Assembly (NCBI GenBank): GCA_963542015.1
Contig: CAUTUX010000007.1
Coordinates: 3,339-67,338 of the forward strand
Length of the DNA: 64,000 nucleotides
Direction of reading: 5' to 3'
Source of the DNA: an uncultured Clostridia bacterium
GTDB lineage: Bacteria > Bacillota > Clostridia > Christensenellales > CAG-917
The notes beneath the pieces are model-generated. The model made no database searches, was not told where the DNA came from, and worked only from the letters and a program-made list of their open reading frames with translations. The stretch's first letter is position 1. The number at the start of each line of letters is the position of its first letter. Both the position numbers and the translations under genes were made by a program. Below, one piece after another: positions 1 through 64,000 of this stretch.

Positions 1-533
1 TCATCTATATATTTCTTTATATTTTCAAAAAAATTCTTTTTGATTGTTGTTTGAAAAAATACTGCCGATTTTGCAGTAAAATCAATTTCTTCAGGATTTT
101 CAATAACTGCTACTTGTCTAATTTTATTGTTCGCATGTGAGGCTAAAGCTATTACTTCATCATGTTTTTTATTACCAAAAATGTAAATATTCCTATTTGG
201 CTCAACAGCATCAATTAATTTATGAATCCTATTTACTACATTGCAAATGCCATCAACATAATTTATCTTATTTTCTTTTAATTTTAAAGTAATTTCTTCA
301 GGTGTGCCGTGAGCTTTTAATACTAAAATTTCATCTTGTTTTAGTAATAATGCTTGTTCTAAATTAATTGATTTTATTCCAGCTTCATTAAGTTCTTCAA
401 CTGCTTTTTCGTTATGAATTATATTTCCTAAAGTATATACATTTCTATATTTTTGTTTTAAGGCTGTGGCAATTTCTATAGCTGCTTTGACCCCATTACA
501 AAACCCAAGTTGATCAGCTAAAACAATTTTCAC
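1..533 (-). CDS. ispH: 4-hydroxy-3-methylbut-2-enyl diphosphate reductase (IspH/LytB), 5' part only; gene continues past the window start
   Basis: Own translation of the minus strand from GTG at 533..531: VKIVLADQLGFCNGVKAAIEIATALKQKYRNVYTLGNIIHNEKAVEELNEAG... This is the conserved IspH N-terminus (GFCxGVxxAI). The GTG overlaps the plsC stop (GTGA). Absent from the ORF track because it runs off the edge. Confidence 0.8.
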   Translation of the reverse strand, partial: MKIVLADQLGFCNGVKAAIEIATALKQKYRNVYTLGNIIHNEKAVEELNEAGIKSINLEQALLLKQDEILVLKAHGTPEEITLKLKENKINYVDGICNVVNRIHKLIDAVEPNRNIYIFGNKKHDEVIALASHANNKIRQVAVIENPEEIDFTAKSAVFFQTTIKKNFFENIKKYID

Positions 534-1162
534 TTTTTCTTTTTACCTTTCAATCCAGCCACATATTCATAACATTTTTCTTGCGTAGCCTTCATTTCAT
601 TGAAAATTTTTTCGGTAGCTTCTGTATATACTTCTCTGTCTTTTCTGTCGTAATATTCCGTTAATTCAAATGGTTCACCGATATATGCGTAATTCTTCTT
701 GCAAATTTTAGGGCATTTATACAATATTATAGGAATGATAGGTGTTTTTGTTTTTAAAGAGAACATTGAAACACCATCTTTAAATTCTTGAATTTCATCG
801 GTGCCAGTTTTATTTCTTGTGCCTTCTGGAAAAATTAGAATTTTTTTATTGTTTTTTAATACACGCAAAACACCCTTTATTGCGGAGAGATCGGCATCAC
901 CTCTGCTTATCGGAATTCCACCACATTTTCTTAAAAACCAATTTGAAAATTTGCTTTCAGCAAATGCTTCTTTTTTAATCAATACATGTAATTCTTTCTT
1001 GAAAATTTTTGCCATTATTATTCCATCAAGTTTTGAATAATGGTTACAAATAACTACGGCACCTTCACATTTATCCATATTTTCTTTATTAATAAATTTT
1101 GTGGGCCAGAATATTCTTACAAATGGCAATCCAAAGAAACGAACAAATCTATATAAACTCAT
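530..1162 (-). CDS. plsC: 1-acyl-sn-glycerol-3-phosphate acyltransferase
   Basis: 210 aa. Acyltransferase motifs NHYSKLD (HX4D) and FPEGTR. ATGA overlap with the cmk stop. Confidence 0.85.
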   Translation of the reverse strand: MSLYRFVRFFGLPFVRIFWPTKFINKENMDKCEGAVVICNHYSKLDGIIMAKIFKKELHVLIKKEAFAESKFSNWFLRKCGGIPISRGDADLSAIKGVLRVLKNNKKILIFPEGTRNKTGTDEIQEFKDGVSMFSLKTKTPIIPIILYKCPKICKKNYAYIGEPFELTEYYDRKDREVYTEATEKIFNEMKATQEKCYEYVAGLKGKKKK

Positions 1163-1815
1163 TTATTAATTTCCTTTTCTATAAGACCTAAAACTTCATT
1201 TATACTGTATCCCGTTGTATCGATTTCTATTGCGTCATCAGCTTTTTTTAAAGGAGCAAATGCACGATGTGAATCGTTATAGTCTCTTTGATTAATATCA
1301 GCAAGTACAGCGTTGTACTCTATATCAAGACCTTTTTCTTTCATTTCTTTACATCTTCTTTTGGCTCTCTCTTCTGGACTTGCTGTCAAATAAAATTTAA
1401 ATTTCGCATTTGGAAGCACATAAGTGCCTATGTCTCTACCATCTAACACCACCGAATTATTTTCAGCAAATTCTCTCTGTATTGAAACTAATTTAATTCT
1501 TACATCTTTATGCTTTGAAACATCACTTGCTAGTTTTGATACTTCATAATTTCTTATAAATGGTGTTGTATCAATTCCATTAACAATTACATGTTGAACC
1601 TCATTATCAAACTGAATTTGCATTTGAATATCGTCAAGTTTTTTTATAACTGCTTTTTCGTCGTTCACATCTATTTTCTCAATATTTAAAAAGTATCCTA
1701 CTGCTCTGTACATAGCTCCAGTATCTAAATAAGGAATATTATATTTCTTTGAAATCAGCTTCGCTACAGTGCTTTTACCTGATCCAGCAGGTCCGTCTAT
1801 TGCAATTACTAACAT
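1159..1815 (-). CDS. cmk: cytidylate kinase
   Basis: 218 aa. P-loop IAIDGPAGSGKST and typical Cmk layout. cmk-plsC-ispH order is common in Firmicutes. Confidence 0.95.
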   Translation of the reverse strand: MLVIAIDGPAGSGKSTVAKLISKKYNIPYLDTGAMYRAVGYFLNIEKIDVNDEKAVIKKLDDIQMQIQFDNEVQHVIVNGIDTTPFIRNYEVSKLASDVSKHKDVRIKLVSIQREFAENNSVVLDGRDIGTYVLPNAKFKFYLTASPEERAKRRCKEMKEKGLDIEYNAVLADINQRDYNDSHRAFAPLKKADDAIEIDTTGYSINEVLGLIEKEINK

Positions 1816-1827
1816 TTTTTCTCCTAG

Positions 1828-3024
1828 CTATTTTTTAATTATATCATCATATGCTTTTAATGCACTAGAAAATGCAATTTGTAGATTATATCCTCCAGTT
1901 AATGCATCTATATCTACTACTTCGCCTATAAAATATAAATTTTTATGCATTTTACTTTCAAAAGTTGGCAATAAATCATTTAAGTCTATACCACCCGAAG
2001 TTATAACTCCCTGATCGTTTCCAGCAAATTTTTTAAAGTGAAATTTTAAATTTTTAATATTTTTAATCAATTCTTTTCTTTCTTGTTTCGTGACGGAATT
2101 AACTTTTCTAGATGGTTCAATTGAAGATTTCTCCAATACATAATCGCTTATTCTTTCTATTAATAAGCCTCGAATACCATTTTGAATCTCTTGATTCTTT
2201 CTATTATCAAAATCAGATAATATTCTTTTTTCAAGAACAGAATTATTAAGAGCTGGCTTTAAATCAAGTAGAATCTCAAAATTTTTTTCTCTGTTTAAAT
2301 AGGCAGATAAAGTTAAAATTATTGGTCCCGACATTCCATGTTTTGTAAAGAGCATCTCTCCAAAATCAGAAAATATTATTTTGTAATTCTTTATTGCTGT
2401 AACCCGTACATTTTTTAATGAAATACCTTCAAGTGAAGATACATCTTCAACAACTTCAAGAGGAACCAATGAGGCACAAGGAGTAATGGTATTAATATTA
2501 TATCCTTTTGCTAATTTGTACCCAGAACCATCGCTTCCAGTTTTTGGATAACTAATCCCACCCGTACAAATTACTACAATGTCAACTGGCACTCTATCTT
2601 TATCCGTATCTATTATATAATTGCCAGTTATTTTAACTACTTTTTCATTCAGTCTCAAGGTTGTTTTTTTTAACTGTTTGACAAGTGTATCTACAACATC
2701 TGAAGATTTATCACTTTCTGGAAAAACCCTATTGCCTCTTTCAATTTTTAACTTAAGACCAAGATTTGAAAAATATTCAAAAACAAACTTAGGAGTATAT
2801 TTGTAAATAGATGATTTAAAAAAATTTTTCCCTCTAACTACATTATTTAAAAACTCTTCTGGATCAGTGTAATTTAATAAATTACATCTACCCTTTCCTG
2901 TTATCAGCAACTTGCGACCAAGTTTGTTATTCCTCTCAAAAAGGATAACTTCATGATTACTTTTTTCTAACAGTGTTGCTAAAAACAATCCCGACGCACC
3001 ACCGCCGATAATTCCAACTTTCAT
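1828..3024 (-). CDS. NAD(P)/FAD-dependent oxidoreductase, HI0933/BaiN family
   Basis: 398 aa. N-terminal dinucleotide fold VGIIGGGASGLFLA, GKGRCN motif, C-terminal GEVVDIDALTGGYNLQ typical of the HI0933-like family. Confidence 0.8.
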   Translation of the reverse strand: MKVGIIGGGASGLFLATLLEKSNHEVILFERNNKLGRKLLITGKGRCNLLNYTDPEEFLNNVVRGKNFFKSSIYKYTPKFVFEYFSNLGLKLKIERGNRVFPESDKSSDVVDTLVKQLKKTTLRLNEKVVKITGNYIIDTDKDRVPVDIVVICTGGISYPKTGSDGSGYKLAKGYNINTITPCASLVPLEVVEDVSSLEGISLKNVRVTAIKNYKIIFSDFGEMLFTKHGMSGPIILTLSAYLNREKNFEILLDLKPALNNSVLEKRILSDFDNRKNQEIQNGIRGLLIERISDYVLEKSSIEPSRKVNSVTKQERKELIKNIKNLKFHFKKFAGNDQGVITSGGIDLNDLLPTFESKMHKNLYFIGEVVDIDALTGGYNLQIAFSSALKAYDDIIKK

Positions 3025-3025
3025 C

Positions 3026-3781
3026 TTAGGCTTTTAACTCAAATGTTTCTGTGGACATTCCCTTAATTTTTTCAAAATCATTAGACAATATTTTAATCGG
3101 TGTAATGGTAATGTATCCTAAGGCAATTTGTGTTTCGTCAGTGTTTGCGTCATAGTTTTTAATTGGCAATGGATTACCGACTGAAATGTGTTTGCCATCA
3201 GGATTTGTTACAAAAATTTCTTCATACTGACGACGAGCAATTTCACACACTTTCACACCTTTTATATCTTTAAAAGGTACATTAGGGAAATTAATGTTTA
3301 ATGTTATTTCACTACTAGCATGCTTAATTAACTTTTCAAAATTATCTGAAACAAATTTTGCAATATCTGCATAATTATTATTTTTATTTTCATTTACAGA
3401 AAGAGCAATACTTTTAACTTTAAGCATCGTGCCTTCTTGTGCTGCACCTACGGTACCTGAGTATAAATAATCTGTACCTATGTTAAGCACATCATTTATT
3501 CCTGAAATTACTGCATCAAATTTTATATCCGAAAATATAACTTTTAGACCAAACATTACACAGTCTGCAGGCGTGCCATCTACTGAATATTTTGGATATG
3601 GTTCATCAGATATTTTTTCATACGAAACGCCATGTAAAAATTTAATGGCATGAGACATGCATGATCTTTGTTTATGAGGTGCAACAACATATACATTAAA
3701 TTTTTTACTCAATTCATCAGCTAATTGAATAATTCCACGGCTTTTAATTCCATCATCATTTGTGATTAAAATATTTGGCAT
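3026..3781 (-). CDS. surE: 5'/3'-nucleotidase SurE
   Basis: 251 aa. N-terminal ILITNDDGI signature and GTPADCV motif. Confidence 0.9.
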   Translation of the reverse strand: MPNILITNDDGIKSRGIIQLADELSKKFNVYVVAPHKQRSCMSHAIKFLHGVSYEKISDEPYPKYSVDGTPADCVMFGLKVIFSDIKFDAVISGINDVLNIGTDYLYSGTVGAAQEGTMLKVKSIALSVNENKNNNYADIAKFVSDNFEKLIKHASSEITLNINFPNVPFKDIKGVKVCEIARRQYEEIFVTNPDGKHISVGNPLPIKNYDANTDETQIALGYITITPIKILSNDFEKIKGMSTETFELKA

Positions 3782-4509
3782 AATTTTCTTAAATATTCTA
3801 CTTCCTTTGAGTTTAAATTTCTATATCCGCCTCTTGCAAGTCCACCCAATTTTAAATCTCCAATAGCTATCCTTTTAAGAAATACGACATTTTTCTCCAC
3901 AGCTTCAAACATGTTCCTTATTTCTCTATTTTTTCCCTCGGTTATTTTAACCTCAAGTCTGGTGAACTTATCTTCATAATCAAGAACTTTGATTTTACAT
4001 GGGGCATATTGAATATCCTTAAATTTAACTCCTTTCCGCACAATCGCTAAATCAGATTCAGATATTTCGCCCTCTATTTTAACGATATATGTCTTTGGAA
4101 TTTCAAATGAAGGATGAGAAAGTGCATGACTTAAATCACCATCATTAGTAAGCAACAAAAGACCTTCACTATCATAATCTAATCTTCCTATAGAAAATAA
4201 TCTTCTATTTGTTTTAATATAATCAAAAATTGTTTTCCTTGTTGTATCTGAACCGTCCTTACTTATTTGCTTTTCTTCGCTAGCCGTACAAATGCAGCCC
4301 TTTGGTTTATAAAACAAAATATAATCATAATGCGTGGGTAAGGATACTTTCTTATTAAACACATAGACAACATCATTATCTACATCAACATCATATCCTA
4401 ACTGAGTAAGGATTTTTTTATTTACAAAAACATTCCCGTTTTGAATTAATTCATCAGCTTTACGCCGTGAGCATACGCCACACTCAGCTAGATATTTGTT
4501 TATTCTCAT
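3766..4509 (-). CDS. rluB: 23S rRNA pseudouridine synthase, RluB/RsuA family
   Basis: 247 aa. S4 domain MRINKYLAECGVCSRRKADELI and catalytic GRLDYDSEGLLLLTNDG. Confidence 0.85.
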   Translation of the reverse strand: MRINKYLAECGVCSRRKADELIQNGNVFVNKKILTQLGYDVDVDNDVVYVFNKKVSLPTHYDYILFYKPKGCICTASEEKQISKDGSDTTRKTIFDYIKTNRRLFSIGRLDYDSEGLLLLTNDGDLSHALSHPSFEIPKTYIVKIEGEISESDLAIVRKGVKFKDIQYAPCKIKVLDYEDKFTRLEVKITEGKNREIRNMFEAVEKNVVFLKRIAIGDLKLGGLARGGYRNLNSKEVEYLRKLCQIF

Positions 4510-5238
4510 TTACTTATATATACCGATGTTATCGCCGTCATTTAAGAAATCAGGAAGTTCATCAGCATTTATTTCCATGTCTTCTTTAATTTCTACTTTC
4601 TTAGATGTCTTTGGCTCAGATTCTTGTTCTCCAGAGGTTTCTACTTCTTCTTCATCTTTCATTGTTTTCTCAACAAATAACTCTTCAGAAATAGGGTTAT
4701 ATATTGCAAATGTTTTTTCTAAAACTTCTTCGTAATCTGGTAAATCTTCAATCTTATTCAAATTAAATTTCTTTAAGAAATTATCAGTTGTACTATACAA
4801 ATATGGCCTACCAACAGCATCTTTTCTTCCACTTATTTCAATTAAATTAAATTTAACTAAAGTTGATACAGCATAATCAGAATCTGCACCACCTCTTATT
4901 TCGTCAATTTCTGCTTTAGTAATTGGCTGTCTGTATGCAATAACTCCAAGAACTTCAAGAACTTTGCTTGTTAAATCTTTTTCTCTTAATTCTGTTAATA
5001 CTTCAGTGACGATATCACCGTACTTTTCATTGCTAGCAAATTGATATTTTTTATTGAATTCTAATAATAGAATACCGTTATCACCAGAATAAGTTTCCTT
5101 TAAACTTGCTATTATTTCTTTTAATTCTGCAAGACTTAACTCTGGTAACTTCTCTAAAATATAACTTTGTGCAATAGGGTTTCCTGCTGCAAAAATAATT
5201 GAAGCAATAACTTGCTTATAATCCCGCATTGACGACAT
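4510..5238 (-). CDS. scpB: segregation and condensation protein B
   Basis: 242 aa. ScpB-like winged-helix N-terminus with an acidic C-terminal tail. Sits directly downstream of scpA. Confidence 0.85.
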   Translation of the reverse strand: MSSMRDYKQVIASIIFAAGNPIAQSYILEKLPELSLAELKEIIASLKETYSGDNGILLLEFNKKYQFASNEKYGDIVTEVLTELREKDLTSKVLEVLGVIAYRQPITKAEIDEIRGGADSDYAVSTLVKFNLIEISGRKDAVGRPYLYSTTDNFLKKFNLNKIEDLPDYEEVLEKTFAIYNPISEELFVEKTMKDEEEVETSGEQESEPKTSKKVEIKEDMEINADELPDFLNDGDNIGIYK

Positions 5239-6100
5239 TTAATTCCTCCTCGTTTACAATTTCTATTATATCGGCATCTGTTGTACCAATTAAATCAATT
5301 TCACCGAACATTTGCTCTTGCATAGTTTCTAAAATGCCAAACTTTGCTAAGCTCAATACTGCAAAAAATGTTGTTACTATATCTCCATTATCAAAATCAT
5401 CTTGTATTAGATCACTGAACTTCATGTATTTTCTTTTAACAATAAGGTCTCTAATTTCAGTTTCTTTATCCTTAGTTGAGAACTTAAGTTTTTTGATTAT
5501 TTTTGGAGTTTCTTTAACTCTATTTACTTCACCATTAACAATCGCATTTGCATATGCTTGAACCAATTTATCAATATCAAAATCTTTAAGCTGAACACGA
5601 TAATCTTTTTCGGAATATTTAGGCTTTGTAACGAATCTATTTATAACTTCCCTTTCTTTTAGTTTTGGAGTTTGCTGTTTGAATATATCGTATAGTTTTA
5701 CTCTATCTATAAAGTCTTGACATTCATCATCAACATATTCTTCTACTTCAGGAATAGTTGTTGCGGCTCTCGCTTTCAAATGAACAAGTTCTGCAGCAGT
5801 CTTTATGAATTCTGACATGTACTCATAATCCAATTGCTCTTTAGGTGTATTCCTTAACGCTTCCATATATTTACTTGTCAATGAAGATACAAATATGTCT
5901 TCAATATTAATCTTCTGATCGTGGATAATCTGAAGAATCATGTCTAACGGACACTCAAAGTCTCCAATTGAATATATGATGTTATTTTGATTATCATTAT
6001 TTTCATTAAAAGCATTTACTTCAGGATCTTGTATATTTTCAATTGTTGTATCCACAGCTACCTCTCTTTCTAAAACCGCAATTTCACTCATTTTAACCAC
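5216..6100 (-). CDS. scpA: segregation and condensation protein A (kleisin)
   Basis: 294 aa. FECPLDMILQIIHDQKINIEDI matches the ScpA N-terminal motif (FxGPLDLLLxLI). Paired with scpB. Confidence 0.85.
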   Translation of the reverse strand: MVKMSEIAVLEREVAVDTTIENIQDPEVNAFNENNDNQNNIIYSIGDFECPLDMILQIIHDQKINIEDIFVSSLTSKYMEALRNTPKEQLDYEYMSEFIKTAAELVHLKARAATTIPEVEEYVDDECQDFIDRVKLYDIFKQQTPKLKEREVINRFVTKPKYSEKDYRVQLKDFDIDKLVQAYANAIVNGEVNRVKETPKIIKKLKFSTKDKETEIRDLIVKRKYMKFSDLIQDDFDNGDIVTTFFAVLSLAKFGILETMQEQMFGEIDLIGTTDADIIEIVNEEELNVVNAGL

Positions 6101-7356
6101 TCTGGCAAAGCATGTAACGACAAAATTTCATCCATACTCTGTCTCCTTACTATTATTTCTTTATTTGATCCATCAATCATTAAGATTGGTGGAACTAAAT
6201 TTAAGTTATAATTTGATGCCATTGAATAGTTGTATGCTCCAGTGGATTCAATAATTATGTGCTCCCCTACATTTACACTTTGCAGTTTTACATCTTCAAC
6301 TATAATGTCACCGCTTTCACAACATTTACCAACTACTGAGACAATTTGATTTTTTTCTTTATCAAAATGCTCAACTGATGAAATAGTATAGTTTGATCCA
6401 TACAATGCGTGTCTCGGACTTTCAAACATTCCACCATCAACTACTATATATTTCTTACCATTTTCAAATGTTTTAATATCACCAATTGTGTATACCGTAT
6501 ACCCAGCATCGGCTATAAGGCTTCTCCCTGGTTCAAAAATTACATTTTGAATTTTTACATTCTTTTCGTTACATTTTTCGTTCAAATGCATCAAAATTTC
6601 TTTTACTGTATTTGTGTATGTTTGATTTGTAATTAAAGGATCAGAAGCAGTATATTTAACTCCAAAGCCACCACCAAGATCTAAAGTATTAACAACTATT
6701 TTTAAATTATTGAGTTCTTTTATAAAATCAACTATTTTGTCAACAGCATCATAATATGGTTCTGAACCAAAAATCTGTGAACCAATATGTATGTGTATAC
6801 CCAAAAAGTTGTGTTTCTCGTTTATTTCTTTAATGATATCAACTGTTTTTGAATTTATTATAAAACCAAACTTTGAATCGGAGGCTGATGTATTTACAGC
6901 CTTATGTGTATGTGCATGAATGCAAGGGTTTATTCGTACCAAAATGTTTTGTTTTGATTTAGCAAGTGAATTTATTTTTGCTAACTCACTTGCATTGTCA
7001 ATAACAAAATAACCCACTTTATTTTTAATCGCATATTCAATCTCTGAAGCCGTTTTATTATTCCCATGAAATATTAAGTTCTCTGCAGAAATTCCAGCTT
7101 TTAACATAACTGCAATTTCACCAGCACTTACAACATCAAACTTATACCCTAAATTACTAAGCATTCTTGCCACGGCAACTGCACATAATGCTTTGTTTGC
7201 ATATGCAAAATCAACATTATATTGAGAAAGTTTTTTTACATCGTTAAATGCTAATGCTCTTTTTTTTAATATCTCAGCATCTACAATATAAAGTGGAGTA
7301 CAGTATTCATTTATTAGATCTAGTATTTTAAACTTTCCAATACAGTTGTCTTTCAT
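6088..7356 (-). CDS. lysA: diaminopimelate decarboxylase
   Basis: 422 aa. PLP-lysine region YANKA plus HIHIGSQ, GGGFG and CESGD motifs of group IV decarboxylases. Confidence 0.9.
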   Translation of the reverse strand: MKDNCIGKFKILDLINEYCTPLYIVDAEILKKRALAFNDVKKLSQYNVDFAYANKALCAVAVARMLSNLGYKFDVVSAGEIAVMLKAGISAENLIFHGNNKTASEIEYAIKNKVGYFVIDNASELAKINSLAKSKQNILVRINPCIHAHTHKAVNTSASDSKFGFIINSKTVDIIKEINEKHNFLGIHIHIGSQIFGSEPYYDAVDKIVDFIKELNNLKIVVNTLDLGGGFGVKYTASDPLITNQTYTNTVKEILMHLNEKCNEKNVKIQNVIFEPGRSLIADAGYTVYTIGDIKTFENGKKYIVVDGGMFESPRHALYGSNYTISSVEHFDKEKNQIVSVVGKCCESGDIIVEDVKLQSVNVGEHIIIESTGAYNYSMASNYNLNLVPPILMIDGSNKEIIVRRQSMDEILSLHALPEWLK

Positions 7357-7361
7357 TATTA

Positions 7362-8132
7362 TTAGAACTCCGTTGCAGTTTCAGGTATTTCAGATTTAAC
7401 ATCTTCATTTTTTAAAACAACTGTTTTTTCTTCTGTATTATCAAGTATCCACTTACCATCTTTATCTTTATATCCATTTTCATGGTATGTAACTTTAACT
7501 TCACCATCTTTAATAACTATTGAATCAATTATCCCATGAATTTGTGCATTTTCTTTGGTATTATTTGTTGCAAATGTGTTTGATTCATCCCCTGGATTTA
7601 AATCATCGGTTACTCTATATTTAAGTTCGTTTGTAGTTTTATCTAATTTATAATTACTCCCCTCTTTTACACCAATTTTAAGAAGCCCTGAAAAGAATGA
7701 TTTGTAGTCAATTAATTCAGGTTCACTTTCATTTTTAATTCTATTAATTTCTTCTTCCTTCTTTGTATATTTCCAATCAAAATTCTCAGTTTTGTTGTTA
7801 TATGTACCAACATACATTCTATTATTTGACTTATCATATATATTTTTAATAAATACATCACCGTCTTTGTTTTCTGATTTATAGAAATCATAATTGTTAA
7901 AATAGCTAGTATACTTACTGTTTACTTGTTTCGCAGAAAAATTCTTAGTATCTAACATCGCCAAAGCGTTCTTAATATCTTCAATTCCCTTATCTGTTAT
8001 CTTCTCTTCCTTTTGCTCTGGAAGTTTTTGAATTTTTTTGTCATCTTTCTTCTTATTACATCCAACAAAAATTGAAAGACATAAAGCAAGTATCGCTACT
8101 AAAAATATATTTAATCCAACTTTCTTTTTCAT
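7362..8132 (-). CDS. lipoprotein of unknown function
   Basis: 256 aa. Signal peptide with lipobox MKKKVGLNIFLVAILALCLSIFVGC, followed by a Lys/Asp/Glu-rich linker. Confidence 0.7.
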   Translation of the reverse strand: MKKKVGLNIFLVAILALCLSIFVGCNKKKDDKKIQKLPEQKEEKITDKGIEDIKNALAMLDTKNFSAKQVNSKYTSYFNNYDFYKSENKDGDVFIKNIYDKSNNRMYVGTYNNKTENFDWKYTKKEEEINRIKNESEPELIDYKSFFSGLLKIGVKEGSNYKLDKTTNELKYRVTDDLNPGDESNTFATNNTKENAQIHGIIDSIVIKDGEVKVTYHENGYKDKDGKWILDNTEEKTVVLKNEDVKSEIPETATEF

Positions 8133-8141
8133 ATTTCTCCC

Positions 8142-9560
8142 TTATTTAATATTTTTATTTTTAATTAAATTTCTAGCCATGTGAACGCCCATACACGATG
8201 CCATCATAAGTCCTCTAGTCCATCCACTACTATCACCCAAACAATATAATCCTTTAATTGAAGTTTTTAGATCCTTATCCATCTTGATTTTATTGCTATA
8301 AAATTTAAGTTCTGGCGAATATAACAATGTTTCATACCCTGCAAATCCAGGAACTATATAATCTACTGCTTTAATAAAGTTGATAATATTCAACATTGCC
8401 CTATACGGCATCCCAGCAGTTATATCACCAGCTACAGCGTCTGGAAGCGTAGGTCTAACATTAGACATAGATAATTCTTTTTGCCATGTTCTCTTTCCTG
8501 ATAAAATATCCCCATATCTTTGAACTAAAATATGTCCCGCTCCCAACATGTTTGTGAGCTCACCTACTTTTCTTGCATATTCTATTGGCTGATTGAATGG
8601 TTCTGTGAAGGAATGTGAACAAAGTATAGCCATATTAGTATTGTTGCTTTTTGTATTCTTATAACTATGACCGTTAACAACAGCAAGATCATTATCGTAA
8701 TTTTCTTGTGAAACAAATCCTCCCGGATTCTGACAGAAAATTCTTACTTTATTTTTAAATGGATCTGGGTAACCAATTAATTTAGATTCATAAAGAATTT
8801 CATTAATTTCATCCATTACTTCATTCCTAACTTCAACTCTTACACCAATATCAACAACTCCAGGTCCATGATCAATACCATGTTCCACACATAGCCTTTC
8901 CAACCAGTCGGCACCTCTTCTACCTGTTGCTATTACTATATGCTCAGCTTCTATTGTCCCGAGATCTTTTCCTCTTGAATCTTGAATGTACACACCTTTA
9001 CATATAGAATTTTCTAGAATAATGTTTGAACATTGAGTATCAAACATTATTTCAACACCATTTGATAATAAATATTTTTCAATACTTAGATAAAGGTCAT
9101 GAGCCAATTCAGTACCCAAATGTCTGATAGGACAATCAATTAACTTAAGACCAGCTTTAATTGCCTTACGTCTAATTTCTTTAACTTTTTCTTCATTGCC
9201 AAGTCCTTCAATATGCTTATCTGCACCGAATTCTAAGTAAATTTTATCAGTATAATTTATGAGATCTTGGACAAAATCACCACCAAGCAAATCTGGTAAT
9301 TCACCGCCAACTTCATACGACAATGAGAGCTTGCCATCTGAAAATGCACCAGCACCAGAAAAGCCTGTCGTTATATGACAGTATGGCTTACAATTTTTAC
9401 ATTGCTTGTTGTTTTTAGGACAAAACCTTTTCTCAATTGACTTGCCTTTTTCAACAATCAATATTTTCATTTTGGATTTAAGTTTTAGTAGTTCTAATGC
9501 GGTAAATATGCCAGCTGGACCAGCTCCGACAATACATACATCAACTTTATTTTTTGTCAT
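8142..9560 (-). CDS. FAD-dependent protein (COG2509-like oxidoreductase)
   Basis: 472 aa. VCIVGAGPAGIF dinucleotide fold and a Cys-rich stretch FCPKNNKQCKNCKPYC. Confidence 0.7.
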   Translation of the reverse strand: MTKNKVDVCIVGAGPAGIFTALELLKLKSKMKILIVEKGKSIEKRFCPKNNKQCKNCKPYCHITTGFSGAGAFSDGKLSLSYEVGGELPDLLGGDFVQDLINYTDKIYLEFGADKHIEGLGNEEKVKEIRRKAIKAGLKLIDCPIRHLGTELAHDLYLSIEKYLLSNGVEIMFDTQCSNIILENSICKGVYIQDSRGKDLGTIEAEHIVIATGRRGADWLERLCVEHGIDHGPGVVDIGVRVEVRNEVMDEINEILYESKLIGYPDPFKNKVRIFCQNPGGFVSQENYDNDLAVVNGHSYKNTKSNNTNMAILCSHSFTEPFNQPIEYARKVGELTNMLGAGHILVQRYGDILSGKRTWQKELSMSNVRPTLPDAVAGDITAGMPYRAMLNIINFIKAVDYIVPGFAGYETLLYSPELKFYSNKIKMDKDLKTSIKGLYCLGDSSGWTRGLMMASCMGVHMARNLIKNKNIK

Positions 9561-10015
9561 TCTTCTTTATCCCTCATGTTAACTTCTTTCACAAAACTTT
9601 CTACATCCTGGAACTGTTTATACACAGATGCATATCTTATATAAGCTACCCCATCTGTCTTTCTTAACCCTTCCATTACAAACTCTCCAATCTGTCTTGA
9701 TTGAATCTCATGCCCATTACATTCGTTTGCGACTTTCTTCTCAATATCTTTAATTAGTTCGTCAATCTTTGATATTGGAATCTTGCACTTCTCACAAGCT
9801 TTCATTATACCAACTCTAACCTTATTTATGTCAAAAACTTGTCTACTTCCATCTGTTTTAACAACATATACTGGCGTGCTTTCAATGGTTTCATATGTGG
9901 TGAATCTTTCCCCACAATTAATACATTCTCTTCTTCTTCTAATTGAGAGACCATCTTCACTTTGGCGTGAATCAAGAACTTTACTCTCCATTGAACCACA
10001 ATTTTTACACTTCAT
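9557..10015 (-). CDS. nrdR: transcriptional repressor NrdR
   Basis: 152 aa. Zinc ribbon MKCKNCGS...CINCGERFTTYE followed by an ATP-cone. Confidence 0.95.
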   Translation of the reverse strand: MKCKNCGSMESKVLDSRQSEDGLSIRRRRECINCGERFTTYETIESTPVYVVKTDGSRQVFDINKVRVGIMKACEKCKIPISKIDELIKDIEKKVANECNGHEIQSRQIGEFVMEGLRKTDGVAYIRYASVYKQFQDVESFVKEVNMRDKEE

Positions 10016-10026
10016 ATTTTACTTCC

Positions 10027-11430
10027 TTATTTATTCTTTCTAAACTTCTTAAAAAATTCAGGAACTTTATTTCTTGCTGAAACTCGAGATGCATTTACTA
10101 CAGTTTCATTTTCAACTGGTCTTGGTTGGTATATTTGTGGCTGAGGCTGTACAGGTTGCTCAGGCTGAGGTGTAGGCTGAAAACTTGCCGTGGCAGTCAT
10201 TGGTCTTTGAGTAGCGAAAGCAGATGTCGAATTATTATTCAAAGAACTTTGCATACTCGCCAACGCACTATCATATTGTTTGTCCAACTCTTTTTTAGTG
10301 TTAACCGAAACGCTTGCATTCTTAGCAAATTTATCAGTGAAACCAGTGGCAATAATTGTAATCTCAATATCAGTCATTCCAGGCTCTAAACCTGTTCCAA
10401 CGATCATATTAACCTTATCGTCAGCCACTTCCTTAATAATTGAACATGCACTTTCAACTTCGCTAAGCATCATATCTTCTCCACCTTTGATATTAACTAT
10501 AATACCTGTAGCACCTTCAATATCCGTCTCAAGTAATGGGCTGTATACGGCACCTTTAACAGCTGAAAGAATACGATTTTCTCCCTTACCTTTACCCATA
10601 CCCATATGTGCTAAACCTTTATTGAGAAGTATTGTTCTAACATCGGCAAAATCTAAATTTATAAGTGAATGGTTTGCGATAACATCTGTTACACCTTGGA
10701 CAGCTTGTCTCAAAACATCATCGGCAATTTCAAATGCTCTCTTGAATGAAACATTTGCATTTAATACTTCGAGCAACTTCTGATTTGGAATAACCAATAA
10801 AGTATCAACAAACTTGCTTAAGTTTCTAATTCCAATTTCAGCATTACGCATTCTGATTACGCCTTCAAAATCAAATGGTTTTGTTACAACAGCTACTGTT
10901 AAGATCCCCATCTCTTTTGCAACTTTAGCTATAATAGGTGCAGCACCAGTTCCTGTTCCACCTCCCATTCCAGCTGTTATAAAAAGAAGGTCAGTATCTT
11001 CAAGGGTTTCTCTGATTTTATCAATAGACTCTTCAGCAGAAGCTCTTCCAACCTCAGGATTTGCACCAGCTCCCAATCCACCAGTTTTCATTTCACCAAT
11101 TTGAACCCTGGATGAAGGTTCGACCAATGATTTTGACAATGCTTGCATATCGGTGTTCATAACAACAAAGTGAGCACTTTCAATACCAGCACGAATCATA
11201 TTATCAACAGCGTTGTTACCACCGCCACCTATTCCAACAACTACTATCTTAGCTTCACCAATTTTCTTATATGAAACTTCTTCAGCATTTGACGGAATAA
11301 TATATGATTCGAATTCATCTTCAGAATCATCAATATTTTGTTCTTCAACTACTTTTGGCTCTTCTTTTTCAAATTCTTCACTTGGATTTTCACCAACTTT
11401 ACCTAATCCTAATTTCTCAAAATCTAACAT
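10027..11430 (-). CDS. ftsZ: cell division protein FtsZ (with a roughly 60-aa acidic N-terminal extension)
   Basis: VGIGGGGNNAV and GGGTGTGAAP tubulin signatures, and a C-terminal peptide VPEFFKKFRK. I place the start at ATG 11430, preceded by AAGAGGTG. The track start at 11436 is a GTG lying inside the SD. Confidence 0.95.
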   Translation of the reverse strand: MLDFEKLGLGKVGENPSEEFEKEEPKVVEEQNIDDSEDEFESYIIPSNAEEVSYKKIGEAKIVVVGIGGGGNNAVDNMIRAGIESAHFVVMNTDMQALSKSLVEPSSRVQIGEMKTGGLGAGANPEVGRASAEESIDKIRETLEDTDLLFITAGMGGGTGTGAAPIIAKVAKEMGILTVAVVTKPFDFEGVIRMRNAEIGIRNLSKFVDTLLVIPNQKLLEVLNANVSFKRAFEIADDVLRQAVQGVTDVIANHSLINLDFADVRTILLNKGLAHMGMGKGKGENRILSAVKGAVYSPLLETDIEGATGIIVNIKGGEDMMLSEVESACSIIKEVADDKVNMIVGTGLEPGMTDIEITIIATGFTDKFAKNASVSVNTKKELDKQYDSALASMQSSLNNNSTSAFATQRPMTATASFQPTPQPEQPVQPQPQIYQPRPVENETVVNASRVSARNKVPEFFKKFRKNK

Positions 11431-11439
11431 ATTCACCTC

Positions 11440-12564
11440 TTAATAATATGTAATCCGTTTATTGTAGTAGCCATTGATTAACTGCATCAATGAAGCTATA
11501 TTTACCTTTGAAAGCTCTCTAAACTTAGGAAAGTTTGAAGATATCAATTCAACATTCTTCCCTATTTTGTCTTCTAAAATTCGATTAATTCCTCTTATAC
11601 CTGAAAGTCCATATCCTGTTAGATATATAGGACTGTATTCTGGAACTTTTTCTAAATTATATCCAATTACTTCTTTTATTAAATCGAATATTAAATCTAT
11701 TCTTGATTTAACAATTTGATACAAATAATATGTATCAATTTCATAACCCTTAAATACTTCAACTCCTATCTCTGCATAATTCATAGTGAAGTCCATGCTG
11801 TATAAAAATTCTTCTAAAGTATCAAACGGCAAATCAACCAGCTCATACATGTCAGCTACAATGTCAGCTGCACCTGTAGAAATTGATTTCATATCAAGTA
11901 TCCCTTCTCCCTTACCAAGGATTACTGATGTAGACAAATAACCAATATCAATCATAATATAAGGCACTGTGCGTCTATTATCATCCAACAAGGACATCCC
12001 TTGAGCCCAAGCTGTAGAAATGAATTTGATTAATTTAAATTTAAATCTCTTTAAAATTACAAGCATCACATTTACATACTTGTCTTCAGCAAATATATAT
12101 GTAACCTTGCCTTGAATCTTCGATGCCTTCTTACCCCTAACATCATAAAATGATTCATTTGATTTATCAGTCTTTATCTCAATCAACGACTTGTTAATGC
12201 AAGTATATCCCTTTGATTTAAAGGTGTTTCCTTTCTGAATCAAAAATTTAATGTCATCATCAACGACTTCTCTTTCTCTTCCGAAACTAACATTAACTGT
12301 TGACTTCCTTGAAGAACAAAATTCGGTTGGAACACTAATATAAACTTCTCTAGGTAATTTTTTTGTGAGACTCTTTAATGTTTCTAATATAGTTATAATT
12401 GTATCACTTACCTCAGTTACATTTAAGAAATCCCCTTCGCAAAATCCAGAATAATTTTTGTGAATTTCATTTTTTACACTAAAAATGCCAGCACTCTTTT
12501 TTGTGCCTACTAAACCTGTTATTTTTCTTGAATCCACATCAATTATAAGGATATCTCTTTGCAT
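11440..12564 (-). CDS. ftsA: FtsA-like actin-fold cell division protein (divergent, short)
   Basis: 374 aa. Sits immediately upstream of ftsZ. Actin-fold phosphate motifs IIDVDSRKITGLVG and MIDIGYLSTSV. Shorter than typical FtsA. Confidence 0.65.
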   Translation of the reverse strand: MQRDILIIDVDSRKITGLVGTKKSAGIFSVKNEIHKNYSGFCEGDFLNVTEVSDTIITILETLKSLTKKLPREVYISVPTEFCSSRKSTVNVSFGREREVVDDDIKFLIQKGNTFKSKGYTCINKSLIEIKTDKSNESFYDVRGKKASKIQGKVTYIFAEDKYVNVMLVILKRFKFKLIKFISTAWAQGMSLLDDNRRTVPYIMIDIGYLSTSVILGKGEGILDMKSISTGAADIVADMYELVDLPFDTLEEFLYSMDFTMNYAEIGVEVFKGYEIDTYYLYQIVKSRIDLIFDLIKEVIGYNLEKVPEYSPIYLTGYGLSGIRGINRILEDKIGKNVELISSNFPKFRELSKVNIASLMQLINGYYNKRITYY

Positions 12565-12565
12565 A

Positions 12566-13156
12566 CTATCTTCCAGCTCCTATTGCTATTCTTATATCTG
12601 ATGTGTCGCAAACCTTCAAAGCCTCTTGTAAATCTTTAATTTCATCTTCTTCAAAACTCATGTTCTCATTACCGTTATTAATGAACAATAATTCAACTCC
12701 ATTTGCCTCACACAGAGAAAAAACTATTTCCGCACCATATCTCAACAACCTGTCTTTATGAGTTAATATGAGGCGCTTAACTTTGCCCTGTGCAATATAA
12801 GCACAAAGTTCCTTAAGACCTTTCTTGTAGAAATTAAGCCCACTCCCAACTTCCTGAATCAATTTGTAATCATAACCTTGCTGAGCACAATACTTATTTA
12901 GAACTTCAATTTGTCTGGCTAAATCAACAATTTGATTTTTATTTGCCACTCTTGCATATGCTATTGTTAAACGATTTTCATTATTTGAATAACTATTTCT
13001 TTTAAATATTGAAAGAGTCTCATAGCTGTATCTACGAGCTCCACCTTGGGTCTTTTTATCTGGAACCAACTGACCAGACTTATCCCAATTTCTTAATGTC
13101 TGTATTGAAACACCTAAAATTTCAGCTGTCTGACCAATCGTTAAATACCTGTTCAT
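12566..13156 (-). CDS. IS607-type MerR-HTH + serine-recombinase-domain protein with the nucleophile Ser replaced by Ala (probably domesticated and non-catalytic)
   Basis: 196 aa. MerR-like HTH TIGQTAEILGVSIQTLRNWDKSGQL. Resolvase-domain motifs YARVANKNQ, EVGSGLNF and KDRLLRYG. Ala71 (GCA, 12944-12946) sits where YARVS carries the catalytic Ser. The TAG stop is 1 nt before the ftsA ATG. Confidence 0.8.
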   Translation of the reverse strand: MNRYLTIGQTAEILGVSIQTLRNWDKSGQLVPDKKTQGGARRYSYETLSIFKRNSYSNNENRLTIAYARVANKNQIVDLARQIEVLNKYCAQQGYDYKLIQEVGSGLNFYKKGLKELCAYIAQGKVKRLILTHKDRLLRYGAEIVFSLCEANGVELLFINNGNENMSFEEDEIKDLQEALKVCDTSDIRIAIGAGR

Positions 13157-13162
13157 GCTATA

Positions 13163-13191
13163 AGTATAAACAATTGGAAGTTTGATGTAAA
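13163..13191 (-). promoter_or_regulatory. sigma70-type promoter TTTACA-17-TATACT, leaderless configuration, for the recombinase-like/ftsA/ftsZ unit
   Basis: -35 at 13191..13186 and -10 at 13168..13163, then 6 nt (tatagc) to ATG 13156. No SD-like purine run. Confidence 0.5.
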
Positions 13192-13202
13192 GTATTTTCT
13201 AT

Positions 13203-13229
13203 AAAAAACAACAAAATTTGTTGTTTTTT
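13203..13229. terminator. AT-rich palindromic hairpin between the 154-aa gene and the recombinase-like gene (weak or partial terminator)
   Basis: AAAAAACAACA-aaatt-TGTTGTTTTTT. It is symmetric, so it folds on either strand. It separates the mraZ-rsmH unit from the ftsA-ftsZ unit. Confidence 0.3.
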
Positions 13230-13236
13230 ATATGTT

Positions 13237-13701
13237 TTATTTGTTGATTACTTTTTCTAATGAAATTTGTTTGATAGAACTTATTGGAGTTTTTACTCTT
13301 CCAGCATTTATAGCTTTATAATTTCCAAGTATTAAACCCAATACTAAAACTACGAAACTTACATATCCTGTTACTAAAAGTTTTGCTTTCCAATTTAACT
13401 TTGCTTTTTTCTTAGCTCTTTTATTTGTTTCTTCTCTGATTTGTTCTGCTAATGCAACTTCTTGCATTTGAGCAACTGCAGTAGCGTCTTCATATGTATC
13501 GGCGGATAAGTCAGAAGTTGCAGCTTTATTTGATGTGGTTTCTGTTTCAGTACTAGTATTTTGAATTCCTGAACCAAAAAATGGTCTTTGTACTGTTTGA
13601 AATCCTACATTGGTACCGGTATATTCTTCAAATGTAGGAAAAGCACTCATCATTGTGTCTGTCTTTTCTCTTACTAATTCTTCTGTTGCTACTGCCATCA
13701 T
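13237..13701 (-). CDS. hypothetical single-pass membrane protein (position of FtsL/DivIC-type genes)
   Basis: 154 aa. Acidic/Thr-rich N-terminal part, a basic stretch KRAKKKAKLNWK, then TM helix LLVTGYVSFVVLVLGLILG and a roughly 27-aa tail. Confidence 0.55.
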   Translation of the reverse strand: MMAVATEELVREKTDTMMSAFPTFEEYTGTNVGFQTVQRPFFGSGIQNTSTETETTSNKAATSDLSADTYEDATAVAQMQEVALAEQIREETNKRAKKKAKLNWKAKLLVTGYVSFVVLVLGLILGNYKAINAGRVKTPISSIKQISLEKVINK

Positions 13702-13712
13702 ATACCTCCCCT

Positions 13713-13967
13713 TTATGCAACAATCAAATCTGATTGACTGTTAGAACAAATTGCATTTTGATTATCACTGCTTGTTAAATCTATAAAGCTACACAAGTTT
13801 GAAATCATACAATTAATTGAATCCATTTCTCTTTCTACTTCAGAACAACTGGCGAATATGTCATCTTCAAGTCTTTCAATACTTATTACATTTCCCTGTT
13901 GCGTAACTACTAAATCTTCTGTAGTTAAATCAAACAATGTTCTTGGTTGTACCGCTGTTGCTATCAT
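13713..13967 (-). CDS. hypothetical small acidic protein
   Basis: 84 aa. ATGA overlap with the rsmH stop suggests translational coupling. No recognisable motif. Confidence 0.45.
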   Translation of the reverse strand: MIATAVQPRTLFDLTTEDLVVTQQGNVISIERLEDDIFASCSEVEREMDSINCMISNLCSFIDLTSSDNQNAICSNSQSDLIVA

Positions 13968-14905
13968 GACTCTATTCTCCTTTTTTCTATTATTCTCAGT
14001 TTTGCTGATTGAGACCTTTTATTCTCTAACAACTCGCTCTGAGTAGCTAATATTGGTTTCTTGTTTATTAGTTTTATAATTTCTTTTTTTCCACACACAC
14101 ATTTAGGTAATTCTTTTGGACATGTACAACCTTGACTGTATTCAACAAATTTCGATTTGACTATTCTATCTTCCAAAGAATGGAATGTTATTACCGCCAT
14201 TCTGCCAGACGGTTTTAGAAGAGATATTGCATCATCTATAAATGAATCTAAATCTTCTAACTCACCATTAACTGCTATTCTTATTGCTTGGAAAGCCTTT
14301 TTGGCTGGATGAGAACCTGTGTGTAAAAATTTTTCCGGATAAGACATCTTAATTATGTCTACAAACTGGGTCGTACTTACAATCGCATTTTTCTTTCTTT
14401 CGTTTACGATATTTTTCGCAATTTTATACCAATTTTGCTCCTCTCCATAGTCTCTTAATATTTTCCCTATTTGTTGCTCTGAATATGTGTTTAATATTGT
14501 ATATGCTGTTAACTCTTGATTTCTGTTCATTCTCATGTCAAGGTTTGCATCTTTCATGTAGCTGAATCCTCTTTCTGGATTATCTAATTGGTATGAAGAA
14601 ACTCCTAAATCAGCCAAAATTCCATCAACTTGTTCAATCTTTAAATCTGCGAGGATTTGTTTTAAATTTTTAAAATCACTGTTGATATATGTAATATTTG
14701 AAAATCTTTTAAGCCTTTCTTTACTATGGTTTATTGCCTCAATGTCTTTATCAATACAAATTAATTTACTATTCGTAATCCTGTTACAAATCTCTTCAGA
14801 ATGACCGCCACCACCTAATGTGCAATCAACATAAACACCGTTATTTTTAATGTTAAGTCCGTCTATGCATTCGGACAACAAAACCGGTTTATGGTTAAAT
14901 TCCAT
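13964..14905 (-). CDS. rsmH: 16S rRNA (cytosine1402-N4)-methyltransferase
   Basis: 313 aa. HKPVLL and DCTLGGGGHS SAM-binding motifs. Downstream of mraZ. Confidence 0.95.
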   Translation of the reverse strand: MEFNHKPVLLSECIDGLNIKNNGVYVDCTLGGGGHSEEICNRITNSKLICIDKDIEAINHSKERLKRFSNITYINSDFKNLKQILADLKIEQVDGILADLGVSSYQLDNPERGFSYMKDANLDMRMNRNQELTAYTILNTYSEQQIGKILRDYGEEQNWYKIAKNIVNERKKNAIVSTTQFVDIIKMSYPEKFLHTGSHPAKKAFQAIRIAVNGELEDLDSFIDDAISLLKPSGRMAVITFHSLEDRIVKSKFVEYSQGCTCPKELPKCVCGKKEIIKLINKKPILATQSELLENKRSQSAKLRIIEKRRIES

Positions 14906-15354
14906 TACTTACCTAAATTTTCAAGTTTCCTTAGGACCTCAGCAAAGTTGTTAGCCTTACTTATTCCTTCATCTATCTTATTTCTATCATCTTCAGACCA
15001 TATTTCTATGTAATCGCCCATTCCAATGGTAGAAATGTTTTTTTTGATATTTGCTAAATTAACCAAATTTATATCAAGTGTCACTCTTCCTTGATTGTCA
15101 ATTTCAACTTGTTGGCTGTTAGACATGATAAATGTTCTAACATCAGCCAATTCACTGTTCCCATAGAATCCAACATCCAATTGACTAATAAGTGCATCAA
15201 ATTTATCTTCTGTGAGTATATATAAGCATTTCAATTCTCTGCCAGGACAAATATATAAAGGTTCATTTTCACTAAAAAAAGGTTTGAATTTTGTAGGTAC
15301 TCTGAATCTGTTTCTTTCATCCAGTTGATGACTGGATTTCCCTATTACTTTCAC
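14905..15354 (-). CDS. mraZ: division/cell wall cluster transcriptional regulator MraZ
   Basis: 149 aa. Two SpoVT/AbrB-like repeats with DERNRFRVP and DNQGRVTL (DxxxR motifs). GTG start preceded by AAGGAG. Confidence 0.9.
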   Translation of the reverse strand: MKVIGKSSHQLDERNRFRVPTKFKPFFSENEPLYICPGRELKCLYILTEDKFDALISQLDVGFYGNSELADVRTFIMSNSQQVEIDNQGRVTLDINLVNLANIKKNISTIGMGDYIEIWSEDDRNKIDEGISKANNFAEVLRKLENLGK

Positions 15355-15400
15355 AATTCGCTCCTTTTTGTGGCGTAATTTAAAGATACTATAGGCATTT

Positions 15401-15447
15401 GACCCAAGTCAACCCATTTTGACCAATTAATTAACAAAATTGCCCCA
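15401..15447 (-). promoter_or_regulatory. putative MraZ operator: phased TGGGN-type direct repeats upstream of mraZ
   Basis: On the minus strand: TGGGTC (15406..15401), TGGGTT (15416..15411) and TTGGTC (15426..15421), exactly 10 bp apart. A further TGGGGC lies at 15447..15442. The repeats sit 47-93 nt upstream of the mraZ start and overlap a TTGACT/TATCTT promoter candidate. Confidence 0.6.
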
Positions 15448-15664
15448 ATAATTAATAATCTTGGATTTATGTTGCATTTTAGTTTAAATTTTAATTAAAA
15501 ACATCAATGTAATTTTCAGTTTTAAGCATATTTTAAACAAAATTAGTTAATTTTTTAACTATCATCTAGGAGTCTATTTGCAAACCATAATTTGCTGACA
15601 AAATTGCCACAACATTCTTTAATTTCTTTCCAAAATTCTTCAAATTTATTGATTTTTAAAAATA

Positions 15665-15673
15665 TGCTATAGT
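15665..15673 (+). promoter_or_regulatory. extended -10 promoter (TGcTATAGT) placed for a leaderless transcript
   Basis: TG at 15665-15666 and TATAGT at 15668-15673. Only 7 nt (tttaaat) separate it from ATG 15681, with no SD. Confidence 0.45.
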
Positions 15674-15680
15674 TTTAAAT

Positions 15681-16370
15681 ATGAAAATCTTTGCAATTAG
15701 CGACCTTCATGTTTCAACATTTGACAAGCCGATGGGAATATTTGGAGATCATTGGATAAATCATTTTGAAAAAATTAAAAGCGATTGGCTATCTAAGGCA
15801 ACTGATGAAGATATTGTTATTTTAGCTGGAGATATTTGCTGGGCTATGAATATTGAAGAAGCTAAATCGGACTACTCTCTTTTTATGAACTTACCTGGAA
15901 TCAAAATTATTTGCAAAGGGAATCATGAATACTATTGGAATTCACTATCTAAGATGCAGAAGGCTTTCCCAGATTTATATTTTATACAAAATAATGCCTA
16001 TAAAATTAATGAATATATATTTTGTGGAACACGAGGTTGGGATATCCCGAATAAGGATTCAACCCCAGAAGATATTAAAATTTATAATAGAGAAATAGAA
16101 AGATTAAAACTTTCATTAAATCAAGCTAAGAAATTACAAACCAATAATGAAAAAATAATTGTTCTTACCCACTTCCCACCATATGCATATCCAAATACAA
16201 ATAGTGAATTTACAAAATTATTTGAAGAATTTAATGTTAAGGCTGTTGTATTTGGACACTTACATGGTATGTCAATAAAATTCCCTACTTATCAAACACA
16301 CAACAATATCGAATACTACTTAACTTCAGCAGATCAAATTGATTTTAAGTTAGTTGAAATCAATTTATAA
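15681..16370 (+). CDS. metallophosphoesterase (calcineurin-like)
   Basis: 229 aa. Motifs ISDLH, GDICW, GNHEYYW, THFPP and GHLHG. Confidence 0.8.
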   Translation: MKIFAISDLHVSTFDKPMGIFGDHWINHFEKIKSDWLSKATDEDIVILAGDICWAMNIEEAKSDYSLFMNLPGIKIICKGNHEYYWNSLSKMQKAFPDLYFIQNNAYKINEYIFCGTRGWDIPNKDSTPEDIKIYNREIERLKLSLNQAKKLQTNNEKIIVLTHFPPYAYPNTNSEFTKLFEEFNVKAVVFGHLHGMSIKFPTYQTHNNIEYYLTSADQIDFKLVEINL

Positions 16371-16952
16371 CGATAATATTTCGTCGATCTTCTCGTAGAC
16401 TTTATCTCGTCCTAGATTTTTCAATCCAGAGTAATCAATAATATTATCTATTCCAATACCCAGAGTTGAATATATTATTTTTTTTGCTTTAACTAATTCA
16501 TTTTTAGAAAGTTTGTCTATCTTGTTCGCGATTACTGTAAATGGGATACGATAGTGGTTAAAATAGTTCATCATCAGCATGTCATCTTCTCTTGGCTTAT
16601 GCCTTACATCCACTAAAAAAAACACATGTTTTAAAGATTGTGACTGGATAAGATAAGTTTCAATAAGCTTTCCCCATTTGATTTTTTCTTCCTTTGAAAC
16701 TGTGGCGTAGCCATAACCTGGTAGGTCAACAAAATAAAAATCGCCATCGTTAATCTTGAAATAATTTATAAGCCGTGTGCATCCTGGTTTGGAAGAAGAT
16801 TTTGCAATTTTTTTATTATTGAGAACTGAATTAATAAATGTGGACTTGCCTACATTTGATTTGCCAATAACTGCAAACTCATTTGATGTATTTTTTAAAA
16901 TAGCATCGGGCTTTGCAACTGAAATGACAAAATCGGCACTTTTAATTTTCAT
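16365..16952 (-). CDS. engB: ribosome biogenesis GTP-binding protein YsxC/EngB
   Basis: 195 aa. G1 [10 protein letters not shown]3 DLPGYG, G4 NKIDK. The clpX-engB order matches many Firmicutes. Confidence 0.9.
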
Positions 16953-18301
16953 TCACTTTGTTTTGCTTTAGTTTTTCTTTCTGTTTTTTTTACAGCCTTG
17001 TTTTCTGTTTGTTCCTTCTTTTCGCTTTCTCTTATTATTTCTGGTTCTAAATCTTTAGCAATTGTATCACCATCAATAATTATCTTTACAATATCTTTTT
17101 CATCAGGAACTCTATACATTAAGTCAAGTAACTTGTTCTCCAAAATAGATCTCAAACCTCTGGCACCTGTACCTAATGCAATTGCTTTCTTTGCAATTTC
17201 ATTTACAGCTTTTTTAGTTACCTCAAGTTTTACTCCATCTAAATCAAACTGAAGTTGATATTGTTTAATTAATGAATTTTTAGGTTTAACAAGTATTTCC
17301 TCAAGCATCTCTTCCGTTATTTCATGTAAGCCAACTACAACTGGGATTCTTCCTACTAATTCTGGAATGAGTCCATAACGTATTAAATCAACTGGAGCAA
17401 TGTCCTTAATTAATTCCATATATTTTTCTTCATCTTTTGTGCGTATCTTAGATCCAAATCCTAAAGAAGATGAATTCTTTCTTTTATCAATAACTTTTTC
17501 AATATCAACAAAAGCACCACCACATATGAATAAAATATTCTTTGTGTTAATTGAAACCATTTCTGCCTGTGGATGTTTTCTTCCGCCTTTTGGTGGGAAT
17601 GTAGCGTTAGTACCTTCGATTATTTTTAATAGCGCCTGTTGAACACCTTCTCCACTAACATCACGGGTTATAGATACTTCTCCACTTTTTCTTGCAATTT
17701 TATCAAACTCATCAATGTATATAATACCCATCTCTGTTTTTTCAATATCTTCATCGGCGTTGTAATAAAGCTTTTGAACTATACTTTCTACATCATCACC
17801 AACATATCCAGCTTCTGTTAAAGTCGTAGCGTCAGCAACAGCAAATGGAACATCTAATATTGCTGCCAAAGTTTTAGCAAGTAAAGTCTTTCCACTTCCA
17901 GTAGGTCCTAACAAAAGAATGTTAGATTTGTCCAAATGACATGGATCTCCATTTTCATCTACATTGCCAAGTTCATCTAACATTACTCTTTTGTAATGAT
18001 TGAAAACTGCAACACTTAATACTTTTTTTGCTTCGTCCTGTCCAATGATATATTCGTCAAGTTTTTCCTTTATTTTCTTTGGAGTAAAGTTATTTTTAAA
18101 TGCAACTATATCCTTTTCTGTTTCTACAACTTCCTGTTCTTTGTCCTTACCTACCTCTCTTCTGAGATATCTTGTAAATAATTTGTGTGCAGACTCATAA
18201 CACTCATTACATATATATTTTTGAGGGCTGAGTTCAACCAACCCAATTACTTCAGATTCATTTTTATTACAAAATTCACATTTTGCTTTTTCTATTTTCA
18301 T
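16949..18301 (-). CDS. clpX: ATP-dependent Clp protease ATP-binding subunit ClpX
   Basis: 450 aa. N-terminal zinc-binding CEFCNK...CNEC, Walker A GPTGSGKT and IYIDEFDK. Has a Lys-rich C-terminal tail. Confidence 0.95.
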
Positions 18302-18302
18302 G

Positions 18303-18890
18303 TTACTCCCTATGCTCTATTACTGAATCAACTAAACCATATTTTTTCGCCTCTTCAGCTGACATATAATAATCTCTATCTGTATCTAATGTAACCTTTT
18401 CCAATGGTTGCTTTGTAACTTTTGATAGGATCGAATTTATTTTGGCTTTCGTTTTCAAAATTTGCTCTGCTTGTATGGCAATATCACTTGCTTGACCTTG
18501 TGCACCACCCAATGGTTGATGAATCATTACCTTTGAATTAGGTAAAGCACTTCTTTTCCCTGGAGCTCCAGCTGCTAATAAAAATGCACCCATAGAAGCT
18601 GCCATTCCTATACATATTGTTGATACATCACACTTGATGTAGTTCATAGTATCGTATATCGCAAAACCAGCAGAAACTGAACCGCCTGGACTATTAATAT
18701 ATAACGAAATATCTTTCTTGCTATCTTTACCTTCAAGATAAATTAGCTGTGCAACAATTAAATCTGCCACATCGTCATCAATTTCACCAGTTAAAAAAAT
18801 AATACGATCTTCAAGCATTCTTGAATATATATCAAAAGACCTCTCTCCTCTTCCAGTTTGCTCAATAACCATTGGTATTAATTTACTCAT
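18303..18890 (-). CDS. clpP: ATP-dependent Clp protease proteolytic subunit
   Basis: 195 aa. [20 protein letters not shown] and MIHQP catalytic-triad context. Confidence 0.95.
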
Positions 18891-18918
18891 GCTAACCTCT
18901 TAAATATCTTCTATTTTA

Positions 18919-20214
18919 TTAATTGTTTTCTTTTAAGAATTTCTCCACTTTAATATTAAAGATTATTGTTTTCATTCTTTCTTCTGCTTCTTTTGGCATT
19001 TCGCTTTTGTGTTTTTCTAAATTTTCTTTAGTTATATGTTCTTCATTTATTAAATAGCTATCTATATCTTCAGCTGTAACTTCAATCTTTTCAACTTCGC
19101 CTATAGCTTCCATAATTGACCATTCAACAAAACTGTTTTTTTGTTCTTTAAAAATATTATCTTTAAATTCTTGCATTGTCTGTCCTTGATATTTAAGTAG
19201 TTTTTCAAGCTCAAAATGCATATTTGAATAATATTCTTTTAACTGTTCAAATTTCCTATTTGCCAATTCTTCCAAAAACTCATTTTGTAAATTGATTTTT
19301 GTGTCAGAAATTATCTTATCCATAATTTCTTTTAACAATTTTGCATCTGCTTCTGACTCAGCTTTTTTCGTCAATTCATCTTTTATTTTTTTCTTTAATT
19401 CGTCTAATGTTGCACAGTCTGAATTTTCTTTTGCGAATTCATCGTTTAATTCTGCTTTTTTTAATGTAAATACATCATGAATAGTACACTCAAAAATAGC
19501 TTCCTTTGATTTTAATTCTTCGGCATGATAATCATCTGGAAATTTCACTTTTACATCTTTTTTATCTCCAGCTTTTACACCTATTAGCTGTTCTTCAAAT
19601 CCTGGTATAAAAGTTTTTGAACCTAAAGTTAATCTATAATCCTTTGCATCTCCGCCTGGAAATGCCACACCGTCAACCTTACCTAAAAAATCAAAAAATA
19701 CTTCGTCTCCATCTTGTGCCGCTTTATTTTCATTTTCATATGTATTAGCACGGTCTTGTAACTTTTTTAATTCTGCGTTCACTTGATCTGCAGAAATTTT
19801 AACAGCATCTTTTTTAATCCCTAAACCTTTATATTTGCCTAAATGTACTGCTGGCTTTATGAAAAATAAAACTTCTAAATCAAGACCGACTTCTTTAGTT
19901 ATATCCATTTTTTTAGGTTGAGGACTTCCAATAATTTCATCCAAAAACTTATTCTCACTTTCTTTTAGAAATGCGGTTATTAAATTACTATATGCCTCTT
20001 CTATTGCATCTGAATAAAACACTTGCTTTCCATATGTTTTTTCAATTATTGAAAAAGGTACATGACCCTGTCTAAATCCAGGTATCTTAAATTTACTTTT
20101 AGATCTCACAAAAGCGTTATGTATCAACTCATCAAATTCCTTAGGTGATACTTTTGTACCTATGATTAATTCACCATTTTCCTTGTCTTCTTTAATTATT
20201 GAATATCCAGCCAT
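18919..20214 (-). CDS. tig: trigger factor
   Basis: 431 aa. N-terminal ribosome-binding GFRQGHVP and a central FKBP-type domain (FIPGFEEQLIG). GGAGG SD. Confidence 0.9.
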   Translation of the reverse strand: MAGYSIIKEDKENGELIIGTKVSPKEFDELIHNAFVRSKSKFKIPGFRQGHVPFSIIEKTYGKQVFYSDAIEEAYSNLITAFLKESENKFLDEIIGSPQPKKMDITKEVGLDLEVLFFIKPAVHLGKYKGLGIKKDAVKISADQVNAELKKLQDRANTYENENKAAQDGDEVFFDFLGKVDGVAFPGGDAKDYRLTLGSKTFIPGFEEQLIGVKAGDKKDVKVKFPDDYHAEELKSKEAIFECTIHDVFTLKKAELNDEFAKENSDCATLDELKKKIKDELTKKAESEADAKLLKEIMDKIISDTKINLQNEFLEELANRKFEQLKEYYSNMHFELEKLLKYQGQTMQEFKDNIFKEQKNSFVEWSIMEAIGEVEKIEVTAEDIDSYLINEEHITKENLEKHKSEMPKEAEERMKTIIFNIKVEKFLKENN

Positions 20215-20340
20215 TCCATTCCTCCAATGAATTTTGCTAATTTATAAATTTTAACACACTGACAACATAATAGGCAATTGAATCTATCGCTCATTATTTA
20301 AAATAAATATATATAATTATTCTCAATATTGTACTATTTT

Positions 20341-21453
20341 TTAGACAGTATTAGACTTAGTTAATATGCTTTGAGCAACTATCATTGCACTTGCCCATGC
20401 CCAATAAAGGTTATATCCACCACATTCTCCATCAATATCAAGCACTTCTCCAGTTGCATATGCGTTAGGGATTATTGTTGATTCTAAATAATTGTTAAAT
20501 TCGAATAAATTTAACCCTCCAGTAGCGACTTGAGCTGTATTAAACTGACCGTAGCCAACTATATCAAGTCTATATTTCTTAATTGCTTCAACAATTCCAA
20601 CTGACTGTGCGTATCTTTCTAAATTCATGACAATACGGCTATGAAATATGCCATCTAATCCAACTTCTTTTATAAGATTCCTAACTTCAAAAAGTTGATA
20701 GTCCGGCATGAAATCAATATAAAGTTGAGTTGAGTTACTTCTTTGAATTTTACTTGCCATATTGAATGCGACTATTCCAGAAACTCCATCATCTTTAAAT
20801 AATATTTCCCCAGTTTCATGCTGATTGGTTATGCTTAAGGTTACTTTAACTCTTATTCCAGATAACCCTTTAATTTTTTCTTTATCTGTTTTTATGTATG
20901 TAAGGGCAGGTTGAAAATCAACTTTTGAGTGCCCCAGCTTTACATATAAGTCAGTACTATCAATTCCACCACTAGCGTTCGAGCCAGTAGCTAAAACAAT
21001 TGTTTTAGAATGTATTTCTTTTCCGCCATCAGTTGTTAATGTAAAAATATTATCTTTTTTTATGTCTGTAATTTTCGTATCAGTATAGGCATCAACATTA
21101 TTTAAATTCTTTCTCAGTATATTAAGTACTGTATTTGCGTTTTCACTATACGGATATATCCTTCCATCAATGTTTTTGCATAGTAATCCAAGGTGTAAAA
21201 ATTTATTGATGATTTCATCAACTGTTATGCGCTCTGTAACACTCTTAATAAATTTAGGATTATTGTATTTAGATGGATCTATCTTTTGATTTAATAGATT
21301 ACATTTACCGTTACCCGATGCTAATATCTTTCTTCCAACTCTATCTTTAGCTTCAATAATGGCGACCTTACATTTGTCGTGTAAAAGATTAGCCAAAAAA
21401 AGTCCACTGGCACCACCACCAATTATTACTAAGTCATATAGTTCCTTGACCAT
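20341..21453 (-). CDS. NAD(P)/FAD-dependent oxidoreductase, HI0933/BaiN family (second paralogue)
   Basis: DLVIIGGGASGLFLA, GNGKCN and GEVLDIDGECGGYNL. Start moved from the track's TTG at 21480 to ATG 21453 (MVKELYDLVIIGGG). Confidence 0.75.
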   Translation of the reverse strand: MVKELYDLVIIGGGASGLFLANLLHDKCKVAIIEAKDRVGRKILASGNGKCNLLNQKIDPSKYNNPKFIKSVTERITVDEIINKFLHLGLLCKNIDGRIYPYSENANTVLNILRKNLNNVDAYTDTKITDIKKDNIFTLTTDGGKEIHSKTIVLATGSNASGGIDSTDLYVKLGHSKVDFQPALTYIKTDKEKIKGLSGIRVKVTLSITNQHETGEILFKDDGVSGIVAFNMASKIQRSNSTQLYIDFMPDYQLFEVRNLIKEVGLDGIFHSRIVMNLERYAQSVGIVEAIKKYRLDIVGYGQFNTAQVATGGLNLFEFNNYLESTIIPNAYATGEVLDIDGECGGYNLYWAWASAMIVAQSILTKSNTV

Positions 21454-21459
21454 ATAAAC

Positions 21460-21488
21460 ATAGTAAAGAAAAAGTAACAATTTGACAA
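21460..21488 (-). promoter_or_regulatory. sigma70-type promoter TTGTCA-17-TACTAT, leaderless configuration
   Basis: -35 at 21488..21483 and -10 at 21465..21460, then 6 nt (gtttat) to ATG 21453. No SD. Confidence 0.5.
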
Positions 21489-21510
21489 TAAAGGGAATTT
21501 AGGATAATTT
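21482..21510 (+). promoter_or_regulatory. promoter of tRNA-Val: TTGACA-17-TAATTT
   Basis: -35 at 21482-21487 and -10 at 21505-21510. The mature tRNA 5' end is at 21520. Its -35 overlaps the -35 of the divergent minus-strand promoter. Confidence 0.5.
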
Positions 21511-21519
21511 AAAACGCAT

Positions 21520-21596
<77 letters not shown>

Positions 21597-21681
21597 ACCA
21601 AAATTAATAGCTAACACAAGGCAAACTTCTTTAAAACCCAATAAGAATCAGCAAAAAACAACTGATCAAAGTTATAAGATA

Positions 21682-23949
21682 TTAAATTGTTAATGCTTTT
21701 CTGTATGCACCCTTTGTTGCTTCAAATATCTTTGCAACAGAGAAACTATCGCCTAATAAATATACTTCTTTAGCTAAATTTGTCTTTTGTGCTTCATAGA
21801 AAAGTGCATTATTTGGTTTGGCTCCCATAGCAAGTATTACTGCATCAACTTTAAGATTTTGCTTAATAAATTTATCTTTAACTTTTTTCTCTAATGGATT
21901 AATTACATTTTCAGGCAAAATTGGTGCCCATGTAACATATGCATCCTTTGTATTCTTACCATCGTTCTTTTCAAGGACTATGCTATCTTCTTTAATTTCA
22001 AGTAATTTAGTGTAGTTATATAACTGCACATTACCTTCTTCAAGTGTGTGGATTATATGTCCTCTATTTGCGGTACATGTATGATTCATGAAGTATGGTG
22101 ACATTTCTATAACACTGATAGTTCCTTTATCATATCCTTTTTCATAGCGTAAGAAATATGCAACTTCACAACCTACAACGCCACCACCAATAATTGCAAT
22201 ATTTTTGGCATCTTTCAAAATATCTGAATTATTTAGAACATCTATCGCAGTATATACATTTTTACCGTCAATCCCTTTTATTCTAGGCTTGATTTGATTT
22301 GAACCTGTTGCAAATAAAATTGCATCATATTTACCTTTCAAAAGCTCTGGCGTCGCTTCAATATTCATTAGCATCTTAAATTTTGGATTTTTAGTAAACT
22401 TATCCTCAACGCAATGTTTTAAATAATCTAAATAGTTCGCAACCTCATATTTAATTTTCGGACCAGAACCATTAAATACATTTCCACCAATTTTTACATC
22501 TTTTTCATAAAGATCAACTGAATGTCCTCTCTTTAAAAGAACATCTGTTGCAACTATACCAGCAGGACCAGCTCCGATTACTGCTACTTTTTTAGACTTT
22601 TCTGCCTTTTGAATTTCTTCAGGCAACTCGAATTCAAATGATGTTCTTGGGTTAACTGCACATTGTGGATGTCCACCCTCAACAAACTCATTTACACAAG
22701 CTTCCTGGCATCCAATACATGGTCTTATGTCTTTCACATCACCTTTAAATGCTTTGTTTGCCCAATCAGCATCAGCAAGTAAAGGTCTTCCCAACATTAC
22801 CATGTCACATTTACCATCTATCAATGCTTGTTCTGCAAGATCTGGATATCCAAGCTTACCAACTGCAACAATCGGTATTTCTAATCCTTTATTTGATAAA
22901 ATATTATTCTTTTTAAAGTACTCTTTCGTTATTTGAGCAATGTCACAATAACATCCTGATGGCATTGATGCAGGTGGATGTGGCAACCACCAGTTATCAT
23001 AACATCCAATATCCACATCAAACATATCGACGCCAGCTTTAACTAAATTTTTCATATAGCTGAGTGATTGTTCTATTGTTCTTCCACCCTTGAACTTTTT
23101 CAAAGTTGAAACTTTATTCATTCTGTCTTTATATGTTTCTTCAAGTGCAAGTGATAAATCAATTCTATACATTATTGGGAAGTTATCACCTACTCTTTTT
23201 CTTATCTCTTCAACCATTTCAATACCGAAACGCTGATAATCTGCATATTTACCTAATACTCTCCTATTAAATGCTGGATTTGTTAATTGTTCGATAAGGT
23301 ATCCTTCATGTCCATGAATATATATACCGTCAAGGTTACAAGTCTTAGCATCAGCTGCACCTTGCCCAATTCTCTTAATTATCTTGTTAATTGAAGAATC
23401 TGACAATCTTAAACATGGTACTTCCTTCATGTACCAGTTTGGATTAAATGAAGCACTGCGTGGAAACTTTAATTGATTAACTAAACACTGTGGATTTCCA
23501 ACACGACCAAGCCCGGCTGTTAACTGTATAAATATTTTTGAACCATGAGCGTGACATGCTGATGCAAGATCTCTCCATCCACTAAAGACTGTTCTTGATC
23601 TATCTATTCTTGGAAAATATGTTAATTTTCCTTTTTCAATCAGTGAAGTATCAATTCCATATGTTACAGGAATAAGTCCTGTTGTAATCAAACCTACTCC
23701 ACCTTTGGCTCGTTCCTCGAAATATTTAATCATCATTTCATTAGGTCTACCAGTTTCTTCACACATTGAAATATTTCCCATTGGAGCCATTACAAGTCTA
23801 TTTTTGATAGTACATGTGTTTACCTGAACTGGTGAAAAAATATTTTTATAAGGATACAACTTATTTGTCATCTTTGGTGTATCAAAACCGTGATTCCACC
23901 AATCGCCGAACTTACCTAATAAATCTTGAATTAATTGATCTTTCCCCAT
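21682..23949 (-). CDS. OYE-like NADH:flavin oxidoreductase fused to an FAD/NAD(P) domain (2-enoate / 2,4-dienoyl-CoA reductase family)
   Basis: 755 aa. N-terminal TIM-barrel OYE motifs (NRLVMAPM, GHEGYL), a 4Fe-4S motif CIGCQEACVNEFVEGGHPQCAVNP, and two GxGxxG folds (VIGAGPAG, IIGGGVVG). Confidence 0.8.
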   Translation of the reverse strand: MGKDQLIQDLLGKFGDWWNHGFDTPKMTNKLYPYKNIFSPVQVNTCTIKNRLVMAPMGNISMCEETGRPNEMMIKYFEERAKGGVGLITTGLIPVTYGIDTSLIEKGKLTYFPRIDRSRTVFSGWRDLASACHAHGSKIFIQLTAGLGRVGNPQCLVNQLKFPRSASFNPNWYMKEVPCLRLSDSSINKIIKRIGQGAADAKTCNLDGIYIHGHEGYLIEQLTNPAFNRRVLGKYADYQRFGIEMVEEIRKRVGDNFPIMYRIDLSLALEETYKDRMNKVSTLKKFKGGRTIEQSLSYMKNLVKAGVDMFDVDIGCYDNWWLPHPPASMPSGCYCDIAQITKEYFKKNNILSNKGLEIPIVAVGKLGYPDLAEQALIDGKCDMVMLGRPLLADADWANKAFKGDVKDIRPCIGCQEACVNEFVEGGHPQCAVNPRTSFEFELPEEIQKAEKSKKVAVIGAGPAGIVATDVLLKRGHSVDLYEKDVKIGGNVFNGSGPKIKYEVANYLDYLKHCVEDKFTKNPKFKMLMNIEATPELLKGKYDAILFATGSNQIKPRIKGIDGKNVYTAIDVLNNSDILKDAKNIAIIGGGVVGCEVAYFLRYEKGYDKGTISVIEMSPYFMNHTCTANRGHIIHTLEEGNVQLYNYTKLLEIKEDSIVLEKNDGKNTKDAYVTWAPILPENVINPLEKKVKDKFIKQNLKVDAVILAMGAKPNNALFYEAQKTNLAKEVYLLGDSFSVAKIFEATKGAYRKALTI

Positions 23950-24009
23950 ATATATACCCCATCTTTTTTATTTTAACACATTGAAAAGTTAATTTTAACA
24001 GTTAATTTT

Positions 24010-24537
24010 TTAATTACCTTCAAACTTTTTATAACTGCCTTTCAACAACCCAAGTTCAAATTCGCCACACATATTAAACTTCATTGTTTTTCCAAAAATA
24101 TTTGTTTCAACATATTCAAGTACGGTTTCGGTTTCATCAAGACCCACATATGCATATCTTATCTTTGCTCCTCCACTCTTGAATTGCCCCGTTTGAAATA
24201 CTTTCATACCAGCACTTTCAGCCTCTGCAACTGCACTATCAAGATTCTTAACATCATACTGAATGTGATGAATGTGAGATTTTTTATTTTTTAAGGCATT
24301 TGTATAAATGTTTTCTTCACCTTCTGTTTTTATTAGCTCTATAACTGTATGACCATTTCCACCAAACACAAGTCTTGCTGAAGAATTTGAAGGTTTACCG
24401 TGATACTTAATTTTAATACCATCATCGTAAATTATTTCATACCATTTCTTTATACCAAGCACTTTGGTGTATAAATCAACCGCCTTTTGCAAATCATCTA
24501 CTATAACCCCGATGTGCCCTATTTTACTGCTTTTCAT
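24010..24537 (-). CDS. VOC (glyoxalase/bleomycin-resistance/dioxygenase) family protein
   Basis: 175 aa. IGHIGVIVDDLQKAVDLYTKVLG N-terminal VOC motif and a second half with HHIQYDV. Confidence 0.7.
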   Translation of the reverse strand: MKSSKIGHIGVIVDDLQKAVDLYTKVLGIKKWYEIIYDDGIKIKYHGKPSNSSARLVFGGNGHTVIELIKTEGEENIYTNALKNKKSHIHHIQYDVKNLDSAVAEAESAGMKVFQTGQFKSGGAKIRYAYVGLDETETVLEYVETNIFGKTMKFNMCGEFELGLLKGSYKKFEGN

Positions 24538-25384
24538 TTTCTGCCCCTTTTTGAAATTTATATGCTGTCAAAGTATTTTTAATTAACATTGTAACTGTCA
24601 TAGGTCCGACGCCTCCTGGCACTGGTGTAATGTACTTCACCTTATCAATTGCACTTCTTTCGACATCTCCGCACAATTTACCATCACTATCTCTGTTTAT
24701 GCCTACATCTATTACAACTGAATCTTCATTTAACATATCAGCTTTTACAAAGTTCGCCTTACCTATAGCTACACAGACAATATCTGCATTTTTAATTAAT
24801 ACTGGTATGTTTTTAGTATGTGAATGTGCAATCGTTACTGTCCCATTGCTTTGCAACATCAACTCAGCCAATGGTCTTCCAACAAGGTTTGACCTTCCAA
24901 TTATCAACACATTCTTCCCGTCTACAGAAATTTTATATTCTTTTAGCAGTTCCATAACTCCCAATGGAGTACATGGTACAAGTTGGTTTTTTTGTGTAAA
25001 TAATTTCCCTTTTTGGATGTAATGACAACCATCTACATCTTTATGAAAATCTATGCTATTTAATACTGCATCTTCATCAATACCTTTTGGTAACGGAAGT
25101 TGAACAATTATGCCATTAACACTTTTATCTTTGTTTAACTGATTAACAACATCAATTATTTCATTTTGATTCGCCGTCTCATCTAAGCGTATTAGCTTTG
25201 ACTGCGTACCAACATAGTCACAACAATTAATCTTATTTCTTACATAAATTTCAGAGGCTTTATTATTGCCTACTAAAACAACAGCAAGACAAACTGTTTC
25301 ACCATTTTTATTTAGTTTTGATATTTCTTCCTTAACTTCATCTTTTATTTTTTGTGAAACAAGTTTACCATCCAAGATCATCAA
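24524..25384 (-). CDS. folD: bifunctional methylenetetrahydrofolate dehydrogenase/cyclohydrolase
   Basis: 286 aa. ILDGK start, GRSNLVGRPLAELM and PVPGGVGPMTV. Confidence 0.95.
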   Translation of the reverse strand: MMILDGKLVSQKIKDEVKEEISKLNKNGETVCLAVVLVGNNKASEIYVRNKINCCDYVGTQSKLIRLDETANQNEIIDVVNQLNKDKSVNGIIVQLPLPKGIDEDAVLNSIDFHKDVDGCHYIQKGKLFTQKNQLVPCTPLGVMELLKEYKISVDGKNVLIIGRSNLVGRPLAELMLQSNGTVTIAHSHTKNIPVLIKNADIVCVAIGKANFVKADMLNEDSVVIDVGINRDSDGKLCGDVERSAIDKVKYITPVPGGVGPMTVTMLIKNTLTAYKFQKGAENEKQ

Positions 25385-25392
25385 ATCACCAA

Positions 25393-26898
25393 TTAACGAT
25401 CTTTATATGCATTGTTTTTAAGTATTACATCATGTGCTCCACCCTCAACAATGCTTGTTGCTGAAACTAAGGTTAACTTAGCTGTTTTGTGTAAATCTGG
25501 GATCGTTGTTACCCCGCAGTTACACATGGTTGATTTTACTTTATATAAACTTTTTGAAACATTATCTTTTAAACTTCCAGCGTATGGAACATAGCTATCA
25601 ACACCTTCTTCAAAACTCAATTTGCTCTTTCCGCCCAAATCATATCTTTGCCAGTTTCTTGCTCTGTTACTTCCTTCGCCCCAATACTCTTTAACATATG
25701 TTCCGTTAATGTTCACTTTGTTTGTTGGGCTCTCATCGAACCTTGCAAAGTATCTTCCTAACATGATGAAGTCAGCCCCCATAGCCAGAGCAAGGGTCAT
25801 ATGATAATCATGTACGATACCACCATCAGAACATATTGGTATATAAATTCCAGTTTCTTTAAAATATTCATCTCTTGCTTTTGCAACTTCAATTAAGGCC
25901 GTGGCTTGTCCTCTACCAATACCTTTTTGTTCTCTAGTGATACAAATAGAACCACCACCAATTCCAACTTTTATGAAGTCAGCCCCAGCATTTGCTAAAA
26001 AGAGAAACCCGTCCTTATCAACAACATTTCCAGCACCGACTCTAACTTTGCCTTTATATTTATTGTGGATCCACTCAAGAGTGTTCTTTTGCCAAATCGT
26101 ATGACCTTCAGAAGAATCAATGCACAAAACATCCGCCCCCGCATCAACTAATGCTGGAACTCTTTCTTCGTAATCCAGAGTGTTGATACCTGCTCCAACT
26201 AAATAGCTTTTATTAACATCTAGAAGTTCATTAGGATTTTCTTTGTGTTCTTCATAGTCTTTTCTGAAAACAAAAGATTGTAGATGCCCATTTTTATCAA
26301 TTATTGGTAAGGCATTAATTTTCTTTTCCCAGATTATGTCATTGGCATCGTTCAAAGTTATTCCATCTTCAGCCGTTATTAATTTTTCAATTGGAGTCAT
26401 AAAAGTTTCAACTTTTGTTTTTAAATCCATCTTTGAAACTCTATAGTCTCTGCTTGTTATGAGACCTAATAACTTTCCATTTGCTTCACCGTTTTCTGTA
26501 ACGGCAATTGTGTTGTGTCCCTTTGTCTCTACAAGATCTACTACATCTTGAAGCGTTGAGCCTATTTTTAAATTACTATCTGAAACCACAAATCCGGACT
26601 TATATAATTTAACTCTTCTTATCATTTGAGCTTCACTTTCAATACTTTGTGAACCATATATAAATGAAATTCCACCCTGCTTTGCTAATGCAATTGCAAG
26701 AGTATCATTTGATACAGATTGCATGATCGCAGACACTAAAGGAATGTTTAAAGAATATTCAGGTTTCTTTCCCTTTTTGAATTTTACCAAAGGTGTCTGA
26801 AGTGATACATTGCTCGGAATACAGTTTTGATCAGTATATCCAGGTACCAAAAGATATTCACTGAATGTTCTTGATGGTTCTTCAAATATTTTTGCCAT
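25393..26898 (-). CDS. guaB: IMP dehydrogenase
   Basis: 501 aa. CBS pair insert and catalytic loop [11 protein letters not shown]. Confidence 0.95.
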
Positions 26899-26911
26899 AT
26901 TTGTGCTACTC

Positions 26912-27442
26912 CTAAATTGTTAAAACGGTAATATGATTATTTGTATAAACACAAAGTTCACTTGCAATTTCTAATGACTTTCTTGCAATTTCTTCAGCAC
27001 TGAGATTTGTTTCTGCATTAAGTGCTCTTGCTGCTGCCAATGCGTAGTTACCGCCACTACCAATCGCACATATTCCACTTTCAGGTTCAATAACCTCACC
27101 AGAACCAGCTATGAGATACATCGCAGTTTTATCTGCAACAATCATCAATGCATCCAAAACTCTTGACTGATTTTTTCTCCACTGCTGTGCCAATTCAACC
27201 GCAGCTCTCATTAAGTTACCACTATATTTTTCTAACATTTCTTCGAATTTTTCAGAAAGTGCAAAGGCATCAGCTACTGACCCTGCAAAACCTAAAATTA
27301 CCTTTTCATTAAATATTCTTTTTACCTTAACAGCATTACCTTTCATGATAACTCTTTCACCCATAGTTACCTGACCATCTCCAGCGATTGCTGTAATTCC
27401 ATTCTTTTTAATTGCACAAATTGTTGTTCCCTTAAAATCCAT
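26912..27442 (-). CDS. hslV: ATP-dependent protease subunit HslV (ClpQ)
   Basis: 176 aa. [15 protein letters not shown] (Thr active-site region after a short propeptide, as in Bacillus ClpQ) and GSGGNYA. Confidence 0.9.
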
Positions 27443-28730
27443 TGATAACCTCTTGTTTATATTTGTTTATATCTATACAAGCTCTATTATAGTATGCTTT
27501 ATTCCTTTCTGTCTTGTTTTTTATCTCTATTTTGTTTAAAAGCCCAAAATTGGCATTCATCGGTTGAAAATGAACATTTTTAGAATGGATATATCTGATT
27601 AATGCCCCAGAAATGGTGTTTTCTCCAGGTATTTTGAATTCAATTTTTCTTATATAGGCATCAACAGCAATTGCCGTATATAAGCCACTCATAATACTTT
27701 CAACATACCCTTCAACTCCAGTAACTTGACCTGCTAGAAAGATGTTTTCATTATCTTTTAATGAAAAATTCATGTTTAAAAGTTCTGGACTGTCAATGAA
27801 CATATTTTTATGCATTGATCCATATCTTAAGTACTCTGCATTTTTGAGTGCAGGTATGATTGAGAATACTCTCTTTTGTTCACTATATTTGAGATTTGTT
27901 TGAAAACCCACAAGATTAAAACAGTTGCCTTGTATATTCTCTTTTCTAGCTTGAACAACGGCATAGTATCTTTCACCATTTTGACCATATATCCCAACTG
28001 GCTTTAGTGGACCAAATCTCATTGAATCAACCCCAGTCTTTGCTATTAATTCAATAGGCATACACCCTTGAAATAGTTCCCGTTTTTCAAAGTCATGCAA
28101 TTCAACTACATCAGCAGAAATTAAATTATTATAGAAATTGAGATACTCTTCTTTGCTCATTGGAAGATTTAAATAGTCCGCATCTCCTTTCCCATATCGT
28201 GATGAAAAAAATGCACTATTCATATCAATACTATCTGCATCAATTATCGGAGCAATTGCATCATAGAAATGAAATCTATTATTTGGAAAAAGTTCATTGC
28301 ATAATTTTTCACTACTTAGTGGCCCAGTTGCTATAATCCAAATTCCGTCGTCATCAATCTGTATGACTTCTTTTCTTATAAGTTTGAATTTATCAAAACT
28401 ATTTAATTTCTCAAGAACTTTATTTGAAAATTTTTTTCTGTCAACACATAGTGCACTTCCACCAGGAACTGCACACAACTTTGCAAGTTCAAGCAACCTA
28501 CAACCAAGAACCTCTAACTCTTTTTTTAAAGTTCCTGATGCAGTGCCTTCGTCCATTGATTTTAGTGAGTTTGAACAAACTAGTTCAGCAATATCACCAG
28601 TCTTATGAGCTCCAGTTTGAAAGTCTGGACGCATTTCATAAAGGTTAACGGCATATCCTCTTTCTAACAGCTGAATCGCTGTTTCAGAACCACTTAATCC
28701 TCCACCAACAATGTTAATTGTTTTCATCAT
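27432..28730 (-). CDS. trmFO: methylenetetrahydrofolate--tRNA-(uracil54-C5)-methyltransferase
   Basis: 432 aa. [15 protein letters not shown] and [12 protein letters not shown] motifs. The topA-trmFO order matches Bacillus. Confidence 0.9.
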
Positions 28731-30861
28731 TAAGTTTGATTACTTCAATATGACCACAACTCGTACATTTATTGCGAATCTCATTATCCTTTTTAAGCAT
28801 TTCCATAACCGAACCACACTCTGGGCAAAGATGGTCAGCTGGAATTTTCCATGTTATCAGATCACATGTTTTATTTGTCTGATTATTGTTTTCACATATA
28901 AAAAATGCTTTGCCTTTCTTGCTCATTCTTTTGTATATGTTTCCACCACATTTTGGACACTTACCAACAGTATCAAGTATAGGCTTAGTATTTTTACATT
29001 GAGGATAATTTTGACATGCAAGGAACTTTCCAAATCTTCCAGTTCTTATGAGCATATGGGCACCACATTTCTCACATATCACATCAGAAACTTCAACAGT
29101 TGAAATTCTTTCACCCATATTATTCAAGGCAGAATCAATTGTTTTAACCATGTTGTCATAATATTCTCTTATTACTTGAACCCAACCTTTTTCACCTTCC
29201 GCAATTTTATCAAGAAGCACTTCAAAGTGAGCTGTAAATTTTAAGTCCATCAAATCAACAAATGCCTTTTCGAGATATTTGGTTGTTGCTCTACCAAGAA
29301 CTGTTGGGTATATTATTCTCTTTTCTCTAGTTATATACCCTCTTGAAATAAGAACAGAAATTATTGATGCATATGTGCTTGGTCTTCCAATTCCATTTTC
29401 TTCCATCGCCTTTACCAAGCTAGCATCAGTATATCTCTTTGGTGGTTTTGTGAATTTTTGTTCTGCTTCATATTTAATGTAGTTTAGTATTTCATTTACA
29501 TTAAAATCAGGCGTTGTATTCAGCGTCTCATCTTCTTCATCACTTTCATTTGTATTTGTATATATTGCTGTGTATCCTTTAAATTTGATTGTTTTGCCTT
29601 TTAAAACAAAACCAACTTTGTTGTATGGATTGTCATTTATATCTGAGTCATTATTTGCTGACCCCTTATCTGCATTGATATGAACTGTTAGGGTATCATA
29701 TTCTGCATTACTCATCTGAGATGCCATATACCTTTCATAAATAAGCTTATACAAACGATATATTCTATTGTCGACCTTATTGTATATATCTTGAGGTCTG
29801 ATCTCTAATGTGATAGGTCTTATGGCTTCATGAGCATCCTGTGCATTTGCAGATTTCTTATATTCATTGATTTCATGTGGAACAAATTCAGCACCAAAAT
29901 TTTCTACGATATATTCTCTTGTCTTCTTCTGGAAATCTGGTGATACACGAACTGAGTCCGTTCTCATGTATGTAATCAGAGCATGAAGTCCAAGTCCTTC
30001 AATATCAACACCTTCATAAAGTTTTTGAGCAGTACTCATAACAATCTCAGAAGTCATACCCAATTTATTGTTGGCATCCTGTTGCATTGTTGAAGTTGTG
30101 AATGGTGGTGCTGGTTTGGCAATGAGAACTGACCTTTTAACATCGTCTACTATATATGATGCTACATTAAGATCTTTTATTATTGCATCAGCAACTTCCT
30201 TTGATTCAACTTTTATCTTTTTACCGCTTATATCATTAAATAAAGCCTTAACTTGCTGTGAAGCGTTATTCTTTAAATAAACCGAAATTGTCCAGTATTC
30301 TTTAGGAACAAAGTTCTCAATTTCAATTTCTCTGTCTACTATCATTTTAAGTGCTGGAGACTGAACACGACCAGCAGATTTCGCACTTTGAACAGCTCTT
30401 GAAACAACTGGTGAAATTTTATATCCAACTAATCTATCTAAAACTCGTCTTGCTTGCTGTGCATCAACAAGATTCTTATCAATTTCTCTTGGTTCAAGTA
30501 TTGCATTCTGTACAGCTTTCTTACTAATTTCATTAAATACAATTCGTACTTTCTTGTCGCTATCAATATTAAGCTGATTCATTAAATGCATTGCTATGGC
30601 TTCCCCTTCTCTATCAGGGTCAGTTGCAAGGTATACTTCGTCACATTTTGACATTGTATTTTTTATTGATGCTATAAGCTTCTTCTTATCTTCACTTACA
30701 ATATATTGAGGTTTGAAATCTTGTTTGATATCTATTCCTAAAGTTCTTGTTGGAAGATCGCAAATATGCCCTTTCGATGCAACAACTGTAACCTCATTAC
30801 CTAGATATTTCGCTATTGTTTTTGCTTTCGAAGGAGACTCAACTATTATTAATTTTTTCAT
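28714..30861 (-). CDS. topA: DNA topoisomerase I
   Basis: 715 aa. Toprim MKKLIIVESPSKAKTI, active-site region YMRTDS, and C-terminal CxxC zinc ribbons. Confidence 0.95.
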   Translation of the reverse strand: MKKLIIVESPSKAKTIAKYLGNEVTVVASKGHICDLPTRTLGIDIKQDFKPQYIVSEDKKKLIASIKNTMSKCDEVYLATDPDREGEAIAMHLMNQLNIDSDKKVRIVFNEISKKAVQNAILEPREIDKNLVDAQQARRVLDRLVGYKISPVVSRAVQSAKSAGRVQSPALKMIVDREIEIENFVPKEYWTISVYLKNNASQQVKALFNDISGKKIKVESKEVADAIIKDLNVASYIVDDVKRSVLIAKPAPPFTTSTMQQDANNKLGMTSEIVMSTAQKLYEGVDIEGLGLHALITYMRTDSVRVSPDFQKKTREYIVENFGAEFVPHEINEYKKSANAQDAHEAIRPITLEIRPQDIYNKVDNRIYRLYKLIYERYMASQMSNAEYDTLTVHINADKGSANNDSDINDNPYNKVGFVLKGKTIKFKGYTAIYTNTNESDEEDETLNTTPDFNVNEILNYIKYEAEQKFTKPPKRYTDASLVKAMEENGIGRPSTYASIISVLISRGYITREKRIIYPTVLGRATTKYLEKAFVDLMDLKFTAHFEVLLDKIAEGEKGWVQVIREYYDNMVKTIDSALNNMGERISTVEVSDVICEKCGAHMLIRTGRFGKFLACQNYPQCKNTKPILDTVGKCPKCGGNIYKRMSKKGKAFFICENNNQTNKTCDLITWKIPADHLCPECGSVMEMLKKDNEIRNKCTSCGHIEVIKLNDENN

Positions 30862-30874
30862 ATGGTATCCTTAA

Positions 30875-30894
30875 TTAATGCAAGCTTGCGTTAA
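30875..30894. promoter_or_regulatory. 20-bp near-perfect inverted repeat in the topA leader (operator or 5' hairpin)
   Basis: TTAATGCAAGCTTGCGTTAA. Arms pair 9/10 around the central AGCT. It lies between the predicted -10 (30908..30903) and the topA SD/ATG (30861). Confidence 0.35.
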
Positions 30895-30902
30895 TTTTTG
30901 TT

Positions 30903-30931
30903 AGTTTACTATACGATAAAATGAGTGTCAA
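30903..30931 (-). promoter_or_regulatory. topA promoter TTGACA-17-TAAACT
   Basis: -35 at 30931..30926 and -10 at 30908..30903 on the minus strand. Confidence 0.5.
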
Positions 30932-31091
30932 GCGGATTTTTGAACCTTGAATAACTAAAAATATCATTATTCTTAAAGTTATATAGTAAGGGTAACTATT
31001 GAGATAACAGGTATTCTAATCCATTAAAATTATTATGTCTGTACTGTTTCCTCTATGATAGAAAATAAAATTAAAATTAAATCGTCAATAT

Positions 31092-31120
31092 TTGCATATT
31101 TAATTCAATTTTGATATTAT
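31092..31120 (+). promoter_or_regulatory. promoter of the tRNA-Cys/tRNA-Leu pair: TTGCAT-17-TATTAT
   Basis: -35 at 31092-31097 and -10 at 31115-31120. tRNA-Cys starts at 31133. Confidence 0.55.
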
Positions 31121-31132
31121 TAATGCCGTTGT

Positions 31133-31206
31133 GGCACTATAGCCAAGTGGTAAGGCAAGGGTCTGCAAAATCCTCATCTCCAGTTCAAATCTGGATGGTG
31201 CCTCCA
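31133..31206 (+). tRNA. tRNA-Cys (GCA)
   Basis: Acceptor GGCACTA/TGGTGCC, anticodon loop CTGCAAA, T-loop AGTTCAAATCT, encoded CCA. Confidence 0.9.
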
Positions 31207-31214
31207 AACAACAT

Positions 31215-31301
31215 GCCGCTGTGATGGAATAGGTAGACGTAAGGGACTTAAAATCCCTCGGTGGCAACACCGTGCCAGTTCGAGTCTGGCCAGCGGCACC
31301 A
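31215..31301 (+). tRNA. tRNA-Leu (TAA)
   Basis: 87 nt, type II with a long variable arm. Anticodon loop CTTAAAA, T-loop AGTTCGAGTCT, encoded CCA. Confidence 0.9.
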
Positions 31302-31318
31302 CAAAATGTTGTTATTAA

Positions 31319-33361
31319 CTAAACTTCTTTTGATTCCTTAATAATTTTATCATTTAGATTTTGCGGTACTTCTTCGTATCGTACAAAACGCATTTCAAAA
31401 GATCCTCTACCCTGCGTCATACTTCTTAAATCGGTTGCATATCTAAACATTTCAGCATGAGGAACTTCTATTATTATTTCTTGTTTACCGTTAAGTGACT
31501 GTGTTCCTAATATTCTTCCTCTACGCTTATTTATGTCTCCCAAGATTGTTCCTAAGAAATCATCAGGAACTGTTATCTTAGCTTCCATTATTGGTTCAAG
31601 GAAGCATGGAGATGCTTTAACACAAGCTTCTTGATATGCAAGCTTTGCAGCACTTATAAAGGCAACTTCTTTACTATCTACTGGATGTTCTTTCCCATCA
31701 AATAATGTAGCTTTTATATTGATCATTGGATACCCCGCAAGAACACCCTTCTTTATTGCCTCTCTCAATCCTTTTTCTGTTGCTGCAACAAATGGTTTTG
31801 ATACTGCTCCGCCCACAATTTTATCGACAAATTCAAATTCTCCATCCGCCGCACCTGGTTCAAATTTAATTTGTACGACTCCATACTGTCCAGCACCACC
31901 AGATTGTTTTTTATGTTTACCTTCTGCAGATACTTCTTTACGTATAGTTTCTCTATATGCAACTTTTGGCAATTCATACTGTATTGCAATATTGCTCTTC
32001 TTTTTTACTCTGTTACACATTATATCAAGTTGTGTTTCTCCAAGACCGCTAATTAAAACTTGCCCAGTGTCGTTATTCTTTTCAACTTTAAATGTTGGAT
32101 CCTCTTCTTGCATTTTAATTAACATCTGTATGCCCTTCTCTTCATCTTTAGTTGCAGATACCGCATATGAAATTACAGGTTTTGGGAATGTTATTGGTGG
32201 AATAAGGACAGGATGTTTTGGATCACACAAAGTATCATTAAGTTTTGTATGGGCAAGTTTTGCCAAAGCTCCAATGTCGCCAGCCATTAACTCATCAACA
32301 ACTTCTTGTTTTTTCCCTTTTAAAATGTATAAAGTGCCAACTTTTTCTGTGGCATTATTTTTACTTGCGTTTATTACAGTGTCTCCACTTTTAATTTTTC
32401 CAGAAAGAACTTTAAATATGAGGAGATTGCCTACATAAGGATCCACCACAGATTTAAACACATGTCCAACAAATGGATTTGTTGCTACACATGGAATCTC
32501 AACACCTTCAACTGTCATAACAGGTGGGGTCTTCATACTTGCTGGTGGCAATATGTCCACTATTCTATCTAATAACCGATTAATTGAAATTAATTTAAGT
32601 GCACTACCAACAAAAATAGGCTTAAGTGTTTTTGCTATTATGCTCTTTCTCATTCCAAAATCTAATTCTTCATTTGTGAATGCTTCTCCAGCAAAATATT
32701 TTTCCATCATCTCTTCAGTTGTTTCAGCAACACATTCAGTTATCTTTGTACGATATTTTTTAGACATTTCTTTAAGTTCATTTGGAACTTCAATTTCAGT
32801 CTTATCATCATTTGCATATCCTTTATCCGCTATGATGTTGTAATATCCAATCATTTCTCCATTTTTTATGATTGGAAGTTCAACTGGAACTGTGTTTTTA
32901 TATTTCGACATAATGTCATCAACTGTATTGAAATAATCTGCATTTTCTTTATCTATACCATTCACGAAAACTACAACTGGTAAATTCCTTTTTTTACATA
33001 ACGATAAAGACTTGTCAGTCCCTACACTCATCGAACCTGATGCGGATGTAACTACGATTGCACTACCAGCTACAGTGAGTGCAGAATATACTTCACCCTC
33101 AAAATCAAAGAAGCCTGGAGTATCGATTATATTGATTTTTGTTCCTTTGTGTATTGCATAACCAATCGATAGGTTAATTGAAATTTTACGTTTAATTTCT
33201 TCGTCATCATAATCAAGATGGGCATTACCATCATCAACCTTACCAAACCTTTCAATGCTGCCAGCGGTATACATCATTGCTTCTGCAAGCGATGTTTTAC
33301 CTTCTCCAGAATGTCCAATCAAAGCAATGTTTCTAATATTTTCAGTCTTAAAAATTTCCAT
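31319..33361 (-). CDS. elongation factor G paralogue (EF-G2-like; degenerate GTPase motifs)
   Basis: 680 aa from ATG 33361 (SD GAGGGG). The track start at 33376 is a TTG. G1 GHSGEGKTS; G3 reads DTPGFFDF instead of DTPGHVDF; G4 reads NGID instead of NKxD. EF-G domains II-V are recognisable (e.g. YRETI, GAGQYG). Confidence 0.8.
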   Translation of the reverse strand: MEIFKTENIRNIALIGHSGEGKTSLAEAMMYTAGSIERFGKVDDGNAHLDYDDEEIKRKISINLSIGYAIHKGTKINIIDTPGFFDFEGEVYSALTVAGSAIVVTSASGSMSVGTDKSLSLCKKRNLPVVVFVNGIDKENADYFNTVDDIMSKYKNTVPVELPIIKNGEMIGYYNIIADKGYANDDKTEIEVPNELKEMSKKYRTKITECVAETTEEMMEKYFAGEAFTNEELDFGMRKSIIAKTLKPIFVGSALKLISINRLLDRIVDILPPASMKTPPVMTVEGVEIPCVATNPFVGHVFKSVVDPYVGNLLIFKVLSGKIKSGDTVINASKNNATEKVGTLYILKGKKQEVVDELMAGDIGALAKLAHTKLNDTLCDPKHPVLIPPITFPKPVISYAVSATKDEEKGIQMLIKMQEEDPTFKVEKNNDTGQVLISGLGETQLDIMCNRVKKKSNIAIQYELPKVAYRETIRKEVSAEGKHKKQSGGAGQYGVVQIKFEPGAADGEFEFVDKIVGGAVSKPFVAATEKGLREAIKKGVLAGYPMINIKATLFDGKEHPVDSKEVAFISAAKLAYQEACVKASPCFLEPIMEAKITVPDDFLGTILGDINKRRGRILGTQSLNGKQEIIIEVPHAEMFRYATDLRSMTQGRGSFEMRFVRYEEVPQNLNDKIIKESKEV

Positions 33362-33538
33362 TTTATTTCCCCTCAAACAAATATAAATAATTATAAAATA
33401 ACGACATTACCCATTCAATATTGCTATTTTTCTCAATTTGCTGTATCATTTATTTACTCAATTTTGCGAATTAATAATTCAAAAAAAGATAAATTCAACA
33501 AAACAAATGAAAATTTAATTATTATTCAAGAGGTATTT

Positions 33539-35080
33539 ATGTCAAATGATGCTAATGTTGCAACCGCTTTATCTAATATAGCTGCTTTATTGTCATACGC
33601 TGAAAAAAAATTATACATGCCATTCGCAGATAAGGTTTACATACAAAATCAAATTTTTGATTTACTAAAAATTGAAGGTATGTTGCCATCTGAATTTGAA
33701 GAAAAGGATGTTTATCAAATAACCACTGAACTATTTGCGTTTGCTGTTTCAAAAGGAATTTATGAATTGGCAGATCAAGGATTATTTTTATCTAAAATTT
33801 GCGGAATGATTACTCCTATGCCCTCAAAGATTATAGAGATATTTGATGATATTGCTGCAACATCTAATTCCGAAAAAGCATGCAAATTTCTATATGAACT
33901 ATCGCAGAACAATACATATTTAAATATGCCTAAAATTAATAGGAATATTGTGTGGGAGTATAAAAATGATGTTGGAAATATACTTATTTCCATAAATCTT
34001 GCTAAACCAGAAAAGACCCCAGCTGAAGTAGCTAGAGCAAAATTAATCACATCGTCATACCCACTCTGTCCTCTTTGCTATGAAAATCTTGGTTTCGCAG
34101 GAAATAGTGCAAAACCTGGAAGACAAAATTTGAGATCTATTCCAATTTTTCTAAATGACGAAGAATGGCTCTTCCAATATTCGCCATATGTATATTTCAC
34201 TGAACATTTAATAGCATTTTCAAAAGAACATCGTCCTATGAATATAGACAAAACTACATTTCTTAGGTTACTAGATTTCGTTAAACTATTTCCACATTAT
34301 TTCATTGGATCAAATGCAGCGTTGCCTATTGTTGGAGGCTCTATATTGGCACACGAACATTATCAAGGAGGTGCCAAAGTTTTACCTATTTTTAAGCAAA
34401 AAGGGAAAAACTTCTTTACATCTTCAAAGTATCCAAATGTTAACATCTCTATTGTTAATTGGCACAATTCGGTTATACGCTTATCAAGCAAAGATACTGC
34501 ACAACTTCTTTCAGCTGTTGAAGATTTCTATACTGCTTGGAATGATTATAAGAATGAAGAACTTGAAATAATCCCATTTACAATGAATGATGACGAAAAG
34601 GTACCTCACAATGCGGTTAACCCTATATGCTTAAAAAATGATGATGATGAATATGAGTTCTTATTAATCTTAAGAAATAACAGAACAAATGATAAGTATA
34701 AATTTGGAATATTCCATCCGCACGAATCCCTTCACAATATCAAACAAGAGGCTATTGGACTTATAGAGGCTCAAGGATTATTTATATTGCCTGGAAGACT
34801 TAACTTTGAGCTTAATGAAATAAAAGATCTACTCACTTCGTCTAAAAAACTAGATTTCAAAAAATTGGCTGATGAAAAGGATCCACTACATAAGCATTTG
34901 TCTGTAATAGCTCAACTCGCTCAAAATCACGGCACACAATTAAGTACTGAAGAAGCTGGTGAAATTATTACCAACTATGTGAACGAAGCATGTAAAAAGA
35001 TTCTTGAAACAACTGCTGTGTTTAAGAAAGATGAAAAATCACAAAGTGAATTTGTTAAGTTTATAGAAAGTGTAATCTAA
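33539..35080 (+). CDS. galT: UDP-glucose--hexose-1-phosphate uridylyltransferase, type 2 (long Firmicutes form)
   Basis: 513 aa from ATG 33539, with AAGAGG 5 nt upstream. LAHEHYQGG histidine motif. The upstream in-frame part of the 620-aa track ORF overlaps the EF-G-like gene and is rejected. Confidence 0.85.
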   Translation: MSNDANVATALSNIAALLSYAEKKLYMPFADKVYIQNQIFDLLKIEGMLPSEFEEKDVYQITTELFAFAVSKGIYELADQGLFLSKICGMITPMPSKIIEIFDDIAATSNSEKACKFLYELSQNNTYLNMPKINRNIVWEYKNDVGNILISINLAKPEKTPAEVARAKLITSSYPLCPLCYENLGFAGNSAKPGRQNLRSIPIFLNDEEWLFQYSPYVYFTEHLIAFSKEHRPMNIDKTTFLRLLDFVKLFPHYFIGSNAALPIVGGSILAHEHYQGGAKVLPIFKQKGKNFFTSSKYPNVNISIVNWHNSVIRLSSKDTAQLLSAVEDFYTAWNDYKNEELEIIPFTMNDDEKVPHNAVNPICLKNDDDEYEFLLILRNNRTNDKYKFGIFHPHESLHNIKQEAIGLIEAQGLFILPGRLNFELNEIKDLLTSSKKLDFKKLADEKDPLHKHLSVIAQLAQNHGTQLSTEEAGEIITNYVNEACKKILETTAVFKKDEKSQSEFVKFIESVI

Positions 35081-35326
35081 AATAAAAATTTAATTTTAGA
35101 CTACTAGGAACTAAAGTGATAAAAAAATGAGTTTTTTAAACTCTATCGTTAATTATTTTAGTTTGATCAGTAATAAATTTCTTTTGCTTTATCTACAATA
35201 TTTCTCATCTCTATCGATCTCATCTTGGAAACTGAAATTAACACCACATTTTGGGGTTATCGCCAGATAATCTGGTGTTATATTATGTAAAACAGTATAT
35301 CTAATCCGCTAAATGTACTTTTGGTT

Positions 35327-35914
35327 TTACATCTCATATCTGTTAGCAAATGAGCGTGTTAATGTGCCTTGATCCGCATATTCAACTGAAGCTCCTTCGG
35401 GGAGTCCCCTTGCAATTCTTGTAACTTTGATACCGTATGGCTTAATTAAACTACTTAAATAGGATGCAGTTGCTTCCCCCGCCCTATCTGTATCTGTTGC
35501 GATTACAACTTCTTCAACATCTTTAAGTCGAGCAATAAGCTCCTTAATTCTAATATCATTAGGTCCTACATCAAGCATAGGGTTTAAAACACCATTAAGC
35601 ACATGATATACACCTTTGAAATTTCTTAATTTTTCAATTGCTGTTATATCTTTGGGTTCAGTTACAACGCAAATAACTTTATGGTCTCTTGTTGAACATA
35701 TTTCACAAACTTCATCTTCGCAATAATTTCCGCAAATCTTACAAAACTTTACTTTTTCACGGACATCTTTAATTGCATTAATTAAGTCATCAACATATTC
35801 GGATTTTGCCTTAAGAATATAATATGCATAACGTAAAGCTGTTTTTTCGCCAACAGATGGTAGCTTGCTCAAATTGGCAGCTAACTTCGCAATTGAATCA
35901 ACATGTTCTGTCAT
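35327..35914 (-). CDS. recR: recombination protein RecR
   Basis: 195 aa. HhH LPSVGEKTALR, Cys4 CKICGNYCEDEVCEIC, Toprim domain. Confidence 0.95.
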   Translation of the reverse strand: MTEHVDSIAKLAANLSKLPSVGEKTALRYAYYILKAKSEYVDDLINAIKDVREKVKFCKICGNYCEDEVCEICSTRDHKVICVVTEPKDITAIEKLRNFKGVYHVLNGVLNPMLDVGPNDIRIKELIARLKDVEEVVIATDTDRAGEATASYLSSLIKPYGIKVTRIARGLPEGASVEYADQGTLTRSFANRYEM

Positions 35915-36241
35915 TTAGAGTAAACCCTTTGCACCACCAAGAGGTCCTAATGTTTTTTGTGAGAGTTCTTCGGCTTTTACTTGTGCATCATTTATTGCTG
36001 CCAGAATCATGTCCTCCAACATCTCAACATCATCTTTATCAACTATTTCAGGTTTGATTTTTACTCCAACAATAGTTTTATTACCTTTCATTGTTACTTC
36101 AACCAATCCACCAGATGCTGACCCTACAACTTCCTCTTCTGCTAATTTCTCTTGAGCTTCTGTAAAGAGTTTTTGCATTTGCTGTGCTTGTTTCATTAGG
36201 TTAGCCATGTTTCCACCGCCACCAAATCCATTAAATCCCAT
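35915..36241 (-). CDS. ybaB: nucleoid-associated protein YbaB/EbfC
   Basis: 108 aa. NMANLMKQAQQMQ motif. Conserved dnaX-ybaB-recR order. Confidence 0.9.
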   Translation of the reverse strand: MGFNGFGGGGNMANLMKQAQQMQKLFTEAQEKLAEEEVVGSASGGLVEVTMKGNKTIVGVKIKPEIVDKDDVEMLEDMILAAINDAQVKAEELSQKTLGPLGGAKGLL

Positions 36242-36250
36242 TTTATCCTC

Positions 36251-37669
36251 CTAGTATACCTTTAATGTATCTCCAAATAATTCTATAAATTTCCTTATAT
36301 TTTTATTTTCTATTGAAGCTACATGCTCCAATTCAACATTTAACTTAACTTTTTTCTCGTTCAATATATTATTAATTATTTTTACTCCGCCTTTCGTTTT
36401 AAATAAATCTAAAAGATTGGCATCCTCACTTGACAGAATGATTTTATCATTTTCTACCCTCATTTCAAATTGAATAAAGATTCCCGCCAAAGCCGGACTT
36501 TCATCCGACATTTTTCTATATATTAAACTGTGGTCAAGTTTTGTATTTAATTCCTCTATCTTTTTTTTTTGCACCAGTGCTTCTAATTCGTGCAGTGGTG
36601 ATGAACACAATATTATTTTACTTTCCAGCAACATTTTTTGTTGCGTTGAGTATCGCATTCGACCTTCAAGCTCAACAAATTCTTCCATGCACAATCTCAA
36701 CTGATTTACTGGTATATCTCGAGTGATCTGCTTTACCCTCTCAAGAATGCTTTTAGGAAGGTTTAAATAGATATTCGCATTATCAGATGCTTTTAGAAAT
36801 ATTGCGTTTCTTAATACCGTAGATATTTCTCTTGATATAATACTTGGATTCTTGCCTGAAATTAGTAGCTGGTTACAATCACTTAATGCTTCACCCATGT
36901 TTCCTTTAAGCATATTTTCAACTATATCAATTATCTCATTAGGATTTGATGCACCTATGCACTTTAAAACTCCATTGTATGTTAAATAATTATCCAAGTA
37001 GCTTAAACATGTATCGGTTATGGATAATGCATCTCTAACACTGCCTTGACCTGTTTCTGCTAATACTTCTATAGCTTCTTTTTCATATTTTACCTTTAAA
37101 TCATCAAGTATATATTTAATCCTTCCAGCAATTATTTCTTTTGGCACTAAATTAAAATCGAGTCTCATACATCTTGATAAGATTGTTGCCGGAATTTGAT
37201 GTATTTCTGTTGTTGCCAAAATAAATATTGCATGTTCTGGTGGTTCTTCTAATGTCTTCAGAAATGCATTAAAAGCACTTTTTGACAACATGTGAACTTC
37301 ATCAATTATATATACTCTATATTTGCCTTTTGTTGGCATTAAATGAATATTGCTAATAATTTCTTTAATTTGTTCAACTGAATTATTTGATGCAGCATCA
37401 AACTCAACAACAGACATTGAATTTGTATCACTACAACAATCGCAAGTGTTACATGGGGAATAATCCTTTGGATTAAGACAGTTTACAGCCTTAGCAAATA
37501 TCTTCGCTACTGTTGTCTTTCCAGTTCCTCTTGTACCTGTGAAAATATAAGCATGACTCAACTGATTGTTTTTCAACTGATTCTTTAGAATAGTTATTAC
37601 CTGTTCTTGCCCTACAACATCATCAAATGTCTTTGGTCTGTATTTTCTATAAATTGCGTTATATCCCAC
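36251..37669 (-). CDS. dnaX: DNA polymerase III subunit tau/gamma (short, 472 aa)
   Basis: YRPKTFDDVVGQE, Walker A GTRGTGKTT, a Cys zinc module CNTCDCC, and DEVHML. Confidence 0.9.
   Translation of the reverse strand: MGYNAIYRKYRPKTFDDVVGQEQVITILKNQLKNNQLSHAYIFTGTRGTGKTTVAKIFAKAVNCLNPKDYSPCNTCDCCSDTNSMSVVEFDAASNNSVEQIKEIISNIHLMPTKGKYRVYIIDEVHMLSKSAFNAFLKTLEEPPEHAIFILATTEIHQIPATILSRCMRLDFNLVPKEIIAGRIKYILDDLKVKYEKEAIEVLAETGQGSVRDALSITDTCLSYLDNYLTYNGVLKCIGASNPNEIIDIVENMLKGNMGEALSDCNQLLISGKNPSIISREISTVLRNAIFLKASDNANIYLNLPKSILERVKQITRDIPVNQLRLCMEEFVELEGRMRYSTQQKMLLESKIILCSSPLHELEALVQKKKIEELNTKLDHSLIYRKMSDESPALAGIFIQFEMRVENDKIILSSEDANLLDLFKTKGGVKIINNILNEKKVKLNVELEHVASIENKNIRKFIELFGDTLKVY
36561..36570 (-). 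repeat. A10 run (CAA AAA AAA AAG) inside dnaX containing the in-frame slippery heptamer A AAA AAG
   Basis: Plus strand reads c-T10-g. On the coding strand it reads ...CTG GTG CAA AAA AAA AAG ATA GAG..., encoding Q-K-K-K at about residues 367-370. It is the longest coding homopolymer I noticed in the window. Confidence 0.9.
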
Positions 37670-38137
37670 TTATTCCTCAGCTTGATATCTATATACATTT
37701 ATTTTTGCTTCTTTAAGAAGCTCCTGTGCAAAAGCATCAGGGTAATCATATTTATAAATTATATCACTTATTCCACTATTTATAATAATTTTCGTACATA
37801 TTGTACATGGCTGATGGGTACAATATAATGTTGCTCCTTTTAAAGAAACTCCCATTTTTGCTGCTTGCACGATTGCATTCTGTTCAGCGTGTACGGCATA
37901 ACATTTTTCATGCTGTGTGCCTGAAGGAATACCAAGTTTGTCTCTCATGCAATAGCCCTTATCCTTACATGACCGAATATTCTCTGGTGCTCCATTATAT
38001 CCTGTTGTTAGAATTCTTTTGTCCCTAACGACTACAGCCCCAACATTTCTTCCAGCACGAGCACAACTCGACCATGTAGAAACGAATTCAGCCATTTCCA
38101 TAAATCTTTTGTCCCACTTATCAAAAATTTTTCCCAT
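37670..38137 (-). CDS. comEB: dCMP deaminase (ComEB family)
   Basis: 155 aa. Zinc motifs HAEQNAI and PCTICTK. Confidence 0.85.
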   Translation of the reverse strand: MGKIFDKWDKRFMEMAEFVSTWSSCARAGRNVGAVVVRDKRILTTGYNGAPENIRSCKDKGYCMRDKLGIPSGTQHEKCYAVHAEQNAIVQAAKMGVSLKGATLYCTHQPCTICTKIIINSGISDIIYKYDYPDAFAQELLKEAKINVYRYQAEE

Positions 38138-38153
38138 ATATGTTTTTCTCTTT

Positions 38154-39161
38154 TTATATTATTATTCCTGGTTGAGCAATCTGACCATTTGTATTCCCTT
38201 CACCTAACAACTTTTTGAGCCTAACAATTCTATCTGCAGTATATGGGTGCGTTGAAGTCATTCCATCAAATATACTTGTTCTTCTATGTGGTGAGTCGTC
38301 TATGATTTGTAGGGCATTAAGCAAATTATTACCTTCACCAATTTTAACTGCAAATTCATCCGCTTTATATTCTTGTCTTCTAGATGCAAACATTTCAAAC
38401 ATGAATCCGATTAACATCCATAAATTCAAAATTCCCTTTACTATCCAAGACAAGATAACTCCAATGAACCATCTCATTATGAAACCAAAAACTCTAGCCG
38501 CAGTATTGTCACTATCTTCAGTGACGAACCCAATTAATATTGCTAGCCTCAAAATTGCTACTATGAATCCAACAATCAAAGATAACAGTGTGTTTGCACT
38601 TAATTTTGTCATTGATAGAACTGTATCTGAATTTGACATATGACCAAATTCATGAGCTAGCACCCCTTTAATTCCCAAATCATCAAGTTGAGCTATCAAT
38701 CCTTCATTTACCACCATTGTATGCATTCCAATAACACATGCATTCGTGTCTGCACTTTGAGCTATAAACAGTTTTATTCTCTTTGGAACTAGTTTAGATT
38801 TATTTCTAGCTTCTTCGTGTGCTTCTTGAAAAAGATTATATAATCTGTCATATTCTTCAGGATAAGGTTTTCCTGGTTTGTATTTAATTAATCTGCTTTT
38901 GAATAATAGGATTCTGGAAAAAAATTCTCCGATATCACTTAACATCAAAAATGAAAGTCCTACATTAGCAGCAACGAAAATTTCCCCAAGGAACAAATCA
39001 AACCTAAGCTCCCCAACAGCTTGTATTCCATTCCCTGCCATGACTGTTGCTCCTATTAAAAACCCACATCCAAATATTAAACCGTTAGAAAGAAGGATGT
39101 ATATGAGTAACCCCCAGTTTCTAGGTTTAATCGCAGCTACGAAAGTTCTCCAAAAATACAT
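38154..39161 (-). CDS. M48-family (HtpX-like) membrane zinc metalloprotease
   Basis: 335 aa. Multiple TM helices, HEFGH motif (VLAHEFGHMSNSD) and a downstream E in EYKADEF. Confidence 0.75.
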   Translation of the reverse strand: MYFWRTFVAAIKPRNWGLLIYILLSNGLIFGCGFLIGATVMAGNGIQAVGELRFDLFLGEIFVAANVGLSFLMLSDIGEFFSRILLFKSRLIKYKPGKPYPEEYDRLYNLFQEAHEEARNKSKLVPKRIKLFIAQSADTNACVIGMHTMVVNEGLIAQLDDLGIKGVLAHEFGHMSNSDTVLSMTKLSANTLLSLIVGFIVAILRLAILIGFVTEDSDNTAARVFGFIMRWFIGVILSWIVKGILNLWMLIGFMFEMFASRRQEYKADEFAVKIGEGNNLLNALQIIDDSPHRRTSIFDGMTSTHPYTADRIVRLKKLLGEGNTNGQIAQPGIII

Positions 39162-40018
39162 TATTTTTCTCCTATTAATTTGTAGTAATAATCTCTCATT
39201 TGTTTTGCATCCTCAGCCTGTGTTCCCGCAGATTCAGATAAAATAAATGGAGTTAATTTATATTCAACAACAGCTTCAATGAAATCTTCAAAATGTGGTC
39301 CGTACTTTTCATCTTCAAATGTTAAATGTCTAATTTCTCCCTTTGGTCCGTATTCGATTTTTGAAAAATGAACATGCATATTTTTAACTTTATCAAATCC
39401 AAGCTTATCTATCATTTTATCAAAAATGTCTGTAAAATTTGACTTGCTTTTTAATGTTCCCCCAGTTACTGCATTTATGTGTCCAAAATCACAACAAGGG
39501 TACAAAATCTTATCTATCTTGCAGATGTTAATGATTTCATCTACAGACCCAATCTGTGCTGCCTTACCCATTGTTTCAGGACAGATTATAAATTTATCAA
39601 GCCCATCACGATACATTTTTTCTATAAGCTTATGTACCATGTAATCTATATTTTTAACGGCATCTTCTCTACTTAGTTTCCCTTGTGACCCTGCATGAAA
39701 GACACATCTATGTCCAGCAAAGTATTCTAAAATACGCAATGAGTTTGTAACATAGTCAATTGAATTATATGCTTTAACTTCATCGTCAGATGCAAAGTTA
39801 ATAAAGTATGGCGCATGAACACTAATCTCCACATCATACTTTTTTGATTGCTCTGCAATTTCAGATGCAGAACTTTGACTGATTCTTATTCCTCTGCCAA
39901 ACGAATATTCAAAAGCATTCATTCCTTTTTCACTTACCCATTTTGGGGCATCAACAGTCGCTTCATAACCGTCTGCATAAAATGATTCTGAATTGCCTGA
40001 CGGACCGAATCTTATCAT
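39161..40018 (-). CDS. TIM-barrel protein of the xylose isomerase-like / endonuclease IV-like superfamily
   Basis: 285 aa. MIRFGPSGNS start, metal-ligand-like H/D/E pattern (SVHAPYFINF, VFHAG, CPETMG, DFGH). Assignment is at family level only. Confidence 0.5.
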   Translation of the reverse strand: MIRFGPSGNSESFYADGYEATVDAPKWVSEKGMNAFEYSFGRGIRISQSSASEIAEQSKKYDVEISVHAPYFINFASDDEVKAYNSIDYVTNSLRILEYFAGHRCVFHAGSQGKLSREDAVKNIDYMVHKLIEKMYRDGLDKFIICPETMGKAAQIGSVDEIINICKIDKILYPCCDFGHINAVTGGTLKSKSNFTDIFDKMIDKLGFDKVKNMHVHFSKIEYGPKGEIRHLTFEDEKYGPHFEDFIEAVVEYKLTPFILSESAGTQAEDAKQMRDYYYKLIGEK

Positions 40019-40037
40019 AATTAACTATTTTTCTCCT

Positions 40038-40817
40038 TTATATATCTTCTCTTAATATTAATAAATCTGTACTATTCAAATCTTTAACTTCAATTATTCC
40101 ACTATCTATATTTTTTTTGAATAAAGCTTTGCCATCTTTTATTGTACATGGAAATTCAGAACTATGCTCGTCTGAACATCCTAATGCACAGATATAATTG
40201 CCGTTTTTTAAAATTGTGTCAATATCAGCTGTAATTTCTCCGACACTACCCTCAACGCAGTTTCTTAATTTAACACTATAGCTAAAAGCTAATAAGTTAT
40301 TAGCTTCTATAATGTTTCCATTTTTTAACATTTTTTTAATGTCGGTTGTATTAATTACATTGTTGTTTTTGTCTTTGAGTAGGGTAACGACTCGAACATT
40401 AAAACCTTGTTCTCTTAAAGTATTAAAATCAGATTCTCTATTTCTGCCAAATTTAAAGTCTTCTCCAACAACCATTTCTTGTATATTGTATTGTTTTTTA
40501 ATTTTTGATAAAAAATCCGCTGCTGACATATTTTTAAATGATTGATCCATTGTGGCACTGATTAAAAGTTGAACACCTAACTTTGAAAAAAGTTTTTTTC
40601 TTTTTTCAAAATCATAAATTGGTTCAGTTTTCCCAGTATATGATGAAATGTCATTTGAGAATGTAAAGACGGCAAGGTTAGCATTTAGTTTTTCAGCTTC
40701 TTCTTGAGCATATACTAACAATGCCTTATGTCCTAAATGAAAAGCATCAAAATAACCTAAAGCAAGAACAATTGGAGCCTTATCAATATTTGATTTGTTA
40801 AAATTTATTGTCTTCAT
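40038..40817 (-). CDS. FMN adenylyltransferase (RibF N-terminal domain) with a non-canonical C-terminal part
   Basis: 259 aa. Nucleotidyltransferase motif LGYFDAFHLGHKAL. The last roughly 80 aa lack riboflavin-kinase motifs (no GFPTAN-like sequence). truB-ribF synteny is conserved. Confidence 0.7.
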   Translation of the reverse strand: MKTINFNKSNIDKAPIVLALGYFDAFHLGHKALLVYAQEEAEKLNANLAVFTFSNDISSYTGKTEPIYDFEKRKKLFSKLGVQLLISATMDQSFKNMSAADFLSKIKKQYNIQEMVVGEDFKFGRNRESDFNTLREQGFNVRVVTLLKDKNNNVINTTDIKKMLKNGNIIEANNLLAFSYSVKLRNCVEGSVGEITADIDTILKNGNYICALGCSDEHSSEFPCTIKDGKALFKKNIDSGIIEVKDLNSTDLLILREDI

Positions 40818-41665
40818 AAGCGTACTTTAAATTTAAATCCTCCATTTGTATCGCAGCCATATCCCAGAAATGTACCGTTATAATATAATGCGATATCCTC
40901 CCCGCTTCCGACATGTATTTCTTGTCCATACATAAGTCGCTTATATTCATATTCATTCACTATCTTTTTTTGCATGTTATTTATAAGAAAATCTGAAGAC
41001 AATAAAAATTTTTCTGGATTAGCTTCTATTTCTTCAATTGTATGTGATTTTTCAATCGTAAAGTTACCAGACTTAGTTCTAACGAGTGAAATCATCGTAG
41101 CTAAAGAATTGAGCTTTGTCGCCATATCCCTACAAATTGATCTTATATATGTTCCTGAACCGCACTCTATTATTAGCTCAAGTTTGTTCTCAAAATAACT
41201 AAGAATTTTAATTTCCTTTATTTCTATGACTGAAGGTTTAAGTTCGACTTTTATCCCTTCTCTTGCTAATTTATATGCTCTAACTCCATTAATTGATTTT
41301 GCTGAATACTCTGGTGGAATTTGTTCCTGTCTGCCTAAAAATAAAGGAAGTATATTCTCAATTTCTTCTAATTTTGGAATATTCGTAGTTGTGTTGAGTT
41401 TAACCCCAGTTCTATCGTATGTGTCTGTATCATATCCAAAATCAAAAACTGCATTATATGTTTTATCTTTATTGAGTGAGTATTCAAAAAATCGTGTACA
41501 GTTACCAACAGCTATCGGCAAAACTCCTGTTGCCATCGGATCAAGTGTTCCAAGATGTCCAGCTTTTTTGATGTTAAACTGTTTTTTTAATATATATGAA
41601 ATTTTGTTTACAATCTGTCTAGATGTACATCCTTCTGGCTTATAGAGATTATAGAAACCATTCAC
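40814..41665 (-). CDS. truB: tRNA pseudouridine55 synthase
   Basis: 283 aa. Catalytic GHLGTLDPMATGVLP. Confidence 0.95.
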   Translation of the reverse strand: MNGFYNLYKPEGCTSRQIVNKISYILKKQFNIKKAGHLGTLDPMATGVLPIAVGNCTRFFEYSLNKDKTYNAVFDFGYDTDTYDRTGVKLNTTTNIPKLEEIENILPLFLGRQEQIPPEYSAKSINGVRAYKLAREGIKVELKPSVIEIKEIKILSYFENKLELIIECGSGTYIRSICRDMATKLNSLATMISLVRTKSGNFTIEKSHTIEEIEANPEKFLLSSDFLINNMQKKIVNEYEYKRLMYGQEIHVGSGEDIALYYNGTFLGYGCDTNGGFKFKVRL

Positions 41666-41666
41666 T

Positions 41667-42629
41667 TTATTTTATACAGCTCCTTGCAGCGTCTAACAAT
41701 AGCTGTTTTGCTTTCATGGGACTTCCGTCTATTCTACATCCAGCCGCCCTAACATGTCCTCCACCATTAAATTTACTAGCTATGTCTATGGCATTGTATT
41801 CATCTTTTGTTCTAATACTTACTTTTGAAAATCCCTTTTCACTTTCAGATATTGCAAAAGCTATTTTTACAGTTTCAATATCTAACAACATGTTAATTGT
41901 TCCTTCGGTATCTGATGAAACAGTGTCGGTTTCTCTAAAGTCTTTGGTTGTAAAGATTACAAAAGCAATTTTATTATTATCAAACATCTCACATTTTGAT
42001 AATGCTCTATTTCTTAATTTAAAAGCATTTACAGAAACATCTCTATAAAGTTTTTGAATTATTTCACCAGAATTGATTCCTTCGTCCAAGAGTATCCCAG
42101 ATATGTCATGTGTGTGCTTGGTAGTACTATCAAAAGCGAAACACCCAGTATCTGTAACTATACCAGCAAAAATGTATGATGCAATGAGCTTATTTAATCC
42201 TCCCATTGCAATAACGAGATCATATAACAGTTCCGTAGTTGAAGCTGCTTTATAGTTAAGCCATAACTGTTTTGCAAATTGAATGTGACTCTTGTGATGA
42301 TCTATAGAGATTGTATTTTTGCTCAAAATAAATGAATCGTACATTGCCCCAAGTCGCTTACTATCTCCAGTATCGAGAGATATAGATAGGTCGTGTACCT
42401 TATAGTCTTTCTCGTGTTTTATAAGCCTTGCATTTTGAAAATATAGAAATCTTGCGGGTATGTCAGAGTCGATATACATATCAACTTCCTTACCTCTTTT
42501 CCTACACAATTCATACATAATCAAAACTGAAGAAATTGCATCACAATCAGGATTGATGTGCCCATACAATGAAATTGTCTTTGCACTGTCTATAGACTTG
42601 ATTATTTCATCAATTATCTGTTCTTTCAT
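41667..42629 (-). CDS. nrnA: DHH/DHHA1 phosphoesterase (NrnA-like nanoRNase/pAp phosphatase)
   Basis: 320 aa. DHH motifs GHINPDCDAISS and SIDHH, plus DHHA1 GGGH. Confidence 0.8.
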   Translation of the reverse strand: MKEQIIDEIIKSIDSAKTISLYGHINPDCDAISSVLIMYELCRKRGKEVDMYIDSDIPARFLYFQNARLIKHEKDYKVHDLSISLDTGDSKRLGAMYDSFILSKNTISIDHHKSHIQFAKQLWLNYKAASTTELLYDLVIAMGGLNKLIASYIFAGIVTDTGCFAFDSTTKHTHDISGILLDEGINSGEIIQKLYRDVSVNAFKLRNRALSKCEMFDNNKIAFVIFTTKDFRETDTVSSDTEGTINMLLDIETVKIAFAISESEKGFSKVSIRTKDEYNAIDIASKFNGGGHVRAAGCRIDGSPMKAKQLLLDAARSCIK

Positions 42630-42975
42630 CCTTTGATATCTCTTTTAAAATTTCATCAATTTTACTTCCATATACTGCTGAGTTATCCAATTCAAATATT
42701 AAGTCAGGAATGTTTCTTATACTCATTAAATCTTTCAGCTGATTTCTTATAAAGGCTTTAGCCTCTTTTATGAGTTTCAAACATGTTTCTTTTACTTTAA
42801 GGTCATCATCAAGAATTGATAAATATACCTTTGCATATTTAAGATCTTTTGTGGCTTTTACACCAGTGCAATTTATAAGGACATCCGCAAGTCTTGGATC
42901 TTTTAAGTTTGATATAACTGAAGTAACCTGTTTTTGAATTTCAGCATTAATTCTGTTTATCTTGATGTCCGCCAT
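42610..42975 (-). CDS. rbfA: ribosome-binding factor A
   Basis: 121 aa. RbfA KH-like fold motif (DPRL, VKATKDLKYAKVY). Downstream of infB. Confidence 0.9.
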   Translation of the reverse strand: MADIKINRINAEIQKQVTSVISNLKDPRLADVLINCTGVKATKDLKYAKVYLSILDDDLKVKETCLKLIKEAKAFIRNQLKDLMSIRNIPDLIFELDNSAVYGSKIDEILKEISKDERTDN

Positions 42976-45419
42976 TATTTTCCTACTTCTTCAAGAGAAT
43001 AACATTCAATTGTGTCTCCAACCTTTATATCCTGGAAGTTTGCCAATTGAATACCACAGTCAAAGTTGATATTCATCTCTTTAACATCATCTTTCTCATG
43101 TTTCAAAGATGCTATTAATCCATCATATTCAACTTTTCCATTTCTTATAATTCTTGCTTTACATCCTTTTATAATCTTTCCATCAATTACATGTGAACCA
43201 GCTATGACGCCTACACCAGTTATCTTGAATATATTACGTACTTCAGCAATACCATTGAGTTTTTCAGTGTATGTTGGTTTAAGCATTCCTTTAATTGCAT
43301 TCTCAACATCTTCAATTGCATTGTATATTACATTGTAGTATTTGATTTCAATGTGTTTTGCTTTGGCGAGTAATGTTGCATTGGAATCTGACCTTACATT
43401 AAACCCTATAATAACTGCATCAGCAGTATCCGCAAGGTTTATATCACTTTCGTTGATAACACCAACCGCACTATGAATTACATTGATCTCAACTTCATCA
43501 TTGGTTAACTTTTCAAGTGATTCTTTTAATGCCTCTGCTGAACCTTGAACATCAGCTTTTATTATAATCTTCAAAGTCTTTAAATCTTCTGACTTAATTT
43601 TATCAAACAAATCATTCAGAGAAACTTTGGATTCCTTTCCTGTAAAGGTTGCTTTTTTAATCTTTCTTTCATTTGCAAGTTGTTTTGCAAATTTTTCATC
43701 TTCTAGAACATAAAGTACATCACCAGCTTGAGGTACCTCATCCCAACCAGATACAGATACTGGAATCGAAGGACCTGCTGATTTAATATTCTTTCCCTTA
43801 TCCGAAATCATAGTTTTAATTTTTCCAGTTGCTGTTCCTGCTATAACGAAATCACCAACTTTCAATGTTCCTTTCTGAACAAGTACATTCGCTATTTTAC
43901 CTAGTCCCTTATCCATCTTTGCTTCTACTATTGAACCAACTGCTTTTCTATCTTTATTCGCTTTTAATTCTCTTGTTTCAGCAAGAATTAGAATACTTTC
44001 GAGTAAGTTTGGTATTCCCAAACCTGTTTTTGCAGATACTTTAGCTACTATTGTATCTCCACCCCATTCTTCAGGAATTATGTTGTGTTCTGATAACTGC
44101 TGTAGGATTCTATCTGGATTTGCAGCAGGTTTATCCATTTTATTTACAGCAACTAAGATTGGAACATTTGCCAATTTTGCATGGTTTATTGCTTCAATTG
44201 TCTGTGGCATAACTCCATCATCAGCAGCCACAACAAGTACTGCAATATCCGTTACCATTGCTCCTCTTGCTCTCATTGTGGTAAATGCTTCGTGTCCAGG
44301 AGTATCAAGGAATGTAATTGGTCTCTCATCCAACATTACTGTATATGCACCTATGTGCTGTGTGATACCGCCAGCTTCTCCACTAGTTACACTTGATTTT
44401 CTAATATAATCCAACAAAGATGTCTTACCATGGTCTACATGTCCCATGATAGTTACTACTGGTGGTCTAACCTCAGCTTTTTCAATATCCTGAATATCCT
44501 GTTCTTCCAACATCGCCATTAGTTTTTCTTCATTTGTCTGATCAGGTTTTAATTCAAGAGTTATATTAAATTCACCAGCTATCAATTCTGCAGTGTCAAA
44601 ATCAATATCTTCATTGATTGTCTTATTTATTCCTAACTGGAATAATGTTCTGATAATTTCAGCACCCGTCTTTCCTATCTTTTCACTTAATACTTTTATA
44701 GGCACTGGATTCTGGGTTATAACTGCATGTTCTATAACTATTTGATTCTGTTGCGATGCTTGTTTCTTCTTTTTTACTTTTCCATATAACCTTACTGAAA
44801 GTTCATCATCATCTTCAACCGCCTTGGATTCATCTATAATGTATCCTCTTTTCATCAGATCACGAATGTTTGTTTTCTTTGAATCTTCAAATTTCTTTGT
44901 TGAATCATTCTTTGTTTTCTTTTGCTGAGATTTTGCAGCTGTTGGAATTTCAGCCATATATGACTGACTGACACCACCTTGGTTGGTAGGTCTGTTTTGT
45001 ACAGGTCTATTTACAAATGGTTTTCTCTCTCTTGTAGCTGGCTTTTCTTCTATTTTGTCTTTCTTTTTAAATACTGTTTTGCCATCACTATATTTAATGA
45101 TATATCCAGTACTTCTATCTTGAACTTCAATAACTTTTACTTCAGTTGATTCTTTTTCTTCTTTTTTTTCAGGTTCTACAGATTTTACTTCTTCTGGCTC
45201 TTTTTCTTTAACTTCAACTTTCTTTTCTACTTCAGCTGGTATTTCTACCTCTTCTCCCTTACTTTTTGCTAATGCTTCCTCATCAGCTTTCTTAGCTGCA
45301 AGTTCTTCATTCTTCTTTTTTTCTATAAGGTCATTTATCTTCTTTTCTGTTTTCTCATGCAGTTCACTATAATCACGCTTTAATTTTGATAAAATGTTTT
45401 GTATATCTTTTGTTTCCAT
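42975..45419 (-). CDS. infB: translation initiation factor IF-2
   Basis: 814 aa. Lys/Glu-rich N-terminal region and GTPase GHVDHGKTSLLD, DTPGHEAF, NKMDK. Confidence 0.95.
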   Translation of the reverse strand: METKDIQNILSKLKRDYSELHEKTEKKINDLIEKKKNEELAAKKADEEALAKSKGEEVEIPAEVEKKVEVKEKEPEEVKSVEPEKKEEKESTEVKVIEVQDRSTGYIIKYSDGKTVFKKKDKIEEKPATRERKPFVNRPVQNRPTNQGGVSQSYMAEIPTAAKSQQKKTKNDSTKKFEDSKKTNIRDLMKRGYIIDESKAVEDDDELSVRLYGKVKKKKQASQQNQIVIEHAVITQNPVPIKVLSEKIGKTGAEIIRTLFQLGINKTINEDIDFDTAELIAGEFNITLELKPDQTNEEKLMAMLEEQDIQDIEKAEVRPPVVTIMGHVDHGKTSLLDYIRKSSVTSGEAGGITQHIGAYTVMLDERPITFLDTPGHEAFTTMRARGAMVTDIAVLVVAADDGVMPQTIEAINHAKLANVPILVAVNKMDKPAANPDRILQQLSEHNIIPEEWGGDTIVAKVSAKTGLGIPNLLESILILAETRELKANKDRKAVGSIVEAKMDKGLGKIANVLVQKGTLKVGDFVIAGTATGKIKTMISDKGKNIKSAGPSIPVSVSGWDEVPQAGDVLYVLEDEKFAKQLANERKIKKATFTGKESKVSLNDLFDKIKSEDLKTLKIIIKADVQGSAEALKESLEKLTNDEVEINVIHSAVGVINESDINLADTADAVIIGFNVRSDSNATLLAKAKHIEIKYYNVIYNAIEDVENAIKGMLKPTYTEKLNGIAEVRNIFKITGVGVIAGSHVIDGKIIKGCKARIIRNGKVEYDGLIASLKHEKDDVKEMNINFDCGIQLANFQDIKVGDTIECYSLEEVGK

Positions 45420-45421
45420 CT

Positions 45422-45682
45422 TTAACCTTTCATATATTTTTTTAATTTTTCATATTCACTTTCTGCAACATTTTTTCTTAAGATCTTATCTAAAACTCTT
45501 GTTCTGCATGCTTTGTTTAGACAGCTCTCATTATTGTGTATGTACATTCCTCGTCCAGCTATCTTTTTTTCATTATCAAATATCAATTCACCGTTGATAA
45601 CTGCAAATCTTACTAATTCACTTTTGTCCGCATGCTCTCTACAGACAATACAGCGTCTTGTACTCTTTGCAAGATTACCCAT
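45422..45682 (-). CDS. ylxR: YlxR/RnpM (DUF448) RNA-binding protein
   Basis: 86 aa. RRCIVCRE motif. Lies between nusA and infB. Confidence 0.85.
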   Translation of the reverse strand: MGNLAKSTRRCIVCREHADKSELVRFAVINGELIFDNEKKIAGRGMYIHNNESCLNKACRTRVLDKILRKNVAESEYEKLKKYMKG

Positions 45683-46860
45683 TAATTCTTCAGCAACTCC
45701 TCTAGTCCAGGGCTTACAACTTCGCTATCTTCGGATGATATAAAGTTTTCAATATCTTTTGGAAGATCTACGCTACTCTCAATTTCCTTGCTGTATGATG
45801 AATACTGTTTAACATCAATTCTCCATTCAGTGAGTTTCGCAGCTAGTCTTGCATTCTGACCATTTTTACCAATAGCAAGACTTAACTGTTCATCTTCAAC
45901 AATTACTTCAGCTTTCTTATTTTCTTCATCAAGCATAATCATAAGTATTTTTGCTGGGCTCAATGCATGTGTGATGTATTGCTGTATATCATCTGTATAT
46001 TGAATAACATCAATCTTTTCACCATTTAGTTCTTGTACGACAGAATTTATTCTCAATCCTTTTTGACCAATACATGCACCTACTGGATCGATATTTATAT
46101 CATCGGAGTAAACTGACATCTTAGTTCTGAAACCAGCTTCTCTTACAACATTTTTAATTTTAACTAATCCTGCTTTTATTTCAGGAACTTCATTCTCAAA
46201 CAGTCTGCGAACAAATCCTGGGGCACTTCTTGAAACTATAACTTGCAAAGATTTCCCATGTTCCTTTATATGCTTTACATATACTTTAATGCGGTCACCA
46301 ACATTGTATGTTTCAGTTCTTACTTGATCTTGTCTAGACATTACTCCTTCCATTTGAGTAGCAGTTATTTCAACATATACAAAACCACCATCAACTCTTC
46401 TTATTACAGCAGGAACAATCTCATTACAATATCCACTCATTTCTTTATTTATTCTTTCTTTCTTTTCATCATTTAGTCTTTGTAGGACAACTTGTTTTGC
46501 AGCCTGTGAAGAAATTCTTCCAAAAATTACTGCTGGATTTATGTCTATAAGGATCATCTCACCTAACTGTGCATCAGCTTTTATTTTCTTTGCATCTTCT
46601 ATCCAAATTTCAGTATCGTCATCAATTACCTTGTCTACAACTTTCATGTAGCCGTATACACTGACAGATCTACTTTCTTTGTTCATAACTACTTTTATAG
46701 GGAATTGCTCGCCAAATTCTTTTTTGTATGCAGATGCAATACCATCTTGAATAGCGTTAATGACTTTTTCTTCTTCAAATTTACCTTCTTTTACAAGCAA
46801 ATCTAATGCATCGAAAAATTCTTCAATATCAATACCCGTAACTTTTTTCTTTCTTGCCAT
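45682..46860 (-). CDS. nusA: transcription termination/antitermination factor NusA
   Basis: 392 aa. S1 and two KH domains (GACIGQKGLRI, AIGKNGQNARLA). Confidence 0.95.
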   Translation of the reverse strand: MARKKKVTGIDIEEFFDALDLLVKEGKFEEEKVINAIQDGIASAYKKEFGEQFPIKVVMNKESRSVSVYGYMKVVDKVIDDDTEIWIEDAKKIKADAQLGEMILIDINPAVIFGRISSQAAKQVVLQRLNDEKKERINKEMSGYCNEIVPAVIRRVDGGFVYVEITATQMEGVMSRQDQVRTETYNVGDRIKVYVKHIKEHGKSLQVIVSRSAPGFVRRLFENEVPEIKAGLVKIKNVVREAGFRTKMSVYSDDINIDPVGACIGQKGLRINSVVQELNGEKIDVIQYTDDIQQYITHALSPAKILMIMLDEENKKAEVIVEDEQLSLAIGKNGQNARLAAKLTEWRIDVKQYSSYSKEIESSVDLPKDIENFISSEDSEVVSPGLEELLKN

Positions 46861-46868
46861 AATTCCTC

Positions 46869-47336
46869 CTAGAATTTAATGTATGGTCTAAATTTATATG
46901 CCTGTCTGCTATATTCTTTTTCTTTATTTCCTACTTTTATAACGACAGTATTTTCATCATATTTAATCAAAATACCATGAGACTTTCCACCCTTAACTTC
47001 AATGTCTACTCCAAGAGCTCTTCTGAAATCATCATCTGTTAGGATCTCTCTATCTAGTCCCTGTGATGAGACATTTAAGCAATATGCTTCTCCAAACTCT
47101 TCTTCATACCTATCAAGTATTTCAGATACTTTGTTATGAACTTTCTCGCAATCATCGAAAGTAATTCCATCTTTATGCCAGATATACACTGATATGTTCA
47201 AACTGTTGTATGAATCACTGAATTCAACTTCAACAGTCTCATAACCCAAATCAGCAACTGTGGCACTTATGGCTTCGGTAATTTCATGTGCTTTTGCTTC
47301 ATTAACCTTATATTTTTCTAATACTTTAGTATTCAT
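46869..47336 (-). CDS. rimP: ribosome maturation factor RimP
   Basis: 155 aa. First gene of the conserved rimP-nusA-infB operon, with RimP-like N-terminal and Sm-like C-terminal parts. Confidence 0.85.
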   Translation of the reverse strand: MNTKVLEKYKVNEAKAHEITEAISATVADLGYETVEVEFSDSYNSLNISVYIWHKDGITFDDCEKVHNKVSEILDRYEEEFGEAYCLNVSSQGLDREILTDDDFRRALGVDIEVKGGKSHGILIKYDENTVVIKVGNKEKEYSRQAYKFRPYIKF

Positions 47337-47344
47337 ATCCCTAT

Positions 47345-47371
47345 ATAAAATTAAAAGTGAGCCGAGCTCAC
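47345..47371 (-). terminator. leader hairpin plus U-run (attenuator-like) just upstream of rimP
   Basis: Minus strand GTGAGC-TCG-GCTCAC followed by TTTTAATTTTAT. It ends about 10 nt before the rimP SD/ATG and starts about 8 nt after the predicted transcription start. Confidence 0.5.
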
Positions 47372-47385
47372 CTTCAAGTGAATTA

Positions 47386-47394
47386 ATTCTAACA
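47386..47394 (-). promoter_or_regulatory. extended -10 promoter TGtTAGAAT of the rimP-nusA-infB operon
   Basis: Minus strand TG (47394..47393), n, TAGAAT (47391..47386). Confidence 0.4.
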
Positions 47395-47493
47395 CGGAAC
47401 CCGACATCTGTGCAATCAAAATTGCTTGCTTGGATTAGTTAGTTTTTATAAAAAACAAATAGTGTTATAACTAATAAAAACGGAGGCACTTTG

Positions 47494-47974
47494 ATGTCAG
47501 AAAATCAAAGTATTGAATATAAAAAATCATGGCACGATGAATATCTAAAGTGGATATGTGCCTTTGCAAATGCACAAATTGACAAGTAATACAAAAAACA
47601 TGCAATGAATGTACGGCATTAGGAGCTGAAATTCCACAATATGAATTAGCTGGCAACACATTACGAATACACTTAAAAGCATTAAAAAGTGCTTTGATTA
47701 ATGATTTCAAAGCACCAAAGCACCAAAGCACCAAAGCACCGCCTTACCAGGACATTATTTTATGAGTGCAGCAGATATTAATGATGATAAATTGATATCC
47801 AACATTAAAGAGATTATAAAAAATGAACCTTCTATTTTTCAAGATGCTATTGGCTTAAACCTTGGTATTAGTCGTAGGGTTGTACCAAACTACATTAATA
47901 TTCTTAGAAATGCTAACAAGATCATTCTATGGGAAGCAAACGAGACGGATATTGGAAAATTATTGATTAATTGA
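47494..47974 (+). pseudogene. decayed AlbA_2/Schlafen-type DNA-binding + HATPase_c_4 + wHTH regulator gene, broken into three reading frames with a large internal deletion
   Basis: Frame a (47494-47589, GGAGG SD): MSENQSIEYKKSWHDEYLKWICAFANAQIDK*, the AlbA_2 N-terminal motif. Frame a+2 (about 47601-47765): NECTALGAEIPQYELAGNTLRIHLK... resembles the end of the HATPase_c_4 domain. Frame a+1 (47762-47974): a wHTH tail, IIKNEPSIFQDAIGLNLGISRRVV.NYINILRNANKI. Intact family members are about 450-500 aa. Confidence 0.7.
47709..47740 (+). repeat. four perfect tandem copies of the 8-mer AAAGCACC inside the pseudogene
   Basis: Copies at 47709-47716, 47717-47724, 47725-47732 and 47733-47740. The unit length is not a multiple of 3, so a copy-number change shifts the frame. 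Confidence 0.95.
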
Positions 47975-48004
47975 TTTTTTAGATTTTCAATAAAATTCTT
48001 GGAA

Positions 48005-48044
48005 TTAAAAAATAAAACGGACTGTGGTTTTTGAGCAGTCCGTT
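48005..48044 (-). terminator. rho-independent terminator of the tRNA cluster
   Basis: Minus strand AACGGACTG-(loop CTCAAAAACCA)-CAGTCCGTT followed by TTATTTTTT. Confidence 0.8.
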
Positions 48045-48052
48045 TACTCTAT

Positions 48053-48137
<85 letters not shown>

Positions 48138-48140
48138 AAC

Positions 48141-48216
48141 TGGAGCTGGTGATCGGAATCGAACCAACAACCTGCTGATTACAAATCAGCTGCTCTGCCA
48201 ATTGAGCTACACCAGC
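48141..48216 (-). tRNA. tRNA-Thr (TGT)
   Basis: GCTGGTGTAGCTCAATTGGCAGAGC..., anticodon loop TTTGTAA, encoded CCA. Confidence 0.9.
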
Positions 48217-48229
48217 ATATATATTTATA

Positions 48230-48305
48230 TGGTGCCTCGAGACGGACTCGAACCATCGACACAAGGATTTTCAGTCCTATGCTCTACCAACTGAGCTACC
48301 GAGGC
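48230..48305 (-). tRNA. tRNA-Phe (GAA)
   Basis: GCCTCGGTAGCTCAGTTGGTAGAGC..., anticodon loop CTGAAAA, encoded CCA. Confidence 0.9.
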
Positions 48306-48311
48306 AAGCAT

Positions 48312-48388
48312 TGGCGACTCTGAGGGGGCTCGAACCCCTGACCTCCAGCGTGACAGGCTGGCGTACTAACCAACTGTACTACAGAGCC
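48312..48388 (-). tRNA. tRNA-Asp (GTC)
   Basis: GGCTCTGTAGTACAGTTGGTTAGTAC..., anticodon loop CTGTCAC, encoded CCA. Confidence 0.9.
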
Positions 48389-48399
48389 AAAAAATTTCA

Positions 48400-48476
48400 T
48401 GGTGGGCCTTCACGGACTCGAACCGCGGACCAATCGGTTATGAGCCGACCGCTCTAACCAACTGAGCTAAAGGCCC
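48400..48476 (-). tRNA. tRNA with CAT anticodon (elongator Met or lysidine-modified Ile2; not an initiator)
   Basis: GGGCCTTTAGCTCAGTTGGTTAGAGC..., anticodon loop CTCATAA, fully paired 1:72. It resembles Bacillus tRNA-Ile2(CAU), but sequence alone cannot decide. Confidence 0.85.
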
Positions 48477-48484
48477 TGAAATTT

Positions 48485-48561
<77 letters not shown>

Positions 48562-48597
48562 ACATTGAATTTTATTCCTCTTCTCGAAGACTAATAA

Positions 48598-48626
48598 AGT
48601 ATATAATTGACATCTATAAGTGTCAA
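48598..48626 (-). promoter_or_regulatory. promoter of the six-tRNA cluster: TTGACA-17-TATACT
   Basis: -35 at 48626..48621 and -10 at 48603..48598. tRNA-Pro 5' end is at 48561. Confidence 0.6.
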
Positions 48627-48665
48627 GCTTTCATATCCACTAATTTAAACTTTTTTGCTAATCGT

Positions 48666-49139
48666 TTAAATTAGTTTTTCTACTTCTTTGTCTATCTTTT
48701 CAGGGGTTGTTGCAGGTCCGAATCTCTTTACAATTTTCCCATCTCTTGCTACCAGGAATTTTGTAAAGTTCCATTTAATCTTACTGCCTCCAAACCCTTT
48801 TTGTTGTTCTTTTAAATATGTATACAATGGCTCTTCATTTTTGCCGTTAACTTCAATTTTTGCAAATTGCTTAAAAGAGATATTGTATTTTGATGTACAG
48901 AATGTATGAATCTGCTCTGCTGTTCCTGGAGCTTGTCCTAGAAATTGATTGCAAGGGAAATCAAGTATTTCAAATCCCTTATCTTTATACTTCTTATACA
49001 TTGCTTCCAATCCAGCATATTGTGGAGTAAAACCACATCCAGTTGCGGTGTTAACAATTAGAAGCACTTTATCTTTGTAGTCTGAAAGTGAAACTTCATT
49101 ATTGTCCATATCTTTTACTTTATAATCATATATATTCAT
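48666..49139 (-). CDS. glutathione peroxidase family protein (Cys type)
   Basis: 157 aa. NTATGCGFTPQY active site (Cys, no in-frame TGA) and the WNFTKFLV motif. Confidence 0.9.
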   Translation of the reverse strand: MNIYDYKVKDMDNNEVSLSDYKDKVLLIVNTATGCGFTPQYAGLEAMYKKYKDKGFEILDFPCNQFLGQAPGTAEQIHTFCTSKYNISFKQFAKIEVNGKNEEPLYTYLKEQQKGFGGSKIKWNFTKFLVARDGKIVKRFGPATTPEKIDKEVEKLI

Positions 49140-49160
49140 TTGCTACCTCTGCTAACTTAT

Positions 49161-49190
49161 ATTTTATTTGTATTTAACTGTTATTGTCAA
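49161..49190 (-). promoter_or_regulatory. promoter TTGACA-18-TAAAAT for the peroxidase gene
   Basis: -35 at 49190..49185 and -10 at 49166..49161. An AGAGG SD precedes ATG 49139. Confidence 0.45.
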
Positions 49191-49282
49191 ATTTGCTCTG
49201 CTGATGCTAAATTTCCCTGTCTTTAATTTACAATATTACTTAATTAAATTAAAATTAAATGTATATTTTCTTTGGAGCTTGA

Positions 49283-50929
49283 ATGAATTTACTTTCAAAA
49301 TTTTTAAACAAAACTGATTTTGAAAATTATGATGATTTTAAAAAATTATCACTCTCTTTTAATGAAGATTTTAATTTTGCATATGATGTCACTGATGAAT
49401 ATGCAAAGATAAGCCCAGACAAAATGGCACTTGTTTGGTGTAATTCTGATGAAGAAGAAAAGTTTTTCACATTTAAAGAAATGTCAGAACAATCAAATAA
49501 ACTTGCAAATGCAATGCATAAAATGGGTCTACAACCAGGCGACAGCATTATTACTATGCTAAATAGACGCTGGGAATACTGGATTGTATTAAATGCGTGC
49601 TGTAAAGTTGGTGTAACTATAATTCCAGCAACCCATCTTCTCACTCCAAAAGATATTGCCTATAGATGCAACAGTGCAGGTGCTAAATATTTATTTGCAA
49701 CAAGTGAACCTGATCTTATTGAGCATATAAACTACGCTCTAGGTAAATGTTCAACAATCAAAGAATGCTTTTACACTAAAAAAGTTAAAGGCTTTAAGAC
49801 TATTGAGGATTTAGTAAAAAAACAAAATAAGGATTTAAATCCTGAAATTAAAAGACCTGATTCACATGGCAACATGTTATGCTATTTTACTTCTGGAACA
49901 ACTGGAATGCCTAAGATGGTACAGCATAATTACTACTACCCTCTTGGACACATAATAACTGCAAAATATTGGCAAAAAGTACTTGATGATGGTCTTCACT
50001 TTACCATGGCAGAAACAGGATGGGCAAAGTGTAGCTGGGGTAAGATTTTTGGGCAATGGATTGCTGGCAGTGCAGTATTCGCATATGACTACAATGGAAG
50101 ATTTACTCCAACAGATATTTTACCGTTATTAAAAAAATATAATATAACCACATTTTGTGCACCTCCAACAATTTATAGATTTTTAATAAAAGAGGATTTG
50201 TCACAATATGACTTTTCAAGTTTAAAACACTCCTCTACAGCTGGTGAGGCACTTAATCCAGAAGTATTTAAACAATATTACAGACTTACTGGACAAAAGA
50301 TATATGAAGGGTTTGGGCAAACGGAAACAACAGTTATTCTTGGAAACTTCGCATTTTCAAAAATGAAGCTCGGTTCATTAGGGCTTCCAAGTCCTATTTA
50401 TGATGTTGAATTACTTGATGATGAAGGAAATATTGTGCCAAATGGAACAGTTGGGGAAATATCAATACGAATAAAAAAGAATCAGGTTGGACTTGTTGCG
50501 AATTATAAAGATGATCCCGAATTAACTCAAAAAGCTTTAGGCGGTGAATTCTACAGAACTGGAGATCTTGCATCTACAGATCCAGACGGATACTTCTGGT
50601 TTGAAGGTAGGAAAGACGATATTATAAAATCTAGTGGATATCGTATAGGACCATACGAAGTTGAATCAGCACTTATGGAACACGCATCAGTTTTAGAATG
50701 TGCAATAACTGGAGTTCCAGATCCAGTCCGAGGACAAATTGTTAAGGCAACAATTGTACTTCATAAGAAATTCCAACCAAGCGAAGAACTTAAAAAAGAA
50801 TTGCAGAATTATGTAAAGTCTGTAACGGCACCATATAAATATCCAAGAATAATTGAGTTTGTCGATGAACTTCCAAAAACAACATCTGGGAAAATAAGAC
50901 ATGTCGAAATAAGGAATAGAGATAAATAA
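49283..50929 (+). CDS. AMP-forming acyl-CoA synthetase (medium-chain/ACSM-like)
   Basis: 548 aa. AMP-binding motif YFTSGTTGMPK, YGQTE-like GFGQTET, and GDLASTDPDGYFWFEGRKDD. Confidence 0.85.
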   Translation: MNLLSKFLNKTDFENYDDFKKLSLSFNEDFNFAYDVTDEYAKISPDKMALVWCNSDEEEKFFTFKEMSEQSNKLANAMHKMGLQPGDSIITMLNRRWEYWIVLNACCKVGVTIIPATHLLTPKDIAYRCNSAGAKYLFATSEPDLIEHINYALGKCSTIKECFYTKKVKGFKTIEDLVKKQNKDLNPEIKRPDSHGNMLCYFTSGTTGMPKMVQHNYYYPLGHIITAKYWQKVLDDGLHFTMAETGWAKCSWGKIFGQWIAGSAVFAYDYNGRFTPTDILPLLKKYNITTFCAPPTIYRFLIKEDLSQYDFSSLKHSSTAGEALNPEVFKQYYRLTGQKIYEGFGQTETTVILGNFAFSKMKLGSLGLPSPIYDVELLDDEGNIVPNGTVGEISIRIKKNQVGLVANYKDDPELTQKALGGEFYRTGDLASTDPDGYFWFEGRKDDIIKSSGYRIGPYEVESALMEHASVLECAITGVPDPVRGQIVKATIVLHKKFQPSEELKKELQNYVKSVTAPYKYPRIIEFVDELPKTTSGKIRHVEIRNRDK

Positions 50930-50973
50930 TACCTCTACTCCAAATTCTCTTTATTTACTAAATACCTATATTA

Positions 50974-51915
50974 TTATTTCTTTCTAGAAATTGCCTTTTC
51001 AGCTTTAGCAACTATATCATCTACTGTTAGGTTAAATACTTGAGACAAATACGCTTGCTTCCCAACTTCTCCAAATTTATCGATAACGCCAATGCGTTCA
51101 ATTGCTACAGGATACTGCTCTGCACAGACTTCTGATACCGCACTATTTAAGCCACCAAATACACTATGATTTTCACATGTTACAAGTGCTCCAGTCTTTT
51201 TTGCTAGAGCAACAATAGCCTTATCATCTATTGGTTTCCATGTATGTATATTCAGTACCTCAGCTTTAATACCTTTACTCTTGAGTATTTCTGCAGCTTC
51301 TAAAGCTCTTGAAACCATAATACCTGAGGCTATAATTCCGACATCATTTCCTTTTACTAAAGTACAGGCTTTGCCCAATTTAAAATCAAGACTATCATCA
51401 TATATCTTCTCAGCTTTCTTTCTAAACATTCTGATATATACAGGTCCATTATGGCTTATAATCTCAGGCAAGGCTTTTTTAAGCATTGTAGCGTCTGTTG
51501 GTTCAAAAACTACCATTTTAGGTATAGCTCTCATTAATGTCATATCCTCAAAAGTCATGTGTGTTCCTCCATTAGCTTCAGCCATAATTCCAGGATCGCT
51601 TCCTACAATCTTAACTGGCTGTTTTGCATATGCTACAGATATAAATATCTGGTCATAACATCTTCTTGTTGCAAATGGTGCAAAGCTATATATGAATGGA
51701 ATCTTACCCATCGCAGCCATACCAGCAGCAACACCAACCATATTAGCTTCTGCAATCCCTACATTTATAAATCTATCAGGGAATTCCTGTTTAAAACATT
51801 TCGTTGCATGACAACTCATTAAATCCGCATCCAATACAACAATTCTATTGTCATCTTTTGCATATTTTACTAGCTCTTCAGCCATTGTTTGTCTTACTTC
51901 TTTTTCGTCTAACAT
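50974..51915 (-). CDS. transketolase, C-terminal (pyrimidine-binding) subunit
   Basis: 313 aa from ATG 51915, with GGAGG 8 nt upstream and a TAATG overlap with the upstream subunit. The track start at 51945 is rejected. Split transketolase as in many anaerobes. Confidence 0.9.
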   Translation of the reverse strand: MLDEKEVRQTMAEELVKYAKDDNRIVVLDADLMSCHATKCFKQEFPDRFINVGIAEANMVGVAAGMAAMGKIPFIYSFAPFATRRCYDQIFISVAYAKQPVKIVGSDPGIMAEANGGTHMTFEDMTLMRAIPKMVVFEPTDATMLKKALPEIISHNGPVYIRMFRKKAEKIYDDSLDFKLGKACTLVKGNDVGIIASGIMVSRALEAAEILKSKGIKAEVLNIHTWKPIDDKAIVALAKKTGALVTCENHSVFGGLNSAVSEVCAEQYPVAIERIGVIDKFGEVGKQAYLSQVFNLTVDDIVAKAEKAISRKK

Positions 51916-52733
51916 TATTTGTTCCTCCCCGTTTCTTTTCTCCACAATTCTTCCGAAATTGGCATACTATGACAATTGGCTACGCCTTCTGTGAAGGAAG
52001 CTCCTTTACCCTTAATTGTTCTTAAAATTATCATTGTAGGCTTTGATTTCTCTTTATTAGCCTTATCGAGTGCATCTGATATTTCACTCAAATTGTGTCC
52101 ATCAATATCAATTACATTAAAATTAAATGCTTTCCACTTATCTGCAATCGGCTCAAGACCATTAACCTCTTCAACAGGACCGTCCAATTGCATTTTATTG
52201 CTATCAAGGAGAACTATAAGGTTGTTAAGCTTCTTGCTTCCTGCAAGCATGGCAGCTTCCCAAATTTGTCCTTCTTGGCTTTCTCCATCACCAATAAAGC
52301 AGTATATTTTAGATGGCAGTTTATCTAATTTTACAGCTATTGCCATTCCAACTGCTGCTGATAACCCTTGACCCAAAGATCCAGCAGTCATATCAATTCC
52401 AGGTGTTTTATTCATGTCACAGTGAGATGGTAGGTTGGTTCCATTCTGATTTAATGTTGTCATCCATTCTTTAGGGAAAAATCCCAAATCACACAATACG
52501 GCATACATCGCTGGACCAGCATGTCCCTTTGACATTATTACCCTATCTCTATCTGCCTTTTTGGGATCCTTAGGATCTATATTCGCTTTGTCATAATAAA
52601 TACATGTCAAAGCATCCATAACCGACATGGAACCACCTATATGTCCCACCCCAAAGTGCCCTATTATTTCAATACAATCATGACGCAGTTTTAATGCCTT
52701 CTCTTCCAGAAATTTCAACTTTTGCTTATTCAT
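51915..52733 (-). CDS. transketolase, N-terminal (TPP-binding) subunit
   Basis: 272 aa from ATG 52733, preceded by GGGGAGG. GHIGGSMS, SKGHAGPA and GDGESQEG motifs. Confidence 0.9.
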   Translation of the reverse strand: MNKQKLKFLEEKALKLRHDCIEIIGHFGVGHIGGSMSVMDALTCIYYDKANIDPKDPKKADRDRVIMSKGHAGPAMYAVLCDLGFFPKEWMTTLNQNGTNLPSHCDMNKTPGIDMTAGSLGQGLSAAVGMAIAVKLDKLPSKIYCFIGDGESQEGQIWEAAMLAGSKKLNNLIVLLDSNKMQLDGPVEEVNGLEPIADKWKAFNFNVIDIDGHNLSEISDALDKANKEKSKPTMIILRTIKGKGASFTEGVANCHSMPISEELWRKETGRNK

Positions 52734-52796
52734 ATTTCCTCCCCGAAACATCTTAATTATACCCTAACCAATGACCCCATTCAATGGCATTTTAAA

Positions 52797-52827
52797 GCAA
52801 AAAAAGACAGCCCCGAGAGGCTGTCTT
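52797..52827 (-). terminator. strong rho-independent terminator after the surface-protein operon
   Basis: Minus strand AAGACAGCC-TCTCGG-GGCTGTCTT followed by TTTTTTGC. It begins 24 nt after the TAA at 52851. Confidence 0.85.
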
Positions 52828-52850
52828 AATTACGCTTTAATATTTATTAA

Positions 52851-55800
52851 TTATGTCTCCCATTTTGGATATAGCGTACGGTCTTGTCCATCGTACAACC
52901 TATAATAAGCATATTCTTCAGGTACACTAATAGGATCATTTGGATCTGAATAGGAACTAGTCTCACCAAAATAAAATTTGTATTCACTACTACCTTGTTT
53001 ATAATACCATCCATCAAATTCTTTTCCATTTTTTGGACCTAATTTTGGTTCATCCTCTTGCTGTAAATAATCACCTATTTTATACTCTAGTACAGCAGGA
53101 TTAGAACCTATAACCCTGTGTCTTGTATTAGGAATTTCTCCCGTATAACCACTATTAGTCATATTTAAAGTTAATCTTCCTCTTTTTAACTTATGATATG
53201 TGACTTTTATATCTTCTGATATGAAGGGTTTTATCGTATACTCAAAATCTTTATCTACCTTTTTCCCATCTACTTCAATGTCAACGCCACCTGACTCATC
53301 AAAGGCATTGTCACCCACAGCATGGAGTCCATAATATGGAGGGCTATAATACTCTTCACTAAGGTTACTAAGAAATGAAGTATACTTATAATTACTCATT
53401 AATTCTCTAATCTTAACCTTGTCTCCTTCAGTGTAATTTCTATCTAGGTTTACGGTACTGTAACTTACTATTCTATTAGTACCCACATCACTATCCTCTC
53501 CATATACAGATATTTCTTTATGTATAAAACGTGTATAATCGTATGTAGTATACAAATTAACCAATGAATATTTTGTATTAGATTCAAATTCATATTCGAA
53601 AAATTTAGAATTTATCATAGAATCATCGCTAGGTCCATCTGCTTTACTTATAGCTTCCTTACGAAAATATTTTGGATAGTAGTTTTCTATCTCATTAGGG
53701 TCTGTAGTCCAATATTTAAAGAATGACCAGTTGCTAAATTCAAACTCTCCATCGCTCTTTTTATATCTACCGTAGTCTGGAGCATACACTTTTGTATAAG
53801 ACTGCCCATATTTATATATTTTATACAATATACTCGCTTCACCTGTATTAGCAATTTCATATGTCCAGGCATAATTATATTTGAATTTAACAAGTTTGCG
53901 ATAGACATCATATTTAAATAATAAATTTGTTTCTGAAAACATTAATTCGCCCGTATTATTTTTAAGCTTTACTTGTTCTTTTCTAAATGGATCTTTTTCA
54001 TTAATCAAATTAAATGTTGAATCAATTAATGCTGAATTATCAATTACCATGCCATCCTGTCCGTCAAACGGGATTTTAACAATGGCAATCTTAAATTTAT
54101 TTGAACCAACAACATAACCTTCACTAATACCATCCGTAAATGTTGACGGATCCTCTTCTGGTTTGCCTTCGGATGTTTCAAACATTGTCTCAGCATATAC
54201 CTCTGTTTCTATAGCATTCCATCTCGAATACAATTTTAAACTTTCATCAAAATATAGTTCATCATTCAATTTAAATTCTGCAAAATCAAGTACTTTGTTA
54301 TCATTTGCTTTTAAACTCCACCCTCTAAATGTAGATTTAAAGTGTTGATTTGTAACGGGGTGTTTACTATTAAGTGTAAAATTTGAAGGTCTCAAACTAG
54401 CATCTAATTTTTGACCGAATATTGTTGCAAATGTAGTTGGTAAGGTTGCTGTGCCTTCTGATGCTTTTGCATTTATCGGTGTGACTGTTCCTCTCAATCT
54501 TGAAAAATAGAACTTTAATACCTTTGTCGTTTTTCCCTTTGCCCTATACTTGAACTCTCCACCTTCTTCATTTATATCCCCATCTTTCAGTGTCTTTGTT
54601 TTATCAAATTTAAACCCTATAAAATTAACTCCAGCTACTGGATTCCCTGATTTCTTAGTGTAAGGTGTTAGGTCAATAGCAGTACCTGCCTTAAATTTTC
54701 CATTTATAGGACCTTCAATAGACTTTTCACTTTTTTCAGAATGCCCATCTGCTTGTGTTTCTTCAGCATTTAAATCTTCCGTATATATCTGAGCATTTAC
54801 TTCAATAAGTCTCTTACTGAAATACATATTAACTTCTTTTGAACTCTTATTCTCCACTTTAAATATATACTTGTTGTCTGCGTTCTTTGTAACTCCAACT
54901 TTTGTTGTCTCTTCAGAATTAAATTCGTATACTTCGTCATCAATTTCAGTTATTGTATTTCCAGTTGTCTTTGTATATTCCGTTACATCAATCTCTTCTC
55001 CCGCCTTATATTCCTTATCCAATTCTTTAGAACCAGCTTTCTCATAGTTGCCGTTGTTTTCTTTATAAACATTAACCGTTACCTTCGTCTTTTGTCTGCT
55101 GAAGTATACTTTTGCCGTTACACTCTTCTCTGTCACCTTATACTCAAACTTCCCTGCGTTCTCAGTTAAATTCGCATCTTCAAGAGTTTTTTCCTTATTA
55201 AAATCATACTTATCAAATTCAGCTGTGAATGGATTCCCAACTGTCTTTGTGTAGTTGGTGATATCAGCAACATCTTCTAAATTCCACTTTTCCCCTGTTG
55301 CCTTTTCAAGTTGGGCTGTATGAACTTCTTCATATTCTCCATCAAGTTTTTCAAATAATAACTTTATGTTTACATCTATCTTAGTTATATCTTCACTAAC
55401 AACTGCTTTTAGAACTAATGTCTCACTATCAAGATACTTTTCATTGAATATAAACTCACCACTTTGAACTTTTGTTCCTTTAAATTTGCCTTCTTGAATT
55501 TCCCAATGTGAGAAATCTTTTCCGCTTGTTGTCTTATCCAATGCTGGTAGATTAATTTTGTCTCCAAATTTATATATTTTATTCAACCCTAATCTGGCAT
55601 AGTCAGCAGTTTCAAGCTCTGCTCCATTTTCACTTTGAAGTGTTAAAGTCTTTTCTTTTCGTATGTACTTGAATGTGATTTTGTATTCTTTTGTCTTTGT
55701 GATTTCTATTTCATTATCAATAACAGGATTCATACCAATAAATGTGCCCTCTAACTCATACCCTACATTTGTCTCATCTTTTGTCTTACTTGGTCTGAAT

Positions 55801-56915
55801 TTTTCTTCATTAAAGTTTTTGTTTAGTAACTCATACTGACTGATATTTATCTTGCTATTCTTTGATACAAATCTTGTTTCACTTGTTTTAGCTAACTTGA
55901 GAAAATCTTCATTATATTTATTTGTATCATACTCAAATTCATATTTAAGAATGAATTTTGCCTTAACTTTACCTTCTCCAACAAGATACAAATAAACAGA
56001 GCCTTGGACATCCTCTATTTCATTCTTCTTATAAATGTCTGTTGGATTGTATTCTTGTTGTATTGAATCAGTGTCATATTTATATATTTCCATGTACTTT
56101 TCTTGCAAAGATGAAAGATCAAATAGCCCGCCTTTTTTAATAACATCTAATTTCTTTAAAATTCTTTTGTTATCATCAATTTCGTATTGTCTAATCTGGT
56201 ACACTTTATTGGATGACTTATCATTCTTCATATAAAGATGTAATCCATTTGATTTGTTTATGTCCGCTTTCAACTTGTTAAACTGAGCTCCCTTATATTC
56301 CATAATTTCATCTTTATCAAGGAACAACGGCTCATTTTCATTATTCGTTACCAAATCATATTCTGAAATATCAAACTTATTCTTTAGAATACTATTTCTG
56401 CTGTTTATAGCTTTCTTTATAGTGCTGTATTTAGGATTTTCAGCTAAGGTTGCTTTCTTAATTGAGAATACTTCTTTGTCATTTTCATCAGTTCCGAACA
56501 ATATATTCTTCCAATCTACTTTGAACTTAACTTTCTTATTCTTCTTGTGAAGTGTTTCTCTATATTTATATTCAAGTTCAATTTCTTTAGTTTCAGAGCT
56601 TAGAACGAAATCCCCATCAAGTTTAAACTTCTTCATTGTTCTATTGCTATCTTTAAAGAGCTCTTTATAACTGATTGCAATCTTCCCATTTTTATCCTTC
56701 TTTGTTGCGAACTCGGCTGCAAGATTGCTATCAATATCTGGTGTAAATGTTCTGTTCTTAAAATCCAGTTTTCCATATTTTTGCTGTATGACATTAACAC
56801 CAGATTCACTTCCAAGTGTTCCCGCTACGGTTGCTAATATTAATGCCATAAGTCCTAACAATATTAATGTTATTAGAACTCCTAATTTAAATTTCTTTTT
56901 AGGTACTATTGTCAT
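52851..56915 (-). CDS. 1354-aa N-terminally membrane-anchored, repeat-rich surface protein (putative adhesin) with Listeria-Bacteroides-repeat-like (Flg_new) motifs
   Basis: Start at ATG 56915, with GGAGG 6 nt upstream; the track TTG at 56939 is rejected. TM helix KLGVLITLILLGLMALILATVAG, then about 1300 aa rich in K/E/Y/N/T. Four x-F-x-G/N/H-W motifs (FSHWEI, FRGWSL, FSNWSF, FDGWYY), as in the Y-x-F-x-G-W core of PF09479. Three tandem roughly 100-aa repeats. No LPXTG. Confidence 0.75.
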   Translation of the reverse strand: MTIVPKKKFKLGVLITLILLGLMALILATVAGTLGSESGVNVIQQKYGKLDFKNRTFTPDIDSNLAAEFATKKDKNGKIAISYKELFKDSNRTMKKFKLDGDFVLSSETKEIELEYKYRETLHKKNKKVKFKVDWKNILFGTDENDKEVFSIKKATLAENPKYSTIKKAINSRNSILKNKFDISEYDLVTNNENEPLFLDKDEIMEYKGAQFNKLKADINKSNGLHLYMKNDKSSNKVYQIRQYEIDDNKRILKKLDVIKKGGLFDLSSLQEKYMEIYKYDTDSIQQEYNPTDIYKKNEIEDVQGSVYLYLVGEGKVKAKFILKYEFEYDTNKYNEDFLKLAKTSETRFVSKNSKINISQYELLNKNFNEEKFRPSKTKDETNVGYELEGTFIGMNPVIDNEIEITKTKEYKITFKYIRKEKTLTLQSENGAELETADYARLGLNKIYKFGDKINLPALDKTTSGKDFSHWEIQEGKFKGTKVQSGEFIFNEKYLDSETLVLKAVVSEDITKIDVNIKLLFEKLDGEYEEVHTAQLEKATGEKWNLEDVADITNYTKTVGNPFTAEFDKYDFNKEKTLEDANLTENAGKFEYKVTEKSVTAKVYFSRQKTKVTVNVYKENNGNYEKAGSKELDKEYKAGEEIDVTEYTKTTGNTITEIDDEVYEFNSEETTKVGVTKNADNKYIFKVENKSSKEVNMYFSKRLIEVNAQIYTEDLNAEETQADGHSEKSEKSIEGPINGKFKAGTAIDLTPYTKKSGNPVAGVNFIGFKFDKTKTLKDGDINEEGGEFKYRAKGKTTKVLKFYFSRLRGTVTPINAKASEGTATLPTTFATIFGQKLDASLRPSNFTLNSKHPVTNQHFKSTFRGWSLKANDNKVLDFAEFKLNDELYFDESLKLYSRWNAIETEVYAETMFETSEGKPEEDPSTFTDGISEGYVVGSNKFKIAIVKIPFDGQDGMVIDNSALIDSTFNLINEKDPFRKEQVKLKNNTGELMFSETNLLFKYDVYRKLVKFKYNYAWTYEIANTGEASILYKIYKYGQSYTKVYAPDYGRYKKSDGEFEFSNWSFFKYWTTDPNEIENYYPKYFRKEAISKADGPSDDSMINSKFFEYEFESNTKYSLVNLYTTYDYTRFIHKEISVYGEDSDVGTNRIVSYSTVNLDRNYTEGDKVKIRELMSNYKYTSFLSNLSEEYYSPPYYGLHAVGDNAFDESGGVDIEVDGKKVDKDFEYTIKPFISEDIKVTYHKLKRGRLTLNMTNSGYTGEIPNTRHRVIGSNPAVLEYKIGDYLQQEDEPKLGPKNGKEFDGWYYKQGSSEYKFYFGETSSYSDPNDPISVPEEYAYYRLYDGQDRTLYPKWET
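54495..55382 (-). repeat. three tandem roughly 94-105-aa protein-level repeats within the surface protein
   Basis: Each unit starts with a beta-strand-like V-x-V/I-x-V/I-Y and ends in YFS(R/K)(Q/R/L): KIDVNIKLLFEKLDGEYEE...AKVYFSRQ / KTKVTVNVYKENNGNYEK...VNMYFSKR / LIEVNAQIYTEDLNAEE...LKFYFSRL. The shared internal T-x-YTK-x-xGN motif is also present. Similarity is at the protein level, not the DNA level. Confidence 0.7.
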
Positions 56916-56925
56916 TTTGATCCTC

Positions 56926-58371
56926 CTATATTGCTGCAAGCAAAATTAAAAAGAATGCCAACCCAACTCCAACCATGAGCAGTACATATAAAGTTACAAG
57001 CAGGGCTGAATATTCAGTTGCATTTGCCATCAACCTTAATTTTTCTATAAGGTCTAATTTATGTTGTTCATATTCCAATAATGCTAATTCTTTACCCTGT
57101 TCATTAAAATCTTCATTTGCAACTATTATGTCTCTTGACTCACTGTCTTCATTAATTTCATTCAAATCGGCGAATTCTTGTTCTGGTATATTGTCTGCAA
57201 ATTCTCCTTGTGTATTGTTGTCAGTGAATGAATAATTGTTTGTTATATAGTTATTTATAGTCTGTTGGTCAAGACCTTCGTATGAGCTTCTGTCATCGAA
57301 TTTGTTGTATAGCTTATTATCAAGCTCGGCTCCTGTTCGTACTTCCAATACGGAAAATCTTTTTGTTATATCTTCCAACTGAGCCTTTGTTTCTTCAAGT
57401 TCTTTTTCTTTTTCTTTCAGCTTTGATTCCGCTACTAATCTATCATCACCGCCAAGCTGCTCAAGTTCTTTCTTAAGCTCTTGAATATCTCCCCCCATTT
57501 GTTCATATTGCAACAACAGTGTTGAATACTTTTCTTCATCTGGGTTAATTGGTATGGACATTTCATACACCATTTGATTTTCTGGTTCCTTATAGTCTTC
57601 CCATACTCTTTCAAGTATGTATTCTATGGTTTCCTTTTTGTTCATGGTGATTATATTCTTTATCTTATTCTCTACTGCTATCTTCCGTACTTCAGAAATT
57701 TTTGCTGTAAGAAGTTCGTCCTTTAGCGGTTCAGTTAGTAAACCTTTGTTTTTCAGCTTCTGCATTACATAGTCTCTTAATGTATCTCCGCTGAATTTTT
57801 CTGGTATTGTTATTCCATACTTGTTCGCAAGTATATTCAAGTTTTCTTGAGTTGCACTGTTATGAACTATTGCTCTGAACTTATCTTTAGGTACTCCTTC
57901 AAATTCATCTTCAGCTTCATAGAACACATCTCTGAATGCTATATTAATCATACTTCCTGTTAGCTGTGTTCCTTCGTCTATTTTTGGTTGATCTTCAAGA
58001 TAGGTTACGAACATCTTTAAAGTGTCCATAGAGTTCATCTTCATCTGTATTAATATTTTCAGATACAGTTTCCTAACATAATCCATTTGGATATCTTCTC
58101 TATCGTGTACCTCATCAAGAAGCATTTCCAATTGGAATTCGGTAAAGATATTAAACCAAAGAAGTCTATAGTTCTTTCTGCTATCCAATGTTAGGCATTC
58201 CTTTCTTGTTTTGACGACATATGCTCTTAGAGCATTCTTCATGATGTCCATCTTTATCTTCTTTGGAAACACTATTCTATTGTTGATAAAGAAGTCCGCA
58301 ACCAATACTGGCTCGACCTGAAGCATTTTCTCTAAAAACGCACCTGTTGTCATTGTGCTTTTTGTTGCCAT
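56926..58371 (-). CDS. 481-aa tail-anchored cytoplasmic protein with central coiled coil (unknown function)
   Basis: Start at ATG 58371, with GGAGG 5 nt upstream; the track ATG at 58383 would put the SD inside the ORF. The only TM helix is at the extreme C-terminus (YSALLVTLYVLLMVGVGLAFFLILLAAI-stop). Heptad-like stretch QELKKELEQLGGDDRLVAESKLKEKEKELEETKAQLEDITKRF. The TAG stop overlaps the SD of the downstream surface-protein gene. Confidence 0.7.
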   Translation of the reverse strand: MATKSTMTTGAFLEKMLQVEPVLVADFFINNRIVFPKKIKMDIMKNALRAYVVKTRKECLTLDSRKNYRLLWFNIFTEFQLEMLLDEVHDREDIQMDYVRKLYLKILIQMKMNSMDTLKMFVTYLEDQPKIDEGTQLTGSMINIAFRDVFYEAEDEFEGVPKDKFRAIVHNSATQENLNILANKYGITIPEKFSGDTLRDYVMQKLKNKGLLTEPLKDELLTAKISEVRKIAVENKIKNIITMNKKETIEYILERVWEDYKEPENQMVYEMSIPINPDEEKYSTLLLQYEQMGGDIQELKKELEQLGGDDRLVAESKLKEKEKELEETKAQLEDITKRFSVLEVRTGAELDNKLYNKFDDRSSYEGLDQQTINNYITNNYSFTDNNTQGEFADNIPEQEFADLNEINEDSESRDIIVANEDFNEQGKELALLEYEQHKLDLIEKLRLMANATEYSALLVTLYVLLMVGVGLAFFLILLAAI

Positions 58372-58426
58372 TATTTCCTCCATATATGTTTATAAATCGG
58401 TACCTGCTTAGAAATACCTCAAGATA

Positions 58427-58470
58427 ATTATTGCATGAGAACTATTTTTTTTTTTTTTTTTGAGTGCCTA
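58427..58470 (-). promoter_or_regulatory. candidate promoter region of the tail-anchor/surface-protein operon containing the A17 tract
   Basis: Two readings are possible. (a) Extended -10 TGcAATAAT (58435..58427), with the A-tract covering about -25 to -41. (b) -35 TAGGCA (58470..58465), an 18-nt spacer made of CTC + 15 A, and -10 AATAGT (58446..58441). Confidence 0.35.
58445..58461. repeat. 17-nt homopolymer (T17 on plus, A17 on the operon strand)
   Basis: Counted directly: T from 58445 through 58461, flanked by A (58444) and G (58462). It is the longest homopolymer in the window and lies 74-90 nt upstream of ATG 58371. Confidence 0.95.
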
Positions 58471-58617
58471 TATTAGCCTTTTTCCAACTTACTGTGCGTT
58501 TATTTTTACTTTTTTGATTTTTCTTACATTTTCTTGATTTTGCTACACAGACTAGCCGAACTCCTGTGCACCGAAAAAACCAAGTATATACTACTCATCT
58601 CGATATGATTATATATT

Positions 58618-58649
58618 TTTATAGATTTTTATAGGGCTGCGTTTATAGG
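58618..58649 (+). repeat. three direct TTTATAG(A/G) repeats in the divergent intergenic region
   Basis: tttataga 58618-58625, tttatagg 58628-58635, tttatagg 58642-58649, with spacing of 10 and 14 bp. Confidence 0.6.
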
Positions 58650-58747
58650 GTTTTTAAATACAAGATTTATACCAAATTCAATATTATTGAACATTATTTC
58701 TTTCATTAGGAATCCTACTTTTAGAATATCGTTTTAAGTTTTCACTT

Positions 58748-58756
58748 TGTTATAAT
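58748..58756 (+). promoter_or_regulatory. extended -10 promoter TGtTATAAT of the uvrA-like gene
   Basis: TG at 58748-58749 and TATAAT at 58751-58756. SD GACGAGG at 58765-58771 and ATG at 58778. Confidence 0.5.
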
Positions 58757-58777
58757 AGTTATTGACGAGGTTACTTT

Positions 58778-61258
58778 ATGCATGAAAATATAGAAATTCG
58801 TGGTGCCAATGTGCACAATCTCAAGAACATAAATATTGATATACCTCTTGGCAAATTGGTGGGAATATCAGGATTGTCTGGTTCTGGCAAATCCTCTCTT
58901 GCATTGGGTGTTTTATATTCAGAAGGTTCTAGAAGATATCTTGAATCTCTATCAGCATATACAAGACGAAGAATGACTCAAGCTTCTGAATCTAACATAG
59001 AAAGTATTAATAATATTCCAGCAGCACTTGCACTTCATCAGCGTCCTGCCATTCCAAGTATACGAAGCACATTTGGAACCTTAACTGAGTTGCTAAACAG
59101 CATCCGACTTATGTTTTCAAGACTTGGCAACTATCGTTGTCCAAATGGACATTATGTAGAGCCAAGTATTAATGTGGCAGCGGAAAAAGATATTTTCTGT
59201 CCTGTGTGTGGAATGAAAGTTATCCCTTTGTCTGCTGAACAATATTCATTTAATAGTCATGGAGCATGTCCAACATGCGATGGTGTAGGGGTTGTACTTG
59301 CCGTTGATGAAAGTACCCTTATACCTGATGAAAGTCTTTCTATTGATGAAGGTGCTGTTGCTCCATGGAATACACTTATGTGGTCATTAATGAAAGATAT
59401 TTGTAGAGAGATGGGAGTTAGGACTGATATTCCATACTCTCAACTTACTCAAGAAGAAAAAGAAATCGTACTGCATGGACCAGCTGTTAAGAAACATATT
59501 CTTTACAGAGCAAAAAATTCCGAATTAGCTACCGAACTTGATTTCACATACTACAATGCCGTCTACACTGTGCAAAATGCCTTGGCAAAAGTTAAAGACG
59601 AAAAGAACATGAAAAGAGTTGAGAAATTTTTAAAAAAAGATGTTTGCCCAGAATGCCATGGAACAAGACTTAACAAGAAAGCATCCACCACTCTACTCTG
59701 TGGACTAACGCTTCCACAAGTTTGTTCTATGACATTGGATGAACTTATACCGTGGATTTCAATAATCCCAGAGCAAATGCCTGAGTCGGTTAAACCAATT
59801 GCAATTAGTATTACAAATCAATTTTTAAATACGGTAAAACACTTGATTGATTTGGGGTTAGGATATCTCACACTTGATAGAACTGGTCCTACTCTCTCAA
59901 CTGGCGAACTTCAGAGAATACAACTTGCAAGAGCTGTTCGAAATCGAACAACTGGTGTCCTATATGTGCTTGACGAACCATCTATAGGACTACATCCAGC
60001 AAATGTTGATGGGCTGTTAGAATTAATAAAGGATCTAGTGAAACAGGGCAACACGGTTGTGCTTGTTGACCACGATACTCAACTTCTAAAAAATGTTGAT
60101 TGGCTAATTGAGATGGGACCAGGTGCTGGTGAAAATGGTGGCAAGATTGTATCTCAAGGAAACCTAAAAGATGTGCTGAATATGCCACAATCATTAATTG
60201 CTCCATTTATAAAGGAAGATAAATTTGTTGCTGTTAGAAAAAGAATTCCAAGTGAAGATATATTCTCTGAGGGAACGATTGCCATAGCAACTTTGCCAAT
60301 ACATACCGTTAAGAATTTGGATTTAAAAATTCCTAAGGGTAGGCTGATTTGTGTAACGGGAGTCTCTGGGTCAGGAAAGACTACTCTTATCCTTGAAAGT
60401 CTTGTTCCCGCACTAACGACAAAAATCAACAGGACAAAAATGCCAGTTCATGTTAAAAACATAAATGCAGATGCTATTAATCGGGTCAATGTAATTGATG
60501 CTTCTCCAATAGGTATAAATGTACGCTCAACTGTTTCGACATACAGCGGGGTACTTGATGACTTGAGAAAATTATATGCAAATCTTGATGAATCAAAAAA
60601 ACTTGGATACAAGAATTGTGACTTCTCATATAACACTGGTTCCCTTAGATGCCCAAATTGTGATGGCACTGGAGAGATAACTATGGATGTCCAGTTTTTA
60701 CCAGATATGGACATCCCATGCCCTGAGTGTAACGGAAGTAGGTATAAAAGGGAAATTGAAAATATCAAATATCTTGATATGTCTCTTACCGACATTATGG
60801 CTTCAACTGTATCTGAAATTATGAAAAAATTTAAAGATGTTCCAAAAATTTATAACCGACTTAAAATACTCAATGACCTTGGTTTGGGATATCTTACGCT
60901 GGGCGAAGCCACTCCAAATCTATCTGGTGGCGAGGCTCAGAGACTAAAGTTGGCGTCTGAGATTGGAAGGAGTCAAAATGACACATTATTTGTATTTGAT
61001 GAGCCTACTATCGGTCTTCACCCACTTGATGTACATACCCTTCTGAATGTATTTCAATCTCTAATAAACCAAGGTGCAACTGTATTGGTGATTGAACATG
61101 ACTTGGATGTAATAGCAAACTCAGATTATGTTATTGACATGGGACCTGGTGGCGGAGTATCTGGAGGCACTATCGTGGCATGTGGAACCCCAGATGAAAT
61201 AGTACAGAATGCTAAAAGTATAACTGGCAAATACCTACATAAACTAAGGGGTATTTAA
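58778..61258 (+). CDS. UvrA-like ABC ATPase, class II (UvrA2-type; lacks the UvrB-binding domain)
   Basis: 826 aa. Two ABC modules (GLSGSGKSSL / LSTGELQRIQLA / VLDEPSIGLH and GVSGSGKTTL / LSGGEAQRLKLA / VFDEPTIGLH) and Zn modules (CPVCG...CPTCDG; CPECHG; CPNCDG...CPECNG). Where canonical UvrA carries the UvrB-binding domain, only about 20 aa are present. Confidence 0.85.
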   Translation: MHENIEIRGANVHNLKNINIDIPLGKLVGISGLSGSGKSSLALGVLYSEGSRRYLESLSAYTRRRMTQASESNIESINNIPAALALHQRPAIPSIRSTFGTLTELLNSIRLMFSRLGNYRCPNGHYVEPSINVAAEKDIFCPVCGMKVIPLSAEQYSFNSHGACPTCDGVGVVLAVDESTLIPDESLSIDEGAVAPWNTLMWSLMKDICREMGVRTDIPYSQLTQEEKEIVLHGPAVKKHILYRAKNSELATELDFTYYNAVYTVQNALAKVKDEKNMKRVEKFLKKDVCPECHGTRLNKKASTTLLCGLTLPQVCSMTLDELIPWISIIPEQMPESVKPIAISITNQFLNTVKHLIDLGLGYLTLDRTGPTLSTGELQRIQLARAVRNRTTGVLYVLDEPSIGLHPANVDGLLELIKDLVKQGNTVVLVDHDTQLLKNVDWLIEMGPGAGENGGKIVSQGNLKDVLNMPQSLIAPFIKEDKFVAVRKRIPSEDIFSEGTIAIATLPIHTVKNLDLKIPKGRLICVTGVSGSGKTTLILESLVPALTTKINRTKMPVHVKNINADAINRVNVIDASPIGINVRSTVSTYSGVLDDLRKLYANLDESKKLGYKNCDFSYNTGSLRCPNCDGTGEITMDVQFLPDMDIPCPECNGSRYKREIENIKYLDMSLTDIMASTVSEIMKKFKDVPKIYNRLKILNDLGLGYLTLGEATPNLSGGEAQRLKLASEIGRSQNDTLFVFDEPTIGLHPLDVHTLLNVFQSLINQGATVLVIEHDLDVIANSDYVIDMGPGGGVSGGTIVACGTPDEIVQNAKSITGKYLHKLRGI

Positions 61259-62065
61259 AGTATGAAGATCTTCTTCCTTGTTTAAGGGTTCCTCTTTCTT
61301 TGGATTTGTTTTAACTTTCAGCACATTTACTACAATCAGATATATCGTGCCAGCTGTTGTAAATATCCCTATTAACAGTCCAAATATAGCACTCGTTTTT
61401 GGATATGTTATATAAACATCAAAACTTGTTTTTTTATCTAATGAAATAACAGATGTTGTCTTTTCTAGTTTTGTTTTAATATAATTCTCATTCCTTTTTA
61501 AATCATGATATCTTCTTTCGCTCAAAACATACTTTATAGATTCTATTTTAGTTTCATATTTTGATTTAAATTTATTGCTAATCTCTTCTTTTAATTTCTC
61601 AGTATCTATTGAAACATTGTATTTATATTTATTTGCAAATGCTTTTTTGTTTTCATGGAACTTTGAAAGGGTGGCATAATCAAGCTTTTCACCAATATAC
61701 TTCTTGGTTTTCGCATCAATTTTATTTATTAACCTTGGAAACGCCTTATCTATTTTAGGATCTCCTGTCGTATACTTCTTTTCAATATCATTAAGGCTAC
61801 TTAAATCAGATACTTGAGGACTGTTAAGAATATATACATACCTGTGTTGAATGTATTTGCCTGAATTCTTGTCCTTTTCATAATAGGCTTTGATGTAGTA
61901 ATAGTATGATTGTTTGTTTTCCCTATCTACCAAACTATCATATGATCCTCTTGTTTTATTTAAAGTGGAACCATAAATAATACTTAAAATAACAGCAACT
62001 GATAGCATGACCACAATTACCACAGTTGCCGTTTTTTCTAAAATTAATCTTGCTCTCTCTTTCAT
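61244..62065 (-). CDS. hypothetical bitopic membrane protein (TM at both ends, Lys/Tyr-rich extracytoplasmic middle)
   Basis: 273 aa. TM1 VVIVVMLSVAVILSIIYG and TM2 IFGLLIGIFTTAGTIYLIVV. ATGA overlap with the pepF stop. Its 3' end overlaps the uvrA-like 3' end by 15 nt. Confidence 0.55.
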   Translation of the reverse strand: MKERARLILEKTATVVIVVMLSVAVILSIIYGSTLNKTRGSYDSLVDRENKQSYYYYIKAYYEKDKNSGKYIQHRYVYILNSPQVSDLSSLNDIEKKYTTGDPKIDKAFPRLINKIDAKTKKYIGEKLDYATLSKFHENKKAFANKYKYNVSIDTEKLKEEISNKFKSKYETKIESIKYVLSERRYHDLKRNENYIKTKLEKTTSVISLDKKTSFDVYITYPKTSAIFGLLIGIFTTAGTIYLIVVNVLKVKTNPKKEEPLNKEEDLHTLNTP

Positions 62066-63843
62066 ATTAGTTTCTTAAGCTCTTCAAGTGTATTTTTAAA
62101 TTCATTATTGGCATAATCATAAGTTTTTTTATCAGTTAAATCAATATCCACAATTTTCAAAATTTCTAAAGGTGGCATTGCTGAACCCTTTGAAAGAAAT
62201 TCTTTATACTTTTTAACATATGATTCTCCCTCATTTATTATTCTATTTGCGATATTTACAGCTGCCGTTAATCCAGTTGCATACTTGTATACATAGTATG
62301 CTTCATAAAAATGAGGTATTCTAGCCCATTCGAATTTAATTAAATCGTCTAAAATGATATCTTCTCCGTAATATTTTCTATTGAGTTTGTTATAGTATTC
62401 GGAAAGCACCTCAGCCGTCACAGCCTCTCCATTTTCAACAAGTTTATGGGCAAATACTTCAAATTCTGAGAAAATTGTTTGCCTATATATTGTTGTTCTA
62501 AACATGTCTAGATAGTATGAAAGGATGAACTTTCGCTCCTCTCCTTCAGCTGTCTTTAGTAGATGTTTTAACAACAACACTTCATTTACCGTTGACGCTA
62601 TTTCTGCAAGGAATATAACATAGTGTGATTTAAATAATGGTTGCTTTTTATTGCTATAAAAACTATGCATTGAATGTCCAAGCTCGTGAGCTATTGTAAA
62701 GATGTCGTGGGTGGTTCCTTCAAAATTCAATAAAACAAATGGATGAGAATTATAATTTCCCCATGAATACGCCCCTGAGCGTTTTCCTTTATTTTCATAT
62801 ACATCAATCCAACCACTGTTAAATGCATCATTTATTTGCCTGTTATAATCATCGCCAAGGATTTCTGTCATTTTTAATACAGTATTCTTTGCAGTTTCAT
62901 AGTCATATTCTTTTCTGCTTTCAGTGGTTATTGGAACATATAAATCATAGAAGTGAATTTCATCCAGATTAAGTGCTTTTTTTCTTAATGCAATATATTC
63001 ATGCATTGGTGCCAAATTTGCACTCAATGATTCAATTAATGTTTCATAACACTTTGGTGAAACTTCCTCATTGTACATTGCAGCTTCTAACGTACTTTTG
63101 AAGCCCCTGATTTTTGACATTACCCAATCTCCTCTAAGGCTTCCAGCATAGTTTGATGCAATCATATTTATGTGCTCTTTATATTCTGTGAACATACTAT
63201 TAAAAGCATCTTCCCTTACTTTCCTATTTTTATTCTGCAACATTCTTGAATATGTAGCGTGACTAATTTCAACATCGTTTCCATTCTCATCTTTAATTGT
63301 CTTGAATTTTACATCTACATTATCAAACATAGAAAAAGTATCTTGATAACCTTCAAGACATAAGCCAAATTCTCTTATAAGCTTCTCTTCTTTTTCACTT
63401 AATATTAATTTTTTATCTCTCAAAATTTCTTCAAAATATCTTGAATGTTTCTGAAATTTTTTATTAGCTATAATGTCTTTGAGTTTTTCATTTGAAAACT
63501 TCGATATTTCTGGCATAACAAATGCACTTAATGTTGAAGCTTCATTTGCGATAAAATCAACTCTCATTGCCATGTCTACCGCTTTCGTGTTATTTGCATT
63601 TTCATCTTTCTTCATGTGAGCATATTGCATAAGGTCTGCCATTATTCCACTTTGTTTTTCTTTGTATTTCATAAAACTCAAAAGAATTTCTTCATCAGCT
63701 AGTTTCCCTTTATACTCTAGAACTTTCTCTGAATCTTTTTTATATTTTTGAAGAGCTTTTTCAAATGCTTCATCGCTTTCATATATGTCGGTGATTTTCC
63801 ATTTAAACTGTTCTTCTATTTCTTCTCTAAGTCTAACTTTCAT
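62062..63843 (-). CDS. pepF: oligoendopeptidase F (M3B)
   Basis: 593 aa. HELGHSMH zinc motif and typical M3B length. Confidence 0.9.
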   Translation of the reverse strand: MKVRLREEIEEQFKWKITDIYESDEAFEKALQKYKKDSEKVLEYKGKLADEEILLSFMKYKEKQSGIMADLMQYAHMKKDENANNTKAVDMAMRVDFIANEASTLSAFVMPEISKFSNEKLKDIIANKKFQKHSRYFEEILRDKKLILSEKEEKLIREFGLCLEGYQDTFSMFDNVDVKFKTIKDENGNDVEISHATYSRMLQNKNRKVREDAFNSMFTEYKEHINMIASNYAGSLRGDWVMSKIRGFKSTLEAAMYNEEVSPKCYETLIESLSANLAPMHEYIALRKKALNLDEIHFYDLYVPITTESRKEYDYETAKNTVLKMTEILGDDYNRQINDAFNSGWIDVYENKGKRSGAYSWGNYNSHPFVLLNFEGTTHDIFTIAHELGHSMHSFYSNKKQPLFKSHYVIFLAEIASTVNEVLLLKHLLKTAEGEERKFILSYYLDMFRTTIYRQTIFSEFEVFAHKLVENGEAVTAEVLSEYYNKLNRKYYGEDIILDDLIKFEWARIPHFYEAYYVYKYATGLTAAVNIANRIINEGESYVKKYKEFLSKGSAMPPLEILKIVDIDLTDKKTYDYANNEFKNTLEELKKLI

Positions 63844-63861
63844 TTCATCTCCTTGTTTTAA

Positions 63862-64000
63862 TTAGCCATCATATAAATTTTCATCAAAGAATTCTGCTGT
63901 CTCAGTTAAGTTAATTCCTAGCTTCTTAATTGGCTGTTCATCAGCTTTATTCATTATGTGCGATGAATGTGCTTCCAAACCATATAACTTCTCCAGCTGG
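63862..64000 (-). CDS. 3' end of an unidentified CDS (5' part beyond the window end)
   Basis: Own translation of the minus strand: ...QLEKLYGLEAHSSHIMNKADEQPIKKLGINLTETAEFFDENLYDG, with TAA at 63864..63862. No family recognised. Confidence 0.4.
   Translation of the reverse strand, partial: QLEKLYGLEAHSSHIMNKADEQPIKKLGINLTETAEFFDENLYDG

Follow-up and report, generated by a model that had tools for sequence, protein, structure and literature searches.

Results

A tnpA-like gene abuts ftsA-ftsZ

In the window, by which I mean the whole 64-kb stretch of DNA analysed, a gene for a protein of the IS607 TnpA type lies between orf154, which encodes a native membrane protein of the dcw cluster, and a divergent ftsA-like gene that is followed by ftsZ. 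The features of this locus are listed below in the order of their coordinates.

10027..11436, minus strand: ftsZ (Pfam)
11440..12564, minus strand: divergent ftsA-like gene, 374 aa (Pfam, NCBIfam)
12562..12580, minus strand: junction GGAGCTGGAAGATAGTATG, comprising the stop TAG of the tnpA-like gene, 1 nt and the ftsA ATG, with the ribosome-binding site (RBS) within the tnpA-like tail
12566..13156, minus strand: tnpA-like CDS, 196 aa, apparently a domesticated IS607-family TnpA homologue (Pfam, NCBIfam, phmmer, Foldseek, omega)
12569..12670, minus strand: helix-E region and tail (residues 163-196), shortened and degenerate, with an omega of 0.2-0.3 and the ftsA RBS in the last codons
12671..12970, minus strand: serine-recombinase catalytic-fold core, residues 63-162, in which R69, D135, R136 and R139 are kept and the nucleophile is not
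12944..12946, minus strand: codon 71, GCA (Ala), nucleophile column; the plus strand reads tgc
13010..13147, minus strand: N-terminal MerR-type winged-HTH DNA-binding domain, residues 4-49 (Pfam, conserved columns, omega)
13163..13191, minus strand: predicted leaderless promoter, -35 TTTACA, 17-nt spacer, -10 TATACT, 6 nt to the ATG
13200..13232, no strand assigned: palindrome TATAAA-N21-TTTATA(G), located downstream of the orf154 stop and upstream of the -35 and made up of IS607 subterminal-repeat motifs, a candidate operator and/or weak AU-only terminator hairpin
13237..13701, minus strand: orf154, native dcw membrane protein, a homologue of the 251-aa protein encoded after rsmH in outgroup loci

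According to the original prediction, the tnpA-like gene stops 1 nt before the ftsA-like ATG and supplies the ftsA ribosome-binding site from its last codons. Both points hold: the TAG occupies 12566-12568, the ATG 12562-12564, and GGAG lies in the final codons. The ftsA RBS is found within the last tnpA-like codons in every lineage described below, and on this basis the two genes are predicted to be translationally coupled. The remainder of the window is ordinary housekeeping chromosome, all of the 20 large ORFs scanned being housekeeping genes.

Sequence and fold place the protein in the IS607 TnpA family

A MerR-type winged HTH followed by a serine-recombinase fold, together with a score above the curated family threshold, identifies an IS607-family transposase, and the 196-aa protein displays all of these. 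Pfam finds both of the domains that had been expected from profile searches, MerR at residues 6-43 (E 1.8e-12) and Resolvase at residues 65-168 (E 3.9e-15), and the NCBIfam equivalog model NF033518 ('IS607 family transposase') scores it at 155.8 bits, for a cutoff of 110 bits. When phmmer was run against PDB sequences, the stretch Y67-A-R-V-A71 aligned onto Y-A-R-V-S in 3LHK, 3LHF and 3ILX, which are catalytic domains of the IS607 family, and the catalytic part also aligned to the IS607-family entries 6DGC and 6DGB. These results bear out the IS607/IS1535 TnpA architecture first read from the sequence. The AlphaFold2 model has a mean pLDDT of 67, with a confident b1-aA-b2-aB-b3-aD-b4 core and values below 50 for residues 163-196; its top Foldseek matches in the PDB are 3LHK, 6DGC and 3ILX, with an rmsd of ~2 A over ~100 residues. 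The recognition helix, IQTLRNWDK, matches that of canonical IS607 TnpA residue for residue. The HTH also fits Pfam PF00376 and PF13411, with weak NCBIfam matches to HspR, BldC and MerR.

The gene occupies one slot in five lineages

Among 5.8 billion proteins, four close relatives of the protein were found, all 193-196 aa long (P0001, 97% identity; P0002, 67%; P0003, 66%; P0004, 61%), beyond which there is a step to hundreds of canonical TnpA proteins of 211-212 aa at ~55% identity. Only six relatives of the neighbouring FtsA-like protein are present in the 5.8-billion-protein database. A scan of 185,579 species genomes yielded one member of this clade, L012, an 'uncultured Clostridia bacterium' MAG whose FtsA is 95% identical, along with 26 outgroup loci at ~35% identity in Christensenellales-type MAGs; a metagenome scan for further lineages added one extra contig only, from the same species. 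In total, the gene was found in the same slot in 8 loci (L001, L002, L003, L004, L005, L011, L012 and L044) that represent five species-level lineages, down to 61% identity. The gene order, mraZ-rsmH-orf84-orf154-[tnpA-like gene]-ftsA-ftsZ-nrdR-FAD protein, is that of every member contig as far as the contig reaches, so that the same neighbours accompany the gene in all five lineages.

The tnpA-like gene is missing from 26/26 outgroup loci, where a PBP-murE-mraY-murD-ftsW-murA block stands in its place and the order is rsmH-251aa-PBP-murE-mraY-murD-ftsW-murA-ftsA-ftsZ-spoIIGA-sigE-sigG...nrdR. As a homologue of the outgroup 251-aa protein (E 7e-11), orf154 sets the upstream limit of the ancestral insertion/deletion; the tnpA-like gene therefore sits exactly where the outgroup has its peptidoglycan block. 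In the lineage of the window, wall-synthesis and sporulation genes have been lost at the dcw locus.

Multiple copies or variable positions, which characterize a mobile element, were not observed: the gene is single-copy in the 64-kb window, with no second tnpA, and its position is fixed in the 8 loci. The absence of a tnpB partner was verified by tblastn with canonical TnpB, which revealed no remnant in the window or in the clade loci at E up to 10.

The left-end promoter and motifs of an IS607 element survive

The nearest canonical relative, P0017, is a mobile element composed of a tnpA (212 aa) and a tnpB (316 aa) and present in five different genomic contexts; TnpA motifs were derived from its ends. 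Four copies of TTTATA(G) spaced exactly 10 bp apart are present in its right end, which terminates in GG; in its left end, three copies of TATAAA, again 10 bp apart, precede TTTATA-N8-TTGACA-17-TATAAT-7 nt-ATG. Since the -10 is only 7 nt from the ATG, the canonical tnpA mRNA is leaderless. The layout of all clade loci is TATAAA-N12/21-TTTATA(G)-N8/10-TTTACA-17-TATACT or TAATAT-6 nt-ATG, which in the window includes the near-consensus promoter previously ascribed to the gene (TTTACA-17-TATACT at 13191-13163). These motifs are short and AT-rich, and the genome is 33% GC. When the 79 nt upstream of the gene were scored against the canonical left end, the five clade loci gave 26, 23, 17, 15 and 12, the window's 12 being marginal with respect to the 56 promoters of the window that served as control (mean 5.0, sd 2.6, max 13). 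Judging from the sequence, the inner part of an IS left end, with its promoter and motifs, is what survives at the clade loci. A complete element would have two ends with phased repeats and a terminal GG, and usually tnpB; the inner part of the left end is all that was found here, no right end or second site having been detected. The original statement that the locus has no recognisable element ends is thus correct for the right end and must be amended for the left.

No other promoter-like site was predicted on the coding strand inside the ORF. Together with the location of the ftsA RBS in the tnpA-like tail, this makes the transposon promoter probably the proximal promoter of ftsA-ftsZ. The palindrome upstream of the -35 is predicted to fold as RNA with -13 kcal/mol in the window and L012, and with -6.5 to -7.2 kcal/mol in the deeper lineages, all versions being AU-rich, and it may double as a weak terminator of the upstream mraZ operon. 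Across the 64-kb window, there are no TTTATA triplets phased at 10 bp, and inverted motif pairs number 2 for 1.2 expected.

The gene evolves like its host neighbour

Selection was assessed by the method of Nei and Gojobori. Omega was 0.019-0.13 for the tnpA-like gene and 0.013-0.11 for ftsA, so that the dN/dS comparison called for by the original prediction gives values (typically 0.02-0.1) comparable to those of a division gene. Individual comparisons are as follows.

Window vs L012: dS 0.78, dN 0.015, omega 0.019 (ftsA omega 0.038)
Window vs L001: dS 0.166, dN 0.011, omega 0.065 (ftsA omega 0.013)
L003 vs L005: dS 1.39, dN 0.100, omega 0.07
L002 vs L003: dS 1.68, dN 0.157, omega 0.09

Between deep lineages, dN is 0.26-0.30 for the tnpA-like gene and 0.25-0.26 for ftsA (window vs L002, 0.30 and 0.26, respectively), a match that fits vertical co-inheritance. 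By domain, omega is 0.00-0.09 for the HTH, 0.02-0.08 for the core fold and 0.2-0.7 for the linker and tail; between the window and L012, the HTH shows 0 nonsynonymous and 13 synonymous differences. None of the ~40 clade sequences contains a frameshift or a premature stop. Immobilized, inherited vertically at an orthologous locus and under purifying selection, the gene has the attributes of an exapted mobile-element gene.

One could imagine that the protein is functionless and that the ORF persists as a carrier, because the IS promoter and translation through the ORF are needed for coupling to ftsA. A leaderless promoter immediately in front of the ORF, the placement of the ftsA RBS within its final codons in every lineage and the lack of a predicted internal promoter are what such a carrier would look like. 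A spacer would nevertheless drift to an omega of ~1, whereas omega is 0.02-0.1 overall and 0.00-0.09 for the HTH, and I regard this explanation as highly improbable. Purifying selection of the kind seen for host genes therefore argues that the gene is neither a sequence-independent carrier ORF nor a decaying remnant.

The machinery for DNA chemistry and synapsis is degenerate

As the original prediction had it, residue 71 (GCA, 12944-12946) is an Ala at the position of the catalytic nucleophile; the phmmer alignment to the Y-A-R-V-S structures confirms the column. The Y-A-R and D-R-x-x-R motifs are likewise retained, with R69, D135, R136 and R139 present. That another conserved Ser could serve as nucleophile was considered and rejected: the next column is variable too (N/S), and no other Ser near the loop is invariant. 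The Ala itself is not conserved among relatives. The codon is GCA (Ala) in the window, L001 and L044, TCA (Ser) in L012 and GGC (Gly) in L002, whereas L003 and L005 share CCA (Pro), so that the column reads Ala, Ser, Gly, Pro and Pro across the five lineages, with the residue fixed inside each population. Variants of the 196-aa type have Ala in 8/8 of those listed, one of which (P0127) occurs by itself on 127 contigs, variants of the 195-aa type have Ser in 6/6, and the P0004 cluster has Pro in 11/11 members, where GSG has also become GGG and DRLLR has become DRLLK. Such a column indicates that the Ser is dispensable rather than specifically replaced. Reconstruction with the canonical TCA as outgroup does not favour either order, a Ser-first and an Ala-first history each costing ~5 nucleotide changes; the Ser of L012 could therefore be a retained ancestral state or a reversion.

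Other catalytic features are affected as well. The S-S-x-D-Q loop, 98-100% conserved in 44 canonical sequences, is variable throughout in the clade and reads A-N-K-N-Q in the window and S-N-K-N-Q in the Ser type. An active enzyme would have the Ser of Y-x-R-V-S, this loop and an intact split helix-E region for the paired-end complex; the window protein has none of the three. Where canonical TnpA is conserved to at least 90%, the clade has retained 26/31 columns of the HTH, 45/83 of the core and only 4/31 of the C-terminal region. The latter has suffered a 6-residue deletion (IITVFS) and ends ~15 residues earlier than the canonical protein, leaving helix E truncated in all members. Several canonical-conserved positions of helix B are altered too, and for this reason the dimer interface may differ. 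IS607-family TnpA dimerises via helices B and D, and remodelling of its split helix E is required before filaments and the paired-end complex can form cooperatively; a mutant from which helix E has been deleted still binds the motifs, as 'complex 1', but no longer assembles the paired-end complex cooperatively (Chen et al. 2018; PMC6188088). In the light of these mutant data, the clade would have kept what dimeric site-specific binding needs and lost what synapsis and chemistry need.

TnpA homologues devoid of the Ser are not rare (26/143 family representatives and 5/116 close canonical homologues), and an Arg variant provides at least one other example of a solo, immobilized TnpA, in a context unrelated to this one. 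The present gene stands apart not through the loss of the Ser alone but by being deeply conserved, selected like a host gene and wired to ftsA-ftsZ through the IS's own promoter. The frequency of nucleophile-less TnpA and the existence of solo immobilized copies elsewhere would suit the explanation that the locus is a recent IS607 insertion in decay, or that codon 71 is an assembly or sequencing artefact. This explanation is almost certainly wrong, since the position is conserved at saturated dS, the gene is missing in the outgroup and the reading frame is intact throughout the clade. As for a sequencing error at codon 71, it is ruled out by the presence of identical or near-identical Ala-type proteins on >150 independent contigs, which establishes that the Ala is genuine.

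Another alternative is that the protein is still a recombinase in some lineages, the Ser-type L012 protein carrying out programmed rearrangement or dimer resolution and the Ala of the window being a recent, species-specific loss. The L012 protein is 96% identical to that of the window; it and six members of its cluster read YARVS, its Ser codon has the same context (AGA GTA TCA) as the mobile IS607 relative, and the catalytic residues R69, D135, R136 and R139 are kept. On the other hand, the three deeper lineages have fixed Pro, Pro or Gly, and the species of the window has fixed Ala, all under equally strong purifying selection; even the Ser type has the degenerate loop and, like all members, the truncated helix E, and no right end or second site was found. 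Residual recombinase activity is thus very unlikely.

Discussion

A probably exapted TnpA at the head of the division genes

Taken together, the data point to a TnpA that was very probably exapted as a non-cleaving DNA-binding protein. The synteny, the dN/dS values, the single copy and the nucleophile column all support the earlier proposal of a transposase turned into a non-cleaving protein fixed ahead of ftsA-ftsZ. For the locus as a whole, the best explanation, which I consider reasonably likely, is that a dimeric DNA-binding TnpA left behind by an IS607 insertion followed by a deletion was exapted and regulates the transcription unit tnpA*-ftsA-ftsZ. I infer that the protein dimerises and binds motifs of the TTTATA type, because its IQTLRNWDK helix is identical to that of mobile relatives whose ends bear these motifs.

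The events would have been as follows. An IS607-family element would have entered the dcw cluster in the ancestor of a small, uncultured, low-GC lineage of gut Clostridia, immediately 3' of the gene for the membrane protein encoded after rsmH. Through a later deletion, tnpA would have lost its 3' end, which encodes the second half of helix E, and the element its tnpB and right end; the same deletion would probably have taken PBP-murE-mraY-murD-ftsW-murA as well, and the truncated tnpA would have become joined to the ftsA ribosome-binding site. A single deletion from the 3' part of tnpA to the ftsA leader appears to be the most economical scenario, because it would explain together the truncation of helix E, the loss of tnpB and of the right end, the location of the RBS inside the new tail and the absence of the genes from PBP to murA. 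The survivors would be the leaderless left-end promoter, the TnpA-binding motifs and a TnpA endowed with its winged HTH and dimer-forming catalytic fold, but deprived of DNA chemistry and of cooperative filament and synapse assembly. The dimer would most likely occupy TATAAA/TTTATAG just upstream of its own -35 and feed back on the tnpA*-ftsA-ftsZ transcript. That autoregulation of the ftsAZ promoter is the specific role is a tentative proposal, nearly evenly balanced, that is predicted from the conservation of motifs of the TnpA type at a distance of 8-10 nt in front of the -35.

Alternatively, the protein could be a division-coupled factor that binds or bridges the chromosome and acts with FtsA/FtsZ rather than on transcription. 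The two HTHs of a dimer would then contact chromosomal sites, for instance in nucleoid occlusion or in tethering via the acidic tail, and make up for functions lost in genome reduction. Several observations are in line with this possibility: the translational coupling to ftsA and the co-divergence with it, the disappearance of wall and sporulation genes from the locus, and a core fold as constrained as the HTH, which implies a role beyond simple promoter occupancy. Furthermore, in the published model a single TnpA dimer grips two DNAs (PMC6188088). However, the tail is the least constrained part of the protein, and elsewhere in the 64-kb window there are no phased arrays or extra palindromes, bar one match at chance level. 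I therefore regard a bridging factor as unlikely. Bolder, and more doubtful still, is the idea of a novel sort of division factor, either a DNA-anchored partner of FtsA/FtsZ or a dedicated controller of their dosage, born from an IS607-mediated deletion that stripped the peptidoglycan genes from the dcw cluster and gave rise to a minimal, possibly wall-less lineage. If true, the division genes would depend on both a transposon promoter and a transposon-derived protein.

Significance

No account of an IS607 TnpA within a dcw cluster, or of a bacterial IS607 TnpA that had been domesticated, came to light in full-text literature searches, in agreement with the original view that the arrangement had not been described. 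Well-supported domestications of bacterial transposases are few, and none was found described for the IS607 serine transposase TnpA. With an exapted regulator of tnpA*-ftsA-ftsZ as the preferred reading, an IS promoter, operator-like motifs and a DNA-binding protein were apparently captured jointly and linked to the best-conserved division genes, ftsA-ftsZ, in a lineage whose wall and sporulation genes were lost at that very locus. The locus would thus be a concrete case of a mobile element rewiring the regulation of essential genes during genome reduction. The Ser/Ala/Gly/Pro series at the nucleophile column, combined with the truncated helix E, also constitutes a natural separation-of-function set for the non-catalytic roles of the TnpA dimer. 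That the lineage is both rare and uncultured limits the reach of these conclusions.

Comparison with known systems

The closest comparison is with IS607 TnpA itself (Helicobacter pylori IS607, Mycobacterium tuberculosis IS1535, Sulfolobus ISC1926; structures 6DGB, 6DGC, 3LHK and 3ILX), with which the clade protein shares the order of domains; identity to the mobile gut and Campylobacterota-type copies is 52-58%. The recognition helix, the layout of the leaderless promoter and the TTTATA-type motifs are common to both. The clade protein differs in that the nucleophile is missing in 4/5 lineages, the loop is degenerate, and helix E is short and unconserved. Whereas IS607 elements are mobile, the clade gene has neither tnpB nor right end, stays at a fixed site, is inherited vertically under host-gene-like selection and is coupled to ftsA.

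In the Tn3/gamma-delta TnpR resolvase at res and the pSM19035 beta recombinase, the binding sites of the recombinase overlap its own promoter, which results in autoregulation. These proteins offer a functional analogy for the proposed mechanism, that is, autoregulation by a recombinase fold. Unlike the clade protein, they are still catalytic, carry a C-terminal HTH and dimerise via helix E.

With the MerR family and small BldC-like proteins, the clade protein has the MerR-type HTH in common. It lacks the C-terminal coiled-coil or effector domain, in place of which stands the resolvase fold, and its NCBIfam scores are far below the cutoffs. Promoters activated by MerR typically have a spacer of 19-20 nt, whereas that of the clade promoter is 17 nt. 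Of the attributes of a MerR-family regulator, namely a wHTH with a coiled-coil or effector domain and a 19-20 bp spacer, the HTH is the only one present. Activation of the MerR type is ruled out by the spacer length and the missing effector domain.

A resolvase fold beside division-related genes is also encountered in Bacillus subtilis YneB, a resolvase-like protein that is presumably encoded in the operon of the SOS division inhibitor yneA. The resemblance ends with the fold: the clade protein scores 28.5 bits against the YneB model (NF049883), whose cutoff is 175, and YneB belongs to another subfamily and has no MerR HTH.

Finally, the TldR proteins are RNA-guided transcription factors derived from TnpB (bioRxiv 10.1101/2025.07.22.666180; PMC13418256). 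In both cases, an inactivated gene of the IS200/IS605-IS607 class appears to have been turned into a regulator of host genes, the regulatory role being the proposed one for the clade protein. TldR is a nuclease-dead TnpB, borne by phages and guided by RNA to a flagellin target, whereas here it is the partner TnpA that would have been recruited, with DNA recognition by the protein. The partner gene tnpB having recently been found to yield transcription factors (PMC13418256), the present locus would illustrate the TnpA side of the same class of elements.

A reduced dcw cluster

In the lineages carrying the tnpA-like gene, an IS607-family TnpA homologue, at the same dcw position (hereafter the clade), the cluster is cut down to mraZ-rsmH-orf84-orf154-[tnpA-like]-ftsA-ftsZ-nrdR (window 9557-15354). 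By contrast, the nearest relatives (comparison loci L006, L009, L013-L038) have PBP-murE-mraY-murD-ftsW-murA upstream of ftsA and spoIIGA-sigE-sigG downstream of ftsZ. This difference suggests that the clade is a Clostridia lineage with a reduced genome that does not sporulate and is possibly wall-less. The cluster also includes a small gene between rsmH and orf154:

13713-13967, minus strand, orf84

It is kept across the clade (46% identity to its counterpart in clade locus L002, E 1e-19); orf84 had no family match, and no counterpart was noted in the outgroup.

Other features of the window

The plus strand of the whole window is composed of 37.7% T, 29.5% A, 19.5% C and 13.3% G (GC about 33%). 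The window is strongly strand-asymmetric, and the minus strand holds nearly all long ORFs, which is consistent with a single replichore with strong gene co-orientation. Two large adjoining ORFs of 1362 and 485 aa (52851-58383, minus strand) gave no Pfam match at E <= 1e-5. There are nine tRNA genes, six of them tightly clustered; they are listed here with two protein-coding ORFs:

48056-48561, minus strand, tRNA genes
31133-31298, plus strand, tRNA genes
21520-21593, plus strand, tRNA gene
31319-33376, minus strand, EF-G-like ORF
33218-35080, plus strand, GalT-like ORF

As listed, the last two overlap head-to-head by about 160 nt; the mechanical start of one or the other is probably placed too far upstream.

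Canonical and nucleophile-less TnpA homologues

In the canonical mobile gut IS607 element (L039-L043), the subterminal repeats, TATAAA three times on the left and TTTATA(G) four times on the right, are phased at exactly 10 bp (about 2895-3003 and 4925-4980), and tnpA is leaderless (-10 TATAAT, 7 nt, ATG). The left flank of the L041 copy is shorter or different.

Ser is missing at the nucleophile column in 26 of the 143 IS607 TnpA-like 50%-identity representatives (18%; P0152-P0297). Two loci were listed with this set:

L045, 2879-3541
L046, 1226-1888

The P0153 cluster (9 members) has Arg at that column, and its gene stands solo, without tnpB, at a fixed site adjoining FAD-protein, LysR and ABC-transporter genes. 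Immobilised or dead TnpA homologues may represent a wider, unstudied phenomenon. In the full-length canonical TnpA proteins P0092, P0093, P0103 (C. jejuni / H. pylori), P0080 and P0082, the nucleophile is replaced by Gly, Asn or Tyr while helix E and the S-H-D-Q loop are intact; these are probably IS copies inactivated recently.

Follow-up and report, generated by a model that had tools for sequence, protein, structure and literature searches.

A Proposed, Previously Undescribed Membrane-Spanning Unit of Two Parts from Uncultured Acholeplasma-like Bacteria

Two adjacent genes in a 64 kb stretch of bacterial DNA (the window) raise the question of whether a protein tethered to the inner face of a membrane and a giant protein facing outwards belong together. 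Gene 1 (56926–58371, minus strand, including the TAG stop at 56926–56928) encodes a tail-anchored protein of 481 aa, and gene 2 (52851–56915, minus strand) a protein of 1354 aa with a single N-terminal transmembrane (TM) helix or signal-anchor. The initial annotation had suggested that the two form a trans-membrane complex. The comparisons described below suggest that they make up a unit that spans the membrane, has two parts, and is so far undescribed, in uncultured relatives of Acholeplasma.

Gene Calls, Operon Signals, and Host

On sequence grounds, both genes are real. Homologues numbered 19 for gene 1 and five for gene 2, the latter in addition to a cluster (at least 90%) in which the majority of the 91 members are intact (1353–1354 aa). 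Longer readings exist for each gene, from an ATG at 58383 (gene 1) and a TTG at 56939 (gene 2); the shorter ones were preferred because GGAGG precedes each start with a spacing of 5–6 nt and because of the N-termini of the homologues (MATKS... and M.IVP.K, respectively).

The GGAGG that serves as the gene 2 ribosome-binding site (56922–56926, minus strand) overlaps the gene 1 stop codon, as initially proposed; the TAG (56928–56926) and the GGAGG (56926–56922) have one G in common, and the gene 2 ATG follows 10 nt past the stop. The expected terminator after gene 2 was located at 52804–52827 (minus strand), where a T-run comes after a 10-pair stem with five GC pairs. Across 6.3 kb, only one further terminator-like site turned up, within gene 2. 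The flanking genes, uvrA and transketolase, are housekeeping genes, and the downstream transketolase gene has its own promoter (TTGAAT-17-TATAAT). A wall-less host is plausible, judged from the 64 kb window and the family annotations, because the family members are annotated as Acholeplasmatales and the mraW-ftsZ stretch lacks mur, ftsW, and pbp genes.

Membrane Topology

Kyte–Doolittle hydropathy (19-residue window, threshold 1.6) exceeded 1.6 in gene 1 only at residues 451–481, the last residues of the protein, and in gene 2 only at residues 7–37. Together with the open reading frames, these profiles bear out the coordinates and the single TM segment per protein given in the initial annotation, both genes lying on the minus strand. 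Among 113 family members, Lys plus Arg amounted to 5.5 in the 20 residues before the TM segment versus 0.9 after it. Hydropathy and, over these members, the positive-inside rule thus fit the placement of gene 1 inside and of gene 2 outside.

The Gene 1 Protein and Its Family

The N-terminal domain (aa 1 to ~280; 57532–58371, minus strand), delimited by AlphaFold2 and a HMMER profile, was modeled as all-alpha with pLDDT mostly 73–89. It contains two helix-extended-helix (HeH) motifs. Motif 1 (aa ~172–209, SATQENLNILANKYGITIPEKFSGDTLRDYVMQKLKNK; 57745–57858, minus strand), in which K184, Y185, and P190 are almost invariant, aligns to residues 182–221 of the relative P0055, a segment that matches Pfam Rho_N at 28.1 bits against a cut-off of 24.9. 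Motif 2 (aa 222–255, TAKISEVRKIAVENKIKNIITMNKKETIEYILER; 57607–57708, minus strand) is a sub-threshold Rho_N match in the window protein (E 0.0033, 17.8 bits, under the cut-off of 24.9) that recurs in 11 of 14 close relatives; K245, K246, E247, I249, E250, Y251, and L253 are invariant. In the broad family, Rho_N matches occurred in 24 of 29 members (best E 7.7e-10) and HeH/LEM matches in four members, while the fused L012 protein combines Rho_N (E 3.7e-4) with a SAP match. The motifs themselves are positively charged (+2 and +3). The domain overall is mildly acidic (pI 5.4, net charge −5), which is atypical of a DNA binder.

Two long helices follow at aa 277–339 (57355–57543, minus strand; AlphaFold2 helices 277–305 and 308–339, pLDDT 82–88), and then a linker predicted to be disordered (aa 342–439; 57055–57348, minus strand; pLDDT 24–50). 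The linker is acidic (net charge −18, pI 4.05) and non-conserved, with 0–3% invariant columns among paralogues. Hydropathy, an AlphaFold2 helix at 456–480, and conservation define a juxtamembrane helix and the C-terminal TM helix at aa 441–481 (56929–57051, minus strand). This end is kept as G-x-G-x-(G/A)...FFLIL.A(A/T)I in paralogues of 53–97% identity; by sequence comparison, the TM and juxtamembrane helix are conserved beyond what a plain anchor would need. The earlier picture of gene 1 as mainly a coiled coil has to be abandoned, as only ~60 residues (277–339) are coiled-coil-like, residues 1–280 being globular and all-alpha and residues 342–439 disordered. Its lack of a characterised family was borne out, since none claimed it in family searches.

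At least 282 cluster representatives, all annotated as hypothetical, match the N-domain profile (positions 7–275). The tandem-HeH domain (~280 aa, all-alpha), as delimited by this profile, defines a large, lineage-specific, uncharacterised family to which gene 1 belongs. Its core orthologue lies in the order miaB-ymcA-X-mutS-mutL, where 34 of 38 core members are found, and an ectodomain is missing from 107 of 147 family members. Since most members lack an ectodomain and a housekeeping operon contains the core orthologue, the N-domain evidently can work with no partner at the surface. The acidic spacer ranges across the family from ~100 aa to more than 2,000 aa.

The Gene 2 Protein

A cytoplasmic stub, M-T-I-V-P-K-K-K-F-K (M.IVPRK.YKR in the paralogous partners), precedes the N-terminal hydrophobic helix defined by hydropathy (aa ~11–34; 56814–56885, minus strand). 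Judged from sequence and hydropathy, gene 2 lacks Cys, LPXTG, and a second TM segment. In the absence of Cys the protein is not a lipoprotein, and with LPXTG and a second TM segment also lacking, the N-terminal helix is the sole possible hold on the surface of a wall-less cell. The helix most likely stays uncleaved; it might be cleaved as a signal peptide.

Conservation falls with distance from the membrane. Among orthologues (70–97% identity), the membrane-proximal region (aa 38 to ~500; 55416–56804, minus strand) has 76–88% invariant columns, and the distal C-terminal region (aa 1001–1354; 52854–53915, minus strand) is variable, with 26–51% invariant columns compared with 88% at the N-terminus. 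The membrane-proximal region is common to the partners of paralogous pairs: BLASTP aligns it to the partners in L010, L008, L009, and L001 at 26–30% identity (E 1e-14 to 7e-61), and among the partner proteins the N-terminal 500 aa are shared at 22–31% identity. Between the two regions, fragment-against-self BLASTP disclosed three tandem repeats of ~100 aa each (aa ~500–815; 54471–55418, minus strand; 27–41% identity, E down to 1e-11). The generic repeat motifs initially recognised in gene 2 are to be replaced by these three tandem units and four weak F-x-G-W...LY..W motifs, which fall below significance for Flg_new, the Listeria-Bacteroides repeat. The last 90 aa give a faint Flg_new match (E 0.096, 13.3 bits against a cut-off of 27), and true Flg_new repeats occur in partners from other pairs (L004, L010_p1). 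No known family was matched by gene 2, and its structure model, at a pLDDT of 29.5, was too poor to reveal an adhesin-like fold.

Conserved Adjacency and Single-Chain Fusions

In all gene 1 relatives with readable downstream DNA, covering six lineages down to 36% identity, the next gene encodes a large protein with an N-terminal TM segment, 720 to more than 1,900 aa in length. This applies to the orthologues L095, L096, and L098 and likewise to L103–L105, which were approached via gene 2. In L097 (79% identity) the pair is adjacent, though in a different genomic neighbourhood. More distant lineages retain the arrangement at 58% (L008), 55% (L001, L002, L003, and L009), and 53% identity (L010, L101, and L102), as do L004–L006 at 36%, where the partner carries Flg_new and RCC1. 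The intergenic gap is 9–40 nt in the five closer lineages, and in L004–L006 a gene for a 38-aa peptide lies in between. One metagenome-assembled genome holds three paralogous pairs, each with a diverged ectodomain partner, and L010 has two successive partner genes, the second of which lacks its own gene 1.

Four Acholeplasmataceae-type clusters at 50% identity join the N-domain, a TM segment, and an ectodomain of more than 800 aa in a single chain. The fused proteins P0027 (1735 aa), P0028 (1364 aa), P0030 (1341 aa), and P0031 (1918 aa) each have one TM segment at ~430–510, followed by 850 to 1,400 residues. No homology between their ectodomains and gene 2 was detectable (hhalign probability 6.6%), so the fusions demonstrate that the N-domain works with large ectodomains but do not show that gene 1 and gene 2 amount to such a chain divided in two. 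Co-occurrence in other genomes, which the initial annotation had set as a test of its proposal, was found in every readable case; the two genes behave as one unit. The link between gene 1 and gene 2 is thus strongly supported by comparative sequence data.

A Proposed Membrane-Spanning Unit and Its Alternatives

We lean towards a reading in which the products of gene 1 and gene 2 each form one half of a membrane-spanning unit that exists as a single chain in some relatives. Gene 1 would be the cytoplasmic half, made up of the HeH domain, a coiled-coil-like helix pair, and an acidic flexible spacer, and held at the inner membrane face by its C-terminal tail-anchor helix. Gene 2 would be the outer half, with a 10-residue cytoplasmic stub, one TM helix, and ~1,300 extracellular residues whose conservation close to the membrane and variability at the distal end resemble those of adhesins or exposed antigens. 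Both genes would be read from one transcript, with the overlap of stop codon and ribosome-binding site coupling their translation, and the two proteins presumably associate through their TM and juxtamembrane segments. In this way the surface giant would be connected to the intracellular ligand of the HeH domain, be it nucleic acid or a protein. Gene 1 itself would be a specialised paralogue of the tail-anchored HeH protein that is core to Acholeplasmatales-like bacteria, and the pair has multiplied. Counting against a complex, gene 1 has no extracellular residues available to hold gene 2.

That last point also suits an arrangement in which the genes are co-transcribed but independent, gene 1 being a housekeeping HeH copy and gene 2 a self-anchored surface protein or antigen that forms no complex with it. 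Gene 2 has a membrane helix of its own, the unpaired second partner in L010 dispenses with a gene 1, and core members of the family work without an ectodomain partner in their conserved operon. We consider independence unlikely, given adjacency across six lineages to 36% identity in differing genomic neighbourhoods, the overlap of the gene 1 stop codon with the gene 2 ribosome-binding site, the conserved tail-anchor sequence of gene 1, and the union of N-domain and large ectodomain in one chain in four independent clusters. The same fusions have a ToxR-like receptor topology, with a nucleic-acid-binding-type motif inside, one TM segment, and a large domain outside. This would fit a signal transducer resembling ToxR/CadC or RsgI, membrane-bound and split, where the ectodomain senses a ligand or contact with a surface and the tethered HeH domain binds DNA or a regulator and so alters gene expression; the HeH (Rho_N/SAP) motifs of the family are statistically supported, and such motifs bind nucleic acids in other proteins. 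A transducer is nevertheless improbable: Pfam assigns gene 1 neither a winged-helix nor a sigma or anti-sigma domain, Sigma_reg_N appears in just two of 29 wider-family members (E ≥ 0.02), and the N-domain is acidic overall. Moreover, a spacer of such variable length is hard to square with signal transmission, and giant, repeat-rich, distally hypervariable ectodomains multiplied per genome are a better fit to exposed adhesins or antigens.

Tail-anchored proteins of E. coli, namely YqjD, ElaB, and YgaM, bind ribosomes at the membrane and provide a precedent for gene 1 as a biogenesis or targeting helper, whose Rho_N-like motifs would hold RNA or ribosomes at the membrane for co-translational insertion or secretion of the neighbour. 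Translational coupling to gene 2 and the great length of all partners agree with this role. It has little probability in our judgement, as a permanent 1:1 fusion to the client, seen in four clusters, would be unusual, the core orthologues do not adjoin large secreted proteins, and DUF883/ElaB is unrelated to gene 1 in sequence. Least credible is a mobile, phage-derived, or contact-dependent toxin-delivery cassette. Variable ectodomains, several copies per genome, and the different neighbourhood of the L097 orthologue might evoke one, yet no match appeared in 50,697 phage records or IMG/VR contigs, no toxin, immunity, integrase, or secretion-system domains were found in or beside the pair, and uvrA and transketolase are housekeeping flanks.

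Comparison with Known Systems

The putative two-part unit resembles RodZ, MapZ, and ToxR/ToxS in that one TM segment lies between a helical or DNA-binding-type N-terminal module in the cytoplasm and an extracytoplasmic domain; P0027, P0028, P0030, and P0031 have exactly this topology, and ToxR likewise partners with a second single-pass protein encoded alongside. It is related to these proteins neither in sequence nor in fold (HTH_25, Trans_reg_C, and MapZ gave no matches). Unlike them, the unit is split here with a TM segment in each half, and its hypervariable ectodomain exceeds theirs in size 10- to 20-fold. Gene 1 shares with ElaB, YqjD, and YgaM the lack of a signal peptide, a cytoplasmic helical body, a C-terminal TM segment, and a positive-inside pattern. 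It differs in having no DUF883 match, a larger N-domain of different, fold-level unknown type, and a giant surface protein as partner, which ElaB-type proteins lack.

An N-terminal helix-extended-helix, a long flexible spacer, and a membrane anchor are also found in Heh1/Src1, LEM2, and MAN1 of the eukaryotic inner nuclear membrane. Pfam matches to Rho_N, HeH, SAP, and Ish1 within the gene 1 family give common ground with HeH/SAP/LEM proteins and with Rho, although only the motif of ~40 aa is common and the rest of the gene 1 domain is unmatched. Gene 1 is a bacterial protein and a putative DNA binder, and its domain is acidic overall; the likeness is one of analogy and not of membership. The Mycoplasma attachment organelle (HMW1/HMW2, P1, P30, P40/P90) is comparable in its large TM-anchored surface protein, a cytoplasmic helical partner encoded nearby, and a probably wall-less host, whereas gene 1 is mostly globular HeH and its core orthologue belongs to a housekeeping operon. 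The analogy to this organelle drawn initially finds no link to either protein: neither gene 1 nor gene 2 showed any Pfam match or sequence similarity to cytadherence families. Surface proteins with Listeria-Bacteroides repeats have counterparts in the L004 and L010_p1 partners, gene 2 itself being below significance.

A Strain-Variable A-Tract Upstream of Gene 1

The promoter region with an A17 tract described initially was recovered in part. The tract is present upstream of gene 1 (58445–58461, minus strand), but a consensus promoter scan there found no canonical −35/−10, leaving only TGCAATAAT (58427–58435, minus strand), 12 nt downstream of the tract, as a candidate extended −10-like promoter core. 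The scan missed this element because it has no −35. In L095–L098 and L007 the element is kept as TGCAATAAT, TGCGATAAT, or TGTAATAAT. Tract length differs between strains, with A12 (L098), A13 (L096), A17 (L097), and A20 (L095) in orthologous promoters compared with A17 in the window; the tract reads A4GA8 in L007 and A8 in the paralogue L008. Its context, CTC-A(n)-TAG, is identical in the orthologues, L007, and L008.

A promoter-adjacent homopolymer tract of strain-variable length recalls the vlp, maa2, and vmm switches of mycoplasmas, although, unlike Vlp, Vmm, and Maa2, gene 2 is no lipoprotein, and its upstream tract is not flanked by recognisable −35 and −10 boxes. In several mycoplasmas, surface-protein genes are switched by such tracts (PMC2268961); in M. 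agalactiae, a similar T-tract proved to have no bearing on switching. The strain-variable A-tract may make expression variable here, possibly by switching.

Organization of the Operon and Its Surroundings

Gene 1 (56926-58371, minus strand, 481 aa) and gene 2 (52851-56915, minus strand, 1354 aa) were confirmed as a two-gene operon, as proposed in the initial annotation: the ORFs lie at these positions, the TAG of gene 1 overlaps the GGAGG of gene 2, and a terminator is present. An ORF listing of the minus strand gives longer readings of 485 aa (56926-58383) and 1362 aa (52851-56939); the shorter starts, ATG 58371 and ATG 56915, are preferred over these, in agreement with the ribosome-binding sites and the N-termini of the homologues. 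ATG 58371 has a GGAGG upstream with a 5 nt spacer, and the gene 1 homologues start with MATKS. ATG 56915 is served by the GGAGG of 56926-56922, which shares its first G with the end of the gene 1 TAG, and matches the partner proteins elsewhere, which start M.IVP.K.

Besides the intrinsic terminator (52804-52827, minus strand; 10-pair stem and T-run), the 6.3 kb scanned contains just one more terminator-like site, which falls within gene 2. A transketolase subunit gene comes next after the operon and has its own promoter, TTGAAT-17-TATAAT. The window is ordinary chromosome, with uvrA, transketolase, an acyl-CoA synthetase-type gene, infB, fusA, topA, ftsZ, mraW, clpX, and tig. A cluster of six tRNAs (48056-48561, minus strand) is found 4 kb from the operon, and three more tRNAs occur elsewhere, including at 21520-21593 and 31133-31298.

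Between mraW (13964-14905) and ftsZ (10027-11436) lies an IS607-type serine recombinase (MerR HTH and Resolvase; 12566-13156, minus strand), adjoined by a 374 aa ORF (11440-12564, minus strand) with no Pfam match at 1e-5. The stretch 10027-14905 contains no mur, ftsW, or pbp genes, which fits a wall-less, Mollicutes-like organism without proving one. A phage- or plasmid-like origin was also considered and dropped, as tblastn against phage records and an IMG/VR scan were both negative.

Gene 1 Is a Predicted Tail-Anchored Protein with Tandem HeH Motifs

Hydropathy was evaluated with a 19-residue Kyte-Doolittle scan at a threshold of 1.6. In gene 1 only residues 451-481, at the very end of the protein, pass this threshold, and AlphaFold2 places the terminal helix at 456-480. 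With no N-terminal signal peptide and a single TM helix within the last ~30 residues, gene 1 has the features of a tail-anchored protein. Among 113 family members, the 20 residues before the TM contain a mean of 5.5 K+R vs 0.9 after it, and from this excess the positive-inside rule predicts a cytoplasmic N-terminal domain. The topology predicted in this way agrees with the inside/outside assignment made for gene 1 in the initial annotation, itself a prediction.

A word-indexed search retrieved 19 homologues down to 34% identity, and their alignment (A1) is divided into four zones: ~310 well conserved N-terminal residues, a helical stretch of lower conservation, a virtually unconserved linker (0-3% invariant columns before the TM), and, at the very C-terminus, a conserved hydrophobic helix. 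The 28-residue tail anchor keeps a central G-x-G-x-(G/A) and an ...FFLIL.A(A/T)I end in paralogues that are 53-97% identical. Such conservation exceeds the need of a passive anchor and is consistent with a specific helix-helix contact.

The AlphaFold2 model of gene 1 built from A1 (mean pLDDT 70) is confident and all-alpha over residues ~5-340 and disordered over 342-439. Its coiled-coil-like part is limited to two long helices at 277-339, so the earlier description of gene 1 as a coiled-coil protein had to be abandoned; it is best described as a tail-anchored protein with tandem helix-extended-helix (HeH) motifs. The supposition that gene 1 falls in no characterized family did hold. Pfam and NCBIfam gave nothing above threshold, the Foldseek comparison of the model against PDB and BFVD gave nothing at E < 0.1, and PDB sequence-profile searches returned chance-level matches with A1 (best ThsA, E 0.018) and none with A4, the alignment of the broad gene 1 family.

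The only recurrent Pfam signal in gene 1 is a sub-threshold Rho_N match at residues 222-255 (17.8 bits, E 0.0033; Rho_N gathering cut-off 24.9 bits; families tested PF07498 and PF12949). In the broad family, Rho_N matched 24 of 29 members (best E 7.7e-10), and HeH/LEM and Ish1 matches appeared in a few. P0055, a retrieved relative, reaches 28.1 bits (cut-off 24.9) at the first motif, which corresponds to gene 1 residues ~172-209, while the window protein and 11 of its 14 close relatives match at the second. Rho_N matches at two sites across the family indicate that the N-domain, an all-alpha domain of ~280 aa, contains two tandem HeH motifs, and these are its most conserved parts. Judged by the profile matches, the Rho_N/HeH motif is present at the family level, with gene 1 itself scoring below the cut-off. 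HeH motifs in Rho, SAP, and LEM-like proteins bind nucleic acids. The gene 1 N-domain is mildly acidic (pI 5.4, net charge -5), with the two motifs alone being slightly basic (+2 and +3), and nucleic-acid binding by this domain should be considered with caution because of the pI of 5.4.

The Gene 1 Family and Its Core Orthologue

A search with the A1 profile (HMMER) against 1.84 billion cluster representatives recovered 282 proteins at E <= 1e-3, 232 of them at E <= 1e-10, and nearly all matches cover profile positions ~7-275 at the N-terminus of the matched protein. We retrieved 147 representatives, of which 38 are strictly tail-anchored (<=15 residues after the TM), 69 carry a 16-80 aa tail after the TM, 2 have 81-300 residues after it, and 4 have a single TM followed by >800 residues; 7 are multi-TM proteins, and the remaining 27, many of them probably fragments, are without a TM. 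The few members with a source name are annotated 'hypothetical protein' and come from Acholeplasmatales or a 'Phytoplasma sp.' MAG. Genome matches came from MAGs labelled Acholeplasmataceae, Bacillota, and 'uncultured Clostridia'.

Scanning metagenomes with A4 revealed 80 loci, 38 with enough flank to be read. At these core orthologue loci (among L017-L087), MutS is at +1 and MutL at +2 in 34 of 38, and RNase Y, a YmdB-like phosphoesterase, MiaB, and a YmcA-like protein at -4 to -1, with MiaA at +3, are found in 29-32. The core row is nearly invariant: rny - ymdB-like - miaB - ymcA-like - [family] - mutS - mutL - miaA. In Bacillus subtilis the ymcA-mutS slot is occupied by cotE; we attach no functional meaning to this. 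The core family orthologue thus belongs to a housekeeping operon and is apparently single-copy, which implies that the N-domain has a function of its own. Gene 1 of the window is a member of a derived clade coupled to giant surface proteins.

Among the family members, P0038 and P0126 contain the whole N-domain in two tandem copies, and in P0089 (1933 aa) and P0108 (2550 aa) the N-domain and the tail anchor are separated by 1,500-2,200 residues of E/K/R-rich coiled coil. In four proteins from outside the window (P0043, P0107, P0109, and P0069), the N-terminal HeH domain is separated from the tail anchor by true Flg_new or Ig-like repeats, with a Pfam E of 4e-24 for Flg_new in P0043. All four have no signal peptide and a K/R cluster right before the TM, so these normally extracellular domains are predicted to be cytoplasmic. 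The presence of Flg_new repeats on the predicted cytoplasmic side in some family members is odd.

Gene 2 Is Conserved near the Membrane and Divergent Distally

Only residues 7-37 of gene 2 pass 1.6 in the 19-residue Kyte-Doolittle scan. The protein has no cysteine, LPXTG, or hydrophobic C-terminal tail, ending in ...DRTLYPKWET; with neither a sorting signal nor a lipobox Cys, it does not qualify as a sortase-anchored (LPXTG) protein or a lipoprotein. A word-indexed search returned close orthologues only (70-97% identity), and a third search of this kind, with A2, the alignment of the gene 2 N-terminal family, yielded only two fragments of the same gene 2 orthologue. Its >=90% cluster comprises 91 sequences, the majority intact (1353-1354 aa), which indicates that gene 2 is maintained. 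The same cluster holds shorter versions of 694-1112 aa (P0329-P0341), and gene 2 of the L095 locus has a 143 bp deletion (equivalent to window 55507-55651) and an N-gap in the scaffold. Either genuine truncation or a break of the assembly at the internal repeats could account for these cases.

BLASTP comparison with the paralogous partners displayed 26-30% identity over the first 200-650 residues of gene 2. The E values were 7e-61 (L010), 5e-42 (L008), 4e-37 (second L010 gene), and 1e-14 (L009 and L001, whose matches span just the first ~200-280 residues), and a second block further along gene 2 is common to the partners by BLASTP and in A2. A 10-residue cytoplasmic stub, M.IVPRK.YKR, and the first outer residues, ...YG.LD.K.K.FTP.ID, are conserved among them. 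Of the alignment columns in six gene 2 orthologues, a fraction of 0.88 is invariant over residues 1-100, against 0.26-0.32 over residues 1001-1200. Gene 2 is under constraint near the membrane and can diverge distally, a pattern like that of exposed adhesins or antigens.

Four F-x-G-W...LY..W motifs recall the Listeria-Bacteroides repeat, but the test for Flg_new failed: the best Pfam Flg_new (PF09479) score was 13.3 bits (E 0.096, with the last 90 aa alone; cut-off 27 bits), and an HMM made from the true Flg_new repeats of the family gave E 3.9 for the gene 2 sequence vs 1e-28 for the L004 partner. Pfam and NCBIfam on the whole protein, and Pfam on ten pieces of it, matched no family. Residues ~500-815 comprise three tandem repeats of ~100 aa each. 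The AlphaFold2 model of residues 1-1200, from a 6-sequence alignment at 70-97% identity, has a mean pLDDT of 29.5, too low for fold assignment.

Genetic Linkage of Gene 1 and Gene 2

Pairing of the two genes was confirmed in other genomes. In the pair-type clade, in which a gene 1 relative adjoins a separate large surface gene, a large same-strand protein with one N-terminal TM is encoded downstream of every gene 1 relative with readable DNA, across six lineages of 36-97% identity; in the five closer lineages, the gap between the genes is 9-40 nt. The orthologues at L095, L096, and L098 have the gene 2 partner downstream. At L097 (79% identity) the partner is 720 aa, and the upstream genes are tmk, holB, and a PSP1-family gene, not uvrA. 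Partner lengths are >1275 aa at L008 (58% identity), ~1930 aa at L001/2/3/9 (55% identity), and 1968 aa at L010/L101/L102 (53% identity), with a second partner of >1344 aa next in L010. The partner at L004-6 (36% identity) contains Flg_new and RCC1 repeats, and there the gene 1 homologue and the partner are separated by a gene for a 38 aa peptide with a single TM (L004 2048-2164; also L005 and L006). Viewed from the gene 2 side, P0023 and P0024 each have a gene 1 orthologue 10 nt upstream. The contigs of P0018 and P0032 are too short to show neighbors. One MAG contains three pairs of the gene 1/gene 2 type.

Single chains consisting of the N-domain, one TM, and 850-1,400 further residues form four separate 50%-identity clusters (P0027, P0028, P0030, and P0031), P0027 being identical to the L014 product and P0028 to the L012 product. 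L013 has the fused-type arrangement cut before the TM, as 345 aa + 1390 aa. As these fusions demonstrate, the N-domain functions in cis with large ectodomains. Adjacency in divergent genomes together with four fusion clusters makes this a Rosetta-stone and conserved-pair case; between the fused ectodomains and gene 2, no homology was detected. The genetic linkage of gene 1 and gene 2 is the strongest result of this analysis.

We also considered gene 1 and gene 2 as a literal split of the fused proteins and dropped this idea, since hhalign of A2 against the fused ectodomains gave a probability of 6.6%. Downstream of the fused gene in L012 (14000-20969) are two further giant membrane/surface proteins, making up a surface-protein island: one of 993 aa with a TM at 56-90 and one of >1351 aa that combines a lipoprotein-like N-terminus with Flg_new repeats.

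Proposed Mechanism and Alternatives

With slightly more belief than doubt, we propose that gene 1 and gene 2 span the membrane as a unit of two chains, the counterpart of the single-chain relatives, which probably serves adhesion or surface interaction and is connected to a partner inside the cell. Gene 1 would provide the cytoplasmic HeH module, held by a flexible acidic linker, and gene 2 a self-anchored ectodomain that varies distally; the two would be co-made and associate via their TM and juxtamembrane segments. The genes could instead be merely co-transcribed, their products forming no complex. Core orthologues need no partner, but in view of the fusions and the universal adjacency we consider this unlikely. 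A split sensor of the ToxR or RsgI kind fits the topology; we regard it as improbable given that regulator domains are lacking and the ectodomains resemble exposed variable proteins. In particular, gene 1 has no OmpR-type winged helix and no anti-sigma N-domain, and Sigma_reg_N matched 2 of 29 broad-family members at E >= 0.02, far below the cut-off.

Gene 1 might also be a membrane tether for RNA or ribosomes, aiding the biogenesis of the giant gene 2 protein, as the Rho_N-type motif and the ElaB/YqjD precedent could suggest; neither the fusions nor the core synteny fits such a role, to which we give little credence. A mobile or toxin cassette is very improbable, as neither phage matches nor toxin or immunity domains were found. 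In a further reading, which we consider rather unlikely, the nucleoid or another internal polymer of wall-less Acholeplasmatales-like bacteria would be held at the membrane by the tandem-HeH domain, and in the pair- and fused-type paralogues this tether would be directly coupled to giant surface proteins. Contacts outside the cell would then be linked, mechanically or positionally, to the chromosome or the cell interior, as a bacterial counterpart of the eukaryotic HeH/LEM inner-nuclear-membrane proteins and LINC bridges, and the core orthologue beside mutS-mutL would have a DNA-related housekeeping role.

Comparison with Known Systems

Nearest to the pair in working principle are the bitopic N-in/C-out linkers RodZ, MapZ, and ToxR/ToxS; the bacterial tail-anchored ElaB/YqjD proteins are also near in principle, and the HeH/LEM inner-nuclear-membrane proteins by analogy only. 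Domain searches assigned the pair to none of these groups. The analogy with Mycoplasma attachment organelles, also drawn in the initial annotation, found no sequence support: cytadherence families (P1/MgpB, P30/P32, HMW1-3, EAGR-box) gave no Pfam or NCBIfam match at E <= 1 with either protein, nor at E <= 10 with gene 2 in ten pieces. Our literature search found nothing on tail-anchored Acholeplasma proteins or on the Listeria-Bacteroides repeat in Mollicutes. Both proteins are in no curated family, and their annotated members are all 'hypothetical'. A surface protein with a membrane-anchored cytoplasmic partner is a known kind of arrangement; what is new is the undescribed domain family beneath it, which is large and taxon-defining, and the genetic link, based on adjacency and fusions, is unusually clean.

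Gut and anaerobic metagenomes commonly contain Acholeplasmatales-like bacteria, nearly all of them uncultured and probably without a wall. The locus offers a concrete module for asking how they hold, organize, and vary surface proteins: a cytoplasmic domain family not described before, which comprises at least 282 clusters (all 'hypothetical'), with a core gene beside mutS-mutL and specialized copies genetically welded to giant variable surface proteins. Should the two halves form a complex, it would be a new surface-interior link in bacteria that have no wall for anchoring. The gene 1 domain merits a Pfam or InterPro family definition whatever function emerges.

Homopolymer Tracts at the Promoter Region

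The A17 tract noticed in the promoter region was confirmed by reading of the sequence (58445-58461, minus strand). Its length varies between strains, with A12 (L098), A13 (L096), A17 (window and L097), and A20 (L095) at the orthologous site; in L007 the run is interrupted (A4GA8), and the L008 paralogue carries A8 in the same CTC-A(n)-TAG...TGnAATAAT context. A scan at the tract did not place it between recognizable -35 and -10 boxes. The L103-L105 assemblies start inside gene 1, consistent with contig breakage near the A-tract. In mycoplasmas, vlp, maa2, and vmm are switched by homopolymer tracts at promoters, and a similar T-tract in M. agalactiae has no role in switching (PMC2268961). We offer variable expression via the A-tract as a hypothesis only; the strain-variable tract would provide a simple handle on any surface switching like that of mycoplasma pathogens in Acholeplasmatales-like bacteria.

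A site at L004-6 is either a second case of a homopolymer at a promoter or a sequencing artefact. In L004 (~474-491), a G12 tract immediately precedes a TATAAT box, some 200 nt ahead of the distant gene 1 homologue, and the L005 and L006 contigs break exactly at this site, one of them ending in a C54 run.
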